NCBI RefSeq assembly: GCF_018977255.1 | Contig: NW_024704742.1 | Location: 71,116,001 to 71,180,000 of the forward strand | Reading direction: 5' to 3' | DNA length: 64,000 nt | Source: Callorhinchus milii | Taxonomy: Eukaryota | In this document: positions 1 to 64,000 of the stretch, piece after piece | How positions within the stretch are numbered: the stretch's first letter is position 1 | Layout of the letters: each line of letters begins with the position of its first letter | Translations under genes and position numbers: made by a program | The notes under the pieces: model-generated | Seen by the model: the letters and a program-made list of their open reading frames with translations, nothing else | What the model was told of the DNA's origin: nothing | The model's database searches: none

Positions 1-394
1 CATCTCATCCACTGGGGGTCAGAGGGTATTCCAAAGAAAACAATGATGATTAATGAGGAAAGTAAGCTTTTGTTTCATCTCTCAGAGGCCCGGCCTGTGA
101 GTAATTACTAAACTGATGTCCAGCCAGCCATTGAGGATTGGATAGGCTCGGTTCCACTATGGCCTGAGTTCAAACTGCTGATTGTGTTGCCCCCAATGAA
201 GACTTCTCTGCCACGGAGCCGTGCGGCTCAAGTTTCAGATAAAGTGCTTCGGTGAATGAAAAATGAAAGTCGATTCTCGTTTATCGACTGTGCGGCAGCT
301 CAACTCCCACCCCCTCCAAACCCCATCCCCCAATGCCTGAAATTGCAGGGATGCGGAGAACAACAGTGGTTCCAGGAAGATAAATAATATTAAA

Positions 395-660
395 AACACT
401 TGCATTTATATAGCACCCATCAGGCAGTGTCGCGTCCTAGAGCTCTCGACACTGGCGGAGCACGACACCGAGCCTGAGGGAGGAGATGACCATAGGCATG
501 CTTGAAATGGAAGATCTTCAGGCAAGACTTGAAGATGGGGAAGGAAGGGGCAAAGCGGAGGGATAGAGGAAGAGTGTTCCAGACTTTCAGGGTGTAATGT
601 CCAAAAGCACGGCCACCAATGATGGAATGGAGAGCATGAGGTACATGACGGAAGCCGGAC
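395..660 (-). mobile_element. L2 LINE 3' fragment (mirror ~19265-19530, +)
   Basis: Translates to IGGRAFGHYTLKVWNTLPLSLRFAPSFPIFKSCLK (L2 ORF2 C-terminus), followed by the GCTATATAAATGCAAG tail. Confidence 0.85.
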
Positions 661-922
661 GACGCCTCCAACAATGTAGTACTGCCTCCAGCACTACACT
701 GGACCATCAGCTTAGACTGTGAGCTCAAAGGCAACCTTCTAACTCAGGCGCGAGAGCTACCGACTGAGCCAGGCTGGCACACAGCCTGGGGGGAGTGGGA
801 GAGGGAAGGTTCAACACCAGAACTCTGTCAACACTGACCTGGATGATGCCACAGTAAAATGAACAAGCGAGAGGCGAGACTGAGAGGAAATACTGTATAC
901 ATGTATGTATTTTTCCCCACAG

Positions 923-1034
923 ACTAGGGCCGAAGTGGAACCAATTCAGAGAGAAAGCAGCTCACGATGTGATGATTAACATCTCTATCAAGGAGCTGGT
1001 GCTTAGGAACGGGGCCTCTAATGCATACGACAAG
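923..1034 (+). other. Candidate internal exon, product unknown (mirror 18891-19002, -)
   Basis: TTTTTCCCCACAG acceptor, a single open frame LGPKWNQFREKAAHDVMINISIKELVLRNGASNAYDK in non-repeat sequence, and an AAG|GTGCAG donor. Not recognised as a known protein. Confidence 0.22.
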
Positions 1035-1319
1035 GTGCAGACCATGGAATTACAGCATCAAAACCAGTAATAATAATCATAATCCCTTACAATTCATACA
1101 ACCCCTACAAACCTCACAACCTCCCAAAGTACTTCACAGAGTAACTATCAGGTGTAGTGACTGTGTAGCTTGCACACACCATTTTGCATACTTATTTGGG
1201 GGATTATTGGCTAGGACACCAGGAGAGAGAATCTCCCTTCTCTTTTCTAACAGCATCATGGGGGGAATTGGGATCAGTGTCAGCCTGACTCAGTCAGGAG
1301 CACTCTTTCTCCTCCAAAT

Positions 1320-1765
1320 CAACAACTTGGATTTATATAGCACACTTCACGTAAGGCCGCATCTCAGAGCGTTTAACAGTCGCAGAGCCTGACACCGAGC
1401 TGGGGGAAGGGAGGAGGTGACCCTAAGCACAGTCAAAGAGGAAGCTCTTCAGTCCTAATCTAAAAGTGGGGAAGGAGGGAGCAAGGTGGAGGGATTGAGC
1501 GAGAGAGTTCCAAAGCTCCGGGGTCTGGTGGCTAAAAGCATTGCCACCAAAGGTGGAACGAAGGGGATGAGGGACAAGCAGGAAGCTGGACCCAGCAGAG
1601 CAGAGGTAGCATGCAGTAGAGTTGAGAAGAAGCAAGTCAGAAAGGTAGGGAAATGCCAGGACGTGAGACGAGTGAGAGGATCTTGAAATTGATCCGTTCG
1701 GTAATTGGGAGCCAGTGATACCCGGCGAGGACTGATGTGATGGGGATACGGAGTTTAGTGTGGGT
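1320..1765 (-). mobile_element. L2 LINE 3' fragment (mirror ~18160-18605)
   Basis: FGGNAFSHQTPELWNSLAQSLHLAPSFPTFRLGLKSFLFD, upstream degenerate HWLP..RI.FK motif, and L2 tail. Confidence 0.85.
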
Positions 1766-1769
1766 GGTG

Positions 1770-2185
1770 GAGTCGGAAGATTGTGGGTTCAAGCCCTATG
1801 GTGGGACACTTCGCTCATGTTCAAGGCTAACATTCCAGTGCAGTGCTCGGGGGTGGGGGTTGAAGGGGGAAGTACCATATTGTTAGAGATGCCAATCTTT
1901 GGTTATGAGAGGATAATCAAAAACTAAATACCTGCTCAAGTGATGTTAAAGATCCTGTGGTGCTGTTTGAAAAGAGAAGAGAGTTTCTCTCTCATGGTAG
2001 CCAACGTGAGTGATAAAACTTGTCACTCACTTCATGGCTGTTTGTGTGACGTTCCTGTGCACAAATTGGTTGCTGCTTTCGCCTAGAAAATACAGTCACT
2101 ACATTTTACAAAAAATCCTGTGAAGTACTTTGAGAACTTTTGTCACTGTGTTGAACTGCTATATCAAATACAAGGATTATGATTA
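1770..2185 (+). mobile_element. Deu-domain SINE (SacSINE1-like)
   Basis: GAGTCGGAAGATTGTGGGTTCAAGCCC head, CAGTGCAGTGCT...GTTAAAGATCC core, CTATATCAAATACAAGGATTAT tail. Confidence 0.8.
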
Positions 2186-2231
2186 TATTTTCAATGGTTA
2201 AGGAGAGGCCTAATTGAGGTCCTTAAAATAT

Positions 2232-2597
2232 AATAATAATATAATCCTTGCATTTGATATAGCGCTTCATCACATCTCCTAGATGTCTCAAAGGGCTTCA
2301 TCGAATATATTGTTTAGAGAATTGACTGTATTTTGTGGGCAAAATGCAGCAACCAATTGCATATAGCAGTGTCCCACAAACAGTCGTGGCTTGAGTGACC
2401 AAATTTATTTTTTTGAAGGAATTATTACCCCCGGAAAGTGATCCGCCAATTGAATAACAACTGAGTTCCTACTTACTGCTAGGAATCAGAGATGTGTGGA
2501 GTAAGGAAACTTGCCTAACGTTTCGACCTGCCGGGGATTGAACCCGGGTCCTCTCGTTTGCGAGGTGACTGAGCTAACCACCATACTACAGGACTCC
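2232..2597 (-). mobile_element. Full-length tRNA-headed CORE-like SINE (left-arm version)
   Basis: Minus strand starts GGAGTCCTGTAG, has a B box (GGGTTCAATCCCC) and TTAGGCAAGTTTCCTTACTCCAC core, and ends CAAATGCAAGGATTAT(TAT)n. Confidence 0.92.
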
Positions 2598-2604
2598 AGA
2601 AAAA

Positions 2605-2760
2605 TTAGTCCATAACATGATGAGGGGCTTCCTGGGTTTGCAGGAGAAATTATTTCCATTGGTCTGTGAGTCAGTGACTAGAGGACATCAATTTAAGATA
2701 GTTAGCAAGAGAGCAAAGGGAGAGATTTTAACACATAGCGTTGTAGGGATATGGATACCC
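2605..2760 (+). mobile_element. CR1 LINE ORF2 C-terminal fragment (mirror ~17176-17331)
   Basis: MRGF..EKLFPLVCESVTRGHQFKIVSKR, containing the CR1 TRGH motif. Confidence 0.8.
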
Positions 2761-3029
2761 CAGCAGGGTCCCAATCATCTTTCAAGATGGAACTACAACA
2801 GCAACAACAAGATTACATTTGTATAGCGCCTTTTAAGTCGGGAGGACGACCCAATACCCTGGACAGTGTGCAACATTTCAGACCCAAGCTGGGGTCGGCG
2901 AGGGAGAAAGGAGGGGAGGGGAAGGGGAGTGACCGATGGCACGGTTGCAGAGGAGGGTCTTGAGATAGAGATAGATATCTAAAGAAAACCATATAAATAC
3001 TTTGTAATTAATAATGCTGTATAATACTT

Positions 3030-3443
3030 CTCTTTGATATGTCAGTTTTCATGTTAGGAGAACCTCTCAAAGCGCTTTAGAGGATTCACTGTAAAATGTA
3101 GTGATTCTATCTGTGGGTGAACATGGCAGCTAATTTGGGCATAGTGACATACCCACAAACAGCCACAAAGTTATTTTATTTGGGGATTGTTGACCATGAC
3201 ACCAGAAGAGAGAAATGACTTCTCTTTTCGGGAAGTGCCATAAGGTCTTTAACAGCCACCTGAACAGGCAGCCGGGTTTAATGTCTCATCTGAAGGATGC
3301 CACCTCCAACAATACAGCGCTTCCCCAGCACTGCATTGGAGTGTCAGCTTAGAGGATGTGATTCCAAGTCCTGACGTGGGCCTTGAACCCACAACCTTCT
3401 GACTCAGAGGCAAGAGCGTTACCACTGAGCCAGACTAACACAC
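3030..3443 (-). mobile_element. Deu-domain SINE, near full length (mirror ~16493-16905, +)
   Basis: Mirror reads GTGTGTTAGTCTGGCTCAGTGGTAACGCTCTTGCCTCTGAGTCAGAAGGTTGTGGGTTCAAG, followed by the Deu core. Confidence 0.85.
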
Positions 3444-4096
3444 AAATTTTATCTTGGTCATTGTTGATGAGGGCACTGAGAAAGAAGAAACTCCTTTCTC
3501 TTTTCACATAGGGCCGTGGGACCTTTAGCGTCCACCTGATGGGAGCTCATCAGAAGGTCTATATCTCAGACAATGCAGTGTTTCCCCCAGCACTGCATTG
3601 GAGCATCAGTCCAGACTTTCCTGAAACTCCCATCCTTGATTCCCCCCACTACACCCCCACTCCGTGCACTCCTTTATATTTTTTCTCTTATTTATCTGAA
3701 TCTCTTCCAACAATCTCTCATTGATTGTACTTAAATCCATATCCAATGCCAACACTTACTCTGGGTTCAAGCACCTCCCCCACCACCCCCATATCAGGAA
3801 CAGTCTAGACTGACTCTCCAACATGGAACAGGGAGGGAGAATGGATGGGGATAAGGTGCACTACATTGTCAGAAGCACCAACCTTCGGAAGTGACATTTG
3901 GTTGAGGCCCTGTCCGTGCATGTTCAGTTGGAAGTTAAAGATAATAATAATAATGCTTGCATTTGATATATCACCATTGAGATGTTTCAAAGCGCTTCAA
4001 AGAATATATTGTAAAGTGGATTGATTGCATATTTTGAAATATAAGAGACAATAAAGTGCTTCCCCAGCACTGCATTGAAGTGTTATAGAAGAGACA

Positions 4097-4545
4097 TCTT
4101 ATCACATCTAGGCTTGATTATGGCAACTCCCTGCTTGTTGGCCTTCCCAGCTCTTCTCTCCACAAGCTGCAGATCATCCAGATCTCTACAGCTTGTGTCC
4201 TCTCCTGCACCAGGTTCCATGACCCCATCACCCCAACCCTCGCCAGGCTCCACTGGCTCCCCATCCCTCAGAGGATAGAGTTCAAAATCCTCATCCTTGC
4301 CTTCAAGGCTCTCCACGGTCTTGCTCCTTCCTACCTTTGTGACCTGCTAACCCCATATCAACATGTCCGCCCCTCCACTCAACAGTCTCTGGCCTGCTCC
4401 ATGGTCCCCCCGCGGGGCCCCACCATTTGGAATTCCAACTCAGAGTCCCTTTGCGTCGCTCCCTCCCTTGTCTTCTTCAAGATACGTCTCAAGACTCTTC
4501 TCTTCGACTTTGCCTTCGGCCATCCTCCTCCTCCACCTCCCCCTG
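4097..4545 (+). mobile_element. L2 LINE ORF2 3' fragment (mirror ~15390-15840)
   Basis: Degenerate SRLDYGNS...LHKLQIIQ...LHWLPIPQRIEFKILILAFKALHGLAPSYL. Confidence 0.88.
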
Positions 4546-5483
4546 ATCCTATTTGAGGTATACTTTAAATGAATCGGATATATTTTGTAGGCTAAAGGTG
4601 GCAGCCAATTACACACAGCAGTATCCCACACACAGTCGTGGATTGAGTGATCTTTCACGTTGAGAAGATGTCTCATTTTGTAAATGAACGTAATAATGCT
4701 ATCAACTGCAAAGAGTGTGGTTAATATTGTATTATTGTATTAGCGTATCGCTTTCCAGAGGTAACAATCCCTCAAAAAAAATTGGTCTTTAAATCCACAA
4801 CTGTTTGTGGGACATGGCTGTGCGCAATTGGCTGCCGTGTTTCAAACCCAAAATACAGTCAATTTATGTGACAATTTTTTTTGTGAAGCGATATGAGATG
4901 TCTCAACAATGTGATAAGGTGCTATATCAAATGCAAGGATTACTATTATTGTTGTTTTGCAATCTGTCAGAGGGAGAGACAGACAACTTAAAGCCATGAG
5001 ACAGTGTCATAACATAAGAACATAAGAATTTGCTAGACAAAAGAAGACTAAGGTCCCTCCAGGTTGCTTTCCACCATCCTAGCAGTCGCTTGACATATCG
5101 TGTCCCAAACTATATACTGTATCCCGAGATATTGATTCCTAACAGAAATCTATCTAATTTGTTCTTGAAAGAATCATCATTTTTTGCTTCCACCGTCTCC
5201 CTGGTGAATTCACTTTACAGTGTATTCTGTGAAGCACTTTGTGACGTCTTAATAATGTGATAAGCGCTATATCAAATGCGAGGATTATTATTATTATACA
5301 TTCTATCAGAGACAGCTGACTGAAGACTTAAAGGCGTGAGACAGTGACATACACCTGAGTAAACAGCACAGCTAACTCACAGCAAACTATATCTGGTGAT
5401 TGAGGGGCATGGGAAACGGGAAGATGAGTTGGAGACTTATGCGGAGTAGAAATATTTCCAAGAATTTTTATTTTCTGTTGCAG

Positions 5484-5639
5484 ATAAGTCCAGTGTAACA
5501 ATGTCTGACACCAGTAAAGTCCTCATCACTCCATCCATGTTACTGAAGATGTCATCGAACATGGTGACGGATTATTATCTGCCATGAAAATGATGGCGCT
5601 CACTCACACTGATCCTCTGGACATCTAAATACAATTAAA
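5484..5639 (+). other. Candidate terminal exon, product unknown (mirror 14297-14452, -)
   Basis: TTTTTATTTTCTGTTGCAG acceptor; the only long open frame is (D)KSSVTMSDTSKVLITPSMLLKMSSNMVTDYYLP* with stop at 5585-5587; ATTAAA at 5634-5639. Confidence 0.25.
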
Positions 5640-5889
5640 CACTTGTACTGACAACAATTAAGTACTTCTATATACAGTTATCATCATTCTTCCATATGTT
5701 ATTTTGCATTTTGCCCACAAAATATATCGTAGTGTACCCTGTGAAGCGCTTTGAAACGTCTCTAAGATATGATATTGCGCTATATCAAATGCAAGGATTA
5801 TTATTATGTTTCAATTGCTAGTGCACTGTAGACAAAAACATGGGGGTAACAGGACTTTTTAACACCTTGTACCATATCTCATCCGAGTA

Positions 5890-6140
5890 ACAGCACGTCC
5901 GAAAGTGCAGATGGAACTCCATCCTGAAGTCTCTCCAGCTTGTCAACAACCTTCCCCACTTTTGAAGCCCCTTAATACCTTCCTTTTTATCAGAGCTTTT
6001 GGGGGTCACCTTTAACCATCCCCACTCTTCTGAGCTCCGCCGCGCCCCCAGCCTGGGCTGCCAGCCAACTCTGTAAAGCTCTTTGAGATCTTGCCCCAAT
6101 GTGAATTGCACTGTGTGAATCTAAAATTGTAGTTATTATT
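5890..6140 (+). mobile_element. Old L2 3' end
   Basis: ATGGAACTCCATCC...CTTAATACCTTCCTTTTT...TGTAAAGCTCTTTGAGATC tail. Confidence 0.7.
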
Positions 6141-8369
6141 GCAGGCTATCTTATAATTATCACAACTTGCTTTGGACTCACCAACAAGTGGAAACAGCCT
6201 ATCGACATCTACATAATTGGAGTGGAATGCGCACTCCCTCTCTCTCTCTCCTTGGAGGGACATATCTTGCTTCCTGAATTCCAGAGAGTATTGGGCACAG
6301 GTTGGCAACAGCCAAGGCTTGGGGGTCCCTTTGGTACAGTATGTGTAAAGGAGGAAGGAGTGAGTTGTGAGCAGGAGATCAATGATGAAACTGTGCCTGT
6401 GAACTTGTAAGGTGTTTTGTTTTTCAGCACAATCAAAGTTTAGGAAGAGACCTAAAGACCTGTGTCATCTTTTCTCCACCCCTGTTTATCCTCTCATTTT
6501 GGTGATATATGGCTCTCCCCCAGGAGGTGAGAGCTCAAACTGCAGAATGGGTCCATGAGAGACTGATATCCCATCAACACCCAAAGGTCATCCCGTCACA
6601 GACACCCAAAGACAAACCTAACAGTGGTTCAGTCAGCATTGCTCTCGCCTCTGGGTCAGAAGGTTTAAGCCCCACTTTGAGCCTTTGAGCTCATAGTCCA
6701 GACCGACCCTCTAGTGCAGTGCTTGGGGGGACACTGTATTATGGGAGGCTCTATCCTTTTGATGAAACGATAAACTGAGATCCTATCTGTGCCCTGTTCA
6801 GGTGGACGTTAAAGATCCCTCAAAATTTTCTCCCTGCTCAGACATCTCTGTGAAGTCCTGCAAGACCTAAGAAAAAAATTAATGAATTAGTTAATCTTTA
6901 TCGCGTTGTTGAGACGTCTCAAAGCACTTCACAGAATATATTGCAATGTGGATTGACTGTGTATTTAGTGGGTGAAACATGGCAGCCAATTGTGCACAGC
7001 ACTGTCCTGCAAACAGTCATGGATTGAGTAACCAAATTATTAATATATCTTTTCATTATTACCTACGATTACTAGCTCCTGAGCTCCTTGTTGGGGGAGA
7101 GAGGGGGTGGGGCAGGACAGTAAATAGAAACTACACACAGAACGAACGTCATTCAAAGTTGTATGAAATTTGTTGTCCAAATGCGTTGTTGTGAAGCTCT
7201 GAGACAACAGTAACAAGAAATGACAAGTGTGCTATCAGGAGGACATCCCAAATTCCTGGACAGTCAGGGATTTGGACCCAAGCTGGGAGATGAGATCAGG
7301 AGGGGTGGAAGGCACAGAGGGTAGGGGTAGGAGGGTGAATCAAAGGCGCTGTTAGTCATTGTGAAGCTCCAAGACGTCTGCAGGGTATGAACAACACTGT
7401 TGACATGGTGAGAGATACCTTGAGGCCTGAGCCATGGATTTGATGTCCTCCTCACTATCAAAGTGCAGTATAATAATAATCTTTATATTGGATATGGAAC
7501 CTTATCATGTCTTTGAGATGTCTCAAAGCGCTTCACAGAATATACTGTGAAGTGAATTGATTGTGTTTTGTGGGCGTTGTCCTGTCTGACATAAACAACG
7601 CTGTGTGACAAGCTTGGGCTTTTAAATAATTTATCATTTTTATTGAGGTGACATTTCAACATAAAAAACAGGAGGTGTGCGTGCAAGAGAACCGAGCGGG
7701 TGTGGGGAGGCGAGTCCTTAACATCCCCTCACTGCCCCAAACCCAGCTAAAAAGATTCAAATCACATCCCAATCCATTATCTTTTCTCGTTTGTTTGAAG
7801 ATGACTTTTTTACGTGATTTTTTTTGTGGGGCGGGGACATTAAGCATTTAATGTCTTAATAATGTCTTATCAATTTTCTGTCTTTTTTCTTTTGCTTAAA
7901 TCACTTTCCCTCTCTCTCTTTCATCTCTTTCCCCTTATTGGTGAGTGTACACCCAGCGATTGCCTTCTCTCTGCCTCTTTCTCACCATGACACAGTTTGC
8001 GAATCACACGTTTGGCTATTTTTTTGAGGCAGACCAAATGTTGAAAGCGGGATTTGCATTTGAAAGTGACTGTATGTGTGTGTGTGTGTGTGGGTGGAGG
8101 AGAGCGAAGGTTGATAGCACTGAATGGCGATGCCTGGGGTGAAGTAGTGAGACACGTGTGCAGAGAGCTACTACGAGTGATATCTTTGCTAATCTCAATG
8201 TCAGTTTAACTTCTTCACTCCCCAAGTGGAAACATTGCTATCTGTCCTGGTCTTTCGGGCTGACAAACCATTTCCCAAATTTCACATCAGCCAGAATTAG
8301 GGACAAGCCTTCAATCCACTCTTAATTAAAAAGCCGGTTTTCAAGCTTAAACTTAAGAAACCAAAATTA

Positions 8370-8800
8370 ATAATAAATAATCCTTGCATTTGATGTAACA
8401 CTTTTCACATGGGGTGGATGTTTCAAAGTACTCCACAGGAAACATTAAAAAGTGTGGTGACCATATTTTTGTAGGCAAACGCAGCTGCCAATTTGTACAC
8501 AGCAACATCCCACAAACAGGCATGGAGTGAGTGATCAATTTTCTGGCAGATTATTAGCCAGGATACCAGAAGAGAGAAACTTCCTCCTCCTTTTGAACAG
8601 CATCGCAGAGATCTTTAACGACCGCCTCAACAGGCACAAACAGGATCTTGGTTTAATGCTTCATCTGAAGGACGTCGCCTCCGACAATGCAGCACTCCTC
8701 CCAGCCCTGCACTGGAGTATCAGCCCGGACTGTGAGCTCAAAGTCACGACTTCGGGCTTGAACCACAACCTTCTGACTCTGAGGCGAAAGCACTACCGGC
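8370..8800 (-). mobile_element. Deu-domain SINE
   Basis: ATAATCCTTGCATTTGAT tail through ...AACCTTCTGACTCTGAGGCGAAAGCACTACC head. Confidence 0.85.
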
Positions 8801-9214
8801 ATGTCTTAATTGCTCCAAATGAAGAATTGTGATTAGTTCTTCACAGCTATCTCCTGTGAAAATGTTTTGACACATTTCAATCTTATCAGCAGTGTGGCAA
8901 AGACCAGGACTATTATTATTATCATTTTATATTTCAGGACAAAATGGTTCTATAAGCTAGGTCTAGGGGTAATTTTTTGGCCTAAGAAGCCTTCAAGCTA
9001 CAATAATTTACATTTATATACAGTTGTGCCTCTCACATTTGGAGGACATCTCAAAGCACTTCAGAAAAAGGGATTTCCACCATTAATAACAATAATCCTT
9101 ACATTTGATATAGCACCTTATCGGTTTGTTATGGCGTCCAGTGCATTGGGATGTCCTTCCGACTTGAAAGGCGCTATACAAATGTAAATGTGTTGTTGTT
9201 GTTGGTGTTGCTGT

Positions 9215-9562
9215 CTCAAAGTGCTTCACAGAATATACTGTAAAGTGAGTTGACTGTACATTTTATGGGCGAAATGCAACAGCTAATTGCACACAGCAGT
9301 GTCCCACAAACAGTCATCGATTGAGTGATCAAATTATTATTTTTTAAATTATTTTTTGTGGGAGAGATGATTACTCCTGGAAAGTGATCCGTCAATCTAC
9401 TAACAACTGGGTTCATACTTACTGCTTGGTAAACAACAACAACAACAACAACAACACCAACAAGATTACATTTGACAGAGACATGTAGGGTAAGGAAACT
9501 TGCCTAATATTTCGCCTCAACTGGGAATTGTGACGCAAGCACACTGACCACTGTCCTACGGA
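9215..9562 (-). mobile_element. CORE-like SINE interrupted by a short L2-type (AAC)n tail at ~9432-9475
   Basis: Family motifs GTCCCACAAACAGTC and GTAAGGAAACTTGCCTAA, with an (AAC)n + AAGATTACATTTG insert. Confidence 0.8.
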
Positions 9563-9887
9563 TTTAAGTCTTCGTATATGAGCTATAGAAAGTTCCATTG
9601 TCATTTCGTCCGCCCCCTCTCCTCTCCGCCCGCCCCCAGAATGGTCAGACAATTGAACCTTGTAAATAAAAAACCTGTAAGCGTACAGATGGGACAGATT
9701 ACCAAGCGTAAAGGACAGGTTTAAAGAGGGGCAAGAACTGAGGAACAGATGTTACAAATTCGCTCATTCATCTTTGGTGATACAGGTTCAACTGCAGGCC
9801 AGACATGGGTGTGGGTTCCTACCTCTGTCTGGGAGTTAAAGGTCAGGGGGAACAGCGCTTTGGCACCGTGAAGTCAGTTTGAGACAC

Positions 9888-10270
9888 GGGGAGAGAGAGA
9901 GAGAAAGAGAGGGAAAACCAGATGGAAAATAGAGAAAAAGGAGTAAGTGAGAGTGAGAGAAATAGAATATGAGAGGAGTGAGTGAGAGGGAGCGAGAGAA
10001 AGAAAGAATGAGTGACAGAGCGCGAGAGAGAAGAGGAAGAAAACGAGGGAGGCAGAAAATGAGAAAAAATGAGAGTAAGTGAGAGTGAGAGAAAAAGAAT
10101 GAGAGAATGAGAGGAGAGAGAAAGAGACAGAGAGAATGAGAATGAGAGAGAGAGAGAGAAAGAGAGGGAAAGAGGAAGAGAATGAGTGAGAAAAAGAAAT
10201 AAAGAGAGAGAGAGAGGACGAGAGAGAGAGAGAAAGAGACAATGAGAGAAAATATATAAAGTCAGAGTGA
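9888..10270. repeat. GA-rich polypurine low-complexity tract
   Basis: Degenerate (GA)n/GAGAAT sequence, source of the spurious Ser/Leu/Phe ORFs. Confidence 0.95.
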
Positions 10271-10499
10271 GAAATTTTATTCGGGGAATTGTTGGCCAAG
10301 ACACTGGGAAAGAGAAACTCCCTTTTCCTTTCGAATAGTGTCATAGGTTCCTTAACTTCCCACCCGAAGGACAGCGCTTCCGACAATGCAACACACCCCC
10401 AGCACTGCATTGCAGCATCTCTTTAGACTGTGTGATTTCAAGTCCCAACGTGGGCCTTGAATCCATAACCTTCTGATTCAGAGGCGAGAATGCTACCAC

Positions 10500-10858
10500 T
10501 GAATGAGATTATGTGTGTGTGTGTGAGAGAGAATGAGATTGTGTGAGTGTGTGTGAGAGAGAATGAGACTGTGTGAGTGTGAGAGAGAATGAGATTATAT
10601 GTGTGTGTGAGAGAGAATGAGATTGTGTGAGTGTGTGTGAGAGAGAATGAGACTGTGAGTGTGAGAGAGAGAATGAGATTATGTGTGTGTGAGAGAGAAT
10701 GAGATTGTATGAGTGTGTGTGAAAGAATGAGATTGTGTGTGTGTGTGAGAGAGAATGAGATTGTGTTTGTGAGTGTGTGTGAGAAAGAGAATGAGATTAT
10801 GTGAGCGTGTGTGAGAGATAATGGGACTGTGTGTGTATGAGAGAGAGAATGAGTTTAT
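10500..10858. repeat. Minisatellite, ~26-32 bp unit GAGAGAGAATGAGATT(GT)n
   Basis: About 12 tandem units. The array resumes at ~11201 after a SINE insertion. Confidence 0.92.
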
Positions 10859-10863
10859 AAATA

Positions 10864-11203
10864 AATAATAATATAATCCTTGCATTTGATATAGCGCTTC
10901 ATCACATCTCCTAGACATCTCAACGCACTTTGCAGCATATACTATAAAGTGAATTGACTGTATATTTTGTGCGCGAAATGCGGCAGCCAATTTGCGCACA
11001 ACTGTGTCCCAAAACAGTCATGGATTGAAGTGACCAAATGATTATTATTATTTTTGAAGGGATTATTACCCCGGAAAGCGATCCGCCAATCGACCAGCAA
11101 CCAGGTTCCTACTTACTGCTAGGTAAACAGAAGCGTGTGGAGTAATTAAATTTGCTTAAGGTTTCTCCCTGCCCGATAATCAAACCCGAATCCTCTCGCT
11201 TGA
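10864..11203 (-). mobile_element. CORE-like SINE inserted in the minisatellite (spacer copy)
   Basis: Tail AATCCTTGCATTTGATATAGCG, core CTACTTACTGCTAGGTAAACAG, head truncated at CCTCTCGCTTG. Confidence 0.9.
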
Positions 11204-11659
11204 GAGAATGAGATTATGTGTGTGAGTGTATGTGTGTGAGAATATGTGTGTGAGCGAGTGTGTGTGTGATTATGTGTGAGAGTGAGTGTGTGCGTCATTA
11301 AATGTGTAAGTGTGTAGCTTATAAGTAGAGAGCACTATTGTCTAACTCTGAGATCAACAAGAAACCAGTGAGATGCGTGTTACACTGAAACCACCTCAGA
11401 TCTTAACCACATTTTCCTCTCTCACAGGTGATAACATACGCTGACGGTCAGGGGGTGCAAAATAGGCAGCGCGTTTTTCCCAAGTTAGAGAGGCACTGAG
11501 ATTACACACTGAGAAAGAGACCATTAACACAGCCTGGCCAAGGGGAGAGGGAGCTGTTACCTGAATATTGGGCAGTACTATTAAATGCAAGGATTTTATT
11601 ATAATCCCAGTGAGACTGGGTAACACAACATAAACCAGAGAGACACAGTCACACAGACA

Positions 11660-11796
11660 GGCATGGGAAAAAGAGAGAAAGAGAAAAAAGGGGTGAGAGA
11701 GAATGAAAGAGTGCAAGAGGAAATAAAGATAGATAGATGTGGGAGAGAGAGAGAAAAAGATGAATAGAGAGACATTGGAAAGAGAAAGAGAGAATA

Positions 11797-11831
<35 letters not shown>

Positions 11832-12219
11832 TGTGGGGAAAAGAAAGAAAGAAAGAAAGAAAGAAAAAGGAAGGAAGGAAGGAAGGAAGAAAGAAAGAAA
11901 GAAAGAAAGAGACATAGAAAAAAGATGAGTAAATGAAGATAGAAAGAGAAGTGAAAGAGAAAGAGTGAATTAGAGAGAAAATGAGATAGATGAGAAAGGA
12001 GAGAAGATGTGAAGATCTTTTCTGGAAGACAGAGGGAGAGAAAGGCAGAAGAAAGGAAAAAAGGGCAAGAAAGAGGCCAGAGTAGAGAAAAGAGAAAAAG
12101 AGGAGTGAGTGAAGAACACATGGAGATGAAGGAAGTGTGAGAGGGGAGAAAAAACAGGGGGAAGAAGTGACAGAGAGAAAGATAAGAAAAGTCAACAAAG
12201 TACTGTAAAAGGAGGGAAA
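11660..12219. repeat. Polypurine/(TA)n/(GAAA)n/(GGAA)n tract abutting the inner breakpoint of the right arm
   Basis: Direct inspection. Confidence 0.93.
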
Positions 12220-15200
12220 TCGCCTCCCCACACCCGCTCGGTTCTCTTGCACGCACACCTCCTGTTTTTTATGTTGAAATGTCACCTCAATAAAAATGAT
12301 AAATTATTTAAAAGCCCAAGCTTGTCACACAGCGTTGTTTATGTCAGACAGGACAACGCCCACAAAACACAATCAATTCACTTCACAGTATATTCTGTGA
12401 AGCGCTTTGAGACATCTCAAAGACATGATAAGGTTCCATATCCAATATAAAGATTATTATTATACTGCACTTTGATAGTGAGGAGGACATCAAATCCATG
12501 GCTCAGGCCTCAAGGTATCTCTCACCATGTCAACAGTGTTGTTCATACCCTGCAGACGTCTTGGAGCTTCACAATAACTAACAGCGCCTTTGATTCACCC
12601 TCCTACCCCTACCCTCTGTGCCTTCCACCCCTCCTGATCTCATCTCCCAGCTTGGGTCCAAATCCCTGACTGTCCAGCAATTTGGGATGTCCTCCTGATG
12701 TGACACTTGTCATTTCTTGTTACTGTTGTCTCAGAGCTTCACAACAACGCATTTGGACAACAAATTTCATACAACTTTGAATGACGTTCGTTCTGTGTGT
12801 AGTTTCTATTTACTGTCCTGCCCCCACCCCCCTCTCTCCCCCAACAAGGAGCTCAGGAGCTAGTAATCGTAGGTAATAATGAAAAGATATATTAATAATT
12901 TGGTTACTCAATCCATGACTGTTTGCAGGACAGTGCTGTGCACAATTGGCTGCCATGTTTCACCCACTAAATACACAGTCAATCCACATTGCAATATATT
13001 CTGTGAAGTGCTTTGAGACGTCTCAACAACGCGATAAAGATTAACTAATTCATTAATTTTTTTCTTAGGTCTTGCAGGACTTCACAGAGATGTCTGAGCA
13101 GGGAGAAAATTTTGAGGGATCTTTAACGTCCACCTGAACAGGGCACAGATAGGATCTCAGTTTATCGTTTCATCAAAAGGATAGAGCCTCCCATAATACA
13201 GTGTCCCCCCAAGCACTGCACTAGAGGGTCGGTCTGGACTATGAGCTCAAAGGCTCAAAGTGGGGCTTAAACCTTCTGACCCAGAGGCGAGAGCAATGCT
13301 GACTGAACCACTGTTAGGTTTGTCTTTGGGTGTCTGTGACGGGATGACCTTTGGTGTTGATGGGATATCAGTCTCTCATGGACCCATTCTGCAGTTTGAG
13401 CTCTCACCTCCTGGGGGAGAGCCATATATCACCAAAATGAGAGGATAAACAGGGGTGGAGAAAAGATGACACAGGTCTTTAGGTCTCTTCCTAAACTTTG
13501 ATTGTGCTGAAAAACAAAACACCTTACAAGTTCACAGGCACAGTTTCATCATTGATCTCCTGCTCACAACTCACTCCTTCCTCCTTTACACATACTGTAC
13601 CAAAGGGACCCCCAAGCCTTGGCTGTTGCCAACCTGTGCCCAATACTCTCTGGAATTCAGGAAGCAAGATATGTCCCTCCAAGGAGAGAGAGAGAGGGAG
13701 TGCGCATTCCACTCCAATTATGTAGATGTCGATAGGCTGTTTCCACTTGTTGGTGAGTCCAAAGCCAGTTGTGATAATTATAAGATAGCCTGCAATAATA
13801 ACTACAATTTTAGATTCACACAGTGCAATTCACATTGGGGCAAGATCTCAAAGAGCTTTACAGAGTTGGCTGGCAGCCCAGGCTGGGGGCGCGGCGGAGC
13901 TCAGAAGAGTGGGGGATGGTTAAAGGTGACCCCCAAAAGCTCTGATAAAAAGGAAGGTATTAAGGGGCTTCAAAAGTGGGGAAGGTTGTTGACAAGCTGG
14001 AGAGACTTCAGGATGGAGTTCCATCTGCACTTTCGGACGTGCTGTTACTCGGATGAGATATGGTACAAGGTGTTAAAAAGTCCTGTTACCCCCATGTTTT
14101 TGTCTACAGTGCACTAGCAATTGAAACATAATAATAATCCTTGCATTTGATATAGCGCAATATCATATCTTCGAGACGTTTCAAAGCGCTTCACAGGGTA
14201 CACTGACGATATATTTTGTGGGCAAAATGCAAAATAACATATGGAAGAATGATGATAACTGTATATAGAAGTACTTAATTGTTGTCAGTACAAGTGTTTA
14301 ATTGTATTTAGATGTCCAGAGGATCAGTGTGAGTGAGCGCCATCATTTTCATGGCAGATAATAATCCGTCACCATGTTCGATGACATCTTCAGTAACATG
14401 GATGGAGTGATGAGGACTTTACTGGTGTCAGACATTGTTACACTGGACTTATCTGCAACAGAAAATAAAAATTCTTGGAAATATTTCTACTCCGCATAAG
14501 TCTCCAACTCATCTTCCCGTTTCCCATGCCCCTCAATCACCAGATATAGTTTGCTGTGAGTTAGCTGTGCTGTTTACTCAGGTGTATGTCACTGTCTCAC
14601 GCCTTTAAGTCTTCAGTCAGCTGTCTCTGATAGAATGTATAATAATAATAATCCTCGCATTTGATATAGCGCTTATCACATTATTAAGACGTCACAAAGT
14701 GCTTCACAGAATACACTGTAAAGTGAATTCACCAGGGAGACGGTGGAAGCAAAAAATGATGATTCTTTCAAGAACAAATTAGATAGATTTCTGTTAGGAA
14801 TCAATATCTCGGGATACAGTATATAGTTTGGGACACGATATGTCAAGCGACTGCTAGGATGGTGGAAAGCAACCTGGAGGGACCTTAGTCTTCTTTTGTC
14901 TAGCAAATTCTTATGTTCTTATGTTATGACACTGTCTCATGGCTTTAAGTTGTCTGTCTCTCCCTCTGACAGATTGCAAAACAACAATAATAGTAATCCT
15001 TGCATTTGATATAGCACCTTATCACATTGTTGAGACATCTCATATCGCTTCACAAAAAAAATTGTCACATAAATTGACTGTATTTTGGGTTTGAAACACG
15101 GCAGCCAATTGCGCACAGCCATGTCCCACAAACAGTTGTGGATTTAAAGACCAATTTTTTTTGAGGGATTGTTACCTCTGGAAAGCGATACGCTAATACA

Positions 15201-18200
15201 ATAATACAATATTAACCACACTCTTTGCAGTTGATAGCATTATTACGTTCATTTACAAAATGAGACATCTTCTCAACGTGAAAGATCACTCAATCCACGA
15301 CTGTGTGTGGGACACTGCTGTGTGTAATTGGCTGCCACCTTTAGCCTACAAAATATATCCGATTCATTTAAAGTATACCTCAAATAGGATCAGGGGGAGG
15401 TGGAGGAGGAGGATGGCCGAAGGCAAAGTCGAAGAGAAGAGTCTTGAGACGTATCTTGAAGAAGACAAGGGAGGGAGCGACGCAAAGGGACTCTGAGTTG
15501 GAATTCCAAATGGTGGGGCCCCGCGGGGGGACCATGGAGCAGGCCAGAGACTGTTGAGTGGAGGGGCGGACATGTTGATATGGGGTTAGCAGGTCACAAA
15601 GGTAGGAAGGAGCAAGACCGTGGAGAGCCTTGAAGGCAAGGATGAGGATTTTGAACTCTATCCTCTGAGGGATGGGGAGCCAGTGGAGCCTGGCGAGGGT
15701 TGGGGTGATGGGGTCATGGAACCTGGTGCAGGAGAGGACACAAGCTGTAGAGATCTGGATGATCTGCAGCTTGTGGAGAGAAGAGCTGGGAAGGCCAACA
15801 AGCAGGGAGTTGCCATAATCAAGCCTAGATGTGATAAGATGTCTCTTCTATAACACTTCAATGCAGTGCTGGGGAAGCACTTTATTGTCTCTTATATTTC
15901 AAAATATGCAATCAATCCACTTTACAATATATTCTTTGAAGCGCTTTGAAACATCTCAATGGTGATATATCAAATGCAAGCATTATTATTATTATCTTTA
16001 ACTTCCAACTGAACATGCACGGACAGGGCCTCAACCAAATGTCACTTCCGAAGGTTGGTGCTTCTGACAATGTAGTGCACCTTATCCCCATCCATTCTCC
16101 CTCCCTGTTCCATGTTGGAGAGTCAGTCTAGACTGTTCCTGATATGGGGGTGGTGGGGGAGGTGCTTGAACCCAGAGTAAGTGTTGGCATTGGATATGGA
16201 TTTAAGTACAATCAATGAGAGATTGTTGGAAGAGATTCAGATAAATAAGAGAAAAAATATAAAGGAGTGCACGGAGTGGGGGTGTAGTGGGGGGAATCAA
16301 GGATGGGAGTTTCAGGAAAGTCTGGACTGATGCTCCAATGCAGTGCTGGGGGAAACACTGCATTGTCTGAGATATAGACCTTCTGATGAGCTCCCATCAG
16401 GTGGACGCTAAAGGTCCCACGGCCCTATGTGAAAAGAGAAAGGAGTTTCTTCTTTCTCAGTGCCCTCATCAACAATGACCAAGATAAAATTTGTGTGTTA
16501 GTCTGGCTCAGTGGTAACGCTCTTGCCTCTGAGTCAGAAGGTTGTGGGTTCAAGGCCCACGTCAGGACTTGGAATCACATCCTCTAAGCTGACACTCCAA
16601 TGCAGTGCTGGGGAAGCGCTGTATTGTTGGAGGTGGCATCCTTCAGATGAGACATTAAACCCGGCTGCCTGTTCAGGTGGCTGTTAAAGACCTTATGGCA
16701 CTTCCCGAAAAGAGAAGTCATTTCTCTCTTCTGGTGTCATGGTCAACAATCCCCAAATAAAATAACTTTGTGGCTGTTTGTGGGTATGTCACTATGCCCA
16801 AATTAGCTGCCATGTTCACCCACAGATAGAATCACTACATTTTACAGTGAATCCTCTAAAGCGCTTTGAGAGGTTCTCCTAACATGAAAACTGACATATC
16901 AAAGAGAAGTATTATACAGCATTATTAATTACAAAGTATTTATATGGTTTTCTTTAGATATCTATCTCTATCTCAAGACCCTCCTCTGCAACCGTGCCAT
17001 CGGTCACTCCCCTTCCCCTCCCCTCCTTTCTCCCTCGCCGACCCCAGCTTGGGTCTGAAATGTTGCACACTGTCCAGGGTATTGGGTCGTCCTCCCGACT
17101 TAAAAGGCGCTATACAAATGTAATCTTGTTGTTGCTGTTGTAGTTCCATCTTGAAAGATGATTGGGACCCTGCTGGGGTATCCATATCCCTACAACGCTA
17201 TGTGTTAAAATCTCTCCCTTTGCTCTCTTGCTAACTATCTTAAATTGATGTCCTCTAGTCACTGACTCACAGACCAATGGAAATAATTTCTCCTGCAAAC
17301 CCAGGAAGCCCCTCATCATGTTATGGACTAATTTTTCTGGAGTCCTGTAGCATAGTAGTTAGGGCACTCGTCTCGCGAGGACCCGGGTTCGATTCCCAGA
17401 TGGGGCGAAACCTTAGACAATTTTCCTTACTCCACATGTCTCTATTTACCTAGCAGTAAGTAGGAACCCAGTTGTTAGTCAATTGACGGATTGGTTTCAG
17501 AGGGTAATAATCCCTTCAAAAAAAAATAATATTAATTTGGTCACTCAATCCATGACTGTTTGTGGGACACAGCTGTGCGCAATTGGATGCTGTGTTTTGC
17601 CCACAAATGCTTACAATATATTCTGTGAAGCGCTTTGAGACATCTCAATGAAGTGATAAGCTATATCAAATGCAAGGATTATTATTATTATTATATTTTA
17701 AGGACCTCAATTAGGCCTCTCCTTAACCATTGAAAATATAATCATAATCCTTGTATTTGATATAGCAGTTCAACACAGTGACAAAAGTTCTCAAAGTACT
17801 TCACAGGATTTTATTGTAAAATGTAGTGACTGTATTTTCTAGGCGAAAGCAGCAACCAATTTGTGCACAGGAACGTCACACAAACAGCCATGAAGTGAGT
17901 GACAAGTTTTATCACTCACGTTGGCTACCATGAGAGAGAAACTCTCTTCTCTTTTCAAACAGCACCACAGGATCTTTAACATCACTTGAGCAGGTATTTA
18001 GTTTTTGATTATCCTCTCATAACCAAAGATTGGCATCTCTAACAATATGGTACTTCCCCCTTCAACCCCCACCCCCGAGCACTGCACTGGAATGTTAGCC
18101 TTGAACATGAGCGAAGTGTCCCACCATAGGGCTTGAACCCACAATCTTCCGACTCCACCACCCACACTAAACTCCGTATCCCCATCACATCAGTCCTCGC

Positions 18201-19925
18201 CGGGTATCACTGGCTCCCAATTACCGAACGGATCAATTTCAAGATCCTCTCACTCGTCTCACGTCCTGGCATTTCCCTACCTTTCTGACTTGCTTCTTCT
18301 CAACTCTACTGCATGCTACCTCTGCTCTGCTGGGTCCAGCTTCCTGCTTGTCCCTCATCCCCTTCGTTCCACCTTTGGTGGCAATGCTTTTAGCCACCAG
18401 ACCCCGGAGCTTTGGAACTCTCTCGCTCAATCCCTCCACCTTGCTCCCTCCTTCCCCACTTTTAGATTAGGACTGAAGAGCTTCCTCTTTGACTGTGCTT
18501 AGGGTCACCTCCTCCCTTCCCCCAGCTCGGTGTCAGGCTCTGCGACTGTTAAACGCTCTGAGATGCGGCCTTACGTGAAGTGTGCTATATAAATCCAAGT
18601 TGTTGATTTGGAGGAGAAAGAGTGCTCCTGACTGAGTCAGGCTGACACTGATCCCAATTCCCCCCATGATGCTGTTAGAAAAGAGAAGGGAGATTCTCTC
18701 TCCTGGTGTCCTAGCCAATAATCCCCCAAATAAGTATGCAAAATGGTGTGTGCAAGCTACACAGTCACTACACCTGATAGTTACTCTGTGAAGTACTTTG
18801 GGAGGTTGTGAGGTTTGTAGGGGTTGTATGAATTGTAAGGGATTATGATTATTATTACTGGTTTTGATGCTGTAATTCCATGGTCTGCACCTTGTCGTAT
18901 GCATTAGAGGCCCCGTTCCTAAGCACCAGCTCCTTGATAGAGATGTTAATCATCACATCGTGAGCTGCTTTCTCTCTGAATTGGTTCCACTTCGGCCCTA
19001 GTCTGTGGGGAAAATATACATACATGTATACAGTATTTCCTCTCAGTCTCGCCTCTCGCTTGTTCATTTTACTGTGGCATCATCCAGGTCAGTGTTGACA
19101 GAGTTCTGGTGTTGAACCTTCCCTCTCCCACTCCCCCCAGGCTGTGTGCCAGCCTGGCTCAGTCGGTAGCTCTCGCGCCTGAGTTAGAAGGTTGCCTTTG
19201 AGCTCACAGTCTAAGCTGATGGTCCAGTGTAGTGCTGGAGGCAGTACTACATTGTTGGAGGCGTCGTCCGGCTTCCGTCATGTACCTCATGCTCTCCATT
19301 CCATCATTGGTGGCCGTGCTTTTGGACATTACACCCTGAAAGTCTGGAACACTCTTCCTCTATCCCTCCGCTTTGCCCCTTCCTTCCCCATCTTCAAGTC
19401 TTGCCTGAAGATCTTCCATTTCAAGCATGCCTATGGTCATCTCCTCCCTCAGGCTCGGTGTCGTGCTCCGCCAGTGTCGAGAGCTCTAGGACGCGACACT
19501 GCCTGATGGGTGCTATATAAATGCAAGTGTTTTTAATATTATTTATCTTCCTGGAACCACTGTTGTTCTCCGCATCCCTGCAATTTCAGGCATTGGGGGA
19601 TGGGGTTTGGAGGGGGTGGGAGTTGAGCTGCCGCACAGTCGATAAACGAGAATCGACTTTCATTTTTCATTCACCGAAGCACTTTATCTGAAACTTGAGC
19701 CGCACGGCTCCGTGGCAGAGAAGTCTTCATTGGGGGCAACACAATCAGCAGTTTGAACTCAGGCCATAGTGGAACCGAGCCTATCCAATCCTCAATGGCT
19801 GGCTGGACATCAGTTTAGTAATTACTCACAGGCCGGGCCTCTGAGAGATGAAACAAAAGCTTACTTTCCTCATTAATCATCATTGTTTTCTTTGGAATAC
19901 CCTCTGACCCCCAGTGGATGAGATG
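12220..19925 (-). repeat. Right arm of large inverted duplication
   Basis: Starts TCGCCTCCCCACACCCGCTCGG (reverse complement of 7692-7713). Position 19925 pairs with window position 1, so the arm may extend further right. Confidence 0.98.
17339..17693 (+). mobile_element. Full-length tRNA-headed CORE-like SINE (right-arm version, different copy sequence)
   Basis: Same family and same insertion point as 2232-2597, but the internal sequence 17351-17659 is strongly diverged from it. Confidence 0.92.
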
Positions 19926-20552
19926 TGAGTACCTGTCGGGCGTTGCGGGGCCTAGCGACAGAGTTGAGGCCTTCCTCGCTTAGCACTCCCCTCCCATCCC
20001 CCCCCTCCCTCACCCCTTCCCCCCACCTCTCCACTGCGGAGGCCGGAATCCACGAACAAGTCTGGGACCCTAATGCCTTTTGTAATGGCGAATTATAAAG
20101 TGTTACAGGGAAAGATTAATCTGAGGGAGAAAGGGACAGGCCTCAGACTCCGAGGTAATGTGAGAGGGCCAAAGAGCGATGGAAAAATGCAGACAGGCTG
20201 GTCCCTGTGACTGGAGCAGCGCAGACATATTAACCTTAAAACATGTCATTTGTTTATTTAGGTTTAAATGTCTGACCGCAAACATCGCATTAAATAAAAT
20301 CGGTAAACGCTTAACAAATTGTCAGCCCCCCGGACAATGTTACTCAGTGAGAAGCGTTGTCTCTAACACAGGGACGCAGCACTCCCGTGTGTTCTCCACA
20401 CTCTATTCATACCCTTCGGGGTTTTCACACAAGCACACACACACCTTTCAATTGCTTTTTAGTTTTTTTTTGTTCATTTTATTATGCTTTTACTTTTATT
20501 TTTACTACTATTTTGATACAATTTCAAATTGGTTGGCACTTTGATTATTAAA

Positions 20553-20636
20553 GTGTTATTATATAATATACAGTTATAGCCAGTAACACACAGTGTGTTA
20601 TTATATAATATACAGTTATAGCCAGTAACACACGGT
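20553..20636. repeat. 42-bp tandem duplication GTGTTATTATATAATATACAGTTATAGCCAGTAACACACAGT
   Basis: Two adjacent copies, with a related remnant at ~21945-21970 on the far side of the CR1. Confidence 0.9.
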
Positions 20637-20639
20637 ACA

Positions 20640-21933
20640 TTATTAGCTAGATTTGCTGATGACATCAAGTTGGGGGAAACAGTGAAACCATGGGAAGCAA
20701 ATAATAATAATCCTTTCATTTGATGCAGTGTCTTATAAAATTGACATGTCTCAAAGCTCTTCACAGAATATACTGTAAAATGAAATAACTGTATATTTTG
20801 TGGTTGAAATGTATTATTACTATTAAACATTGTTATGAAATGCATTATTATTAAGTAAAGTCTTACAAAGAGAGCTTGATAAGTTTTGCACATGGCTGAT
20901 AACTGGCAAATGAAATTGAATGCAAATAACTAAGGTACTACATACAGAAAGTAAGAATAGGAAACATATTTACTCCATGGATAATAATATTCCCAACATT
21001 TGATCCGACACCTTTCACATCAGGAGGATGTCTCAAACATTTCACAGGACACACTGAAAAGTGTAGTGACTGTGTACTTTGTAAGCAAAAGTGGCAGCCC
21101 ATTTGCTTACAGCTAGGTCCCCAAAACAGCCATGAAGTGAACAACCAGTTCTTATTTGTGGGAATTTGATAGCCAGGACATCGGAAGAAACACTTTTCTC
21201 TTTTCGAATAGTGCAATGAATCTTTAACATCCACCTGAACAGGCACAGATGTGCCCTTGATTTAACATCTCATCCAAAGGACGGCACCTCCAATAATGCA
21301 ACACCCCCCAGCACCTTACTGGAGTGTCAGCGTAGACTATATGAGTTCAAAATCCCCAAATGGGGCTTGAACCCACAATCTTCTGACTCAGAGACAAGAG
21401 CTTTAATAACTGAGCCAGGGATAAAATTTGCTAAGGAGGAGCTGAGAGAGATCCCAGGGTGTTAGTTGACTCGTCGCTCACTGTGTCACAGGGACAGTGC
21501 AGAAGAAAGTAACGAGGCTGACCCCCAATGTTAGAGAAATGAGCTGTGAGCAACAATTAGACAAACTAGGGCTCTTGAGACAAGATGACTCAGAGGGGCC
21601 TTATCCAGATATATAACATTATAAGTGGGATTGAAAAAGTAAACCCAGATCAATACTTTCAGATGCATCAAGACAGTAGAACAAGATGAGACAGGTTTAG
21701 AGATGTAAATGGGCAATTTCAGGAAAGACGCCAGGAAGTATTTCTTTACCCAGAGGGGAATTAATGACTGGAACAGGGTTACTAGGAAGGGGGTGTTCAG
21801 ACCAAGATACTAGGACTCGTTTAAAAAGCAGCTCGATGCTGTAATAGGGATGGTTGGGAGGGTGTTCTGGAGGGATGAGATCAGATGAGCCAAAGGGTCT
21901 TCTTTATCCAATGTCAATCTTGTGCTCTTGTGA
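20640..21933 (+). mobile_element. Degenerate CR1 LINE (RT to 3' end) with nested SINEs at ~20700-20810 and ~20983-21418 (both -)
   Basis: FADDIKLG (RT motif), LQRELDK..W.DNWQMK, ERD.GVLVD-like segment, RKYFFTQR, and 3' tail ATCTTGTGCTCTTGTGAT. Confidence 0.88.
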
Positions 21934-23794
21934 TATATAAAGTAGTGTTATACCCAGTAACACAGTGTGTTCTTATCTATTATATATAGTAATTATATAT
22001 ATTACATGTTTTATACACAAAAATCACAAAATCACCTTGAGGCGAAGATAAAATTCCTTTAGCTCCTTTGATCTCACTTGACCATCTTACAATCACAGTT
22101 TCTATCTTAATAGTATTATAGTATACACTTAATAGTATAATAATAATAAAGAGGAAAGATAGGAAGAGAGAGGAAGAAAAGGAAGGAAGGAAGGTAGGTA
22201 GGTAGGAAAGAAGGAAAGAAGGAAGGAAGGGAGTGAGAATGCAAGAGTGAGCATATAAGAGAGAGTGAGAGCTCACGACCCAGCCAGCCAGCCAGCCAGC
22301 AAGCGAGGAAATGAGGCAGAGTGAAAGTGAGAGTGCAAGAGAGTGACAATGATAGTGCGGGAGAGTGAGAGAATATGAAAGTGTGAGCGAGAGAACGAGT
22401 GAGCAAGGAAGTGAGAGTGAAAGAGCGTGAGAATGCGAGAGGGATTGCGGGCATGAGAGAAAGACTGTCTGTCAGCGAAAGTGAGAACACGTGAAATGGA
22501 GCCGCAAGAAAGCCTGAGCCGTCCCAAAAGATGGAGTCCAGCGAATTCCAGGTAGCTTGATGGCACAGTCTCGCCACATTAAAGTATTTACAGCCGGGGC
22601 CTGTGCTGACTGCGCATAAACCAGCCTCACGTGGGCTGCTCCCACTCACAGTCTGTTCCCAGGGAAGAACGGGGGGAGTGGGCTTGCCCTGCCCACCTTT
22701 ACTGCATGTTCCACTTGAGTATTAAAGCTCCTGACTTTTACAGGCCCTGGTTCCAATTAGCTGGGATCTCATGATCCCACACAAGCTTGCTGCAGCCTCG
22801 GAGCTCCAGCGAGTCCACGGAGACTTGTGAATTTCCACATTATTAGTGTGTTCGAAACATTTACAGACTGAGTTACCTCAGCGCCATCGCTGCCCTTTGA
22901 TTTAAATTAAACTCAGCACTAAAGCGACTCCAAGGCTCTGTGGCAATCAGCATGTGGGACCCCAGAAAAGACCCTGACTGCTGTTCACTCCCCTTTTCTT
23001 CCCCCCTCGTCGAGGTGTATTTTGTGACTTTAAACACGTTTTGCATATGTTCTCATATGTCTGGGACACTGCTATGCACAATTGGCTGCCATGTTTCTCC
23101 CACAAAATACAGTTTTACAGTTAATTCACTTTACAATATATTCTGTGAAGCACTTTGATACAACTCAACGACTTGTTAAGGTGCTATATCAAATGCAAGG
23201 ATTATTATTATCTCCAGTTGGTAGCGCTCTCGTCTCTGACTCTGAAGGTTGTGGGTTTGATCCCCACGTTGGGACTCTGAGCTCACAGCCTGATGCTCCA
23301 ACACAATGGATCAATTTCCCACAAACGCCCACAAAAGGAGTGACCAATTTTATCTGGGGGATTGTTGGCCAGGATACTGGGAGAGAGAAACTCCCCTCTC
23401 TTTTCGAATAGTGCCGTGGGATCTTTAAAATCCACTTAAACAGGCACGGACAGGGCCTCGGTTTAATATCTGATCTCATCCGAAGGATGGCACCTCCGAC
23501 AATGCAGCACTAACCCCCAGCATTGTATTAGCCTAGATCCTACATCGGGCAGGAACCACTGGCTCAGAAACAAGAGTGTACTGACTGAGCCAGGCTGACA
23601 ACAATATGAAAAACATGTAATAAGTATGAGTTTTTACGGATAAGGTTCTATCACAATGATTTCCACTGATAAGTCACCAATAACCAGCCATTAAAGAGAT
23701 CAAAGAGGGTCTAGTATTGTAATGGGACAATGGAGCTTCTGGTTGCTCTTGACAGTGAAAGTCACCACATCAGTACTTGATCATTGGTACCTGT

Positions 23795-24150
23795 GGAGTC
23801 CTGTAGCCTATTGGTTAGATCATTTGCCTCACAAGCGAGAGGACCTGGGTTTGATTCCTAGGCGGGGCGAAACCTTAGGCAAGTTTCCTTACTCCACACG
23901 CCTCTGTTTACCAAGCAGCGAGTAGGAACCCGGTTGTTAGTTGATTGATGGATCGCTTTTACGGAGATAATAATCCCTCCACAAATAATTCAATCCACAA
24001 TTGTTTGTGGGACACTGCAGTACGCAATTGGCTGCCGCATTTCATCCACAAAATATACAGTCAATTAATTTAGCAAAATATTCTGTGAAGCGCTTTGAAA
24101 CATCTCAATGGCATGATAAAGCGCTATATCAAATAGAAGGATCATTATTT
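23795..24150 (+). mobile_element. Full-length CORE-like SINE
   Basis: GGAGTCCTGTAGCC head, GGCGAAACCTTAGGCAAGTTTCCTTACTCCACACGCCTCTGTTTAC core, L2-type tail. Confidence 0.92.
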
Positions 24151-24654
24151 ATAATAATCAACACCACTGCAAACCGATCCATTTTGCCTGTAATATCAAT
24201 ATCTATCAAGACTGATCGATGCACCAACCCCCAACCCCCCAATCAATAACCGAATGAGTTTCTGTGACCTCAAAATCAATTTAATCGAAGAGCCTGAGAA
24301 TTTTTTCTGCCACTCTTAAAGAGCCTCAAAAATAATAATAATCCTGCATTTGATATAGCACCTTATCAGGTTGTTGAGGCATCTCAAAGTGCATCACAGT
24401 GCCTGTTCAGGTGGAAATTAAAGATCCCATGGCGCTATTGGAATAAAGAAGGGAGCTTCTATATCTCCCGGCGTCCTGACCGGCAATCCCCAGATGCAGT
24501 CGATTATTCATTACACAATTGATTTTGAAGCTGAACTCTGTTATGCACAATTTGGAACTAACAATCTCCCATTAAAAAACAGTCACTACACTTGTCAGTA
24601 ACTACCTGGGAAACAGTTTGAAACTTTCTAATACATAATGGGCTATAAAAATGG

Positions 24655-24808
24655 AATTCCTCCCTCCCTCCGTTCCCTCCTTCCTTTTTTCTTCCCTTTC
24701 ATTCTGTATCACATTCTTTCTTTCTTTCTTTTTCTTTCTTTTTCTTTTTTTCTTTCTTTTTCTCTCTCTCTCTCTTGTTCCTTCTTTCTTTTTCTCTCTC
24801 TCTCTTTT

Positions 24809-24883
<75 letters not shown>

Positions 24884-24940
24884 CTCTTGTCTTTCTCTCT
24901 TGTCTCTCTCTCTGTCTCTCTCCCTCTCTCTTTCTATCTA
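24655..24940. repeat. (CTTT)n/(CT)n polypyrimidine microsatellite
   Basis: Direct inspection. Confidence 0.96.
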
Positions 24941-25699
24941 TCAACCAAAGTTCAAGCTGAGTTCTGCCTCCCCCTTGCTTTGCCGTGAAAGTTAGAGAAA
25001 GACTTGTAGAGTTGCCATTGGGGATGGGGTGGGGGTTGGTCGGGACGGGATGTTTTCTTTGGCTGGTGCTGTGACTGGGCCAACACACTAGTGGCCATAC
25101 CAGCCCTGACTCCAGTGCTGGAGTCAATCTTTCACTCTCAGGCTGACAACAAGACTGTTGGACCTTCAAGGAGCTGGCCAGGTAATGAACCCTAGGGAGG
25201 AAGGACGTCGTACATTTCGATACGGTGCGCTCCTTCACGTTGACAGTCCACATTGTTGGTTCTTTTCCAAATCCTTCAACAGTTCAGAGAGAACGAGACC
25301 AATGACCGAGCGGAGACGGCATCCTTGCCTTAAGCTACAGATCAGTTAGATGGAGTGGAGGCCTGCAGAAAAGAGATGTTATATGGATAAATTGCTGGTA
25401 TTTAATCATTCATATCAATTTTATATTTTGCCCTGTGCGCAGGGTTTATGTTATTCATTAGTGTTGACTGTCCTGGAGTCATTTGCTGTAACCATTAAGC
25501 AGCCGTTTCATCAATGTATCATTGATGGACGACCTTTAATCACCTCTATCCTGTTGTAAATGCAGGCTTTATTCCCCGCCAGCAGATCACTAGAGACTGA
25601 GATGAAGTTGTGGCGACCGAGAGCTTTCAACGTTTGTTTACAGGACAGAAGGAGGTCACTCAGGCCTTTCTGTCTGTCTGCACTGGCGTGAGCCCCGCA

Positions 25700-25978
25700 G
25701 CACTGAAGCTCTCTACTCTAATCCATTCCCTACACGTTCCTCCCATCGTGTCTGTGCTGGTGCTCGCTCTCCCACTGGAATTCTCCACTGTAATCCCATT
25801 CCCCTGCTCGTTCCCCATCGTGTCTATGCTGGCTCGCTCCCCCACTGGAATTCTCTACTGTAATCCCATTCCGCTGCTCGTTCCCCATCGTATCTGTGCT
25901 GGTACTCGCTCCCCAGCTGAAGCTTTCTACTCTAGTCCCTTTCCCTTGCTCTTTCCTCACATCATGCCTATGCTGGTG
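25700..25978. repeat. Minisatellite, ~70-72 bp unit, ~4 copies, CR1-3'UTR related
   Basis: CCCACTGGAATTCTC at 25771 and 25841; CCCATCGTGTCTGTGCTGG-type motif recurs. Attached to a CR1 tail on the minus strand at ~25635-25700. Confidence 0.85.
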
Positions 25979-26177
25979 AAATTATTAAATATAATTTAAA
26001 AAATAAATCCCTTCATGTCCTGGCACTCCCTACCTCTCCGACCTGCTTACTCCCTAACCCACGACCCATTGCCTCTACTTGACTGGCTACGGTCTCCTAC
26101 TTGTCTGTGCCCTCCATTCCATCATCTATATGTGTATTGAAAATGTGGTCCGCCACTGTCACTGTCACTGTCACTGT

Positions 26178-27303
26178 CCCCCCGCACTGTCTCATGTGGT
26201 GTCCCTCAGGGCTCTGTCCTTGGTCCCCTCCTCTTCACCCTCTATATGCTCCCCCTGTGGTGACATCATCCGCAGACATGGGGTTAACTTCCACATGTAT
26301 GCGGATGACACCCAACTCTACCTTTCCTCCTCTACCCTCAACTCCATGACCACTGATGTCCTGACAGTCTGCCTGTCCGACATCGAGTCCTGGACGAGAG
26401 ACAACTTTCTTCAGCTCAACGTGCGAAAAACCGAGGCCCTCCTGATTGGCTCACGTCAGTGCCTCCGCACCTCAGGCGCTGACACCATCAGCATCCAAGG
26501 CTGCACTCTCCACCTCTCAAAGCCAGTCAGGAACCTCGGCGTTTTGTTCGACCCTGAGCTGTCCTTTCTCCCTCACATCCGCACCACAACTGGCACCGCC
26601 TTCCATCACCTCCGGAACATCGCCAGACTACAGCACTACCTCACCCCTCACGCCGCTGAAACCCTGGTCCACGCCTTTGTCACCTCAAGGCTGGACTATG
26701 GGAACTCTCTCCTCGCCGGCCTTCCCGCCACCTCCCTCCACACTGCAGGTCATTCAGAACTCTGCAGCTCGTGTACTGTCCCGCACCAGGCTTCGGGACC
26801 ACATCACTCCCACCCTCGCTCGCCTCCACTGGCTCCCCATCCCCCAGAGGATTGATTTCAAGATCCTCATCCTCACCTACAAGGCCATTCACGGCCTTGC
26901 TCCCTCCTACCTCTCCAACCTACTATCCCCCTACCTACCTGCCCGTACCCTCCGTTCCTCTGGCTCCGGTCTGCTCCACGTCCCCCGCCCCAACTGCCCT
27001 ACCATCAGTGGTCGGGCCTTCAGCCTCTCAGCCCCGAGGCTCTGGAACTCCATCCCCCAGTGCCTTCACCGCCTCCTCCCTTTCCTCCTTCAAGGCCGGT
27101 CTCAAGACCTTTCTCTTTGACCGAGCCTTCAGCTCCCCTCTCGACTCTCTTCCCCCTCCTCGCTCCCTCCCTTCCCTCCCCTCACCCTGACCATTTCCCC
27201 CCTGCTCGGGTCATGACCCAACTGTGCAGCGCCTTGGGACGTCCTCCTGACGTGAAAGGCGCTTTATAAATGGAATCTTGTTGTTGTTCTTGTTGTTGTT
27301 GTC
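26178..27303 (+). mobile_element. Relatively young 5'-truncated L2 LINE: RT domain to 3' tail, about 3 frameshifts (non-functional)
   Basis: GVPQGSVLGPLLFTLY (26198), HMYADDTQLY (YADD at 26298-26309), RNLGVLFD, LVHAFVTSRLDYGNSLLAG, LHWLPIPQRIDFKI, AFSLSAPRLWNS; tail GCAGCGCCTTGGGACGTCCTCCTGACGTGAAAGGCGCT + (TTG)n. Confidence 0.96.
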
Positions 27304-27604
27304 AAGCGCTCTGGGACTCAACCCTGCATGAGGGTTAACATAAAAATGCAAGTTGTTGGTGGTGGTGGTGTGTTCCATCTCCTCCCCCACGAGAGCTCTC
27401 TATTCTAATCCCATTCCCCAAATCAGACTGGGAGCTCAAGTTCTTGATATGGGGGTTGGAAGCCATATACTACCAACTGAGACAAGCTGACAACCAACAT
27501 ACACTTTGTTAGTATCTCTCCACTCCACTTGCTATCAAGTGGAACAAAGAGGATTCCAGATTCAGTCTGGATTTTCAAAAATTTAAATTAATAATAATCC
27601 TATA

Positions 27605-27957
27605 ATAACAATCCTTGCATTTGATATAGCGCCTTATCACACTGTTGAGAAGTTTTGAAGCGCTTTACAGAATATATTGTAAATTGGATTGACTGTATAT
27701 AGAATGAAACGGGTCAGCCAATTGCGCACAGCAGTGTCCCGCAAACAGTTGTGGATTGAGTGACCAAATTTTTTTAAAAGGGATTATTACCCCCAGAAAG
27801 CAATCTGTCAATCGACTTACAACCAGGTTCCCAAACAATGCTAGGTAAACAGAGACGTGTGGAGTAAGGAAACTTGCCTAAGATTTTGCCCGCCTGGGAA
27901 TCAAATCCAGGTCCTCTCATATGTGAGGCAAACGCACTAACCATACATGACAGGACA
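27605..27957 (-). mobile_element. CORE-like SINE, full length
   Basis: Family tail, core and head motifs present. Confidence 0.9.
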
Positions 27958-28147
27958 TTTTAAGACAATATTCCTTAAGCCTAAAATCATGGAGAAATTT
28001 ACGGGCCTCAGAAATTGCAAGTTAAAAATTAATTATAATAATCGCTGGCTGTCACATAACACCAATACCCTTGGATTGTCTTGAAGGAATTCACAATAGT
28101 TACTGTATTGTGCTGTGACTGTTCTTCCAGGCAAGCATGGCAGATAT

Positions 28148-28457
28148 AATAATAATAATAATAATCCTTGCATTTGATATAGTGCTTTTTCTCGACGTCT
28201 CAAAGGGCTTCACAGAATAGACTGTAAAGTGAATTGACTGGATATTTGTGGCGAAACGCGGCAGCTATTGCGCACAGTAGTGTCCCATAAACAGTCATGG
28301 ATTGAAAATGACCAATTTATTATTGTTTTGTTTTGGAGGGATTATTATTAGGTGTGTGGAGTAAGGAAACTTGCCCAAGCTTCGCCCTGCCTGGAATTGA
28401 ACCCAGGTAACTCGCTTGCAAGGCGAGTGCTCTAACCACTGAGCTACATGACTCCAC
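28148..28457 (-). mobile_element. CORE-like SINE with internal deletion
   Basis: Tail at 28148 and head ...CTAACCACTGAGCTACATGACTCC. Confidence 0.88.
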
Positions 28458-28603
28458 TACCCCATAATCATTCATGGAGAGTGACCAATTTTATCTGGGG
28501 GATTGTTCGCCAGGACACCGGGAGAGAGAAACTCCCTTCTCGTTTCCATAGTCCGCCTAAACAGGGCACAGATGACAGCTTGGTTTTCAATAAAGAGATA
28601 GCA

Positions 28604-29005
28604 GGTCAGCCCAACTCAGTTGGTAACACTCTCCCCTCTAAACATAGAGGGTGAGAGTTCGAGCTCCACATCTTTGAGCTCACAGTCTAGTTTTACGCTC
28701 CAGTGCAGTGCTGGGGGAGCACTGCATTGTCAGAGATGCTATCCTTCGGTTGAGACATTAAGCCAAGTTTCTGCCCTGTTCAAGTGGGCATTAAAGATCT
28801 TGCGGGGTTACTCAAAAAGAATTTCTCTCTCCCAGATAAGCTTGGCCACTCGCTTAATGGCTGTGGGACACCGCTGTTCACAAATTGGCTGCCACAATCG
28901 CCTACAAAATACACAGTCACTACACTTTACAGTCAAATCCTATGAAGCATATTGAAACGTCCTGCAAACAGGAAATGTGCTGCATCTATACCAACGATTA
29001 TTAAT
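28604..29005 (+). mobile_element. Deu-domain SINE
   Basis: GTCAGCCCAACTCAGTTGGTAACACTCTC head and CAGTGCAGTGCTGGGGGAGCACTGCATTGTCAGAG core. Confidence 0.83.
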
Positions 29006-29083
29006 AGTCCTATGTACTATATCGGGCACAGATCTCCTTCAGAGAACCCAGCCCTGAACCTTAAACTTCCACACAAGGACTCG

Positions 29084-29122
<39 letters not shown>

Positions 29123-29476
29123 AGCCTGTGCTGTCTCCTCACATTAACACTCCCCTTTACTTCACTACTCACGACAGAGACAAATGACTGCCTTTTTTCC
29201 TCTGAGCTCATTCGCATCCGCAACTGCCAGACCCTAGTAATACATCACTCAGTAAAAGGGAGGCCGACGGTAGTGCAGGCCCCATTACAGATCAGCGGTC
29301 ACTGGAACGCACATGTGTGTAAGCTTCAGATCCTTTTAGTCACGTTACTGTCCGATTAAGCCAGAATAAATGGAGCAGCCATCTCTGACACAGTGATCAT
29401 TTATACACCCCATTGGTTCACGTTCTCTATGAGGCCGGTACAGGGTTATTTTTCTACGTCCAATGGGACATTAAAC

Positions 29477-29755
29477 CTGTAGCTCAGTGGTTAGCGTGCT
29501 TGCCTCGCAAGCGAGAGGACCCAGGTTCGATTCCAGGGCGTGAAAAACATTAGGCAAGCTTGCTCACTACACACACCTCTGTTTACCTAGCAGTATGAAG
29601 GAACCTGGGCATTAGTCAATTGACGGATCGCTTTTCCCAGGTAATAATCCCTCCCCACAAAAAATAATAATAATTTGGTCACTCAATCCACGACTGTGAG
29701 GCATAGCTGTGTGCAATTGGCTGCCGCATTTTGCCCACAGTTATTCCAACGTACA
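29477..29755 (+). mobile_element. CORE-like SINE, 3' truncated
   Basis: CTGTAGCTCAGTGGTTAGCGTGCTTGCCTCGCAAGCGAGAGGACCCAGGTTCGATTCC tRNA-like head. Confidence 0.88.
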
Positions 29756-29964
29756 ATATATTAAGTGTTCCGAGACACTACCCTGCGATCCCTCTCTCCA
29801 CCCAGCTGGGCTTCAAACCACGTCATCATTAAGTGCTCAAGATAAATGCAAGCTGTCGTTGTTGTTTTTGCTGTGGCCTGTTCAGGTGGATATTAAAAGT
29901 TCCAATTCACTACTCAAAGAGAGGATGGAATTTCTCCCAGTACCCTGGCCAACAATCTCCCCAA

Positions 29965-30655
29965 TAAACAACACAACAAAATTACATTTGTAAATTGCCT
30001 TTCACATCAGGAGGACATACCAAGGCACTGAACAGTCATGAATCAGGACCTGAGCGTGGAGGGGCAGGGTTGAGGTGAAGGAAGGAAGAAAGGTATGAGG
30101 GTGGCTGAAGACAGTTGAAAAGAGGGTCTTGAGTCATGCCTTGAAAGAGGCAAGAGAGGGAGCAAGGTGAAAGGATTGTGGGATGGACTTCCAGAGAGTG
30201 GGGGCAGAGAGGCTGAAAGCCTGGCCACCGATGGTGGTGGAGGGGGGGAGGAGGCATGTGGGAGACATGGAGCAGGCAGGTTGATAGGGTTTAACATGTC
30301 AGAGATGTAGGAGGAGGCAAGACCATCGAGGGTGTGAAAGTGAGGACGAGGATTTTGAACCCTATCCTCTGAGGGATAGGGAGCCAGTGGAGCCAGGCGA
30401 GGGTGGAGATGATGGAGTAACGGAGGCTGGTGCGGAAGAGGACATGAGCTGCAGAGTTCTGGATGATCTGCAGCTTGTGGAGGGAAGAGTTGGGGAGGCC
30501 GACAAGGAGGGAGTTTCCATAGTTGAGCATAGAGGTGAGGAATGCGTGTATGAGGGTTTTGGTGGCCTGAGGGGTGAGACAGTGGTAGAGTCGGGCAATG
30601 TTGCCGAGATGGGGGAAGGCAGAGTGGGTCAAGGCACAAAGTTGGTCGTTTAAAA
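29965..30655 (-). mobile_element. L2 LINE 3' fragment
   Basis: HLGNIARLYHCLTPQATKTLIHAFLTSMLNYGNSLLVGLPNSSLHKLQIIQNSAA...LHWLPIPQRI, plus tail. Confidence 0.92.
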
Positions 30656-30694
30656 TCCCCGCATGTCAAATGACCAGCTGGTGACTACCATCCT

Positions 30695-31135
30695 GGAGTG
30701 GGTGGTGGGGAGGCAGGGGATGAACTGGCTCCAAGGTGACGTGCTTCACAATGGAATGTCAGAATCGAGCCCGCCCTCTGTGACGGTCTCTAGTCCGGTT
30801 CCTGAGCCAGGCGGGTCTGCAGTATTGCAGGGCACTGCTGATGACAGCATAGCCCAGCCTGGCTCATCGGCAGGACTTGAAAGGGCAGACCAGTCACTGA
30901 GGTTAGGGTTCATCCCACTCAGCTCCCATTAACCCTGCAAGCCAAAGCCCAAACAGGTAGGGTGGTCCGAGCTGGACAAGCAGCAGGAAAGCTTGCCAGA
31001 CAGTGCTCTCAAAGGCAAGCTATTTGGTTTAGCTGGCTTGACTCCAGCTGCTACCCCAATGCACACTCTGGGGTCCCCAAGCCTTGGCTCTCGACACTTT
31101 GTTCCTCATACTCTCTCATACAACCAATGGTGGAG
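30695..31135 (+). repeat. Unclassified dispersed repeat, copy 1 (orientation arbitrary)
   Basis: Aligns by eye with 33040-33370. Further fragments at ~60567-60610 and ~13603-13650 (mirror ~6285-6330). Confidence 0.85.
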
Positions 31136-31861
31136 TGGAGGGAATGAGAGATGTGCATGAGGCCAGAGCCAGCTGAATGAAGTTAGTATAAGCCGGTCGG
31201 AGAGGTAGGGAAGTGCCAGGTCGTGAAGTGATTGGAGGATCTTGAAATCGATCCGTTCTGCAACAGGGAGCCAGTGGAGCTGGGCAATGGCTTAGAAATA
31301 CACAGTCACTACACTTGACAGCAACTATCTGGGAAGCTTTGAGACCGAGAAGACGTGAAAAGCGCTATATCAAATGCAAGGATTATTATTATTATAAGTA
31401 TTTTGAGATACTTGACGCTGTATCAAACTAAATGATCGCTATTATTATTATCATTATTGCTTTACATCCATCTATTTTATAACCCAATTAGTGGAGATCT
31501 CAGGCTGTGTGCTGTATGAGCGATGATTCTGTGCATGTGAGAGAGAGAGCGAGGGAGAGAGAGAGCAAGTGAGCGCGAGACAGATCGTGGCAGTATAATG
31601 CTGACAGCCCCTCAACCAGCCGTTCTGTCACTGCACCGAAAACACACAATAACAAGGGGAGCTCGAGATTAAGCTAATGAGAGCATTGTCGGAGCAATTT
31701 CATTCCTGTCATTGGTGAATTGTCTTTAAATTACTCCTCGCTGAATGCTGATTAAGATGTCTCTCTGCTTCCCATGCTGTTCTCTCCAAAACTCGCCCCG
31801 GGCTGGGTTTATGAGCCGCTGCAAATTCACTTAGTGACTGAGCTGCTGACGGGTGTGTTTT

Positions 31862-31978
31862 TTCATAGAATCTTAGAAACCTACAGCACAGAAGGAGGCC
31901 ATTCAGCCCATCGTGCCTGTGCGGCTCTTTGAAAGAATTACCAACTAGTCTCACTCCCCCTCTCTTACCCCATAGCAC
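31862..31978 (-). mobile_element. CR1 3' UTR/tail
   Basis: Minus strand TTCAAAGAGCCGCACAGGCACGATGGGCTGAATGGCCTCCTTCTGTGCTGTAGGTTTCTAAGATTCTATG. Confidence 0.85.
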
Positions 31979-32364
31979 TGAAGTGTGAAAGAGGAAGGTC
32001 TTGAGATGGGCCTTTAAGGAGGTAAGGGAGAGGGCGAGGCAGAGGGGCTCTGGGATGGAGTTCCAGAGGGTGGGGGCAGAAAGGTTGAAGGCCTGACCGC
32101 CAATGGTGGGGTAAGCAGGGTGGAGGATGTGAAACAGGCCAGTTTCAACCATTCTGCGCTAGCTCTTTGAAACTCCATTCTTTCACTCATCTCCCTCCTT
32201 CCCTCACTTCCAACTTTCAAAGGCCACTCATGACTGTACTTTATGCCATCTTTTTCCCCAATCCCCCTCCCCACCTTACCCTCTTCGCCCATCTTGGCTC
32301 TGGTGCCCTGCAGAGAACCATTCCCCCAATGTGAACGGTACTGTGTAAATGTAAAACTCATTGT

Positions 32365-32763
32365 GGAGTTCTGTAGCTCAGTGGTTAGAGCACTCATGTC
32401 GCAAGTGAGAGAATCTGGGTTCGATTCCTGGGCAAGGTGAAATGTTGGACAAATTTTCTTACTCCATACGCCGCTGCTTACTTAGAATATGTAGGAACCC
32501 CATTGTTACTCGATTGGTGGATCACTTTTCCGGGGGTAATAATCCCTTAAAAAAAGTAATTAAAAAGATAATAATAATAATTTGGTCACTCAATCCACGA
32601 CTGTTTGTGGGACACTACTGTGCGCAATTTGCTGCTGAGTTTCGTCCACAAAATACACAGTCAATTTACTTTACAGTTTATTCTGTGAAGCGCTTTGAGA
32701 TGTCTTGAAGATGTGTTAAGGCGCTATATCAAATGCAAGGATTATTATTATTATTATTATTAT
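32365..32763 (+). mobile_element. Full-length CORE-like SINE
   Basis: GGAGTTCTGTAGCTCAGTGGTTAGAGCAC head through (TTA)n tail. Confidence 0.93.
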
Positions 32764-33039
32764 ATTGTTAAACGCATGATCTATCCTCGCAGTGATTCAG
32801 ACACCAGTCCTCATGCCCTGATAATGAGTTTAGTTTTTAATGGTTTTATCCTGTCACACTTGTAATTCATAATTAAATTGTGAGCTATTGCAAAACATTT
32901 CACAAATATCCCAGCACAATGGAGGAACATATGGCACTGAACATTATAGCTATAACAGCCCAAGAGAGCTAACAGTCGAGCACATCGCTGAGATTTCCTG
33001 GACATAATGACATTGTTTAATAATGACATCTCCCCATGA

Positions 33040-33370
33040 TTGCCCTTGGTGGGGAGGTAAGCGGGTCTCCTCAGAGCTGAGCTGGCTCCAAGGTGACATG
33101 CTTGGTAATGAATGTCAGAATCGAGTCCACCCTCCGTGACGGTCTCTAGTCCAGTTCCTGAGCTAGGCGGGTCTGCACTATTCCAGGGCACTACTGATGA
33201 GAGCGCAGCCCAGCCTGGCTCATCGGCAGGACTTGGAAGGTCAGACCAGTTACTGGGTGTAGGGAATCCTCCCCCTTGACTCCTGTTAACCCAGCAAGCC
33301 AAAGCACTAATAGGTAGAGCGTGCTCCTAGCAGCAGGAAACTTGCCAGACAGTGCTCAGTTACAAGCCCT
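33040..33370 (+). repeat. Unclassified dispersed repeat, copy 2
   Basis: Shares CTGGCTCCAAGGTGAC, GAATGTCAGAATCGAG, GTGACGGTCTCTAGTCC and GCCCAGCCTGGCTCATCGGCAGGACTTG with copy 1. Confidence 0.85.
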
Positions 33371-33379
33371 CTATCCCCT

Positions 33380-33680
33380 GAGTCAGTAAGGGTGGGTTCA
33401 AAATCCCACGTCAGGGCTTTGAGCTCAGAGTCCAGCCTGATGATTCAGCGCAGCACTGGGGGGAGCACTGCATTGTTGGAGGTGCCGTCTCCACTCCTTT
33501 TCAATCGCACTGTGGGATTTTTTAACATCCACCTGAACAGGCACAAACAGGACCTCAGTTTAACTGGGTCTGATCTGAAGAACGGCACCTCAAACAATGC
33601 AGCGCTCCCCCCAACACTGCGCTGGAGCATCAGCCTGGACTGTGAGCTCAGAGTCCCCCAAAAAAGGCTTGATCCCACTG
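33380..33680. mobile_element. Two Deu-SINE 5' fragments in inverted (fold-back) arrangement
   Basis: 33420-33488 is similar to the reverse complement of 33582-33650. Confidence 0.8.
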
Positions 33681-34561
33681 ACATGGAGGCGAGGGGAGGG
33701 CACAAGGGACAATTAGGAGGCTGGAGGCAGCCGAGCGGAGGCAGTGGGTAGTGGAGCGGGGGGTAAACAGGTCGAACAGGTCTTAACATTTGTGGTAGCT
33801 CAGATATTCTTGAGTCCAGCCTTGATAGAGAAAGAAGTTTTTTTTTGGAAGTAACTGCAATTGGGGGTGGGGAGGGAATAAAGTGTCTCTGAAATTCACA
33901 CAGGATTTGAATTTCCACGATTCCACAGCAACTTAAATTCAAAACCGAAACAGTGTGATAGATTGGGATGAGGGAAAGATGGAGAAGGAGAGAAAAGGTT
34001 ACAAAGGGAGGAACGGTGAAGAGATAGAAGGAGCGAGGGAGGAAAGGAGGGATGGAGGAATGGAAGGAAGAGAAGAGATAGAAGGAGGGACTGAGGGAGG
34101 GACGGAGGGAGAGAGAGGGAGAAAGGGAGGGAGGGAGGGAGGGAGGGAGCGAGGGAGGGAGCGAGGGTGGGAGGTGGGGAGGGTGAAAGGAAGGGAGGCA
34201 GGGAAGGAGGGAATCCAAGGCACATTCTTGCATTGCATTGGAATTTTTTTAAAAGTTGAAAATATAAAAAAAAACATAGAAATGAATATTTTAACCTCTC
34301 CTGTGTTGCGAGCAGGGTATTTTTAGACACTCTCGTCCGGATTAAAGTCTGCAGAGAGGGAGGAATTGTCAATGAGTAGCAAGTGACCTTGCCTGTCAGC
34401 ACGGAGGGGCCTGGCAATGTCCCGATTGCAATGTAAACCAATTACCAGCGCTCGCTCCAATATGGTAACACAACAGGGGGGAGGTTCAGTCTGACAGCCG
34501 CAGTGGAAATAAATGCCCATAGTCTACCACTCATTCAAGTCACTCCCACCTCAGCCTCCTG

Positions 34562-35280
34562 CAAGATACTCTTTCCTCTGGTGAGGGAATCCAGAAAGAG
34601 GGACAGAATCTTCACATTAGAGCTTGCCCGGTTAGGAGTGAAACAAGGAAGCATTTTTATTTAATAATATATATTGGAATATATTATTATTATATAATAA
34701 TAGTAATAATCCTTGCATTTGATATAACACTTTATCAAGTTGTTGAGATGTCCCAAAGCGCTTTGCAGGATATACTGCAAAGTGAATTGACTGTGTATTC
34801 TGTGGGCAAAACGTGGCAGCCAATTGCGCACAGTAGTGTCCCACTATCAGTCGTGGATTGAGTGACCAATTTTTTTTGAGACATTCTTACACCCAGAAAA
34901 CAGTCTGCCGATCGACTAACAACTGCTGGGTAAACAGAGGCGTGTGGAGTAAGGAAACTTGCCTAAGTTTTCGGCCCGCCTGGGAATCAAATCCCAGTCT
35001 TCTAGATTGCGAGGTGAGCGCTCTCACCACTACTCAAAAGGATTCCATATTTTTCCACAAAGGCTTGGGGAGATCTGAAACTCTCTCCCCCAAAAGGCTA
35101 TCGATGCTGGGTCAATTAGAATTTTCAAAACTGAGGTCAATAGATATGTGTTAGGTGAGGGTAGTGTGGGATTTAGAGAAAAGGTGATTAAATGGAATTA
35201 AGGTACAGATCAGCCATGATCTAAAAGAATGGTGGAATAGGCTGGAGGGCTGAATTGTTGACTCTTATTCCTATGTTCTG
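34562..35280 (+). mobile_element. CR1 3' fragment interrupted by a full CORE-like SINE (~34695-35047, -)
   Basis: LFPLVRESRKRGQNL-type sequence before the SINE; CR1 tail CAGATCAGCCATGATCT...GGCTGAAT...CTCTTATTCCTATGTTC after it. Confidence 0.8.
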
Positions 35281-35589
35281 AGAGGTTCAGGTGAAGAAGA
35301 CCCTTCGGATCATTTTATCTCATCTATCCTGAATGATGCCTACACTCCCAACCCCCACACTACCAGTAATGTGGGTCAAAATGTGTCTTAATACTACTTT
35401 ACACGGTGGGGGGGACAGGGAGGGAGCACCTGTCAGAGGAAATGAGACATTAAACCGAGCTCCACGTCTGTGCCTGTTCAAGCGGACATTAAAGATCACG
35501 CGGCGCTGTTAGGAAACGCGAAGGGATTTTCTCTCCCCGGGTTTCAAAGGCTGACAATTCCCCAGATTAATGACTCGTCCACTTTGTGG

Positions 35590-35890
35590 CCATTTCAAAG
35601 TGCTTCACAGGCAATCATTGCCAAGTTACTGTGTGTTTTCTAGGAAAACGTTGCGGCCAATTTGCACACAGCAACATCTGCAAACAGCCATGGAGTGAGT
35701 CACTGATTTTATCTGAGGGATTGTTGGCCAGGACACCGGGAGAGAGAAACTACCTTCTTTTTTCCAATAGTGCCATGGGATCTTTAACATCCACCTGAAC
35801 AGGGCACAGAATGGGGAGTGAGGTCTCATCCAAAGGATGGCATCTCCGACATTGCAGCACTCCCCCTCAGCACTGAGCTGGAGTGTCAGC
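35590..35890 (-). mobile_element. Deu-domain SINE
   Basis: GATCTTTAACATCCACCTGAACAG and GCAGCACTCCCCCTCAGCACTG motifs. Confidence 0.83.
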
Positions 35891-37159
35891 CAAACTCTGT
35901 TTGTGTGTATGTATCATGAGGGTGGGTGGGGGGGGCAATGCTTGAATGTGTAACCATCACACCCATAGGTGAGAGACTGAGCTGGGTTGAGCAGCCAGGC
36001 GCTTTGGTAGAACTTGCGATGCTGTACCGCTGTGAGCCATTGTGTAACAGTCTGTCTCTGCCCCACCGCAATCACCTTAACTCCATTGAGAGCAAAAAAA
36101 AGCAAGGACGTTTCAACCTTAACCTTGGTCTCTCGCTTCCCCTTCTCTCCTCCTCTCCTCACCGCCTCCTTCCCTCACTCCCTTGCTCTATCCCTCAATC
36201 TCTCCCTCCCTCTATTCTTCTATTCCTCGCTTTATCGTTCCCTCCCTGCCTCTCCCAATGATACAGCTGGCAGCCCTCAAAGTGGGAAAGTGCAAATTTT
36301 TTTTTATTAAATAAACTGGAGAGAAAAAACGCAGTGAAAATAGCCAGCGGGGAGGGGGGGGAAATGAATAAATCGGGAATTGAAGGCGGAGGGTGCGAAT
36401 CTGCACGGGAGGGGGTAGTGAGTGGAAATGTTTCTTTAATATATATGTTATATATATAAAAACATTAGCCACAGAGTGTGGCATGGCTTGATGTCTTTGC
36501 GAATTCAGATTACGGGATTGGCGTGGAGTCTTTCACATGACCTATGAGGAGAGGGGCTCCCCCGGTCTCGCTGCTCATCCATCATCGGGCCCAATGTGTG
36601 CTTTAATTACTGTGTCAGAGCAGACAACACGCTCGTGCCTTCCAGGCGAAGACGGCCAGCCCAGCTTTCGCTCTCCATAATCAGCTCAGCTCCTAAATTT
36701 ATCTCTCCATTAGAACTCATCTGTCACCAGCCTCTTCCTGTCACTTGCCCTGTCACTTTGCAAGACGATGGCTTAACGCTTTGTGTACCGGGAGTTGTCA
36801 CTGATCTGCTTTCCCTCGCCCCACCTACCAAACACTGTCCTCTCGCTACTCACTCCCCTCCCTACCCCCACCCCAACACCGTGAAAGACTCTCGCCCACC
36901 CCCATCTCCCCCCTTCCCCCCCTCACCCCTCCTGCTATCACCTCACTGTTCCCTTCCCCCACCCCCACCCTGATATCTCTCCCTCTCATCCACCCTCACA
37001 ATCACTGTCCCTCCCCCTCTCCCCCAGCCTCGCACCATGAATGTTAAGTCTGGTGTTGGGATGTCCTTGCGACGTGAAAGACGCAATATAATTTATTAAT
37101 TTATTTTATATTGCTGTTGTTGTTAGTGGCCTGCTCTCTCCCCATCGTGTCTGTACTTC

Positions 37160-37345
37160 TCTTCAACCGTGCCTTCACCTCCCCTTTCGACTCTCTGCCC
37201 CCTCCTCGCTCCCTCCCTTCCCTGCCCTCACCCTGACCATTTCCCCACTGCTCGGGTCCCGACCCAACTGTCCAGTGCTTTGGGACGTCCTCCCGACATG
37301 AAAGGCGCTCTATAAATGCAATCTTGTTGTTGTTGTTGTTGTTGT
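37160..37345 (+). mobile_element. L2 3' tail (same subfamily as 26178-27303) inserted in a CR1-derived minisatellite unit
   Basis: Close match to 27117-27300 with (TTG)n tail. Flanks CCCATCGTGTCTGTACT / GTACTGGTGCTCACTTCCCCACTGGAG. Confidence 0.9.
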
Positions 37346-38842
37346 ACTGGTGCTCACTTCCCCACTGGAGCATTCTACTCTAATCCAATTCCCTACCCTT
37401 TATTAAGACCAAGTCTGTACCTCGCTAAACTTTAAGACAGAAATGGGTCTCCAATCTGAGACCAGCTGGAAGTTTGGGTCTTGGAAGTGCTGCCACTTTA
37501 AGAACAAAATGGTGGCAACGCCTCGGTCTGCCCGTGGCTGATGGAAGGAGACGCCAGCGGGGGATGGGTTGTAGGCCCTGCCAAGACGCTGTCACAGGCA
37601 AATCCTTAAATGCTACAACTGAGCAGCAGATGCTGGCGAAGGTTTAATTGACTTGTTAATTCAGCACGTAGAAGCCGTGATGAGCTCTGTCTGTGTCTCC
37701 TTGTCACCTGCCCTTTCTGTTCATTACACGCAGAGTGAGCACCTGGTGGGAGCCCTGGGACCGTGTTCTCCTCAGTGGGCTTCAGAGGAGCAGGGAGCAC
37801 GGTCATGCTGACTGGGGGAAGGGGGGAGGGGGAATGAAGAGTGCATCGGAGGAGGGATTGGGGATGGAGGGGATAGAGACAGAGATTCAACAACAAGAAC
37901 AAAATTACATTTGTATTGCGCCTTTCACGTCGTTGATGTTGTACAAGATACCAACATCAAAATCAATCCTTGTGTTTGTTGCAGCACCTATGAATAAAAT
38001 CAATCACTTACTCCATGACTGTTTGTGGGACACTGCTGTGCGTAAAATGGTTGTCGTGTTTCGCCCACCAACTACATAGTCCCTCCACTTTATATCCTGT
38101 GAAGCACTTTGAGCCGTCTCAATGACGTGCTCAGGTGCTATATCACATGCAAGGTTTATCATCATCATCATTATTAGTAGTATTAATAAGAATGCCTCAA
38201 ATCACTTCACAGGATTTACTGTAAAGTGTAGTGGCTGTGTGTCTTGTAGGCAAACACAGCAGGCCTGATAATCATTTATAATAATAATCCTCATATTTTA
38301 TACAGAGTGTGCAACGTCAAAACACCTCACTGGGAATTCACCAGATAATACTTATAATATTAATAATAATCTTTGCATTTGATAATTACATCTCATCATG
38401 CCATCAAAATCTCTCAAAACACTTCACAGCATTTGCTGTAAAGTGTAGTGACTGTGTATTTTGTAGGTGAACTCAGCAGCCAATTGGCACACAGCAAAGA
38501 CCCACGCACAGCCATGAAATGAGTGACCGATTTTATTTGGGGTTTTGTTAGCCAGGACAGCAGGAGAGAGAAATTCCCTTCTCTTCTTGACTAGCACTTT
38601 GAGCTCTTTAACATCCACCTGAACAGGGCACAGACAAGACCTCAATCCTGTCTGATAAGTCCCCAGATAAAATCAGTTACTCCCTTCACAGCTATTTGCG
38701 GGACATTGCTGTGGACAAAATGGCTGTCGCATTCATCTGTGCAGTCACTACACTTAGCAGCAATTCCCTGTAAGATGGGGAAACGTTTTGGCATTGTTAT
38801 AGAGGTCTGGCTGTCTCCTTGAGGATGGAGGAAGCGGTGGGC

Positions 38843-38870
38843 GGGGGGGGGGGGGGGGGGGGGGGGGGGG
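38843..38870. repeat. Poly-G run (28 nt)
   Basis: Direct inspection. Confidence 0.95.
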
Positions 38871-39256
38871 AGACAGGAGCTGTCACCTGTTTGATTTTCT
38901 TGTTGTAAGATAAGAGGCACTGATTTGAAAGACATTATAACCAGAGGCTTCCAAGGAAAGCACAGTATAGAGGATGGGCAGTCAATGCAATGGGGATGTG
39001 GTACAGGAAGCATTGTGTAGACTGTCTTCCTCTCAACCAACGACCCAGGCTGAGAGTTACAGATCTGTACCATTCTGAATAAACATTCACAAAGGAAGAA
39101 TATTAAAGATCCAGGAGAAAGAGCAGGGGATGGGATTAGAGTAGAGAGCTCCAGTGGGGGAGTAAACACCAGCACAAACACAATGGGGAAAAAGCAGAGT
39201 AATGGGATTAGAGTGATGTTTTGACACAGTAGCAAATACAAGGATTTATAGAGTCT

Positions 39257-39680
39257 AATAATAATAATAATCCTTACATTTGATATTTACTGAATTTACC
39301 ATCAGGTATAATGACTGAATTTTGTGGGAAAAGGCAGCAACCAATTTGCGCAAAGCAAGAACATATGAACAGCCATGAAGTTGATAACCAATTTTATTTG
39401 GGGGATTGTCAGCCAGTAGTCCAGGAGTGAGAAAATCCTTTCTCTTTTCCAATAGCACCATGAGACTTTTAACATCCACCTGAACAGGGTACAGACGGAG
39501 GCCCTTGGTTTAACATCTCATCCGAAGGACAACACTTCTGACAGAGCAGCGCTCCCCCCTTGCACTACACTGGGTTAGGTTTAGGGTTAGGACTGTGAGT
39601 TCAAAGCCCCAAAGTGGGGCTTGAACCCACAACCTTCTTACTCAGAGGCAAGAGTTCTACCAACTGAGCCACGCTCACAC
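39257..39680 (-). mobile_element. Deu-domain SINE, near full length
   Basis: Tail to head motifs (GGGGCTTGAACCCACAACCTTCTTACTCAGAGGCAAGAG). Confidence 0.85.
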
Positions 39681-40267
39681 ACGGTCAATTAAGAAGGTAT
39701 AGAGAAGGTTCACTAGTACAACATCTAGGAGATTATTGACGAAATCACTGGGAGAAACACCCTTCTCTTTTACAATAAAGTCACAGGATCGTCTTTAAGG
39801 TCTCATCTGAAGGACGGTACCTCACACGATGAGTGATCATCCCCAGCACTGCATTAAGGTGTCAGCCTGGACAGTTCCTGATGTGGCAGCTTGGACCCAA
39901 GAACCTCTGACCTAGAGGGAGAGTGCAAGCAACTGAGCCGGTCTCACACGCCCTCAATTCATGCCCTTCCTTCCAGTGGCACTTGGCTTAAGTTGTTTTT
40001 GGGTCCAGCAAAATTATTGGTTTGCAAGCCAAATTAGACCGTCGGAGCTTCAAAGAGAGGGATACGTCCAGGAAAGGAAGTCGTATCACAGGCGAGCGAG
40101 CTGGAGAGGATCCAGGGATCACAGACAGGAGACCACAACACAGGAAAGCTCAGGGTCCCAGTCTGGGAATTCCTCCTTCCCCTGGAACTAATCCCGGATA
40201 TGGAGAGCCTTTCTGTGGAAGGAATATGGAAATCTCACATGACGCTGGACCAAATACAATCTCAGGC

Positions 40268-40712
40268 TATCAGTTTGGCTCAGTCATTCAAGCGCTCTCA
40301 CCTCTGAGTCTTAAGGTTGTGGGATCAGGCTCCATATCGGGGACTCTGAGCTCACAGTCTAGCAGTCTGGCACTCCAGTGCAGTACTGAGGGGGAGCTCT
40401 GCATTGTCAGAGGTGCAGTCCTTCAGGTGAGACATTAAACTGAACTCCCGTTTGTGCCTGTTCAGGTGGATGTTAAAGATCCTGCGGGATTATCTGAAAA
40501 GAGAAAGGAGTTTCTCTCTAGCAGTGTCCTGAGAGGTAATCCCTTAGATAAATTTGGGCATTCATTTCATGGATATTTGCGGGACATTACAATGCGCAAA
40601 TTGGCTACTGCATTTGACTACAAATATACAGTCAGTGCACTTCACTGTAAATGTTGTGAAGCACTTTGAGATGTGATAAGGCCCTGGATCAAATGCAAAG
40701 ATTATTTATTAT
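40268..40712 (+). mobile_element. Deu-domain SINE, near full length
   Basis: TGGCTCAGTC...CTCTGAGTC head, CCAGTGCAGTACTGAGGGGGAG core, CAAATGCAAAGATTATT tail. Confidence 0.85.
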
Positions 40713-41229
40713 TAATTCTGCCTAAAGCAGAGACTCACTGGTGCAACTTTTTTTGTTTACAATAGAACCGCACTGACATTGTACAAGAGAGGTCGGGATG
40801 ACGAAGACCCTTTGAGATATTTTGACATTACATGTGCCACATAAAACACTGTGTCTGCCTGGCTCAATGGTAGCATTGTCGCATCTGAGTTAGAAGGTTT
40901 CGGGTTCAAGCCCCACATTGGGATTTGCAATCGCATAGCCTAAACTGATGCTACAATGCAGTGCTGGGGTGTGTGCTACATTGTCAGAGATGCTGTCTTT
41001 CGAATGAGACGTTAAATCGAGTTCCCGTCTGCCTATTCAGGTGGATGTTAAAGATCATATGGCACTATTCGAAAAGAGAAGGGAGTTTTTCCATGTATCC
41101 TGGCCAATTTCAGGACAGACACCACAAAGTATTTCAGAGGGGAATTAAGAACTGGAAACAGGGTTACCAGGAAGGGGGGAGGGGGTTGAGATTGCCCTTT
41201 AAAGCTCTAAACCTGCATCCTCTTGTTCT

Positions 41230-41520
41230 ACTGTCTTGTTGCTCCATGTCCCACGTCCTACCTACTTCACTATCGGCGGTTGGACCTTCAGGCTTTCTGT
41301 TCCCACTCTCTGGAACTCCATTCCGGAGACCCTCCACCTCGCCTCCTCTCTCACCTCCTTCATGCTGTGTCTCAAGACCTTCCTCTTTGATCGTGTCTTT
41401 CGTCATCCCACCTTGTCCTCCACCCCTCTTGACTCCAGCCCCCAGCTCGGGTGCAAATGTCTTGGGACATCCTCCCGATGTGAAATGCGCTGGATAAATA
41501 GCATTGTTGTTGTTCTTGTT
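41230..41520 (+). mobile_element. L2 3' fragment
   Basis: LLHVPRPTYFTIGGWTFRLSVPTLWNSIPETLHLASSLTSFMLCLKTFLFDR, plus tail. Confidence 0.88.
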
Positions 41521-43427
41521 AAAAGTGTTCATGATCGAGCCAGGCACTATAAATGTAAATGTTCGTGTCATCGTTGCTGTTATTGTCCGAGAAAATGACC
41601 ACGACTACAGAAAATTCCGGGGTGGAGACGGGTTGTTATTATTTTCTCTTTGTTTCCCAACAAAATAAAAGCAATTTTCACACGGACCAAGAGGCAGGCA
41701 AAAGAGAAGTGTTGTTAAAAATTGTTGACTCATTGTTGGCTAGAAAAACAGCAAGAAAAAAAATCAGAAAGAGAGAGAGAAACCGTCAATCCACTTTACA
41801 GTATATTCTTGGAAGCATTTTGAGACATCTCAATGACCAGATAAGGCGCTATATCAAATGCAAGGATTATTATTATTATATCTCCCATCTTTCCTGTACT
41901 CATCTGTTTTCCAAATAATTAAAAAATGAATTTGACAATTTCCTTCGATGAGAGTACTTCGACCACAAAATACAGTCAATTCACTTTACTTGGTGAAGCG
42001 CTTTGAGACGTCTCGAAGACTTGTTAAGGTGCGTTATCAAAAGCAAGGATTATTATAATTATTATTTACTACATCCAAATCCCCAACCCCATCTATCTCT
42101 GCACTCCCTCCCACCTCATTCCCCCATGCTCCCCCATGCACACAAACACACACACACTCACAACAATGAACTTGTGATGAAACATTTATAACCATTGTAC
42201 ATAGGCACTACATCAGAAAGTCTCGGAGATTTCCTGCTCGTTTGGTTCCCTCCAGCAAGTCAAGCCATTGGCGTATTTCCTTAACTCACAATCCCAGTCT
42301 TCATCAAAGACACGGATCGGGGCCCCAAAGGACTCGCACACAATATGACAATAACATGTCCAAAAATATGGCAAGGTCAGACTTTTTCTCTATCGCACTC
42401 TCTCTCTCTCTCTCTCTCTCCGCTTTTGTGTTCCGCTCTGCTTTCTGAGCGCTATCCAATTCCTGCTTCACTGCTAATGTATGAGAGTTTGACAGGCAAG
42501 AAAACCCATCTGAGGAAATTGTCAACTTCATTTTTTAACTACTTGGAAAACAGACGAGTACAGGAAAGATAGGGTTATATTAATAATACCACTACTAACA
42601 ATAATCCTTGCATTTGATGTAACGCCTTATCACCTCCTTGAGATGTCTCAAAGTGCTTCACAGAATGTTTTGTAAAGTGTGTATTTTGTTGCAAAATGTG
42701 GCAGCCAAGTGCACACAGCAAATTCCCACAAACAGTCGTGGATTGAGTGACCAACTTCTTTTTGAAGAGATTATTATCACCGGATAGCAATCTGCCAATC
42801 GACTAACAAATGGGTTCCTACTTACTGCTAGGTAAACAGAGGTAAGGTATGGAGTAAATGGTAACGTCCCATCTGTGCTTGTTCCAGTAGATGTTACACA
42901 CACGGCAAAATATCCCACAAACAGCCATGAAGTGAATGACCAAGTTTATTGTTGACCAGGACATCGAAGACAGAAACACGCTTCTCTTTTCTAATTGTGG
43001 CACAGATCTTTAAAGTCCACCTGAACAGGCAAAGCTGGGACCTCGGTTTAACATCTCAACTGAAGCATGGGGCCTCCCACAATGTAGTGCTCCCCATCAC
43101 TGCGCTGGAGTATCAGCATAGACTTTGAAGATCAAAGTCCCAATGTGGGGCTTAAATCACAACCTTCTGACTCAGAGATGAGAGTGCTACTGACTGACTC
43201 AGGCTGGTGCTTAAGATCCCGTGACTGTATCGGAAAAAGAGAAGGGAGTTTCTCTTGCTTGGTATCCTGGCCAACAATCTCCCAGATAAAAAATAGTCAT
43301 TCACTTCATGACTGTTTGCGGGATATCGCTGTGCGCAAATTGGCTGCCTCATTCACCTACAAAATATAGAGTCACTGCACAAATGAAGCGCTTTTAGACG
43401 TGATAAGGTGCTGTATCAAACATAAGG

Positions 43428-43735
43428 TGTCCCATAGCGTAGTAGTTAGTTCGATTCTCAGACAGGGCGAAATCTTAGTCAAGTTTCCTTACTCCACACA
43501 CCTCTGTTTACCTAGCAGTAAGTAGGAACCCGATTGTTAGTCGATTGGCGGATCATTTTCCACAGACAATTGGTCACTCAATCCATGACTGTTTGGGGGA
43601 CGTTGTTGTGTGCTATTGGCTTCCTCATTTCACCCACAGAATACACAGTCAATCCACTTCACAATTCAGTAAATCACTTTGAGACATCTCAACTATGTGA
43701 TAAGGTACTGTATTAGATGTAAGGATTATTATTAT
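43428..43735 (+). mobile_element. CORE-like SINE
   Basis: CAAGTTTCCTTACTCCACACACCTCTGTTTACCTAGCAGTAAGTAGGAACCC core. Confidence 0.88.
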
Positions 43736-44719
43736 AAATACAGAGTCGATGCGCTAGTAAAGTGCTTTGAGATGTAATAGAGCACTGTATGAAATATAAG
43801 TGTTATTATTATATAAGTCCACATCTTTTTAAAAAAATAATAAAATTAATTGAAGCTCCTCTCCCTCCATCTCCCCCAGCCTCCTGACTGTTATGTGCAA
43901 CACAGAGAAACTTCAAAGCTTAAGAAAATACGGCACAGGAAGAAGGGTGGTTTGTGTGATTTCCACAAGGGATGTGGGCACTGGCTGCTGGCACTTTGTT
44001 GCCCTTGGATGGTTTTTTATGGTCTGTGTATTTTTTGGATGTTGTTTGTCCGGCTTCCTGCTCCCCAGCCAGCAGCTGAGAACAAGGAGCAGCTTAGAAT
44101 AATCATAATTATAATATAAAAAATACTATTATGTCAGCCTGGCTCAGTCGGAAGCGCTCTCGTCTCGCTTTCAGAAGGTTGTGGGTTCAAACCCCCCCAC
44201 CCAACAATGGGACCTAGAACTCACATAGTCTAGGCTGACCCTCTAATGCAGTGCTGGGGAAGTTTACAGGCACCTTCCCCCTAGGTCCCATCTGTGCCTG
44301 TTCAAGTGGATGTGAAAGATCCCCTGGCATCATTGGAAAAGAGAAGGGAGTCTTTCTGTTCCGGTGTCCTGGCCAACAATCCCTAGGTAAAATTGGTTAT
44401 TCACTTCATGGCTGTTTGCAGGACATTGCTGTGCGCGAATTGGCTGCCGTGTTTCGCCCACAACATATACAAGTCTCACTCACTCCCACATGTTTTGATC
44501 GTCTGCATGTGACCCTCTGTGATCGGCTATCACTGAGGCAATAAAATTAGAATTAAGAGCACTACACTATCTACACTCATGCAGTGTGGGAGAACATCTC
44601 AAAGCACCTCACACAACTGGAGGAAGATAATAATAATAATAATCCTTGCATTTGATATAGCACCTTATCGTGTCATTCAGATGTCTCAAAGTGCTTCACA
44701 GAATATACTGTAAAGTGAA

Positions 44720-44881
44720 ATAAAAACAGAAGTTGCTGGGAATATTCAGCATGTCAGGTGGCATCTGTGGAGAGAAACGTGAATTAATGTTTCAGATCGA
44801 TGACCTTTCGTCAGAACTCTGACGAGTTCTGACAAAAGGTCAGACTTCCAGTACCTGCTGGAAAAGATTTTCATACTTTTG
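44720..44881 (-). mobile_element. Penelope-like element terminal-repeat remnant with inverted 5' piece; 16-bp TSD
   Basis: TSD TATACTGTAAAGTGAA at 44704-44719 and 44882-44897; internal 19-bp inverted repeat 44801-44819/44824-44842; carries a hammerhead core. Confidence 0.75.
44781..44819 (-). ncRNA. Minimal type I hammerhead ribozyme motif (probably degenerate)
   Basis: Minus strand GAGTT-CTGACGA-A-AGGTC-ATC-GATCT-GAAAC-ATT-AATTC: stem I GAGTT/AATTC, core CUGANGA, stem II AGGUC/GAUCU, GAAA, vestigial stem III. Confidence 0.72.
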
Positions 44882-45964
44882 TATACTGTAAAGTGAATTG
44901 ACTGTATATTTTGTGGGCGAAATGCAGCAGCTAAGTGTGTTCAGCAGTGTCCCACAAACAGCCGTGGATTGAGTGACCAAATTATTATTTTTTGAAGGAA
45001 TTATTACCCCCAGAAAGCGATTCACCAATCGACTAACAACCAAGTTGCTACTTACTGCTGGTTAAACGGGCATGTGGAGTAAGGAAACTTGCCTAAGGTT
45101 TTGCCCCGCCCAGGTCCTCTCGCTTACGAGGCGAATGCTCCAATCACTACGCTACAGGATACCACAAGATGAAGAGGGTGGGGAAAGGGGAAAGATGCCA
45201 AAAAGGGTAAGTTTTGAGGTGAGCTTTGAACATGGGGAGAAAGGGGGGGAAGAGGAACGAGCTGGAAGGACGTTGAGAGGGGTTTGAGAGTCAGGACGAT
45301 GATCTGAAGATTGATGCTCTGGGGGATACAAAGAGCCAGGAATAAAATCACTCGATTTCACTTTATAAACTGAGTCACAGTGGGAGCTCTGTACAAGAGA
45401 CGCCCAGATGTCCCCAGTCAGTCCCTATTGATGGACTGACACATAATTTGCCTGTGACAAGGAAACATTGGTCGCACAGCCTCAGGCAGTTGACAAAAGG
45501 CACTGCCTCATTAATTATGGTCTGCTGTAACAGATTAGGAGTTGAATAATGGAATTCTTGTGGAGGGTTTTTGTGGTGTAATACAGTTAATCTGCTCCTG
45601 GCCTGCGTCTCAGGGATTGTCAAAGGGACTCCTGGGGTTGACGTGACAACACGGGCGCACTCAACAGAAACTTCTTCCAGGCCAAAGGTTAATAGATGAT
45701 CATTTCAGAACCGCTCAATAACTGGGGGCCTTTCTCTCGGGATTTCTCTTGGGGCGGGGGGTAGGAGAGAGACACGTGCACACACACATACATTGAGAGA
45801 GAGAGAGTAATTCCCCTGTGAAGCAGTTTATGAAGTCACGGACTAGACGGCTTTTAGACAAGAGTAATTACAAACAAATTCAGTGATGATTAACTCTCCC
45901 AGCAGAGAAGATTATTCCGATTAAAATAACGTTGGACAGGAGCCACAGACTGCCATAGAACCAC

Positions 45965-46062
45965 TGACCTGGGGAGTGTAGAGGGAGCTTTACCCTGTCT
46001 CTAACCAATGATATCCCTGACCTGGGAGTGTGGGCAGACAGTGTAGAGGGAGCTTTATCTTT
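45965..46062. repeat. Dispersed minisatellite GTGTAGAGGGAGCTTTA...CTAACC...CTGACCTGGGAGTGT (also ~47920-48050)
   Basis: Unit recurs tandemly at two loci. Confidence 0.75.
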
Positions 46063-46519
46063 ACATGGAATAAATAATTGTTATTCATTATTTTATTTGC
46101 CTTGTCTTACGTGTATCAATCTGGCTCAATATCACTCTCTATTTGGGGTCAGATGATTTGGGGTTTAAACCCGTATCAGATATGTTGAGCTCACATTCCA
46201 GTCTGATGCTGCAGTGCAGTACTGGGGGAGCGCTCCATTCAATGAGACATTAATCCGAGGTCCAGTCTGCCGGTTCAGGTGGATGATAACGATCTCACGG
46301 CGCTATTCGAAAAGAGAAGGAAGTTTCTCTCTCCCATTGTCCTGCCCAACAACCCCCAAATAAAATTGGTCACTCCATGGCTGTTTGTGGCACATTGCTA
46401 TACACAAACTGGCTGCCAGATTTCACCTACAAAATATACAGTTAATCCACTTTACAGTACAAGCTTTTTTAAATGAGTCTCAGTGTCCTGGCCTTAACCA
46501 AACTTCCTGGTAACCGATA

Positions 46520-46875
46520 GAGTCCTATAGTGTAGTGGTTAGAGCATCTTCCTTGCAATTGAGAAGACCTGAGTTCGACTCACGGCAGGGCAAAACATAA
46601 GGCACGTTTATTTACTCCAGACACCTCTGTAGAGACCCGTTGTTAGTCAATTGATGGATCGTTTTTCCGGAGGTAATAATCCCTTCAAAACAAAATAAAT
46701 AAAATAACAATTTGGTCACTCAATCCGTTTGCGGGACACTGCTGTATGCAATTGGCTGTCATATTTTGCTCCCCAAAATATACAGTCAAATCGCTTTACA
46801 GTATATTTGTGAAGCATTTAAAATGTCTCGAAGACGTGATAAGGCACTATATCAAATGCAAGGATTACTATTATT
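46520..46875 (+). mobile_element. CORE-like SINE (extra tail copy to ~46950)
   Basis: GAGTCCTATAGTGTAGTGGTTAGAGCA head and family tail. Confidence 0.88.
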
Positions 46876-47454
46876 CTTACATCCTGTGAAGCGCTTTGAG
46901 ATGTGATAAAGGCATTATATCAAATGCTATTATTATTACTATTATTAATATTAATATGGTTATTAGGTTTCCCAGGTTTCTCCAGTCTAAAACCTGCCCG
47001 AGGAGCATTATTGTACAGTTGCCAATGCAAACCCTTGGTTGTAGGAACCTCCATGTTCCCCGTAGCTCTCCCAAGGACTCTCTTTGTCCGCACACACAGA
47101 CTGGGCAGACCACCCTAGTGATTACTCAGGAAGTCTCTTCATTGTTTACTCGGACTGGCACAGATCAGCCTTAAAGTTCTCCGGAACATACTGTAACCGA
47201 AGGAAATGACCTTTTCTTTAAATTAACTCGATGATATATATATATATTTGTACAGTTGGTCCCATCAGATTGAATTAGGGATAACTAGAGCTCTCTACTC
47301 TAATCCCATTCCTGTGATCTTTCCCCCATCGTGTCTGTGCTGGTGCTCGCTCCCCCACTGGAGCTCTCTACTCTAATCCCATATCATGCTCTCCGCATCG
47401 TGTCCGTGCTGGTGCTCGCTCCCCCGTTGGAATGCTGGATGTAGAGGGAGCTTT

Positions 47455-47905
47455 ATAAAATCACAGACATTTACAACACAGAAGGAGGCTCTGGTCCTAT
47501 CGAGTCTGCACCGGTCCTTAGAACAAGCTGTACATTCAATTCCACTGTCCCACCCTATCCACACCAAGCCTCTGTCCTTCATACACCAGTCTACATCTCT
47601 CTTGAAACTCACAATGGACTCTGTTTCTGCCACCTTACCATCTTCTGCCAGGGGGTTCCACGACCCAACAACTCTCTGAATCAAAATATATCTCCAAAGC
47701 TCTCCTTACACTCTTCTTGTCACTATCTTAAATCTGGCCTCTCGTCACTGATTCCTCTACCAGTGGAAATAGTTTTTCTCTCTTCACCCTGTCAAAACCC
47801 TTCATTATTGTGTACACCTCTATCAGGTCTCCTCTCAACCTTCTCTGCTGCAGGACAAATAGACCCAACATCTCCAATCTCTCCTCATAACTATAGCCCT
47901 TCATC
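47455..47905 (-). mobile_element. CR1 LINE 3' fragment
   Basis: QRVVGSWNPL...VAETESIVSFKRDVD (CR1 ORF2 end) and 3' UTR ...GCCTCCTTCTGTGTTGTAAATGTCTGTGATT. Confidence 0.88.
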
Positions 47906-48771
47906 TCTGGGATCTCACTCTGTATTTACTCTTTCTCTAACCCACGCTGTTGCTGACCTGGGAGTGTGTAGAGGGAGCTTTATTCTGTCTCTACTCTTTG
48001 GTGTCACTGAGCTGGAAATGTGGATGGACAGTGTAGAGGGAACTGTACTGTGTGATTATAAGTGTTTGAATACCTTTCCCTAACACCATATTATATTTTC
48101 CTTTTCTAAATTGCTTTTGGTGCATATGTGTGTGTGGGAGAGAGTGTTATATTCATGTGTACGTGTGCGTGTATTTGTTGTGTTACCTCTCTATGTGTTA
48201 TTTTATTGATGGTCTTAACTCAATGCTGTGCAGTCACCGACTCTGAAAATAAAATTTTCACCGACTCGGAAAATAATGTTTCTCTATTTAAGTTATTAAA
48301 AAAACAAATCTACCACAAAGTCCCCACGAACCTCATCGCCCAACCCCCACTTCCCCACTCCACCCCATTGCACGCACCTCTTCGCACCGCCCCCTCTCCC
48401 CTCGCAGAACGAACGTATATTTTGATCGCCAACTCAGTGAAGTGCATTTGCTCTGGGGACTGGGCATATCTGCTGAGGAAAAACAGAAGGGGCAACTATT
48501 CAAAGCACGCGTTCCCCTCAGAACAAAGTGATGGATCTCCCAGAGCTGAAACCCAATCCACCAACAGGATTACTAAAATGTGGAAATATCATAGCCCGCC
48601 ACAGCTGTGAGACCCCATCACCAGGTCCACAAAGCCAATCATGGAGCCCTGTCACCCCACTACACCAGACTAGACTCTCCCTCTCCCCCCTCCCTTTTGC
48701 TGATTCAACTGCACCATCTCGATCGCCACACTCCGCTCCCACACCCTCACTGGGTCAGAAGTCCCAGTTGT

Positions 48772-49076
48772 GGAGTTCCTTAGCACAGTAGTTAGAGCAC
48801 TCGACTCGCAAGCAAGAGGACCCGGGTTCGATTCCGAGGTAGGGCGAAACCTTAGGCAAGTTTCCTTACTCTGTTTACCTAGCAGTAAGTAGGAACACAG
48901 TTAATAGTCGATTGCCGGATTACTTTCCGGGGACAATAATCCCTTCCAAATATAATGACAATAATAATAATAATAATTTGTTCACTCAATCCATGACTTT
49001 TTATGGGATACTGGTGTGCGCAATTGGCTCTCACAAAATACACAGTCAATTCACTTTACAGTATATTCTGTGAAGC
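48772..49076 (+). mobile_element. CORE-like SINE, followed by an L2 fragment (~49077-49255, -)
   Basis: GGACCCGGGTTCGATTCCG B box; downstream minus-strand PILHRLHWFLITKQIDFKILSLVYK. Confidence 0.85.
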
Positions 49077-49610
49077 TGTGGAGGTGCCGGGTCGTGGCGT
49101 AGGGAATAAACGGGTCGGAGAGGGAGGGAGGTGCCAGGGCGTGAAAAGATTTGTAGACGAGTGAGAGAATCTTGAAGTCGATCTGTTTTGTGATAAGGAA
49201 CCAGTGGAGCCTGTGGAGGATTGGTGCAATAGGGCTGTGGAGTTTAGAGCGTAAACAATACAATACAAATTTACATTTATACACTGATTGGCTGAGGAGA
49301 GCGCCTTTCACATTGGGAGGATGTCCCTAGGCGCTCAGGATTTTGCCATAAAGTATAGTGACTATGTATTCTGTAGGTGAACGCAGCAGCCAATATGTGC
49401 GCAGCAACATCTCACAAACAGCCCCACAAATGGAAGAAATAGTAATCTACACTCTCTCCAGGATACTGATCGCTTTCATTTTGAATCAATTATATTCTGT
49501 AAAGTGCTTCGGGACGTTATGTTATGTGAAAACCATTTCACTGTAGCATATTATAACTAGAATTATGACAACATCAAGCTGTTTCTTCTGTGCCCGCATG
49601 GGGTCTTTAC

Positions 49611-49980
49611 AATAATAATAATCCTTGCATTTGATATTGCGCCTTATCATGCCTTCGAGACGTCTCAAAGCGCTTCACAGAATATACTGCAAAGTGAATT
49701 GACTGTATATTTTGTGAGCGAAACACGGCAGCTAATTGCGCACAGCAGTGTCCCACAAACAGTCGTGGATTGAGTGACCAAATTATTATTTATTTTTGAA
49801 GAGATTATTACCTCCAGAAAATGATCTGCCAATCGACTAACAACCGAGTTCCTTCTTTCTGCTGGGTAAACAGAGGCGTGTGGAGTAAGGAAATTTGCCT
49901 AAGGTTTCGCCTTGCCCGGGTTTCGAACCCGGGTCCTCTCGCTTGCGAGGCGAGTGCTCTAACCACTAAGCTACAGGACT
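49611..49980 (-). mobile_element. Full-length, near-consensus CORE-like tRNA(Ala)-derived SINE (best reference copy in window)
   Basis: Minus strand AGTCCTGTAGCTTAGTGGTTAGAGCACTCGCCTCGCAAGCGAGAGGACCCGGGTTCGAAACCCGGGC: A and B boxes, CGC anticodon-like loop, CpGs retained. Confidence 0.95.
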
Positions 49981-50194
49981 ACAAGGCAGAGAAAACCTGA
50001 GAAATACTGGGGAAGTAAGGGGAAGGGGATAGGGGTATGGAGGAAAGCCAGGGAAATTGGTTGAAAAGTATGTCACTATCTGTTAAACTGGCAGGGCAGA
50101 ATGCATGGGCTGAATGGCCTCCTACGGTGTTCCTTGTAGGGTGAATACTGGGTGAATATTGTACTGTGTTATGTGTTAACAATAACACAGTCAA

Positions 50195-50658
50195 TAATAA
50201 TAATAATTCTTGCATTTGATATAGCGCCTTATTGAGTCATTGAGATGCTCAAAGCGCTTCACAGAATATAGTGTAAAATGGAATAAAAATTAGAAGTCAC
50301 TGGGAACACTCAGCAGGTCAGGCAGCATCTATGGAGAGAGGAAAGTGAGTTAACATTTTCTTTCACACTCTCTCTCTAAAGTGGATTTACTGTGTATTTT
50401 GTGGGAGAAATATGGCAGCCTATTGTGCACAGCAGCGTCCCACAAACAGTCGTAGATTGAGTGACCATTTTTTTGGAGGGATTTTTTTTTGAGAATTATT
50501 ACCCTGCCAATCACCTAACAACCGAGTACCTACTTACTGCTAGGTAAACAGAGGTGTGCAGAGTGCGGAAACCTGCCTTCGTTTTCACCCTGCCCAGGAA
50601 TGAAATCCGGGTCCTCTCACTTGTGAGACGAGTGCCCTAACCACTATGCTACAGGACA
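50195..50658 (-). mobile_element. CORE-like SINE hosting a second Penelope-like insert
   Basis: SINE is contiguous around 50283-50376. Confidence 0.88.
50283..50376 (-). mobile_element. Second Penelope-like terminal fragment, truncated at the hammerhead
   Basis: ATAAAAATTAGAAGTCACTGGGAACACTCAGCAGGTCAGGCAGCATCTATGGAGAGAG aligns with 44720-44775; imperfect 9-bp TSD TAAAATGGA/TAAAGTGGA. Confidence 0.72.
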
Positions 50659-53324
50659 CCACAACCAAAGAGAGCCATCCCCTGACCTCACAGTGCTCAG
50701 GTTCCAGGTGACGAAAAATATAGCTCCCATGCTTAAGATCCAGGTGAGACTTTCAAGCCCCACATCAGGATTATGAACTCACTATGGAGGCCGACAGTCA
50801 AGATTCTGACAGATATTCGAAAAGCGAAGGGAGTTTCTTTCTCCCGGGGTCCTGGCCAATAATACGCCAGATAACATTGGTTATTGACGTCATGTCTACT
50901 TGCAGGACTTGCCTGCCAGATTCGCAACAACAACAACAAATTACATTTGTATAGCACCTTTCATGTTGGGAGGAAGTCCCAAGGCACTGGAAAGTCAGGG
51001 ATTTGGACCCGAGCTGGGGGTTGGGATCATTGAGTGTGGGGGGGCAGGGAAGGTAGTAGGGTGACCGAAGGCGGAGCAGAGAAGAGGGTTTTGAGATGGA
51101 CCTTGAAGGAGGCAAGGGAGGGGGCAAGCGGAGGGACTGTATTCACCCATAAAACATACAATCACCACACTTCATAGGCTTTACCTGAGGCCTGAGCTTG
51201 TAGCCTACACTCTCTCACTTGGAGCCTGAAGACCTTCATCTTCGACCATGCTTGCTCCCCTCTCTGCCTGGCTTGGCATCATATTCTACCACTGTTAAGC
51301 GCTCTGAGTTGCTACTAAGTGTGATGGGTGAGGAATAAATGCAAGTTGTTACTGTTGTAAATCCTGTGAAGCTCTTTGAAATGTCCTCCTGATGTGAAAG
51401 GAGCGGTATCAAATGCAGGGATTATTATTGTTATTTTTCTCCTCTGCATGTAGCAAAAATTCTAGAAAACAAATGGAGCCTCAGGAAATCCGAGGGTGGG
51501 GAGGAGTGGGCAGTGGGGAGGCACGAGGTGGAGGGGGAAGCTTTATCGGGAGATACTAGTGACAGATGGGAAGACAGCAAGGCTCTGGTTTCACAAGTGT
51601 TGAAAGCTACGAGCTGTTTCAGCTGGACTTTGATATTCAATATCAGTGTTGATGAGGAATTGAACTGCCCAGGCCAAGACCTAGGTTCCAGGCCCAGCCA
51701 AAGTCACAGATTCAGTCTTAGGCATGGTCCCAGGCCCAGTTATAACCCAGGTTCCAGCCCAATCCCAATCTCATGCTCCACCCAATCCCAGGATCCACCC
51801 CAATTCGAGGCTCAGTCCCAGGTGTCCGACCCTGTCCCCATAAAGCACTCTGAAATGTTACCCTGTATGAAGGGCACAGTATAAATGCAAGTTGTTCTTG
51901 TAAAAATCCTGTGACACCAAGTTAGACCCCCCCTCATACCCCCCTCTCCCCCTGTCCTATCCAGCCCCAACCTCCTGTTAAAACTGGCCAAAATGCACAG
52001 TGAATTCTAATACCTTGTGCTAATTATCACACCTCGTGCTGTAAATTCCATTGCTCTGCAAAACCATGGCTGTCAGTGACTGAGCACGAGTCAAATGGGA
52101 TTTCAGTGAAGCAGTAAATTCAGGGGGTGGGGGGGAGAGGAGCCTGACCAAGCCCATCCCATCGTTGGCAGGGAGGCTTTCAGCCATTCGGCCCCCTCCT
52201 ACCATGTTCCCTGGAACTCCATCCTATAGTCCCTCCACCTCGCTCTAGGATGCTCTGGGACGTTACCCTGAGTGAGGGTCGCTATATAAATGCAAGTTGT
52301 TGTTCTTGTAAAATTACCCCCCAAAAAAAACAAGGTCACTGCATTTTACAGTAAATAATAACAACAAATTGCTTTTATATAGCAACTTTCTTGTCAGGAG
52401 GACCTCCCAAGGCGCTGGACAATGAAGGGTATGCACCTGAACTGCAGGCTGGGTGAAGAGAGGGGTGAATGGCAATGAGGGGTGCAGGAGGGAAGATGAT
52501 CAGGTGCATTTGGAAAGGAAGGTTTTGAGACAGGTCTTGAAAAAGGTAAGGGAGGGAGTGAGGTGGAGGGGCTCTGGGAATTCCAGGGGGTGGAGGCAAA
52601 AAGGTTGAAAGTCCAACTGGCAAGAGTGGAGGGGGTAAGGCAGGCCGGGGGATATGGAGCCCTTTGAGCGTCGTGTAAGTGCAAAATCGTTGCTATTGTT
52701 GTTGAAAGGCACATGAGTGACGGAGACAGTGGCAAGGAAAAGAGGCGTACATACTGCAGGAAATTAATCACCAAAACAGAATTTTGAAAAAACAAACACA
52801 CAACCTGTTCATTTTTTTCCTTCCCATTATTTTGTGCTGAGTACAGCCCGCCAGCGAGGTGTCTGTGCTAATTGATTCCGATTAAATCAGGCAGCACGGA
52901 GAGCTAGGCGTGTGGGAAATCCTCCCGACCAGCCTTGTTTCCTTTCACCGTGTACAAGAGACAAACAATTACATTTTGCTAACTCAATATGGCAGCGCTA
53001 ACATTTAACATTTAACAGCACGTCATGCGGGCTGACAGGGGAGCCTGTATGAGGGGGAAAAAACACAGCGCTCTCCTGTGCTGACAGTGATCCAGCGCTG
53101 TGCTGGGGAGAGGGTGTGTGTGTGTTTGTGAGGGTGTGGGTGGCTGGGGGAGCACTGCATTGACGGAGGTCCCATCCCCTCATACCAGCCATTAACCCGA
53201 GGTCCCGTCTGTATCCAGTCAGCATTCAGATAGGCAGTAAAGACCCTGCAGCGCCATTCAACAAGAGATGGGAGTTTCTCCTAGTGTCTTCACCCAACCC
53301 CCCAATTGCGGAAAATAATATTAT

Positions 53325-53653
53325 ATAATTCTCGCATTTGATATAGCGCCTTATTATGTTGTTGACATGTCTCAAAGTGCTTCACAGAATATATTGTAAA
53401 GTAGAGTGACTGAGTATTTTGTAGGTAAAATGCGGCAGCCAATTGTGTTGTGGATCGAGTGACCAATTTATTTTTTAAGAGATTACTACCCCCTGGAAAG
53501 CGATCCACCAATCGACTAACAACTGGTTTCCGACTTACTGCTAGGTAAACAGAGGCGTGTGAAGTAAGGAAACTTCCCTAAAGTTTCGCCCTGCCTGGGA
53601 ATCAAACCCGAGTCCTCTCGCTTGTGAGGCGAGCGTGCTAACCACTACACTAC
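53325..53653 (-). mobile_element. CORE-like SINE
   Basis: Family tail, core and head motifs. Confidence 0.88.
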
Positions 53654-54109
53654 AAAATATATCATTTGACATCCTCCCAACGTGAAAGGCGCTAGTTGTT
53701 GTTGTTGCTGTTGTTGTTGACCTCGCAGCTGTTTGTGGGACAGGTTTGACGTACTCACCTACAAATAGAGCCACTACACTTATGCAGTGCTTCGAGATGT
53801 TTCAATTGGCGCTGTATCAAACGGAAGGATTATATTTTATCTTTCTCTCCTTTTCTTTTTCTTTCCTATCTCTTTCTCCATTCCTTTTTTCTTCTTTTTT
53901 CATCTCTTCCTTCTCTCTTTTGCTCTCTCCCTCTGAATTTCTCAACAGAAATATATTAATATCTCCCATATTACAACAACAACTTCACGCAGGGTAGCAT
54001 CCCAGAGCGCTTATATTAGGCTCCCGGGCATTAGGAAATAGTTCCGAAGGTCTCGTAATTTGCTAAAATTTTTAGGACCTGAGGAAATCAATTAAGGATT
54101 TGGGATTCT

Positions 54110-54300
54110 GTGTGTATAACAGCACACAGAATAGCAGCCCTTGTGTGTATAGCAGAGAATAGCAGCCCCTGTGTGTATAACAGAGAATAGCAGCCTCTGT
54201 GTGTATAACAGAGAATAGCAGCCCCTGTGTATATAACAGAGAATAGCAGCCCCTGTGTGTGTGTGTGTGTGTGTGTGTTATAGAGAATAGCAGCCCCTGT
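54110..54300. repeat. Minisatellite, 28-bp unit GTGTGTATAACAGAGAATAGCAGCCCCT, ~6-7 copies
   Basis: Direct inspection. Confidence 0.93.
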
Positions 54301-54442
54301 TTAGCTAGCAGAGAGTAGGAACCTGGTGGTTAGTTGATTTGTGGATCACTTTCCAGGGGTAATAATCTGTACAAAAAATAAATAAACAATGTGATGAGGC
54401 ACTGTATCAAATGCAAGCAATATTATTATTAATTATTATTAC

Positions 54443-54799
54443 AATAATAATAATAATCCTTGCATTTGACATAGAGCCTTATTACCAAGACATCTCAAAG
54501 CATTTCACAGAATATATTGTAAAGTGAATTGACTGTGTATTTTGTGGGTAAAATGCAGCAGCCAATTGCGCCATGGTTGTCCCACAAATAGTCGTGGCCA
54601 AATTATTAGTATTATTCGTTTATTATCCCCCGAAAAGTGACCCGCCAATTGACTAACAACCAGGTTCCTACTTACTGTTAAGTAAACAGAGGTGCGTGGA
54701 GTAAGGAAACTTGCCTAAAGTTTCCGCCCTCCCCGAGAATCGAACCCAGGCCCTCTCACTTGCGAGGCGAGCACTCTAACCAATACTCTACAGGACTCC
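54443..54799 (-). mobile_element. Full-length CORE-like SINE
   Basis: (AAT)n tail through ...CTACAGGACTCC head. Confidence 0.9.
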
Positions 54800-55444
54800 A
54801 CTTTTGGGCACCTGCACTCGACCACCCCCTCAACTCTGAGGGGCCTGACCCCAGGGTCTACCCGGCCTCTCTCGGCTCCGCACTGAATGGACCTACAAAG
54901 TGCCGTCCGCTCCACTGGTGGGCTTCGTCAGGGAAGGGTTAAGACAACTGTCAAAACAAGGCTGTAAATACACTCTGGTTACATTTGTCACACTGTTTGC
55001 AGTCAGAGGCTTTAGGCAATTACTTCGCAAGTAATGGCTGCCACCTGATGACAGCTGTGAGATGCGGGTCTGAAGTGAGACGTGCACTGCTTTGTCGCTG
55101 TTGTCTCCATAGCGACTGTGTGTTGCGGGGGGGTTGGGGGGGGGGGTTGGGGGGGGGAGGGAGAAAACGGAGGAACGGAGAGAGGAGTTCTATTTATTGC
55201 CTCCCCACCACCTGTCGTGAGCCTTAGCAGAAATACGAACACCAAGTAACAAGATCTAGGGGAGGGCAGAAAAGACTCACGCTGGACTTCGAATCACAGT
55301 GTTGGATGAGGGGGAGGCTCTTTCAAGGCTCCTCTCACCCCCTGCATTCTCTCCCCCCCTCCTTGCTCCTCTACTTCTCTTTCCCCCTGCCCCCCCACCC
55401 CCAACACAAGCATCATCTCTTCCATTCAAAGCAGCTCCTAGCAC

Positions 55445-55855
55445 GATGCTGAGATGTCTCAAAGCACTTCAATAATTTACTGTAAAGTGGAGTGACTGTG
55501 TATTTTGTTGGCGAACGCGGCAGCCAGTTTGTGCACAGCAACGTCCCACAAACAGCTGTGAAGTGAGTGACCAATTTTATCTGGGGGATTGTCGGCCAGG
55601 ACCCCGGGAGAGAGAAACTCCCTTCTATTTTCTAATAGTATCACAGGATATTTAATGTCCACCTGAACAGAGCACAGACGGGGGCCTTGGTTTAATGTCT
55701 CGTTCAAGGGATGGCACTTCTGACAATGCAGCGCTCCCTCCAGCACTGCATTGTGGCGTCAGCCTAGATTGTGAGCTCCATGTTCCGACGTGGGGGCTTG
55801 AACCCACAATCTTCTGACTCAGAGGCGAGTGCGCTGTTAACTGAGACAAGCTGAT
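55445..55855 (-). mobile_element. Deu-domain SINE, near full length
   Basis: GGGGCTTGAACCCACAATCTTCTGACTCAGAGGCGAG head and Deu core. Confidence 0.87.
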
Positions 55856-55927
55856 GCCTCAGCATGTGGGACATGGTGGGCTGGAGCTCAGGGAAGTGAA
55901 GGTGACCAGTCTGAATGACTTTGTCAT

Positions 55928-56367
55928 TATTGTCACTCAAGCGACATGGAACCTCTCCCGCCCCCCCTCCCCCACGCTCATCACCTCCCTCTCCCCCCCC
56001 CCACATCACTCCTCCTCCTCCCTCCACTGCCCCTCCGGATTCGATCCTCCCTCCCCCCCCCCCCCCCCCCCCCCCTACCCCCTCCTCCCCCCCCGCTCCC
56101 CCCCCCCCCCCGCCCTACATCGGGTCGGCTTCAGCCTCCAGCCCGAGCTCTGGACCATCCAGTCCCGGTTCTTTTCCCAAGCGTCTCAAACCTCTGACGT
56201 GCTCAGCTCCCTCCGCTCTCCCTCCTCCTCCCCCCCCCCCTCCCCTGACCCCCCCCTCCCCTCCCCCTCCCCTCACCCTGACCATTTCCCCCTGCTCGGG
56301 TCATGACCCAACTGTGCAGCGCCTTGGGACGTCCTCCTGACGTGAAAGGCGCTCTATAAATGGAATC

Positions 56368-56395
<28 letters not shown>
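55928..56395 (+). mobile_element. Young L2 3' fragment whose 5' part is collapsed into C-rich sequence
   Basis: 56266-56375 is nearly identical to 27175-27285. The upstream part is a deletion-riddled version of 26677-27170. Confidence 0.85.
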
Positions 56396-56398
<3 letters not shown>

Positions 56399-56599
56399 CA
56401 CCGAGAGTTGAGAGTGTGCGAAATGGCGAAGCAGAAAGATGGAGAAGCGAATTGTGTCAGCACATTCAAGAAGGAATTAGATAGCTGTTTGGGAAGCGAT
56501 CGATTGACAGGTGTGAGAGCTAGAGTTGTGTGGGATTATTTTATTGACTGATTCATTTGCTTTTACTCCAGCCAATTCCGGTTCTGTCCATCCCTGTGT

Positions 56600-56895
56600 T
56601 CCTAAGACAGCATTTCAAACGGAATTAGATAAGCATTTCACAAGATCACAAGATCAGTTCAGTTGAACAAGATCCTTCAGCCTATCTGATCTCATCCCTC
56701 CAGAACACCCACCCTATCATTCCCCCATCACTGCATCAAGTTGTATTTTAAATGTGTCCCAGTGTCCTGGCCTCAAACCCCCTTCCTGGTAACCCTGTTC
56801 CAGTCATTAATTACCCTCTGGATAAAGAAATACATCCTGGTGTCTGTGCTAAATTTGCTCCTTTAAATTCCTAAACCTGTGTCCTCTTGCTCTAC
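56600..56895 (-). mobile_element. CR1 3' fragment
   Basis: Resembles the reverse complement of the CR1 end at 21680-21933 (CACAAGATCACAAGAT tail; TACCCTCTGGATAAAGAAATAC). Confidence 0.8.
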
Positions 56896-56952
56896 AAAAA
56901 TACACAGTACATCTGGGGGTTGAAGAGGAACAACATTTGATGAGGACAACAA

Positions 56953-57348
56953 TTATGAGGGGGTTTTGATAGAGTAGATAGGGAGAAACTCTTTCCTCTG
57001 GTGGGTAGGTTGGTAGCCAGAGGACACAGATTTAAGGTAATTAGCAAAAGAACCAGAGGGAAGACGAGGAGAATTTTTTATCCAAAGATCTGTTATAGTC
57101 TGGAATACACTGCCTAATAAGTTGGTGGAAGCAAATGCGATAGCAACTTTCAAAAGGGAATTGGATAATAATAATCCTTGATTTGATATAGCGCTTTTCA
57201 CATCTTCGTGATGTCTCAAAGCGCTTCACAGAATAGACTGTAAAGTGAACTGACCGTATATATAGGTACTCAATAAGGAAAAATTTGTAGGGCTATGCGG
57301 TAAGAGCAGGGGATTGGCACGATGGGACAGTGCTATAAGATTCTATGA
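56953..57348 (+). mobile_element. CR1 3' fragment with a SINE tail inserted (~57165-57262)
   Basis: MRGFDRVDREKLFPLV...RGHRFKVISKRTRG...FFIQR...WNTLP; tail AAGATTCTATGA. Confidence 0.88.
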
Positions 57349-57577
57349 ACATCAGAAGGTGCAGGGAAAAGAGCCAGGAATTGGATTGAGGTGAAGAACT
57401 GTATGTCTATCAGCATGTACTCTATCAGCATGTCCTGTGCTGTACTTTCTATGATCCTAAGATCAAGTGGTTCAGTCAATTGTGCTCCTACCTCTGGGTC
57501 AGACACTTGTGAGACCATCCCCCAAATGGGAGCTGGGTGAGCATGGTGCCCACTGAACAGCTTACTCTGCGCGTTCT

Positions 57578-58000
57578 TAATAATAATCCTTACATTAGAT
57601 AAGACAGGAGGATGTCTCAAAGCGCTTCACAGGCTTTACCGCAAAATGCATTGACTGTATTTTGTGGACAAATGCAGCTGCCAATTTGCACACAGTAACA
57701 TCCCACAAACACCCAAGGAGTGAGTGACCAATCTTATCTTGGCCAGGACACCGAGAGAGAGAAACTCCCTTCTCTTTTCCAATAGTGGTGCAGGAACTTT
57801 GACATCCACTTGAACAGGCACAGACAGGAGCTCAGTTAAACGTCTCAGCCGAAGAACGGTGCCTCTGACAATGCAGGACTCCCCCCAGCAGTATACTGGA
57901 GCATCAGTTAGAGTATGAGTTCCAAGTCCCAAATTGAGCATGAACCAACCACCTTCTAACTCAGAGGCGAGAGCGCTAGTGACTGAGCCAGGCTGACACA
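57578..58000 (-). mobile_element. Deu-domain SINE, full length
   Basis: Head ...GACTGAGCCAGGCTGACAC at 57981-57999. Confidence 0.87.
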
Positions 58001-60179
58001 CAGTAAAGCCCCTTAAGTGAGTGGATGGTGAGCTGGACTCTCTCTCTCCGGGGCTGATCTCACAGGAATGCCGTCAGCTGCCTGATTATCTCATCAAAGC
58101 TGCATTTCTATGTGTCAACGGCACTGACTCCGGCCTGCGCTCGGCATGCTGACAAGAGTGGCGGGGGGGTGGGGGAGGGAGGGAAAGCTCCCCCCTAAGG
58201 GGAGAGGATGGTAGTGGTGAGGTTGGTAGATTGCAGCCAATGTGATTTCAAATGCCAATTTTGCCCCCTCTCCCCCCGCACCCCCATATTTTTTTCTTCT
58301 CAGTATGATCGGAGCTAATTTCCTTGATGAGAGAGGAGGGAAAGGGGGAAGGGGAAGGGTGTAGGGAGAATGGGAAGAAATGAAGTGAGGAATTTTGTAT
58401 TACTTCTCGTCTGTCGCCTTATAATAATAATCCTTGCATTTGATGTGACTTCTTACCACGTCTTCGAGATGTCTCAAACTGCTTCACAGAATATACTCAA
58501 GTGTATATTTTGTGGGCGAAACGAGGCAGCCAATTGCGCACAGCAGTGTCCCACAATCAGTTGTGGATTAAGTGACCAAATAAAAAAACATTTTTAAAAT
58601 TGATTTATTTGGAGGGATTATTACTGCTGAAAAGCGATCCGCCAATTGACTAACAAATGTGCTTTCAGTCATCTTTCCCTCCCCCACCCCACTCGACTCC
58701 CACCCCCAGCTCAGTGCAAACCCTGGACTGTCCAGCCTGTTCTCAGAAGGACATCCTCCCAGCATGAAAGGTGCTATACAGTATAAATGTAAATTTGTTG
58801 TTGTTATTGTATTGTCCTTGCCAGGCTCCGCTCGCTCCCTGTCTACCAGTGGATCAGTTTCAAAATCCTCACCTACAAATCTCGTCACACCCTAGCACCT
58901 CCCCATCTCTCCAATCTCCTCAATTCTGAGCTCGCCCCCTCCACTCGACTAACTCTGGCTACCATGTCCTCTCCGTACCACCATTAGTGGCCACGCCATC
59001 AGTTCTAAACCTCTGGAACTCTCTCTATTCCTCCATCTCGCCAGGTTCCTATTTATTGCCAGATTAAAAAGAGGCGTGTGGAGTAAGGAAATTTGAACCC
59101 ATGTTCTCTCGCTTGCGAGGCGAGTGCACTAACCACTATGCTACGGGACTAATTGCCATCAAGTGTAGTAACTGTGTGTTTATAGGCAAGCGCAGAGGGT
59201 AGCTTTGCTCACAGGGGGATGCTACACAGATGCGAATGAGCCAGTTATCCCAAGGATTGTTGGCCGGCTTAGAAGTGAGCTCAGAAAATATTTATCCGCG
59301 CAGAGGGTGATGAGAGTGTGGAACGTGCTGTTCTCAGAGAGCTGTGGAGGTGGAATGGATTGGAATGTTAAAGCAGGGAGTTGGATAGATACAGTACTTG
59401 GGAAGTAAGGGTGTTAGGAGAAATATAATCCTTGCCTTAGAAATTGTGCCTTATCACCTTGTCAACCATCTCAAAGCAATTCACAGGATTTTACTGTGAA
59501 GTGTGCGTTTTGTACGCTAATGCAGCAGCCAATTTGCACATGACAATGTCCCCCAAACAGCTAATTAAGTAAATTACAGGACCTCGGTTTAACATCTCAT
59601 CTGAAGAACGGTCGCTTTAGAATGCAACATTTGCTCCCAGCACTGCACTGGAGCATTCACCCTGGACTGAGCTCTAAGTTGCAGACCTGGGGCATAAACC
59701 CACAATCTTTTGATGCAGAGGTGAGAGTCTGATTGAAAGGGCCGTTCCTTCAGAGAGTCAGCACAGGCACGATGGACCTTAATTTCACCCAGTAAAAGCT
59801 TAAACCAGCCCTTGTCAAATGTTAAATTGAATATAAAATACAATACAAAATTACATTGTAAAGCGCCTTTCACATTGAGAGGATGTTTCAAGGTGCTGGA
59901 TAGTCAGAGATTTTGACCCAAGGAGGGGATTGTGATCAGGGAGGGTGGAGGGGCAAGGGTAGGAGCGAGGAGGGGAGGAGGGTGTCCGAAGATGAGGTTG
60001 AAGAGGAGGGTCATGAGGCGTTCCTTGAAGGAGGCAAGGGAGGGAGTGAGGCAAAGGGATTGTGACCAACTAGTGACTATCCTCCTATTAGGACGGGGAG
60101 ATATGCGGGGTTTCCCCAGAGCTGAACCAGCTCTAAGATGACATGTTTGGTCACAGAATATCAGAATCAAGCTTGGAGA

Positions 60180-60567
60180 GCCAGACAAGTCACTGGGGTA
60201 GAGACTCTTCCCACTCCCTCCTTAACGATCTGTCCACCCCCTCTGCTCAGCAGGCTCTGGCCTGCCCCATGCCCTCCGCCCTGCTCAATTCCACCATCGG
60301 CAGTTGAGCCTTCAGACTTTCTGTTCCCACCTATTGGAACTCCATTACACAGTTCTTTTGTCTTGCTCCCTCCCTCACCTTCTTCAAGGTCTGTCTCAAT
60401 ACCTTCCTCTTCAATTGCACCTTTGGTAACCCTCCCACCCACACCCTCATTGCCCTCCACCCCTCCTGATCCCAACCACCAGTTTGCGTCCAAATTCTTG
60501 ACTGTCCAGTTCCTTGGGACATTCTCCCAATGTAAAAGGAGCTCTGCAAATGTAATTTGTTGTTATT
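60180..60567 (+). mobile_element. L2 3' fragment (opposite-strand L2 tail at ~59840-60065)
   Basis: TTGGAACTCCATTAC...CTCAATACCTTCCTCTTC...CCTTGGGACATTCTCCCAATGTAAAAGG tail. Confidence 0.8.
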
Positions 60568-62424
60568 AACCCTGCAAACCAAACAGGGTGCTCCTAGCTG
60601 GACAAGCAGAGGTCTGTTTGTCCTGTCTACCTGTTCAGGCGGACATTAAAAGTTTGCTGTTGAGAAACGAGAAGGGAATTTCTTCCAGGGTCCTGGCCAA
60701 AAATCCCCCAGATTAGTCAATCATTCACTGCATAGCTGTTTGTGGGACGATGCCATGTGCAAAAAAAACTGGCACGCCAGCAATCATTTTGACGTTGAAG
60801 GTGCTATAAAAACACAACGTCTCTCTTTATCTAAATATTTTTCCTTTTGCTTCTGGGTTTGTGTCTATATCCGTCCATCCAAATGAACTGTGCAAATATG
60901 CTAGTCAGGAATGCAGAGGCATGTGGTCAGCCTCTGTAGTCTCTCCCTGATACCAGTGCTGATAGCTGGGGGACCCTAAGAGTTTTTATTATAATCAATT
61001 GTTTTATGAAATTATTTCCAATCCAATTTATTACTTCCAGCCCACACTCCCCCCCACCTACCCCTACCCCCACGAGCCTTGGTTCTCAACAACTTCCACC
61101 TAACACACTGAATTAGGTGATCAAATTGTGTCAACCTGGCTCAATTGTTAGCGCTCGCACCTTGATCAGAAGGTTATGGGTTTAAGCCCCACTTCGGAAG
61201 TTGGAACCCATATAGACTAAGCTGACGCTTCCAACGCTGTGATACTGTCCTTCAGTTGAGACGTTAAATTGTGCTCCTGTCTGTGCCTGTTCAGTTGGAC
61301 GTTAAAGATCCCACAACCTTGAACCCACAGCCTTCTAACTCAAGAGGCAAGAGTGACTGTGCCAGGCTGACACACTTTTTTCTTAATCTTACAAAGGAAT
61401 TCTTGAGTTTGGGTGTGTTGGGGGGAGAGAGATGAAGAGATTTGAAGGTGTGGTGAGGGTTTTAAAAATAATAATCCTTGAATTTGATATAGCGCCTTAT
61501 CATGTCATTGAGACATCTCAAAGCTCTTCACAGAGTATACTGTGAAGTTTAGTGACTGTATATTTTGTGGATGAAATGCCAAATGTGCACTGCAGTGTCT
61601 GTGGGATCTAGGGGATCAGTTATACTTTTATCAGTGTCTAGGTGGCATGAGCGTGGGGTGGTTGGGGATATGGGGTGGGCGAGTTGATTAAAAACAACAT
61701 AGCAGCTATATTAGCTGAATAGGGGTGAGGGGATGTCAGTGGCTTGTGGAACACAAATCTGAAAAAAGATGGATGCTCATAAAGGAGGAATTAAGGGTCG
61801 ACCTTTGAGTCCTTTATCTAGCAAGGCTCTTGGAACGAGGATAAGGGAAGTGAGATATGGGGTGGAACAGAGAGGCCTGGAGGTAAGTGGGGAGGAAAAG
61901 GTTAGGCGCAAAGGAGATATCAGTAATAGGATGAGTAATGAAAGGATCAGTGGAGATAGACGAGGTGACAACACAAGTTAGCTCAGTCAAATAATGGATG
62001 TTGCTCTTATCAAGCCAGTGATTCAAGCCCATTTATTCTCACTAATGTAAGTTTTACAGACAGTCAAGAACTAACACTGGGTTTAAGCCAAGTACCTCCC
62101 CATCCCCTTCCTCTCCATCTCTCCCTTTAGAGTATCTTCTCTTCAGTTTATAAACCCCCTTTATTTTCCAGTTAGTTTTTGCGAAGGGGGTGGGGGAGAG
62201 ATGTGCTTTAAGGTTAAAGATCCACCATGTTATTGTTAAAATGAGAATGGAGTTTCTCCCGGTGTCCTGACCAACACTCCTCCTTCCTTCCCCTTCCCCA
62301 CCTCTGCCCACCCCTCCCAGACTAATTGCTCATTCACTTTGCAGCCAAATTATGACTCAGTCAACAGGTTGTGGGTTCAAAGCCCACGTTAGGCCTTTGA
62401 GCTCACAGTCCTGGCTGATTACAT

Positions 62425-63155
62425 TCTCAACCTCCCCGGCCTATCCCTCAGACTTACCGAACCAGTGTGCAACCTTAGCATCAGGGTCAACCCACAGCTG
62501 TCCTTCCTTCCCCACATCCGGTCACTGACCAGGAACACCTTCCTCTACCTCCGCCACATTGCCCAACCTTCAACCATACCTTACCCCAGATGCAGCCGAA
62601 ATATGCTTTTGTTACCTCCTGACTCGACTTTTCAAATGCCCTCTTTGCCGGTCTCCCCATCTCCACCATGCACAGGATCCAACTGATCCAAAACTCCACC
62701 GCCCACCCATACTAAACTCTGTACCCCCATAACACCAGTTCTAGCCAGCCTCCACTGGCTCCCTGTTGCCGAATGGATCAATTTCAAGATCCTCACACTT
62801 AAATGCCTTCATGCTTTGCCATCTCCCGACCTCTCCAACCTGCTCAGCACCCAACCCACAACCTGTTGCCTCTACTTGACTGGTTCCAGCCTTCTGCGTG
62901 TCCCTCATGCCCTCCTTTCCACCACTGGTGACCGAGCTTTTAAGCACTATGCCCCGAAATCTGGGAACACTCTTCCTCTATCCCTCTGCCTTGACCTTTC
63001 TTTCCCCATCTTCAGATCATGCCTAAAGACCTTCTTATTCGACCATGCCTACGGTCATCCCCTCCTCCCTTCGGCTTGGCGTCGTGCTCCGTCATTGTCA
63101 AGTGCTCTGAGACACTACCCTCCATGAGGGGCGCTATATAAGTTTTGTTGTTGTT
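62425..63155 (+). mobile_element. Degenerate L2 3' region
   Basis: CNLSIRVNPQLSFLPHIRS, LHWLP..RINFKI-like segment, TGDRAFKHYAP, LKTFLFDHAYG, plus tail. Confidence 0.88.
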
Positions 63156-63545
63156 CATGCTCCAGTGCAGTGCTGGGGGGAGAGTATGCTGCATTGTCAG
63201 AGGTGCAAGCCTTCGGATGAAACGTTAAACCGAGGTCCTATCTGCTGTGGCACTTTTCAAAAAGCGAAGGTGGTTTCTCTTTGTTACAATCCCCCAGATA
63301 AAATTCATGGCTGTTTGTGAGACATTGTTGTACGCCAAATGGTTGTCGTGCTTGCCTACAAAATACACAGTCATTTTGCAATGAAATACTGTGAAGCACT
63401 TTGAGACATCTCGACGATAAGGCATGATAGCAAATACAAGGATTATGCTGCCTAGTTTTGCCCCACAAAATAAACAGTCAATTCACTTTACAGTATATTC
63501 TGTGAAGCGCTTTGAGATGTCTCGAAGACGTGATAAAGCGCTATA

Positions 63546-64000
63546 TCAGATGCTGGAGCCTACTGAGTGGAGGAAGTAGACAGGTTGATAAGGGGTTAGC
63601 AGATCAGAGAGGGAGGAAGGAGTAAGGCTGTGGAGGGCCTTGAAAGTGAGAACGATAATTTTGAACTCAATCCTTTGAGGGATGTGGAGCCAATGGAGCC
63701 TGGTGAGGGTGGGGATGATGGGGTCATGGAGCCTAGTGCAGGAGAAGACACAAGCTGCAGAGTTCTGGATGATCTGCAGTTTGTGGAGGGAAGAGTTGGG
63801 AAGGCCGACAAGCAGAGGGTTGGCATAGTCGAGCCTTGGTTGTAATGAAGGCATGTTTGAGGGTTTCGGCGGGCTAAGGGTTGAGGCAGTGGCAGAGTCG
63901 GGCGATTTTGCAGAGGTAGGGGATGGTAGAGTGGGTCATGGCATGTATATGTGGGAGAAAGGACAGTTGAGGGTCAAACAAGACACCTAAGTTCTTTGCC
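63546..64000 (-). mobile_element. L2 ORF2 fragment (continues beyond window)
   Basis: RLDYANPLLVGLPNSSLHKLQIIQNSAA...LHWLHIPQRIEFKIIVLTFKALH. Confidence 0.92.

Follow-up and report, generated by a model that had tools for sequence, protein, structure and literature searches.

The first 19,925 nucleotides of the window, the whole 64,000-nt stretch of DNA analyzed here, consist of two nearly identical arms in inverted orientation around a single-copy spacer, and at one site the arms carry different copies of a SINE. Contigs of four other fish show the arms at about single copy, which argues against a fixed palindrome. The alternatives for this locus are that the sequenced animal underwent a recent rearrangement or that the assembly is wrong, rather than a maintained palindrome. 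We tentatively favor, at a little under an even chance, a recent and probably heterozygous inverted duplication-insertion generated by template switching, present in the assembled animal and not fixed in the species.

Geometry and content of the inverted repeat

Self-BLAST of the 64,000-nt window aligned positions 1-7713 with the reverse complement, 19925-12220, at 98.78% identity over 7,731 columns. The bit score was 13,716, against just 311 for the second-best self match. This confirmed the arms and spacer of the original prediction, which are arranged as follows.

1..7713, + strand: left arm (A), truncated where the window begins, with a base missing at six places relative to the right arm
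7714..12219, no strand: single-copy spacer (S) of 4,506 nt, with SINE fragments, microsatellites and GA-rich tracts
12220..19925, - strand: right arm (A'), reverse complement of 1-7713, which may continue past 19925
7713..7714, no strand: arm-to-spacer junction, probably the derived one, judging from a contig of run X13
12219..12220, no strand: junction of the spacer with the right arm, bordering a GA-rich tract and presumably ancestral
4623..7713, no strand: inner 3.1 kb of the arm, containing all six arm-to-arm substitution events
4089..4556, + strand: decayed LINE fragment, identical in both arms (mirror 15380-15847)

Arm identity is 98.8% with the SINE and 99.8% without it, and the window is free of N. 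The arms are at least 7,713 nt long, since the match stops at 19925 only where its partner reaches the start of the window. Contigs 19388-20582 (run X10) and 19367-20582 (run X13) pass through 19925 without a break; thus, the outer ends lie outside the view. Repeat-mediated inversion of the spacer was rejected, because the 25 longest of 49 inverted repeat pairs include no long pair just inside both spacer ends.

The arms are repeat-rich and apparently non-coding. None of the seven arm and spacer ORFs scanned matched a Pfam family, and no Rfam match was found across 1-19925. By self-BLAST the LINE fragment, which we take to be L2-like, is homologous to 26677-26986, a segment adjoining an RVT_1 match (E = 5.9e-06) below Pfam's cut-off. 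We propose no function for the locus, which looks like neutral variation in repeat-rich DNA.

Copy number in other fish

Runs X10-X13 represent four other fish and consist of assembled contigs, not raw or long reads. They hold 0.60-0.63 of the window's words, a share that is silent on copy number, and are the 4 runs among the 22 listed that reach at least half; runs X1-X9, with 0.05-0.07, were counted as no evidence. Binned summed depth was swamped by repeats and served only for scaling the runs. Pooled over the four fish, the ratio of arm to spacer contig depth was 1.04 (95% bootstrap interval 0.90-1.24; 14 arm and 9 spacer pieces among the 32 listed), showing that the duplication is not fixed. 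In a wider contig set the ratio ranged from 0.91 to 1.33 per run.

One X13 contig spans 7713-8396 unbranched, and its other 210 nt do not continue into 7712-7670; beyond 7713 it apparently enters non-arm DNA. If this contig shows the ancestral join, microhomology at the 7713/7714 junction appears to be about 1 nt. No piece among those listed crosses 12219/12220 or 17338-17690, which carries no weight either way. Contig joints and loose ends, among the rows listed, gave repeat noise only.

Another explanation is a palindrome fixed throughout the species, in which gene conversion between the arms preserves their identity, as happens on the sex chromosomes of mammals. The 99.8% identity outside the SINE, old repeats included, would suit it, as would the arm-to-flank depth of 1.31 (1.07-1.74) and the arm-to-spacer ratios of 1.3-1.4 in X10 and X11 taken alone; moreover, contigs retain one side of a bubble, so that a single allele per run is compatible with two copies. 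However, an arm-to-spacer depth of 2 was reached in 0 of 20,000 bootstrap draws, the X13 contig runs unbranched through one junction, and no Pfam family was found in the ORFs. We therefore consider a fixed palindrome highly improbable. The one holocephalan X candidate in the cited account, a scaffold of 500 kb, comes from a different species (PMC12952989). The original prediction had called the duplication very recent or actively homogenized; a very recent origin fits, but homogenization is not supported, as the arms of four fish have about single-copy depth and one fish shows a single arm-spacer junction only.

The arms carry different SINE copies at the same site

The SINE features are listed below.

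2235..2598, - strand: left-arm SINE with a tRNA head, diverging by 10.2% from the window consensus (strand from a tRNA match on the aligned copy 49907-49980)
17338..17690, + strand: SINE at the mirror site in the right arm, 8.6% from the consensus and 77.8% identical to the left-arm copy
2232..2283, + strand: 52-nt tract at the tail end of the left-arm SINE, matching the spacer SINE exactly, non-consensus letters included
10864..10915, + strand: matching tract of 52 nt within the SINE of the spacer (about 10860-11206), in the same orientation, 8,632 nt from 2232..2283

The left-arm SINE is a different copy from the right-arm SINE, at an identical site. Within 2240-2585 the two differ by 60 events, a larger difference than was implied when this SINE was first noted as an exception to arm identity, and the flanks match exactly between the arms over 130 and 2,037 nt. 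Ongoing conversion in a maintained palindrome should have wiped out such a difference. The swapped SINE, set aside in the original prediction, is the most informative oddity of the locus. Comparison of the copies and their derived states led us to reject the left SINE as a mutated form of the right one; they have 6 derived states in common, while 113 unrelated pairs average 3.5, with a maximum of 11.

SINE copies in the window have a tRNA head and a LINE-like tail and lie about 7-18% from the window consensus. Judged by its published description, the family is probably CmiSINE (SINE2-1_CM/SINE2B-1_CM), the elephant shark CORE-SINEs, for which the cited source gives average divergences of 12.6% and 17.2% over 302,861 copies (PMC5499810); the head, the tail and the range of divergence are alike.

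The 52-nt tract is the longest exact match among 153 SINE pairs (median, 23), and its 22-nt private part has no further match at up to three mismatches within the window. Descent from a shared subfamily is unlikely, as both copies are only about 80% alike overall and the private part is unmatched in the window. No donor for positions 2284-2585 was found within the window, and the left-arm SINE appears to be pieced together from two sources.

Such a mosaic is also what a purely technical origin might leave behind. The 7713/7714 join would then reflect a chimeric molecule, or else a low-coverage path that was under-collapsed, and the left SINE would be a patchwork put together from locally recruited reads while the consensus was built or polished. 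However, with its 10% divergence from the consensus the left SINE resembles any ordinary old copy, and not a consensus blend or a noisy read rich in indels, and a read with a missed adapter would be expected to double the spacer as well. We regard this artifact as unlikely, although the one-base gaps described below lend it something.

Differences between the arms outside the SINE

Thirteen difference events occur in the approximately 7,370 nt outside the SINE. Seven are one-base gaps, with the base missing in the left arm at 910, 2111, 5730, 6019 and twice at 7107-7108, and in the right arm at the equivalent of 6580. The other six are substitution events (8 bases), at 4623, 5763, 6168, 7231-7233, 7255 and 7357. 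The sites listed in the original prediction were all right; 910, 2111, 4623, 6019, 6168 and 6580 are additions. Substitutions are skewed to the inner arm (P ~0.002 by a mean-position test; P = 0.005 with a boundary picked post hoc), and the outer 4.6 kb has none outside the SINE.

Six of the 13 differences, two substitutions and four one-base gaps, could be checked in other fish. The two substitutions are genuine natural variants; both arm types were found across runs at 13766, and the left type was found in X13 at 12576. The four gaps look like consensus errors. The left-arm gap at 910 is missing from all 3 runs that cover the site and the one at 6019 from both of its 2, and the left arm is the base-short side at 6 of the 7 gap sites (P = 0.125). 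Repeat copies polarized the differences clearly at just two sites, 2111 and 4623, where the left arm departs from the repeat majority. They did so weakly at 5763, 7231-7233 and 7255, and at 6 of 11 sites they gave nothing usable. The missing bases and these departures favor the technical origin outlined above, but the left-type letters at 13766, 12576 and 13352 are genuine in other fish.

The arms differ from each other at 0.11% of bases, the same rate at which the window differs from other fish over the arm pieces. A figure for the heterozygosity of the species was not found in the main text of PMC3964593 or one of its supplements. Other fish depart from the window at 13 further arm sites, including 16218 (three runs differ) and 16890 (three of four differ), and at all 13 the two arms share one letter, which fits copying from one haplotype.

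The arms could instead be two alleles, in a false palindrome created when an animal heterozygous for a balanced inversion, spanning the 4.5-kb spacer, had its haplotypes assembled head to head. Haplotype 1 would then be U-S-A', with U standing for upstream DNA, and haplotype 2 would be U-inverted S-A'; an assembler that entered by reading haplotype 2 in reverse, passed through the spacer common to both and went on into haplotype 1 would yield exactly A-S-A' without a gap. The SINE swap would be an allelic difference that helped to keep the haplotypes apart. Substitutions are expected to cluster next to an inversion, and here they crowd beside the junction. The single-copy depth of other fish, the equality of arm-to-arm and fish-to-fish divergence and the two natural variants all agree with this account, end-joining could readily give a clean join overlapping by 1 nt, and false heterotype duplications are, according to the cited preprint, common assembly errors (10.1101/2020.05.22.110833). 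On the other hand, reads longer than 4.5 kb would normally span such an inversion, so that the mis-walk should be uncommon; the known false duplications described there are mostly gap-separated or at contig ends, while the window is without N; no substitution lies in the outer 4.6 kb, with both arms carrying letters mostly missing in other fish; and a separate rare replacement of the SINE is required. A literature search found no description of this exact mis-walk. On balance, we judge the inversion somewhat unlikely, yet a close second to the duplication. The original prediction had offered a true palindrome or two haplotypes joined head to head. The former, as a maintained palindrome, is not supported, and the latter gains support from the two natural variants, short of proof. 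A third possibility absent from it, a genuine duplication that is private or polymorphic, fits at least as well.

A proposed template-switching model

In the inverted duplication that we prefer, ordinary chromosomes would have the order U-S-A'-D, with U again the upstream DNA, which lies out of view. A strand being synthesized in replication or in the repair of a break may have departed from U and taken A' as its template in reverse, starting at 19925 or further out and ending at 12220, before it rejoined the start of S at 7714, giving A-S-A'. The SINE met by the copying would have been replaced with the sequence of another copy, including the 52-nt patch common to the spacer SINE, either in the same event or afterwards by conversion. 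On this model ordinary allelic variation would account for the few substitutions between the arms, as the consensus of the right arm mixes in the normal homologue, and the left arm, under fewer reads, would have retained more one-base consensus errors.

The substitution-free outer 4.6 kb, the arm depth of about 1 and the unbranched X13 contig at 7713 count in favor of the duplication, and the replacement of a whole SINE, including 52 nt contributed by a copy at a distance of 8.6 kb, fits multi-template copying. Other observations count against it. No molecule bearing both junctions was observed, and neither SINE type was visible in the other fish. Microhomology of about 1 nt argues against template switching, given 8 and 4 bp in a human CHM allele and 2-8 bp at most fold-back junctions; the arms differ at natural variants and at the fish-to-fish rate, as two haplotypes predict directly; and SINE positions 2284-2585 lack a donor in the window. 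That one replication event built both the inverted arm and the swapped SINE, hopping via two other SINE copies, one of them (52 nt) in the spacer, and returning in register, is unlikely.

If real, the repeat adds to the private structural variants of DNA that is apparently non-coding, with the in-register replacement of a whole SINE as its sole unusual feature, which would show how rare whole-element conversions can arise. Should the single-event hop be true, the locus would be a natural snapshot tying whole-SINE "gene conversion" to template switching, in a cartilaginous fish. If it is an artifact, a reference used for early-vertebrate comparisons contains a false duplication of at least 7.7 kb and hides a 4.5-kb inversion polymorphism. 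Either way, this is no new class of maintained palindrome.

Comparison with known systems

Sex-chromosome palindromes, as described in the cited accounts, have kilobase arms more than 99% identical around a unique spacer (PMC8327919, 10.1101/800185, PMC3723533). The arms here also exceed 99% identity outside the SINE, but in the contig data the repeat is not fixed among individuals, and no gene family was found in the seven ORFs scanned. Palindromes maintained by conversion have arms longer than about 10 kb; for the arms here the window gives a lower bound of 7,713 nt.

False heterotype and homotype duplications share with this locus allele-like copies, uneven consensus quality and a single-copy appearance in other individuals, and the copies differ here at the allelic rate (0.11% versus 0.11%) and at the natural variants 13766 and 12576. 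However, those reported in the cited preprint are mostly tandem or gap-separated (10.1101/2020.05.22.110833), whereas this repeat is inverted and gap-free within the window, with one common spacer.

In Alu-to-Alu gene conversion, a SINE at a fixed site is replaced wholly or partly by another copy; the cited account describes whole-element conversion between Alu types as otherwise very rare, with neighbors within about 10 kb converting most (Aleshin and Zhi, as cited in PMC8230782). The site and flanks are likewise the same here with a different copy within, a partner being found for 52 nt only. Alu conversion was seen between species, whereas the replacement here lies between two arms of one assembly and has two apparent sources.

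Human fold-back inverted duplications have single-copy spacers of 766-70,466 bp (median, 3,428), a range that includes the 4,506 nt found here. Their junctions, in the series cited, show 2-8 bp of microhomology in 13 of 21 cases, long homology in 3 and insertions in 5, and they adjoin terminal deletions or translocations (PMC3907307). In contrast, the repeat in the window is interstitial, with an apparently clean 1-nt join.

The human CHM allele, as its report describes it, is a 1,752-bp interstitial inverted duplication-insertion attributed to FoSTeS/MMBIR, with microhomologies of 8 and 4 bp (PMC8756506). The present repeat differs in its arm of at least 7.7 kb, its 4.5-kb spacer and its microhomology of about 1 nt; it also has no known exon in the arm and one swapped SINE, and its putative linkage in cis is that of the assembled sequence. 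The likeness to the CHM allele lies in being private to carriers (PMC8756506) and, within the assembled sequence, in an inverted copy inserted near its source with an unduplicated stretch between.

Inverted repeat and two possible histories

Self-comparison of the window, which contains no N, gave one dominant match, 1-7713 against 19925-12220 on the minus strand (98.78% identity over 7,731 columns), confirming the originally predicted inverted duplication with near-identical arms around a spacer.

1-7713, forward strand: left arm (A), cut by the window edge
7714-12219: spacer (S), 4,506 nt
12220-19925, reverse complement of A: right arm (A')
2235-2598: SINE in the left arm
17338-17690: SINE in the right arm

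Only the start of the window at position 1 makes the match end at 19925. Outside the SINE, 13 events in ~7,370 nt separate the arms (99.8% identity), comprising seven one-base gaps and six substitution events spanning eight bases; all six substitution events fall within the inner 3.1 kb (P ~0.002-0.005).

Two histories yield the order A-S-A' with an identical new join. In the one that we favour, at just short of an even chance, template switching would have put a backwards copy of A' between the upstream DNA (U) and S on one chromosome. In the other, less probable but a close rival, S would be inverted heterozygously and the assembler would have crossed it from one haplotype to the other.

Arm differences in other fish

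We compared the reference stretch 7670-24600 with contigs from four fish (X10-X13), which are four of 22 listed runs, from one study, four samples and contigs only, containing 0.60-0.63 of the words of 1-9800. Six of the 13 arm differences were informative, the other seven having no table row or listed piece. Other fish show the right-arm state at 19015 (three runs) and 13915 (two runs), so the corresponding gaps of the left arm, at 910 and 6019, appear to be errors. Similarly, the right-arm gap at 13352 looks like an error because all four runs carry the left-arm state. At 14205, three runs have a third letter, and the left arm is that allele minus one base of a two-base run. Position 13766 is of left type in X13 and right type in X10 and X12, and 12576 is of left type in X13, the sole run with cover. 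Both states thus occur naturally, but are not thereby shown to be allelic, because contigs retain one side of a bubble.

Substituted bases between the arms amount to 0.11%, equal to the differences between window and fish in arm pieces (0.11%, 7 in 6,207 nt); over all 32 pieces listed, the latter are 0.13% (22 in 16,634 nt). A heterozygous inversion explains such allele-like differences directly. However, the arms agree at 13/13 additional arm positions at which other fish depart from the window (17 arm table rows minus three arm-difference sites and one repeat pile-up), which, with the inner clustering of the substitution events, speaks against a simple two-haplotype view. Template switching would explain the lack of substitutions in the outer arm; the allele-like differences would then stem from the normal homologue, which entered the right-arm consensus.

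Three runs have an extra A behind 20044. Its absence from the window is likely a further 1-bp consensus error just past the visible arm, and could be a sign that the poorly polished duplication extends further. In a spacer SINE fragment (8444-8463), four substitutions in 20 nt are common to X10 and X12, and partly to X11 and X13, possibly representing a short conversion tract or a near-identical paralogue. At 11503 the window differs from all four runs, which suggests a private allele or a population difference.

Repeat setting and the replaced SINE

The window is rich in tRNA-headed SINEs, with five tRNA-family matches, every one outside 1-19925; compared by description only, they fit the CmiSINEs of PMC5499810. 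LINE fragments abound, with one RVT_1 match, under the Pfam cut-off, among 10 ORFs scanned; the seven of these that come from the arms or spacer matched no Pfam family. That match lies in a longer LINE fragment, 26058-27300, whose 3' end is 90-96% identical to copies at 56254-56392 and 37157-37345, pointing to a putative young subfamily. Other features are as follows.

10501-10858: minisatellite, period ~26-28 nt
20553-20645: minisatellite, period ~42 nt
25710-25978: minisatellite, period ~70 nt
54124-54260: minisatellite, period ~28 nt
30721-31008 and 33078-33357: direct repeat pair, 290 nt, 84% identity, apparently unlike the common SINE
~31600-31860, 36560-36780 and 52840-53100: repeat-free, by eye resembling candidate conserved non-coding elements
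38839-38870 and 56049-56115: long G and C runs, consensus length unreliable

The two arm SINEs occupy the same site (exact flank matches of 130 and 2,037 nt) but are only 77.8% identical, each being 9-10% from the consensus of 16 other window copies. They have six derived states in common; 113 unrelated pairs average 3.5 and reach at most 11. They are thus independent copies, one of which took the place of the other. At the tail end of the left SINE, 52 nt (2232-2283) match the spacer SINE at 10864-10915 exactly, the longest match among 153 pairs (next 44, median 23). The 22-nt non-consensus part of this tract has no further match within three mismatches in the window, nor does the window hold a source for 2284-2585. 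Outside the arms, only one non-tandem exact match in the whole window is longer (66 nt, between two LINE-type 3' ends). Of all the features, only this in-register swap with a local patch merits closer study. Template switching would offer one event for it, whereas a heterozygous inversion requires a separate SINE replacement.

Junctions and depth

One X13 contig, record 25 (894 nt, depth 8.5, minus strand), matches 8396 down to 7713 with letters 1-684; its remaining 210 letters do not continue into 7712-7670, though the reference covered that stretch. The orientation convention was checked with X11 record 15 and X13 record 31, both of which have 468 letters left over, in each case to the same side of 22343. 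If arm, the 210 letters would span 7503-7545, a near-consensus SINE stretch with a bin summed depth of 140,000-204,000, which a depth of 8.5 does not fit. As the contig is unbranched across the boundary, X13 shows only one arm-spacer junction whether or not these letters are arm, on the evidence of one contig from one run, judged by its coordinates, and given that contig building can drop a branch. None of the pieces listed for X10-X13 crosses 12219/12220. From X13, ordinary chromosomes are probably U-S-A'-D, D being the DNA beyond A'. The apparently clean 1-nt join is explained directly by a heterozygous inversion, which however requires an uncommon mis-walk. No title or abstract found in the literature matched a false palindrome of this origin; that a mis-walk may produce one is our own reasoning.

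Depth was taken from all 32 long pieces listed, each run being scaled by its repeat-bin depth, with two pieces across 19925 set apart. Means for the pieces listed were 6.86 for arm (n=14), 6.57 for spacer (n=9) and 5.24 for flank (n=7), giving pooled ratios of 1.04 for arm/spacer (bootstrap 0.90-1.24) and 1.31 for arm/flank (1.07-1.74), indicative only, as contig depth is a poor measure of copy number. Arm/spacer ratios by run (X10 to X13) were 1.40, 1.31, 0.83 and 0.88; two arm copies in all four fish are therefore excluded, on this indicative measure, while X10 and X11 may include heterozygous carriers.

The original prediction had offered a true palindrome or two haplotypes falsely assembled head to head. 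This interpretation is upheld in part: a fixed palindrome is very improbable, and the feature belongs to a known kind, being a private inverted duplication or else a false one. A chimera or consensus artefact is unlikely, less so than a fixed palindrome. These rankings are judgements, not computed values.

Comparison with known systems

False heterotype and homotype duplications are common, and the signs by which they are known are half coverage and a consensus of uneven quality (10.1101/2020.05.22.110833). The X palindromes of primates are conserved and contain gene families (PMC8327919), neither of which is shown for the repeat here. In Chimaera phantasma, a 500-kb scaffold is the holocephalan X candidate (PMC12952989). 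Among primates, one Alu type is reported to convert another very rarely (~0.0005% of loci in the comparison made there), with neighbours up to ~10 kb apart converting preferentially (PMC8230782). The 4,506-nt spacer fits the range of fold-back duplications (766-70,466 bp, median 3,428; PMC3907307). As that source presents them, however, these lie next to terminal deletions or translocations, and their junctions show longer microhomology, long homology or insertions. A review (PMC10766186) shows that alleles of both homologues can occur in interstitial inverted variants too, and a template-switch history would resemble that described for a human CHM allele (PMC8756506).

Follow-up and report, generated by a model that had tools for sequence, protein, structure and literature searches.

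Can an old SINE be rewritten from end to end by other copies of its family while the DNA on either side stays as it was, or is such a swap a product of assembly? The question is raised by a window of 64,000 nt—the whole stretch of Callorhinchus milii DNA that was analysed (contig NW_024704742.1, positions 71,116,001 to 71,180,000)—in which two inverted arms carry different SINE bodies at one site.

Two arms, a spacer and a joint

BLAST comparison of the window with itself finds a single inverted match, 1-7713 against 19925-12220, of 7,729 columns. Its parts are these:

1..7713, left arm; inverted copy of 12220-19925, its left end cut by the window start
910, 2111, 5730 and 6019 (one base each) and 7107 (two bases), left-arm losses; longer allele in other sequencing runs
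7713..7714, joint of left arm and spacer; microhomology of at most 1 nt, no N, not followed by the contig from run X13
7714..12219, spacer; unique, 4,506 nt
12220..19925, right arm; continues past 19925, has the alleles of other runs at five indel sites and is without one C at 13355

No N occurs anywhere in the window, and hence no assembly gap separates the copies; where the left arm ends on its far side is beyond the window. In the global alignment, dense differences between the arms are confined to 2264-2585 (right arm 17659-17351). Beyond the SINE the arms show 12 events of difference over 7,367 nt, or 1.6 per kb, and the flanks of the two elements are 99.8% alike; near-identical flanks, reported in the first-pass annotation, thus hold up, but its 'otherwise identical' arms do not. 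The 12 differences are scattered and crowd toward the spacer (KS p=0.0045), as do the six substitution events among them, which in 7.4 kb lie near the joint (KS p=0.019). The rest fall at six indel sites, and single-base losses account for half of all events outside the SINE. A 2,037-nt exact run (2586-4622 = 17350-15314) adjoins the SINE body, and the other repeats in the arms are intact and uniform. Difference sites lie in repeats in 5 of 12 cases, against 55% expected, and for none of the 12 is there a 13-mer match elsewhere in the window that would make the left-arm allele a copy of another repeat. At 4623, 5730 and 5763 the left-arm allele is unlike the family consensus. The left arm is probably the non-native and less accurate copy.

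Two old SINEs at one site

The elements concerned are listed here, with A for the left-arm copy and B for the right-arm copy:

2229..2600, minus strand, SINE copy A; a full-length element running from a tRNA-Ala-type head at 2600 to a (TTA)n tail at about 2229; mosaic
2232..2283, minus strand, 3' end of A; 52 nt, all matching the spacer SINE's tail, both having the same five non-consensus bases and the same one-base indel in the tail
2284..2585, minus strand, body of A; apparently from, or equal to, a copy outside the window
2586..2600 (= 17336-17350), minus strand in A, 15-nt head, TCTGGAGTCCTGTAG; exact in A and B, the replaced tract ending inside it
10859..11206, minus strand, spacer SINE; 5'-truncated, same family, in A's orientation and inverted to B, tail in common with A
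17336..17694, plus strand, SINE copy B; private deletions of 6 nt and 15 nt, 10.6% from the window consensus

The family resembles CmiSINE (SINE2-1_CM / SINE2B-1_CM) of this species in its tRNA-Ala-like head, its high density and its divergence of about 12% from consensus (PMC5499810). The tRNA-Ala-derived head is present: ARAGORN calls tRNA-Ala on four sister copies and tRNA-Val on one, and A and B, themselves uncalled, are placed by their alignment to those heads. Rfam adds five tRNA-like matches only.

The bodies of A and B differ by 46 mismatches in 298 aligned bases (15.4%) and by 35 gap columns in 10 events, leaving 75.7% identity over 333 columns; the longest identical run is 19 nt. What the two have in identical form is the 15-nt head, a tail core of 23 nt and, within the body, runs of no more than 19 nt. 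Over ungapped columns they are 84.1% alike, rank 154 of 158 window pairs and slightly above most. The first-pass annotation was right, then, that the bodies have diverged like unrelated copies, and right about the shared family, the shared site and the exact 5' head. A lies 12.1% and B 10.6% from the window consensus, with 15 and 13 CpG changes, and from their sequences each looks like a single old copy. Because of this, and because A retains the 6-nt and 15-nt consensus segments that B lacks, mutation or read error cannot have turned either body into the other. The site has therefore received sequence from other SINE copies, on the chromosome or in the assembly.

One way round this conclusion is to let A and B be old descendants of one insertion, in an ancient palindrome whose arms have been homogenised by arm-to-arm conversion that bypassed this one SINE. 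The pair does share 10 non-consensus sites, more than most pairs (rank 4 of 158). Six of the 10 are CpG, however; most of the shared sites are either CpG or frequent among other copies, differences fall in between them, and the single site that A and B alone have in common adjoins B's deletion. All other arm repeats are uniform, an old palindrome would be expected in other fish, and a tree of 16 SINE copies does not group A with B, no branch in it being supported. We consider this history very improbable.

A tail shared with a neighbour

The last 52 nt of A are identical to positions 10864-10915 of the spacer SINE, including the one-base indel at 2240/17683 inside the (TTA)n tail that both carry. 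This is the longest such match among 171 pairs (median 21), between copies 8.6 kb apart. In the 23 nt before the tail core it is the only pair of 820 without a mismatch; the next best exact run is 12. The 3' core with (TTA)n is conserved in 48 tails. A subfamily origin of the shared tail was considered and ruled out: the shared form is absent from all others among 41 tails. By its sequence, then, A is a mosaic with one identified source, the spacer SINE, for its last 52 nt. As to direction, sites 124 and 126 of the tail prove to be linked (p=0.003), as subfamily-linked sites would be, and a single CpG site gives a weak and not decisive preference for transfer from the spacer copy to A.

For the body at 2284-2585 no donor was found within the window: the longest exact match to another family copy is 25 nt, and no window copy is more than 91% alike in any of five body segments. 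The first-pass annotation had proposed a body replaced from another copy, with tract ends in the conserved head and tail and an identical tail junction. Replacement from other copies survives, as does the end in the head; the single donor, the end before the tail and the identical junction give way to the 52 nt from the spacer copy and to the indel. Unrelated bodies at one position would also result if two copies, or two haplotypes, had each independently received an insertion at the same base, but both copies are old and CpG-decayed while their flanks are 99.8% alike, both have the same start base and the same tail end, and the 52-nt match would be left unexplained. We find this scarcely credible.

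The locus in other sequencing runs

Contigs from four other sequencing runs were aligned to the window at 90% likeness. In each large run about 260,000-290,000 contigs aligned, repeat contigs swamping the rest, and what follows concerns the contigs listed. One from run X13 (822 nt, depth 8.7) agrees with 7713-8397 at every base, and the 137 letters left over find no fit in the left arm; it breaks exactly at the arm boundary, one contig in one run. Among contigs listed for X13, five in the arms have depths of 4.8-9.35 and three in the spacer 6.5-8.8. For the quiet bins 1-329 and 9542-9850 the values are 12.5/10.6, 11.4/7.9 and 12.9/12.1 in X13-X15, depth here not being a copy number. That the arms form a real paralogous pair, with a built-in control, as the first-pass annotation had supposed, finds no support in a joint that X13 does not follow and an arm depth about that of the spacer.

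At all six indel sites outside the SINE a listed contig has the longer allele, five times against the left arm: at 910 (A in X13 and X15, with an extra T in X14), 2111 (one extra letter in X1), 5730 (one extra letter in X14 and X15), 6019 (X13 and X15) and 7107 (X14). The gap positions at 2111 and 5730 are placed from lengths. At 6580 it is the right arm that is short, X13 and X14 being longer. One X14 contig stops exactly at 7230, beside an arm difference at 7231-7233, a single and weak sign.

Neither A nor B is seen directly: no run has a listed contig over 2182-2679, which is uninformative given repeat swamping. Of 90 words around A, the four best whole-genome runs hold shares of 0.54, 0.44, 0.43 and 0.40, where the flanks alone predict 0.536, the fraction of A's words shared with the right arm; the test is weak, since repeat variants get lost in contigs. 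No evidence comes from the 12 runs whose shares are under 0.2; X1 is among them, and a flank contig explains its share. The runs may come from other individuals, so that a private, real variant would give the same picture.

One locus probably assembled twice

We regard it as somewhat more likely that the swap is an assembly product than a real overwrite, and our preferred reading, slightly more probable than not in our judgement, is one locus assembled twice with its SINE overwritten in a local consensus. Several observations lead us to it: the X13 contig leaves the window at the joint and arm depth is about that of the spacer; the left-arm indel alleles look like consensus errors; in no run does the share of the words around A exceed what the flanks account for; and the tract spans the element end to end, as local alignment would.

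We infer the following course. The palindrome would be a single-copy locus written twice, the left arm being a less polished extension or gap fill joined at the start of the 4.5-kb spacer. Such an extension may have been seeded by reads of a second haplotype carrying the spacer inverted, since inversion of the spacer would create exactly the 7713/7714 joint. If its consensus was built from a small local pool of reads, reads lacking the arm could align through SINE homology only and, at the arm's one full-length SINE, outvote the true copy B. The outcome would be A, with the body of a copy just outside the window and the tail of the spacer copy. The outvoting step would follow from the way such consensus steps work.

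For a published long-read assembly of the species, from which the window may come, the tools given are FALCON, Pilon, HiRise and, run with error-corrected reads, PBJelly. The last builds a local consensus out of reads that support a gap and splices it into the draft, with a mean identity to truth of 89-95% in a benchmark on simulated reads; a gap-fill or contig-end consensus is a possible source of the swap. Short-read polishing, the artefact named in the first-pass annotation, is unlikely. Pilon walks 47-mers from trusted flanks (PMC4237348) and A and B share only stretches of 15, 23 and at most 19 nt; a pile-up of many copies, moreover, would approach the consensus, and A does not.

Precedents exist. 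Of 12 apparent Alu conversions in one gorilla assembly, a second gorilla showed 5; not one of those that the first animal alone displayed survived its reassembly. Complete conversions made up 14 of the 52 Alu cases that were reconstructed (Doronina et al. 2021, PMC8230782). The false duplications, heterotype and homotype, of Ko et al. (2022, PMC9516828) resemble our locus in the adjacent near-identical copy, the error-like private words (the longer allele stands elsewhere at five of five left-arm deletion sites), the apparently single-copy depth and a discordant joint, here in the one contig that tests it. They are most often separated by a gap, unlike the copies here, and the depth here is that of contigs from other runs. 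That paper does not use the word 'inverted' in its main text.

Some findings tell against a locus assembled twice. There is no N at the joint. A resembles a genuine old copy and not a pile-up of many, being 12.1% from consensus where the family mean is 12.6% (PMC5499810). The source of its tail lies 3.1 kb inside the spacer, and a consensus route to it needs an extra assumption because reads holding that source should align by the spacer itself; real Alu conversion favours partners within about 10 kb (as cited in PMC8230782). Finally, the other arm repeats are intact, as the 2,037-nt exact run attests.

A possible real overwrite

Real conversion or template switching, in all forms together, is a serious contender, if at somewhat less than even chances. 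The nearest parallel is non-allelic conversion between Alus, where a different element likewise occupies the same position between the same flanks, partial conversion leaves hybrid elements, three loci were converted more than once, partners lie within about 10 kb and some apparent cases are assembly errors (PMC8230782). Unlike those cases, our copies are about 76-84% alike and are compared within one assembly, not across species. Of the signs used there, the same site, homologous flanks and divergence beyond mutation are all seen here; a near-identical donor with other flanks exists for the last 52 nt only (10864-10915), and for 2284-2585 the window offers none. Break-induced replication that jumped serially between homeologous repeats, by way of short stretches of identity, would give the same kind of mosaic (Anand et al. 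2014, PMC4215184), there in yeast after an induced break; here there is no sign of break or synthesis.

In one form of this idea, which we think unlikely, the arms are still a false duplication, being two haplotypes of one locus, and the difference between A and B is a real allelic one made by ectopic conversion or template switching. Synthesis would have passed from the head of B to another copy, then to the spacer copy, and back in the (TTA)n tail, on a haplotype that was probably spacer-inverted; alternatively, A would be the older allele, an earlier local conversion having given it and the spacer copy a common tail, and the replacement would be B. The 52-nt match with a neighbour 8.6 kb off suits this, as do the six substitution events near the joint, which fit allelic divergence, and perhaps the X14 contig end at 7230, like the point where two alleles fork; in yeast, besides, templates are switched robustly even between repeats that are highly diverged (PMC4215184). 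On the other side, detectable Alu replacements number 3 of 544,034 on the human branch (PMC8230782), a rarity that makes a replacement landing in the suspect arm call for a common cause. No run rises above the flank share of words, and conversion works best at 89-100% identity (PMC8230782).

In another form, nearest to the first-pass annotation and decidedly unlikely to our minds, the inverted duplication is itself real, young and rare: template switching, or break-induced replication of an error-prone kind, would have produced the left arm, and during that synthesis or after it other copies would have replaced the SINE. One event would then cover the duplication, the scattered changes and the swap; the joint is blunt and without N, the tail donor is local, and the left-arm departures from family consensus at 4623, 5730 and 5763 would mark that arm as derived. 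But X13 does not follow the joint, depth is not doubled in X13-X15, and the single-base losses, which touch the right arm too (6580), suit consensus error better than mutation. Three switches between copies 16-24% diverged, in one vertebrate germline event, would also be unusual.

Surroundings and implications

None of 143 frames (50 aa or more, in the non-repeat parts of 7714-64000) reached the Pfam cut-off, and one match fell below it; no coding sequence having been found nearby, no functional effect is in view. A search by title and start of abstract found, among the papers listed, no match on SINE replacement in sharks or fish, subscription papers being mostly outside its coverage, and 'gene conversion' is absent from the main text of the CmiSINE paper (PMC5499810).

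Should one locus have been assembled twice, the lesson is a warning: in a single long-read assembly, one contig end or gap fill can produce whole-element 'conversions' and palindromes at a stroke, and such cases convince because the swapped-in copy is real sequence. If the swap is real, it is ectopic conversion of the Alu type, a process already known, in a new lineage; copy replacement would reach cartilaginous fish, at identities below its usual optimum, and would bear on SINE presence/absence markers and on the dating of copies by divergence. The boldest version, which we rate as somewhat unlikely, is that on one chimaera haplotype a long-dead, full-length SINE was rewritten end to end from two old copies only about 80% alike, of which one lies 7-9 kb off, and that this happened in a single repair event together with the inversion or duplication of the adjacent kilobases. 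If true, it would be a natural vertebrate case, outside mammals, in which templates were switched serially between short repeats that had strongly diverged, and it would mean that SINE copies stay repair templates long past the peak of their family's activity.

The inverted arms

In self-comparison, 1-7713 matches 19925-12220 in inverted orientation, at the very start of the window. The two arms enclose a unique spacer of 4,506 nt and carry, at one and the same site, different copies of a SINE:

1-7713, left arm, truncated by the start of the window
7714-12219, spacer
12220-19925, right arm, inverted relative to the left
2229..2600 (-), A, the SINE copy of the left arm
17336..17694 (+), B, its counterpart in the right arm
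10859..11206 (-), spacer copy, a 5'-truncated SINE of the same family

The window contains no N bases, and microhomology at the 7713/7714 joint is at most 1 nt. Apart from this one SINE, 12 events separate the arms over 7,367 nt.

Differences between the arms outside the SINE
Indel sites (n=6): 910, 2111, 5730, 6019, 6580, 7107
Substitution events (n=6): 4623, 5763, 6168, 7231-7233, 7255, 7357

Ten of the 12 lie within 4623-7357, the 3.1 kb closest to the spacer (KS p=0.0045), as do all six substitution events (KS p=0.019), a clustering compatible either with sequence that diverged close to the breakpoint of an inversion or with the low quality of a read end. Just past the mirrored part, at 20553-20645, is a 42-nt near-perfect tandem duplication.

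Two SINE copies at one site

The first-pass annotation saw a SINE swap between otherwise identical arms and proposed ectopic SINE conversion. The swap that it described is there, and its coordinates are correct: of the 298 bases that align between 2264-2585 and 17659-17351, 46 are mismatched, and there are 10 indels besides. The element, a SINE of ~360 nt whose head resembles tRNA-Ala and whose tail is (TTA)n, matches the description of CmiSINE in PMC5499810 (302,861 copies; mean divergence of SINE2-1_CM, 12.6%), and ARAGORN calls four sister heads tRNA-Ala. We aligned 19 copies from the window, which lie 6.9-18.2% from consensus. Measured against a consensus built from the remaining 17, A and B diverge by 12.1% and 10.6%, with 15 and 13 CpG changes, respectively, and segments of 6 nt and 15 nt kept in A are deleted in B. 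A and B are separate SINE copies.

Their likeness, 84.1%, is nevertheless among the highest (rank 154 of the 158 pairs with at least 200 shared columns), and they have 10 non-consensus sites in common (rank 4 of 158), which argues against a fully independent origin. Six of these sites are CpG, three recur in other copies, and one is private, beside B's deletion; from the sequences, we read them as shared decay or subfamily membership rather than descent from a single insertion. No branch gains support in a tree of the 16 longest copies.

Across the 19 aligned copies, sites 124/126 are linked into two tail types (p=0.003), a hint of two subfamilies in the window. The least diverged copy is 49601-49990 (6.9%), and those at 46520-46952 and 63302-63553 have two tandem tail units. 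SINE heads coincide with ARAGORN/Rfam tRNA calls at 28383-28452, 32368-32439, 49908-49979, 53586-53659, 54725-54796 and 59085-59143.

The left-arm copy is a mosaic

A is a mosaic, a point absent from the first-pass annotation. Over its final 52 nt (2232-2283) it matches the tail of the spacer copy (10864-10915) base for base, in the same orientation and 8.6 kb away; no longer exact match exists among 171 pairs (median 21, next 44). The block has five common non-consensus bases, three of which occur in no other aligned copy, and all six of its informative columns place A with the spacer copy. When 41 tails were compared, right-arm mirrors excluded and B kept, these two alone, of 820 pairs, agreed at every one of the 23 nt preceding the conserved core. 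The block includes a one-base tail indel at 2240 that distinguishes A from B; this could be a coincidental consensus error, in which case 43 nt would remain shared. Replacement extends from a 15-nt head common to A and B into the (TTA)n tail and drew on two sources or more, since the tail matches the spacer copy and the remaining 302 nt of A have no match in the window longer than 25 nt.

Compound GA/GT microsatellite with a 28-nt period (10501-11312) flanks the spacer copy on both sides. A second spacer SINE, 9084-9528, is split in three, by an insert of 89 nt close to its tail and by another, containing (AAC)n, at ~9436-9474.

Independent sequencing runs

A search with 2000-2900 listed 23 runs, 16 with some of the 90 query words. 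The top four, samples of one study, held 0.54, 0.44, 0.43 and 0.40 of them; 0.536 are common to the right arm and a further 0.025 are present in the spacer copy. These shares fit absence of A from the runs, in a test that is weak since contigs drop repeat variants. Contigs of four of the 23 runs (X13, X14, X15 and X1) were aligned to 1-9850 at 90% likeness, in tables dominated by repeats; among the contigs listed, 2182-2679 is uncovered, so neither A nor B is directly visible.

One X13 contig is exact over 7713-8397, followed by 137 letters unlike the left arm. Depth, which is not copy number, is similar in the arm (4.8-9.35) and spacer (6.5-8.8) contigs of X13, and quiet bins in X13-X15 give arm/spacer depths, with the same caution, of 12.5/10.6, 11.4/7.9 and 12.9/12.1. 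At all six indel sites some contig has the longer allele, against the left arm at five and against the right at one (6580). The left arm is probably the non-native, less accurate copy. Contigs across 4623 and 6168 have one differing letter apiece, somewhere along the contig. One X14 contig stops exactly at 7230, beside the three-base difference at 7231-7233 and with no window repeat hit there, which faintly suggests a segregating difference, the stop perhaps being a fork between two alleles.

Other repeats in the window

Open frames at 4089-4556, 15380-15847, 26058-27190 and 30043-30684 belong to a repeat family and presumably resemble L2 reverse-transcriptase C-termini; Pfam on frames of 7714-64000 found no coding frames in non-repeat parts. 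A younger trio (27111-27302, 37157-37345, 56249-56392) is 88-93% alike over 150-190 nt, and 21 kb from a 70-nt tandem unit (3.7 copies, 25710-25978) lies a related array of two copies (47284-47425).

Origin of the swap

On balance we lean, by judgement rather than calculation here as for every reading, toward the swap being a product of assembly. A heterozygous inversion of the 4.5-kb spacer could have broken the contig and seeded a false inverted copy, a proposal made because the 7713/7714 geometry is that of the joint expected from such an inversion. Whole-SINE replacement is rare, and finding it within a suspect arm suggests that one process lies behind both, be it the assembly step in which the arm arose or a single complex repair event. 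Discordant reads might outvote the seed at a repeat; a biological origin would explain the spacer-derived tail better than such outvoting. Short-read polishing, the artefact named in the first-pass annotation, is unlikely, as the versions are joined by no 47-mer path.

One published long-read assembly for the species (the window's may be another) lists FALCON, Pilon, HiRise, PBJelly and error-corrected reads (PMC8302630). PBJelly inserts a consensus of gap-supporting reads into the draft (PMC3504050), and its fills were of low accuracy in a benchmark (10.1101/2021.02.26.432990). Of the four marks of false duplication in PMC9516828, two are present here and one is absent.

Real allelic replacement of the SINE seems to us doubtful, and real duplication with SINE replacement slightly more so. 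Either would be in keeping with A's resemblance to one genuine copy, with a joint that has no gap, with the ~10 kb within which favoured Alu conversion partners lie (cited in PMC8230782), and with robust switching between diverged repeats in yeast (PMC4215184). On the side of assembly, true Alu conversions on the human branch number 3 in 544,034, and those apparent in one gorilla assembly alone were gone after reassembly (PMC8230782). Any other explanation is very improbable.

If the swap is real, it would work like the Alu-Alu conversion described there, where hybrid elements and loci converted more than once also occur; the control in that study is two data sources, of which A has one so far. 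The accessible literature that was searched held no fish case of such SINE conversion. A real swap would be a new instance of Alu-type conversion, this time in a chimaera.
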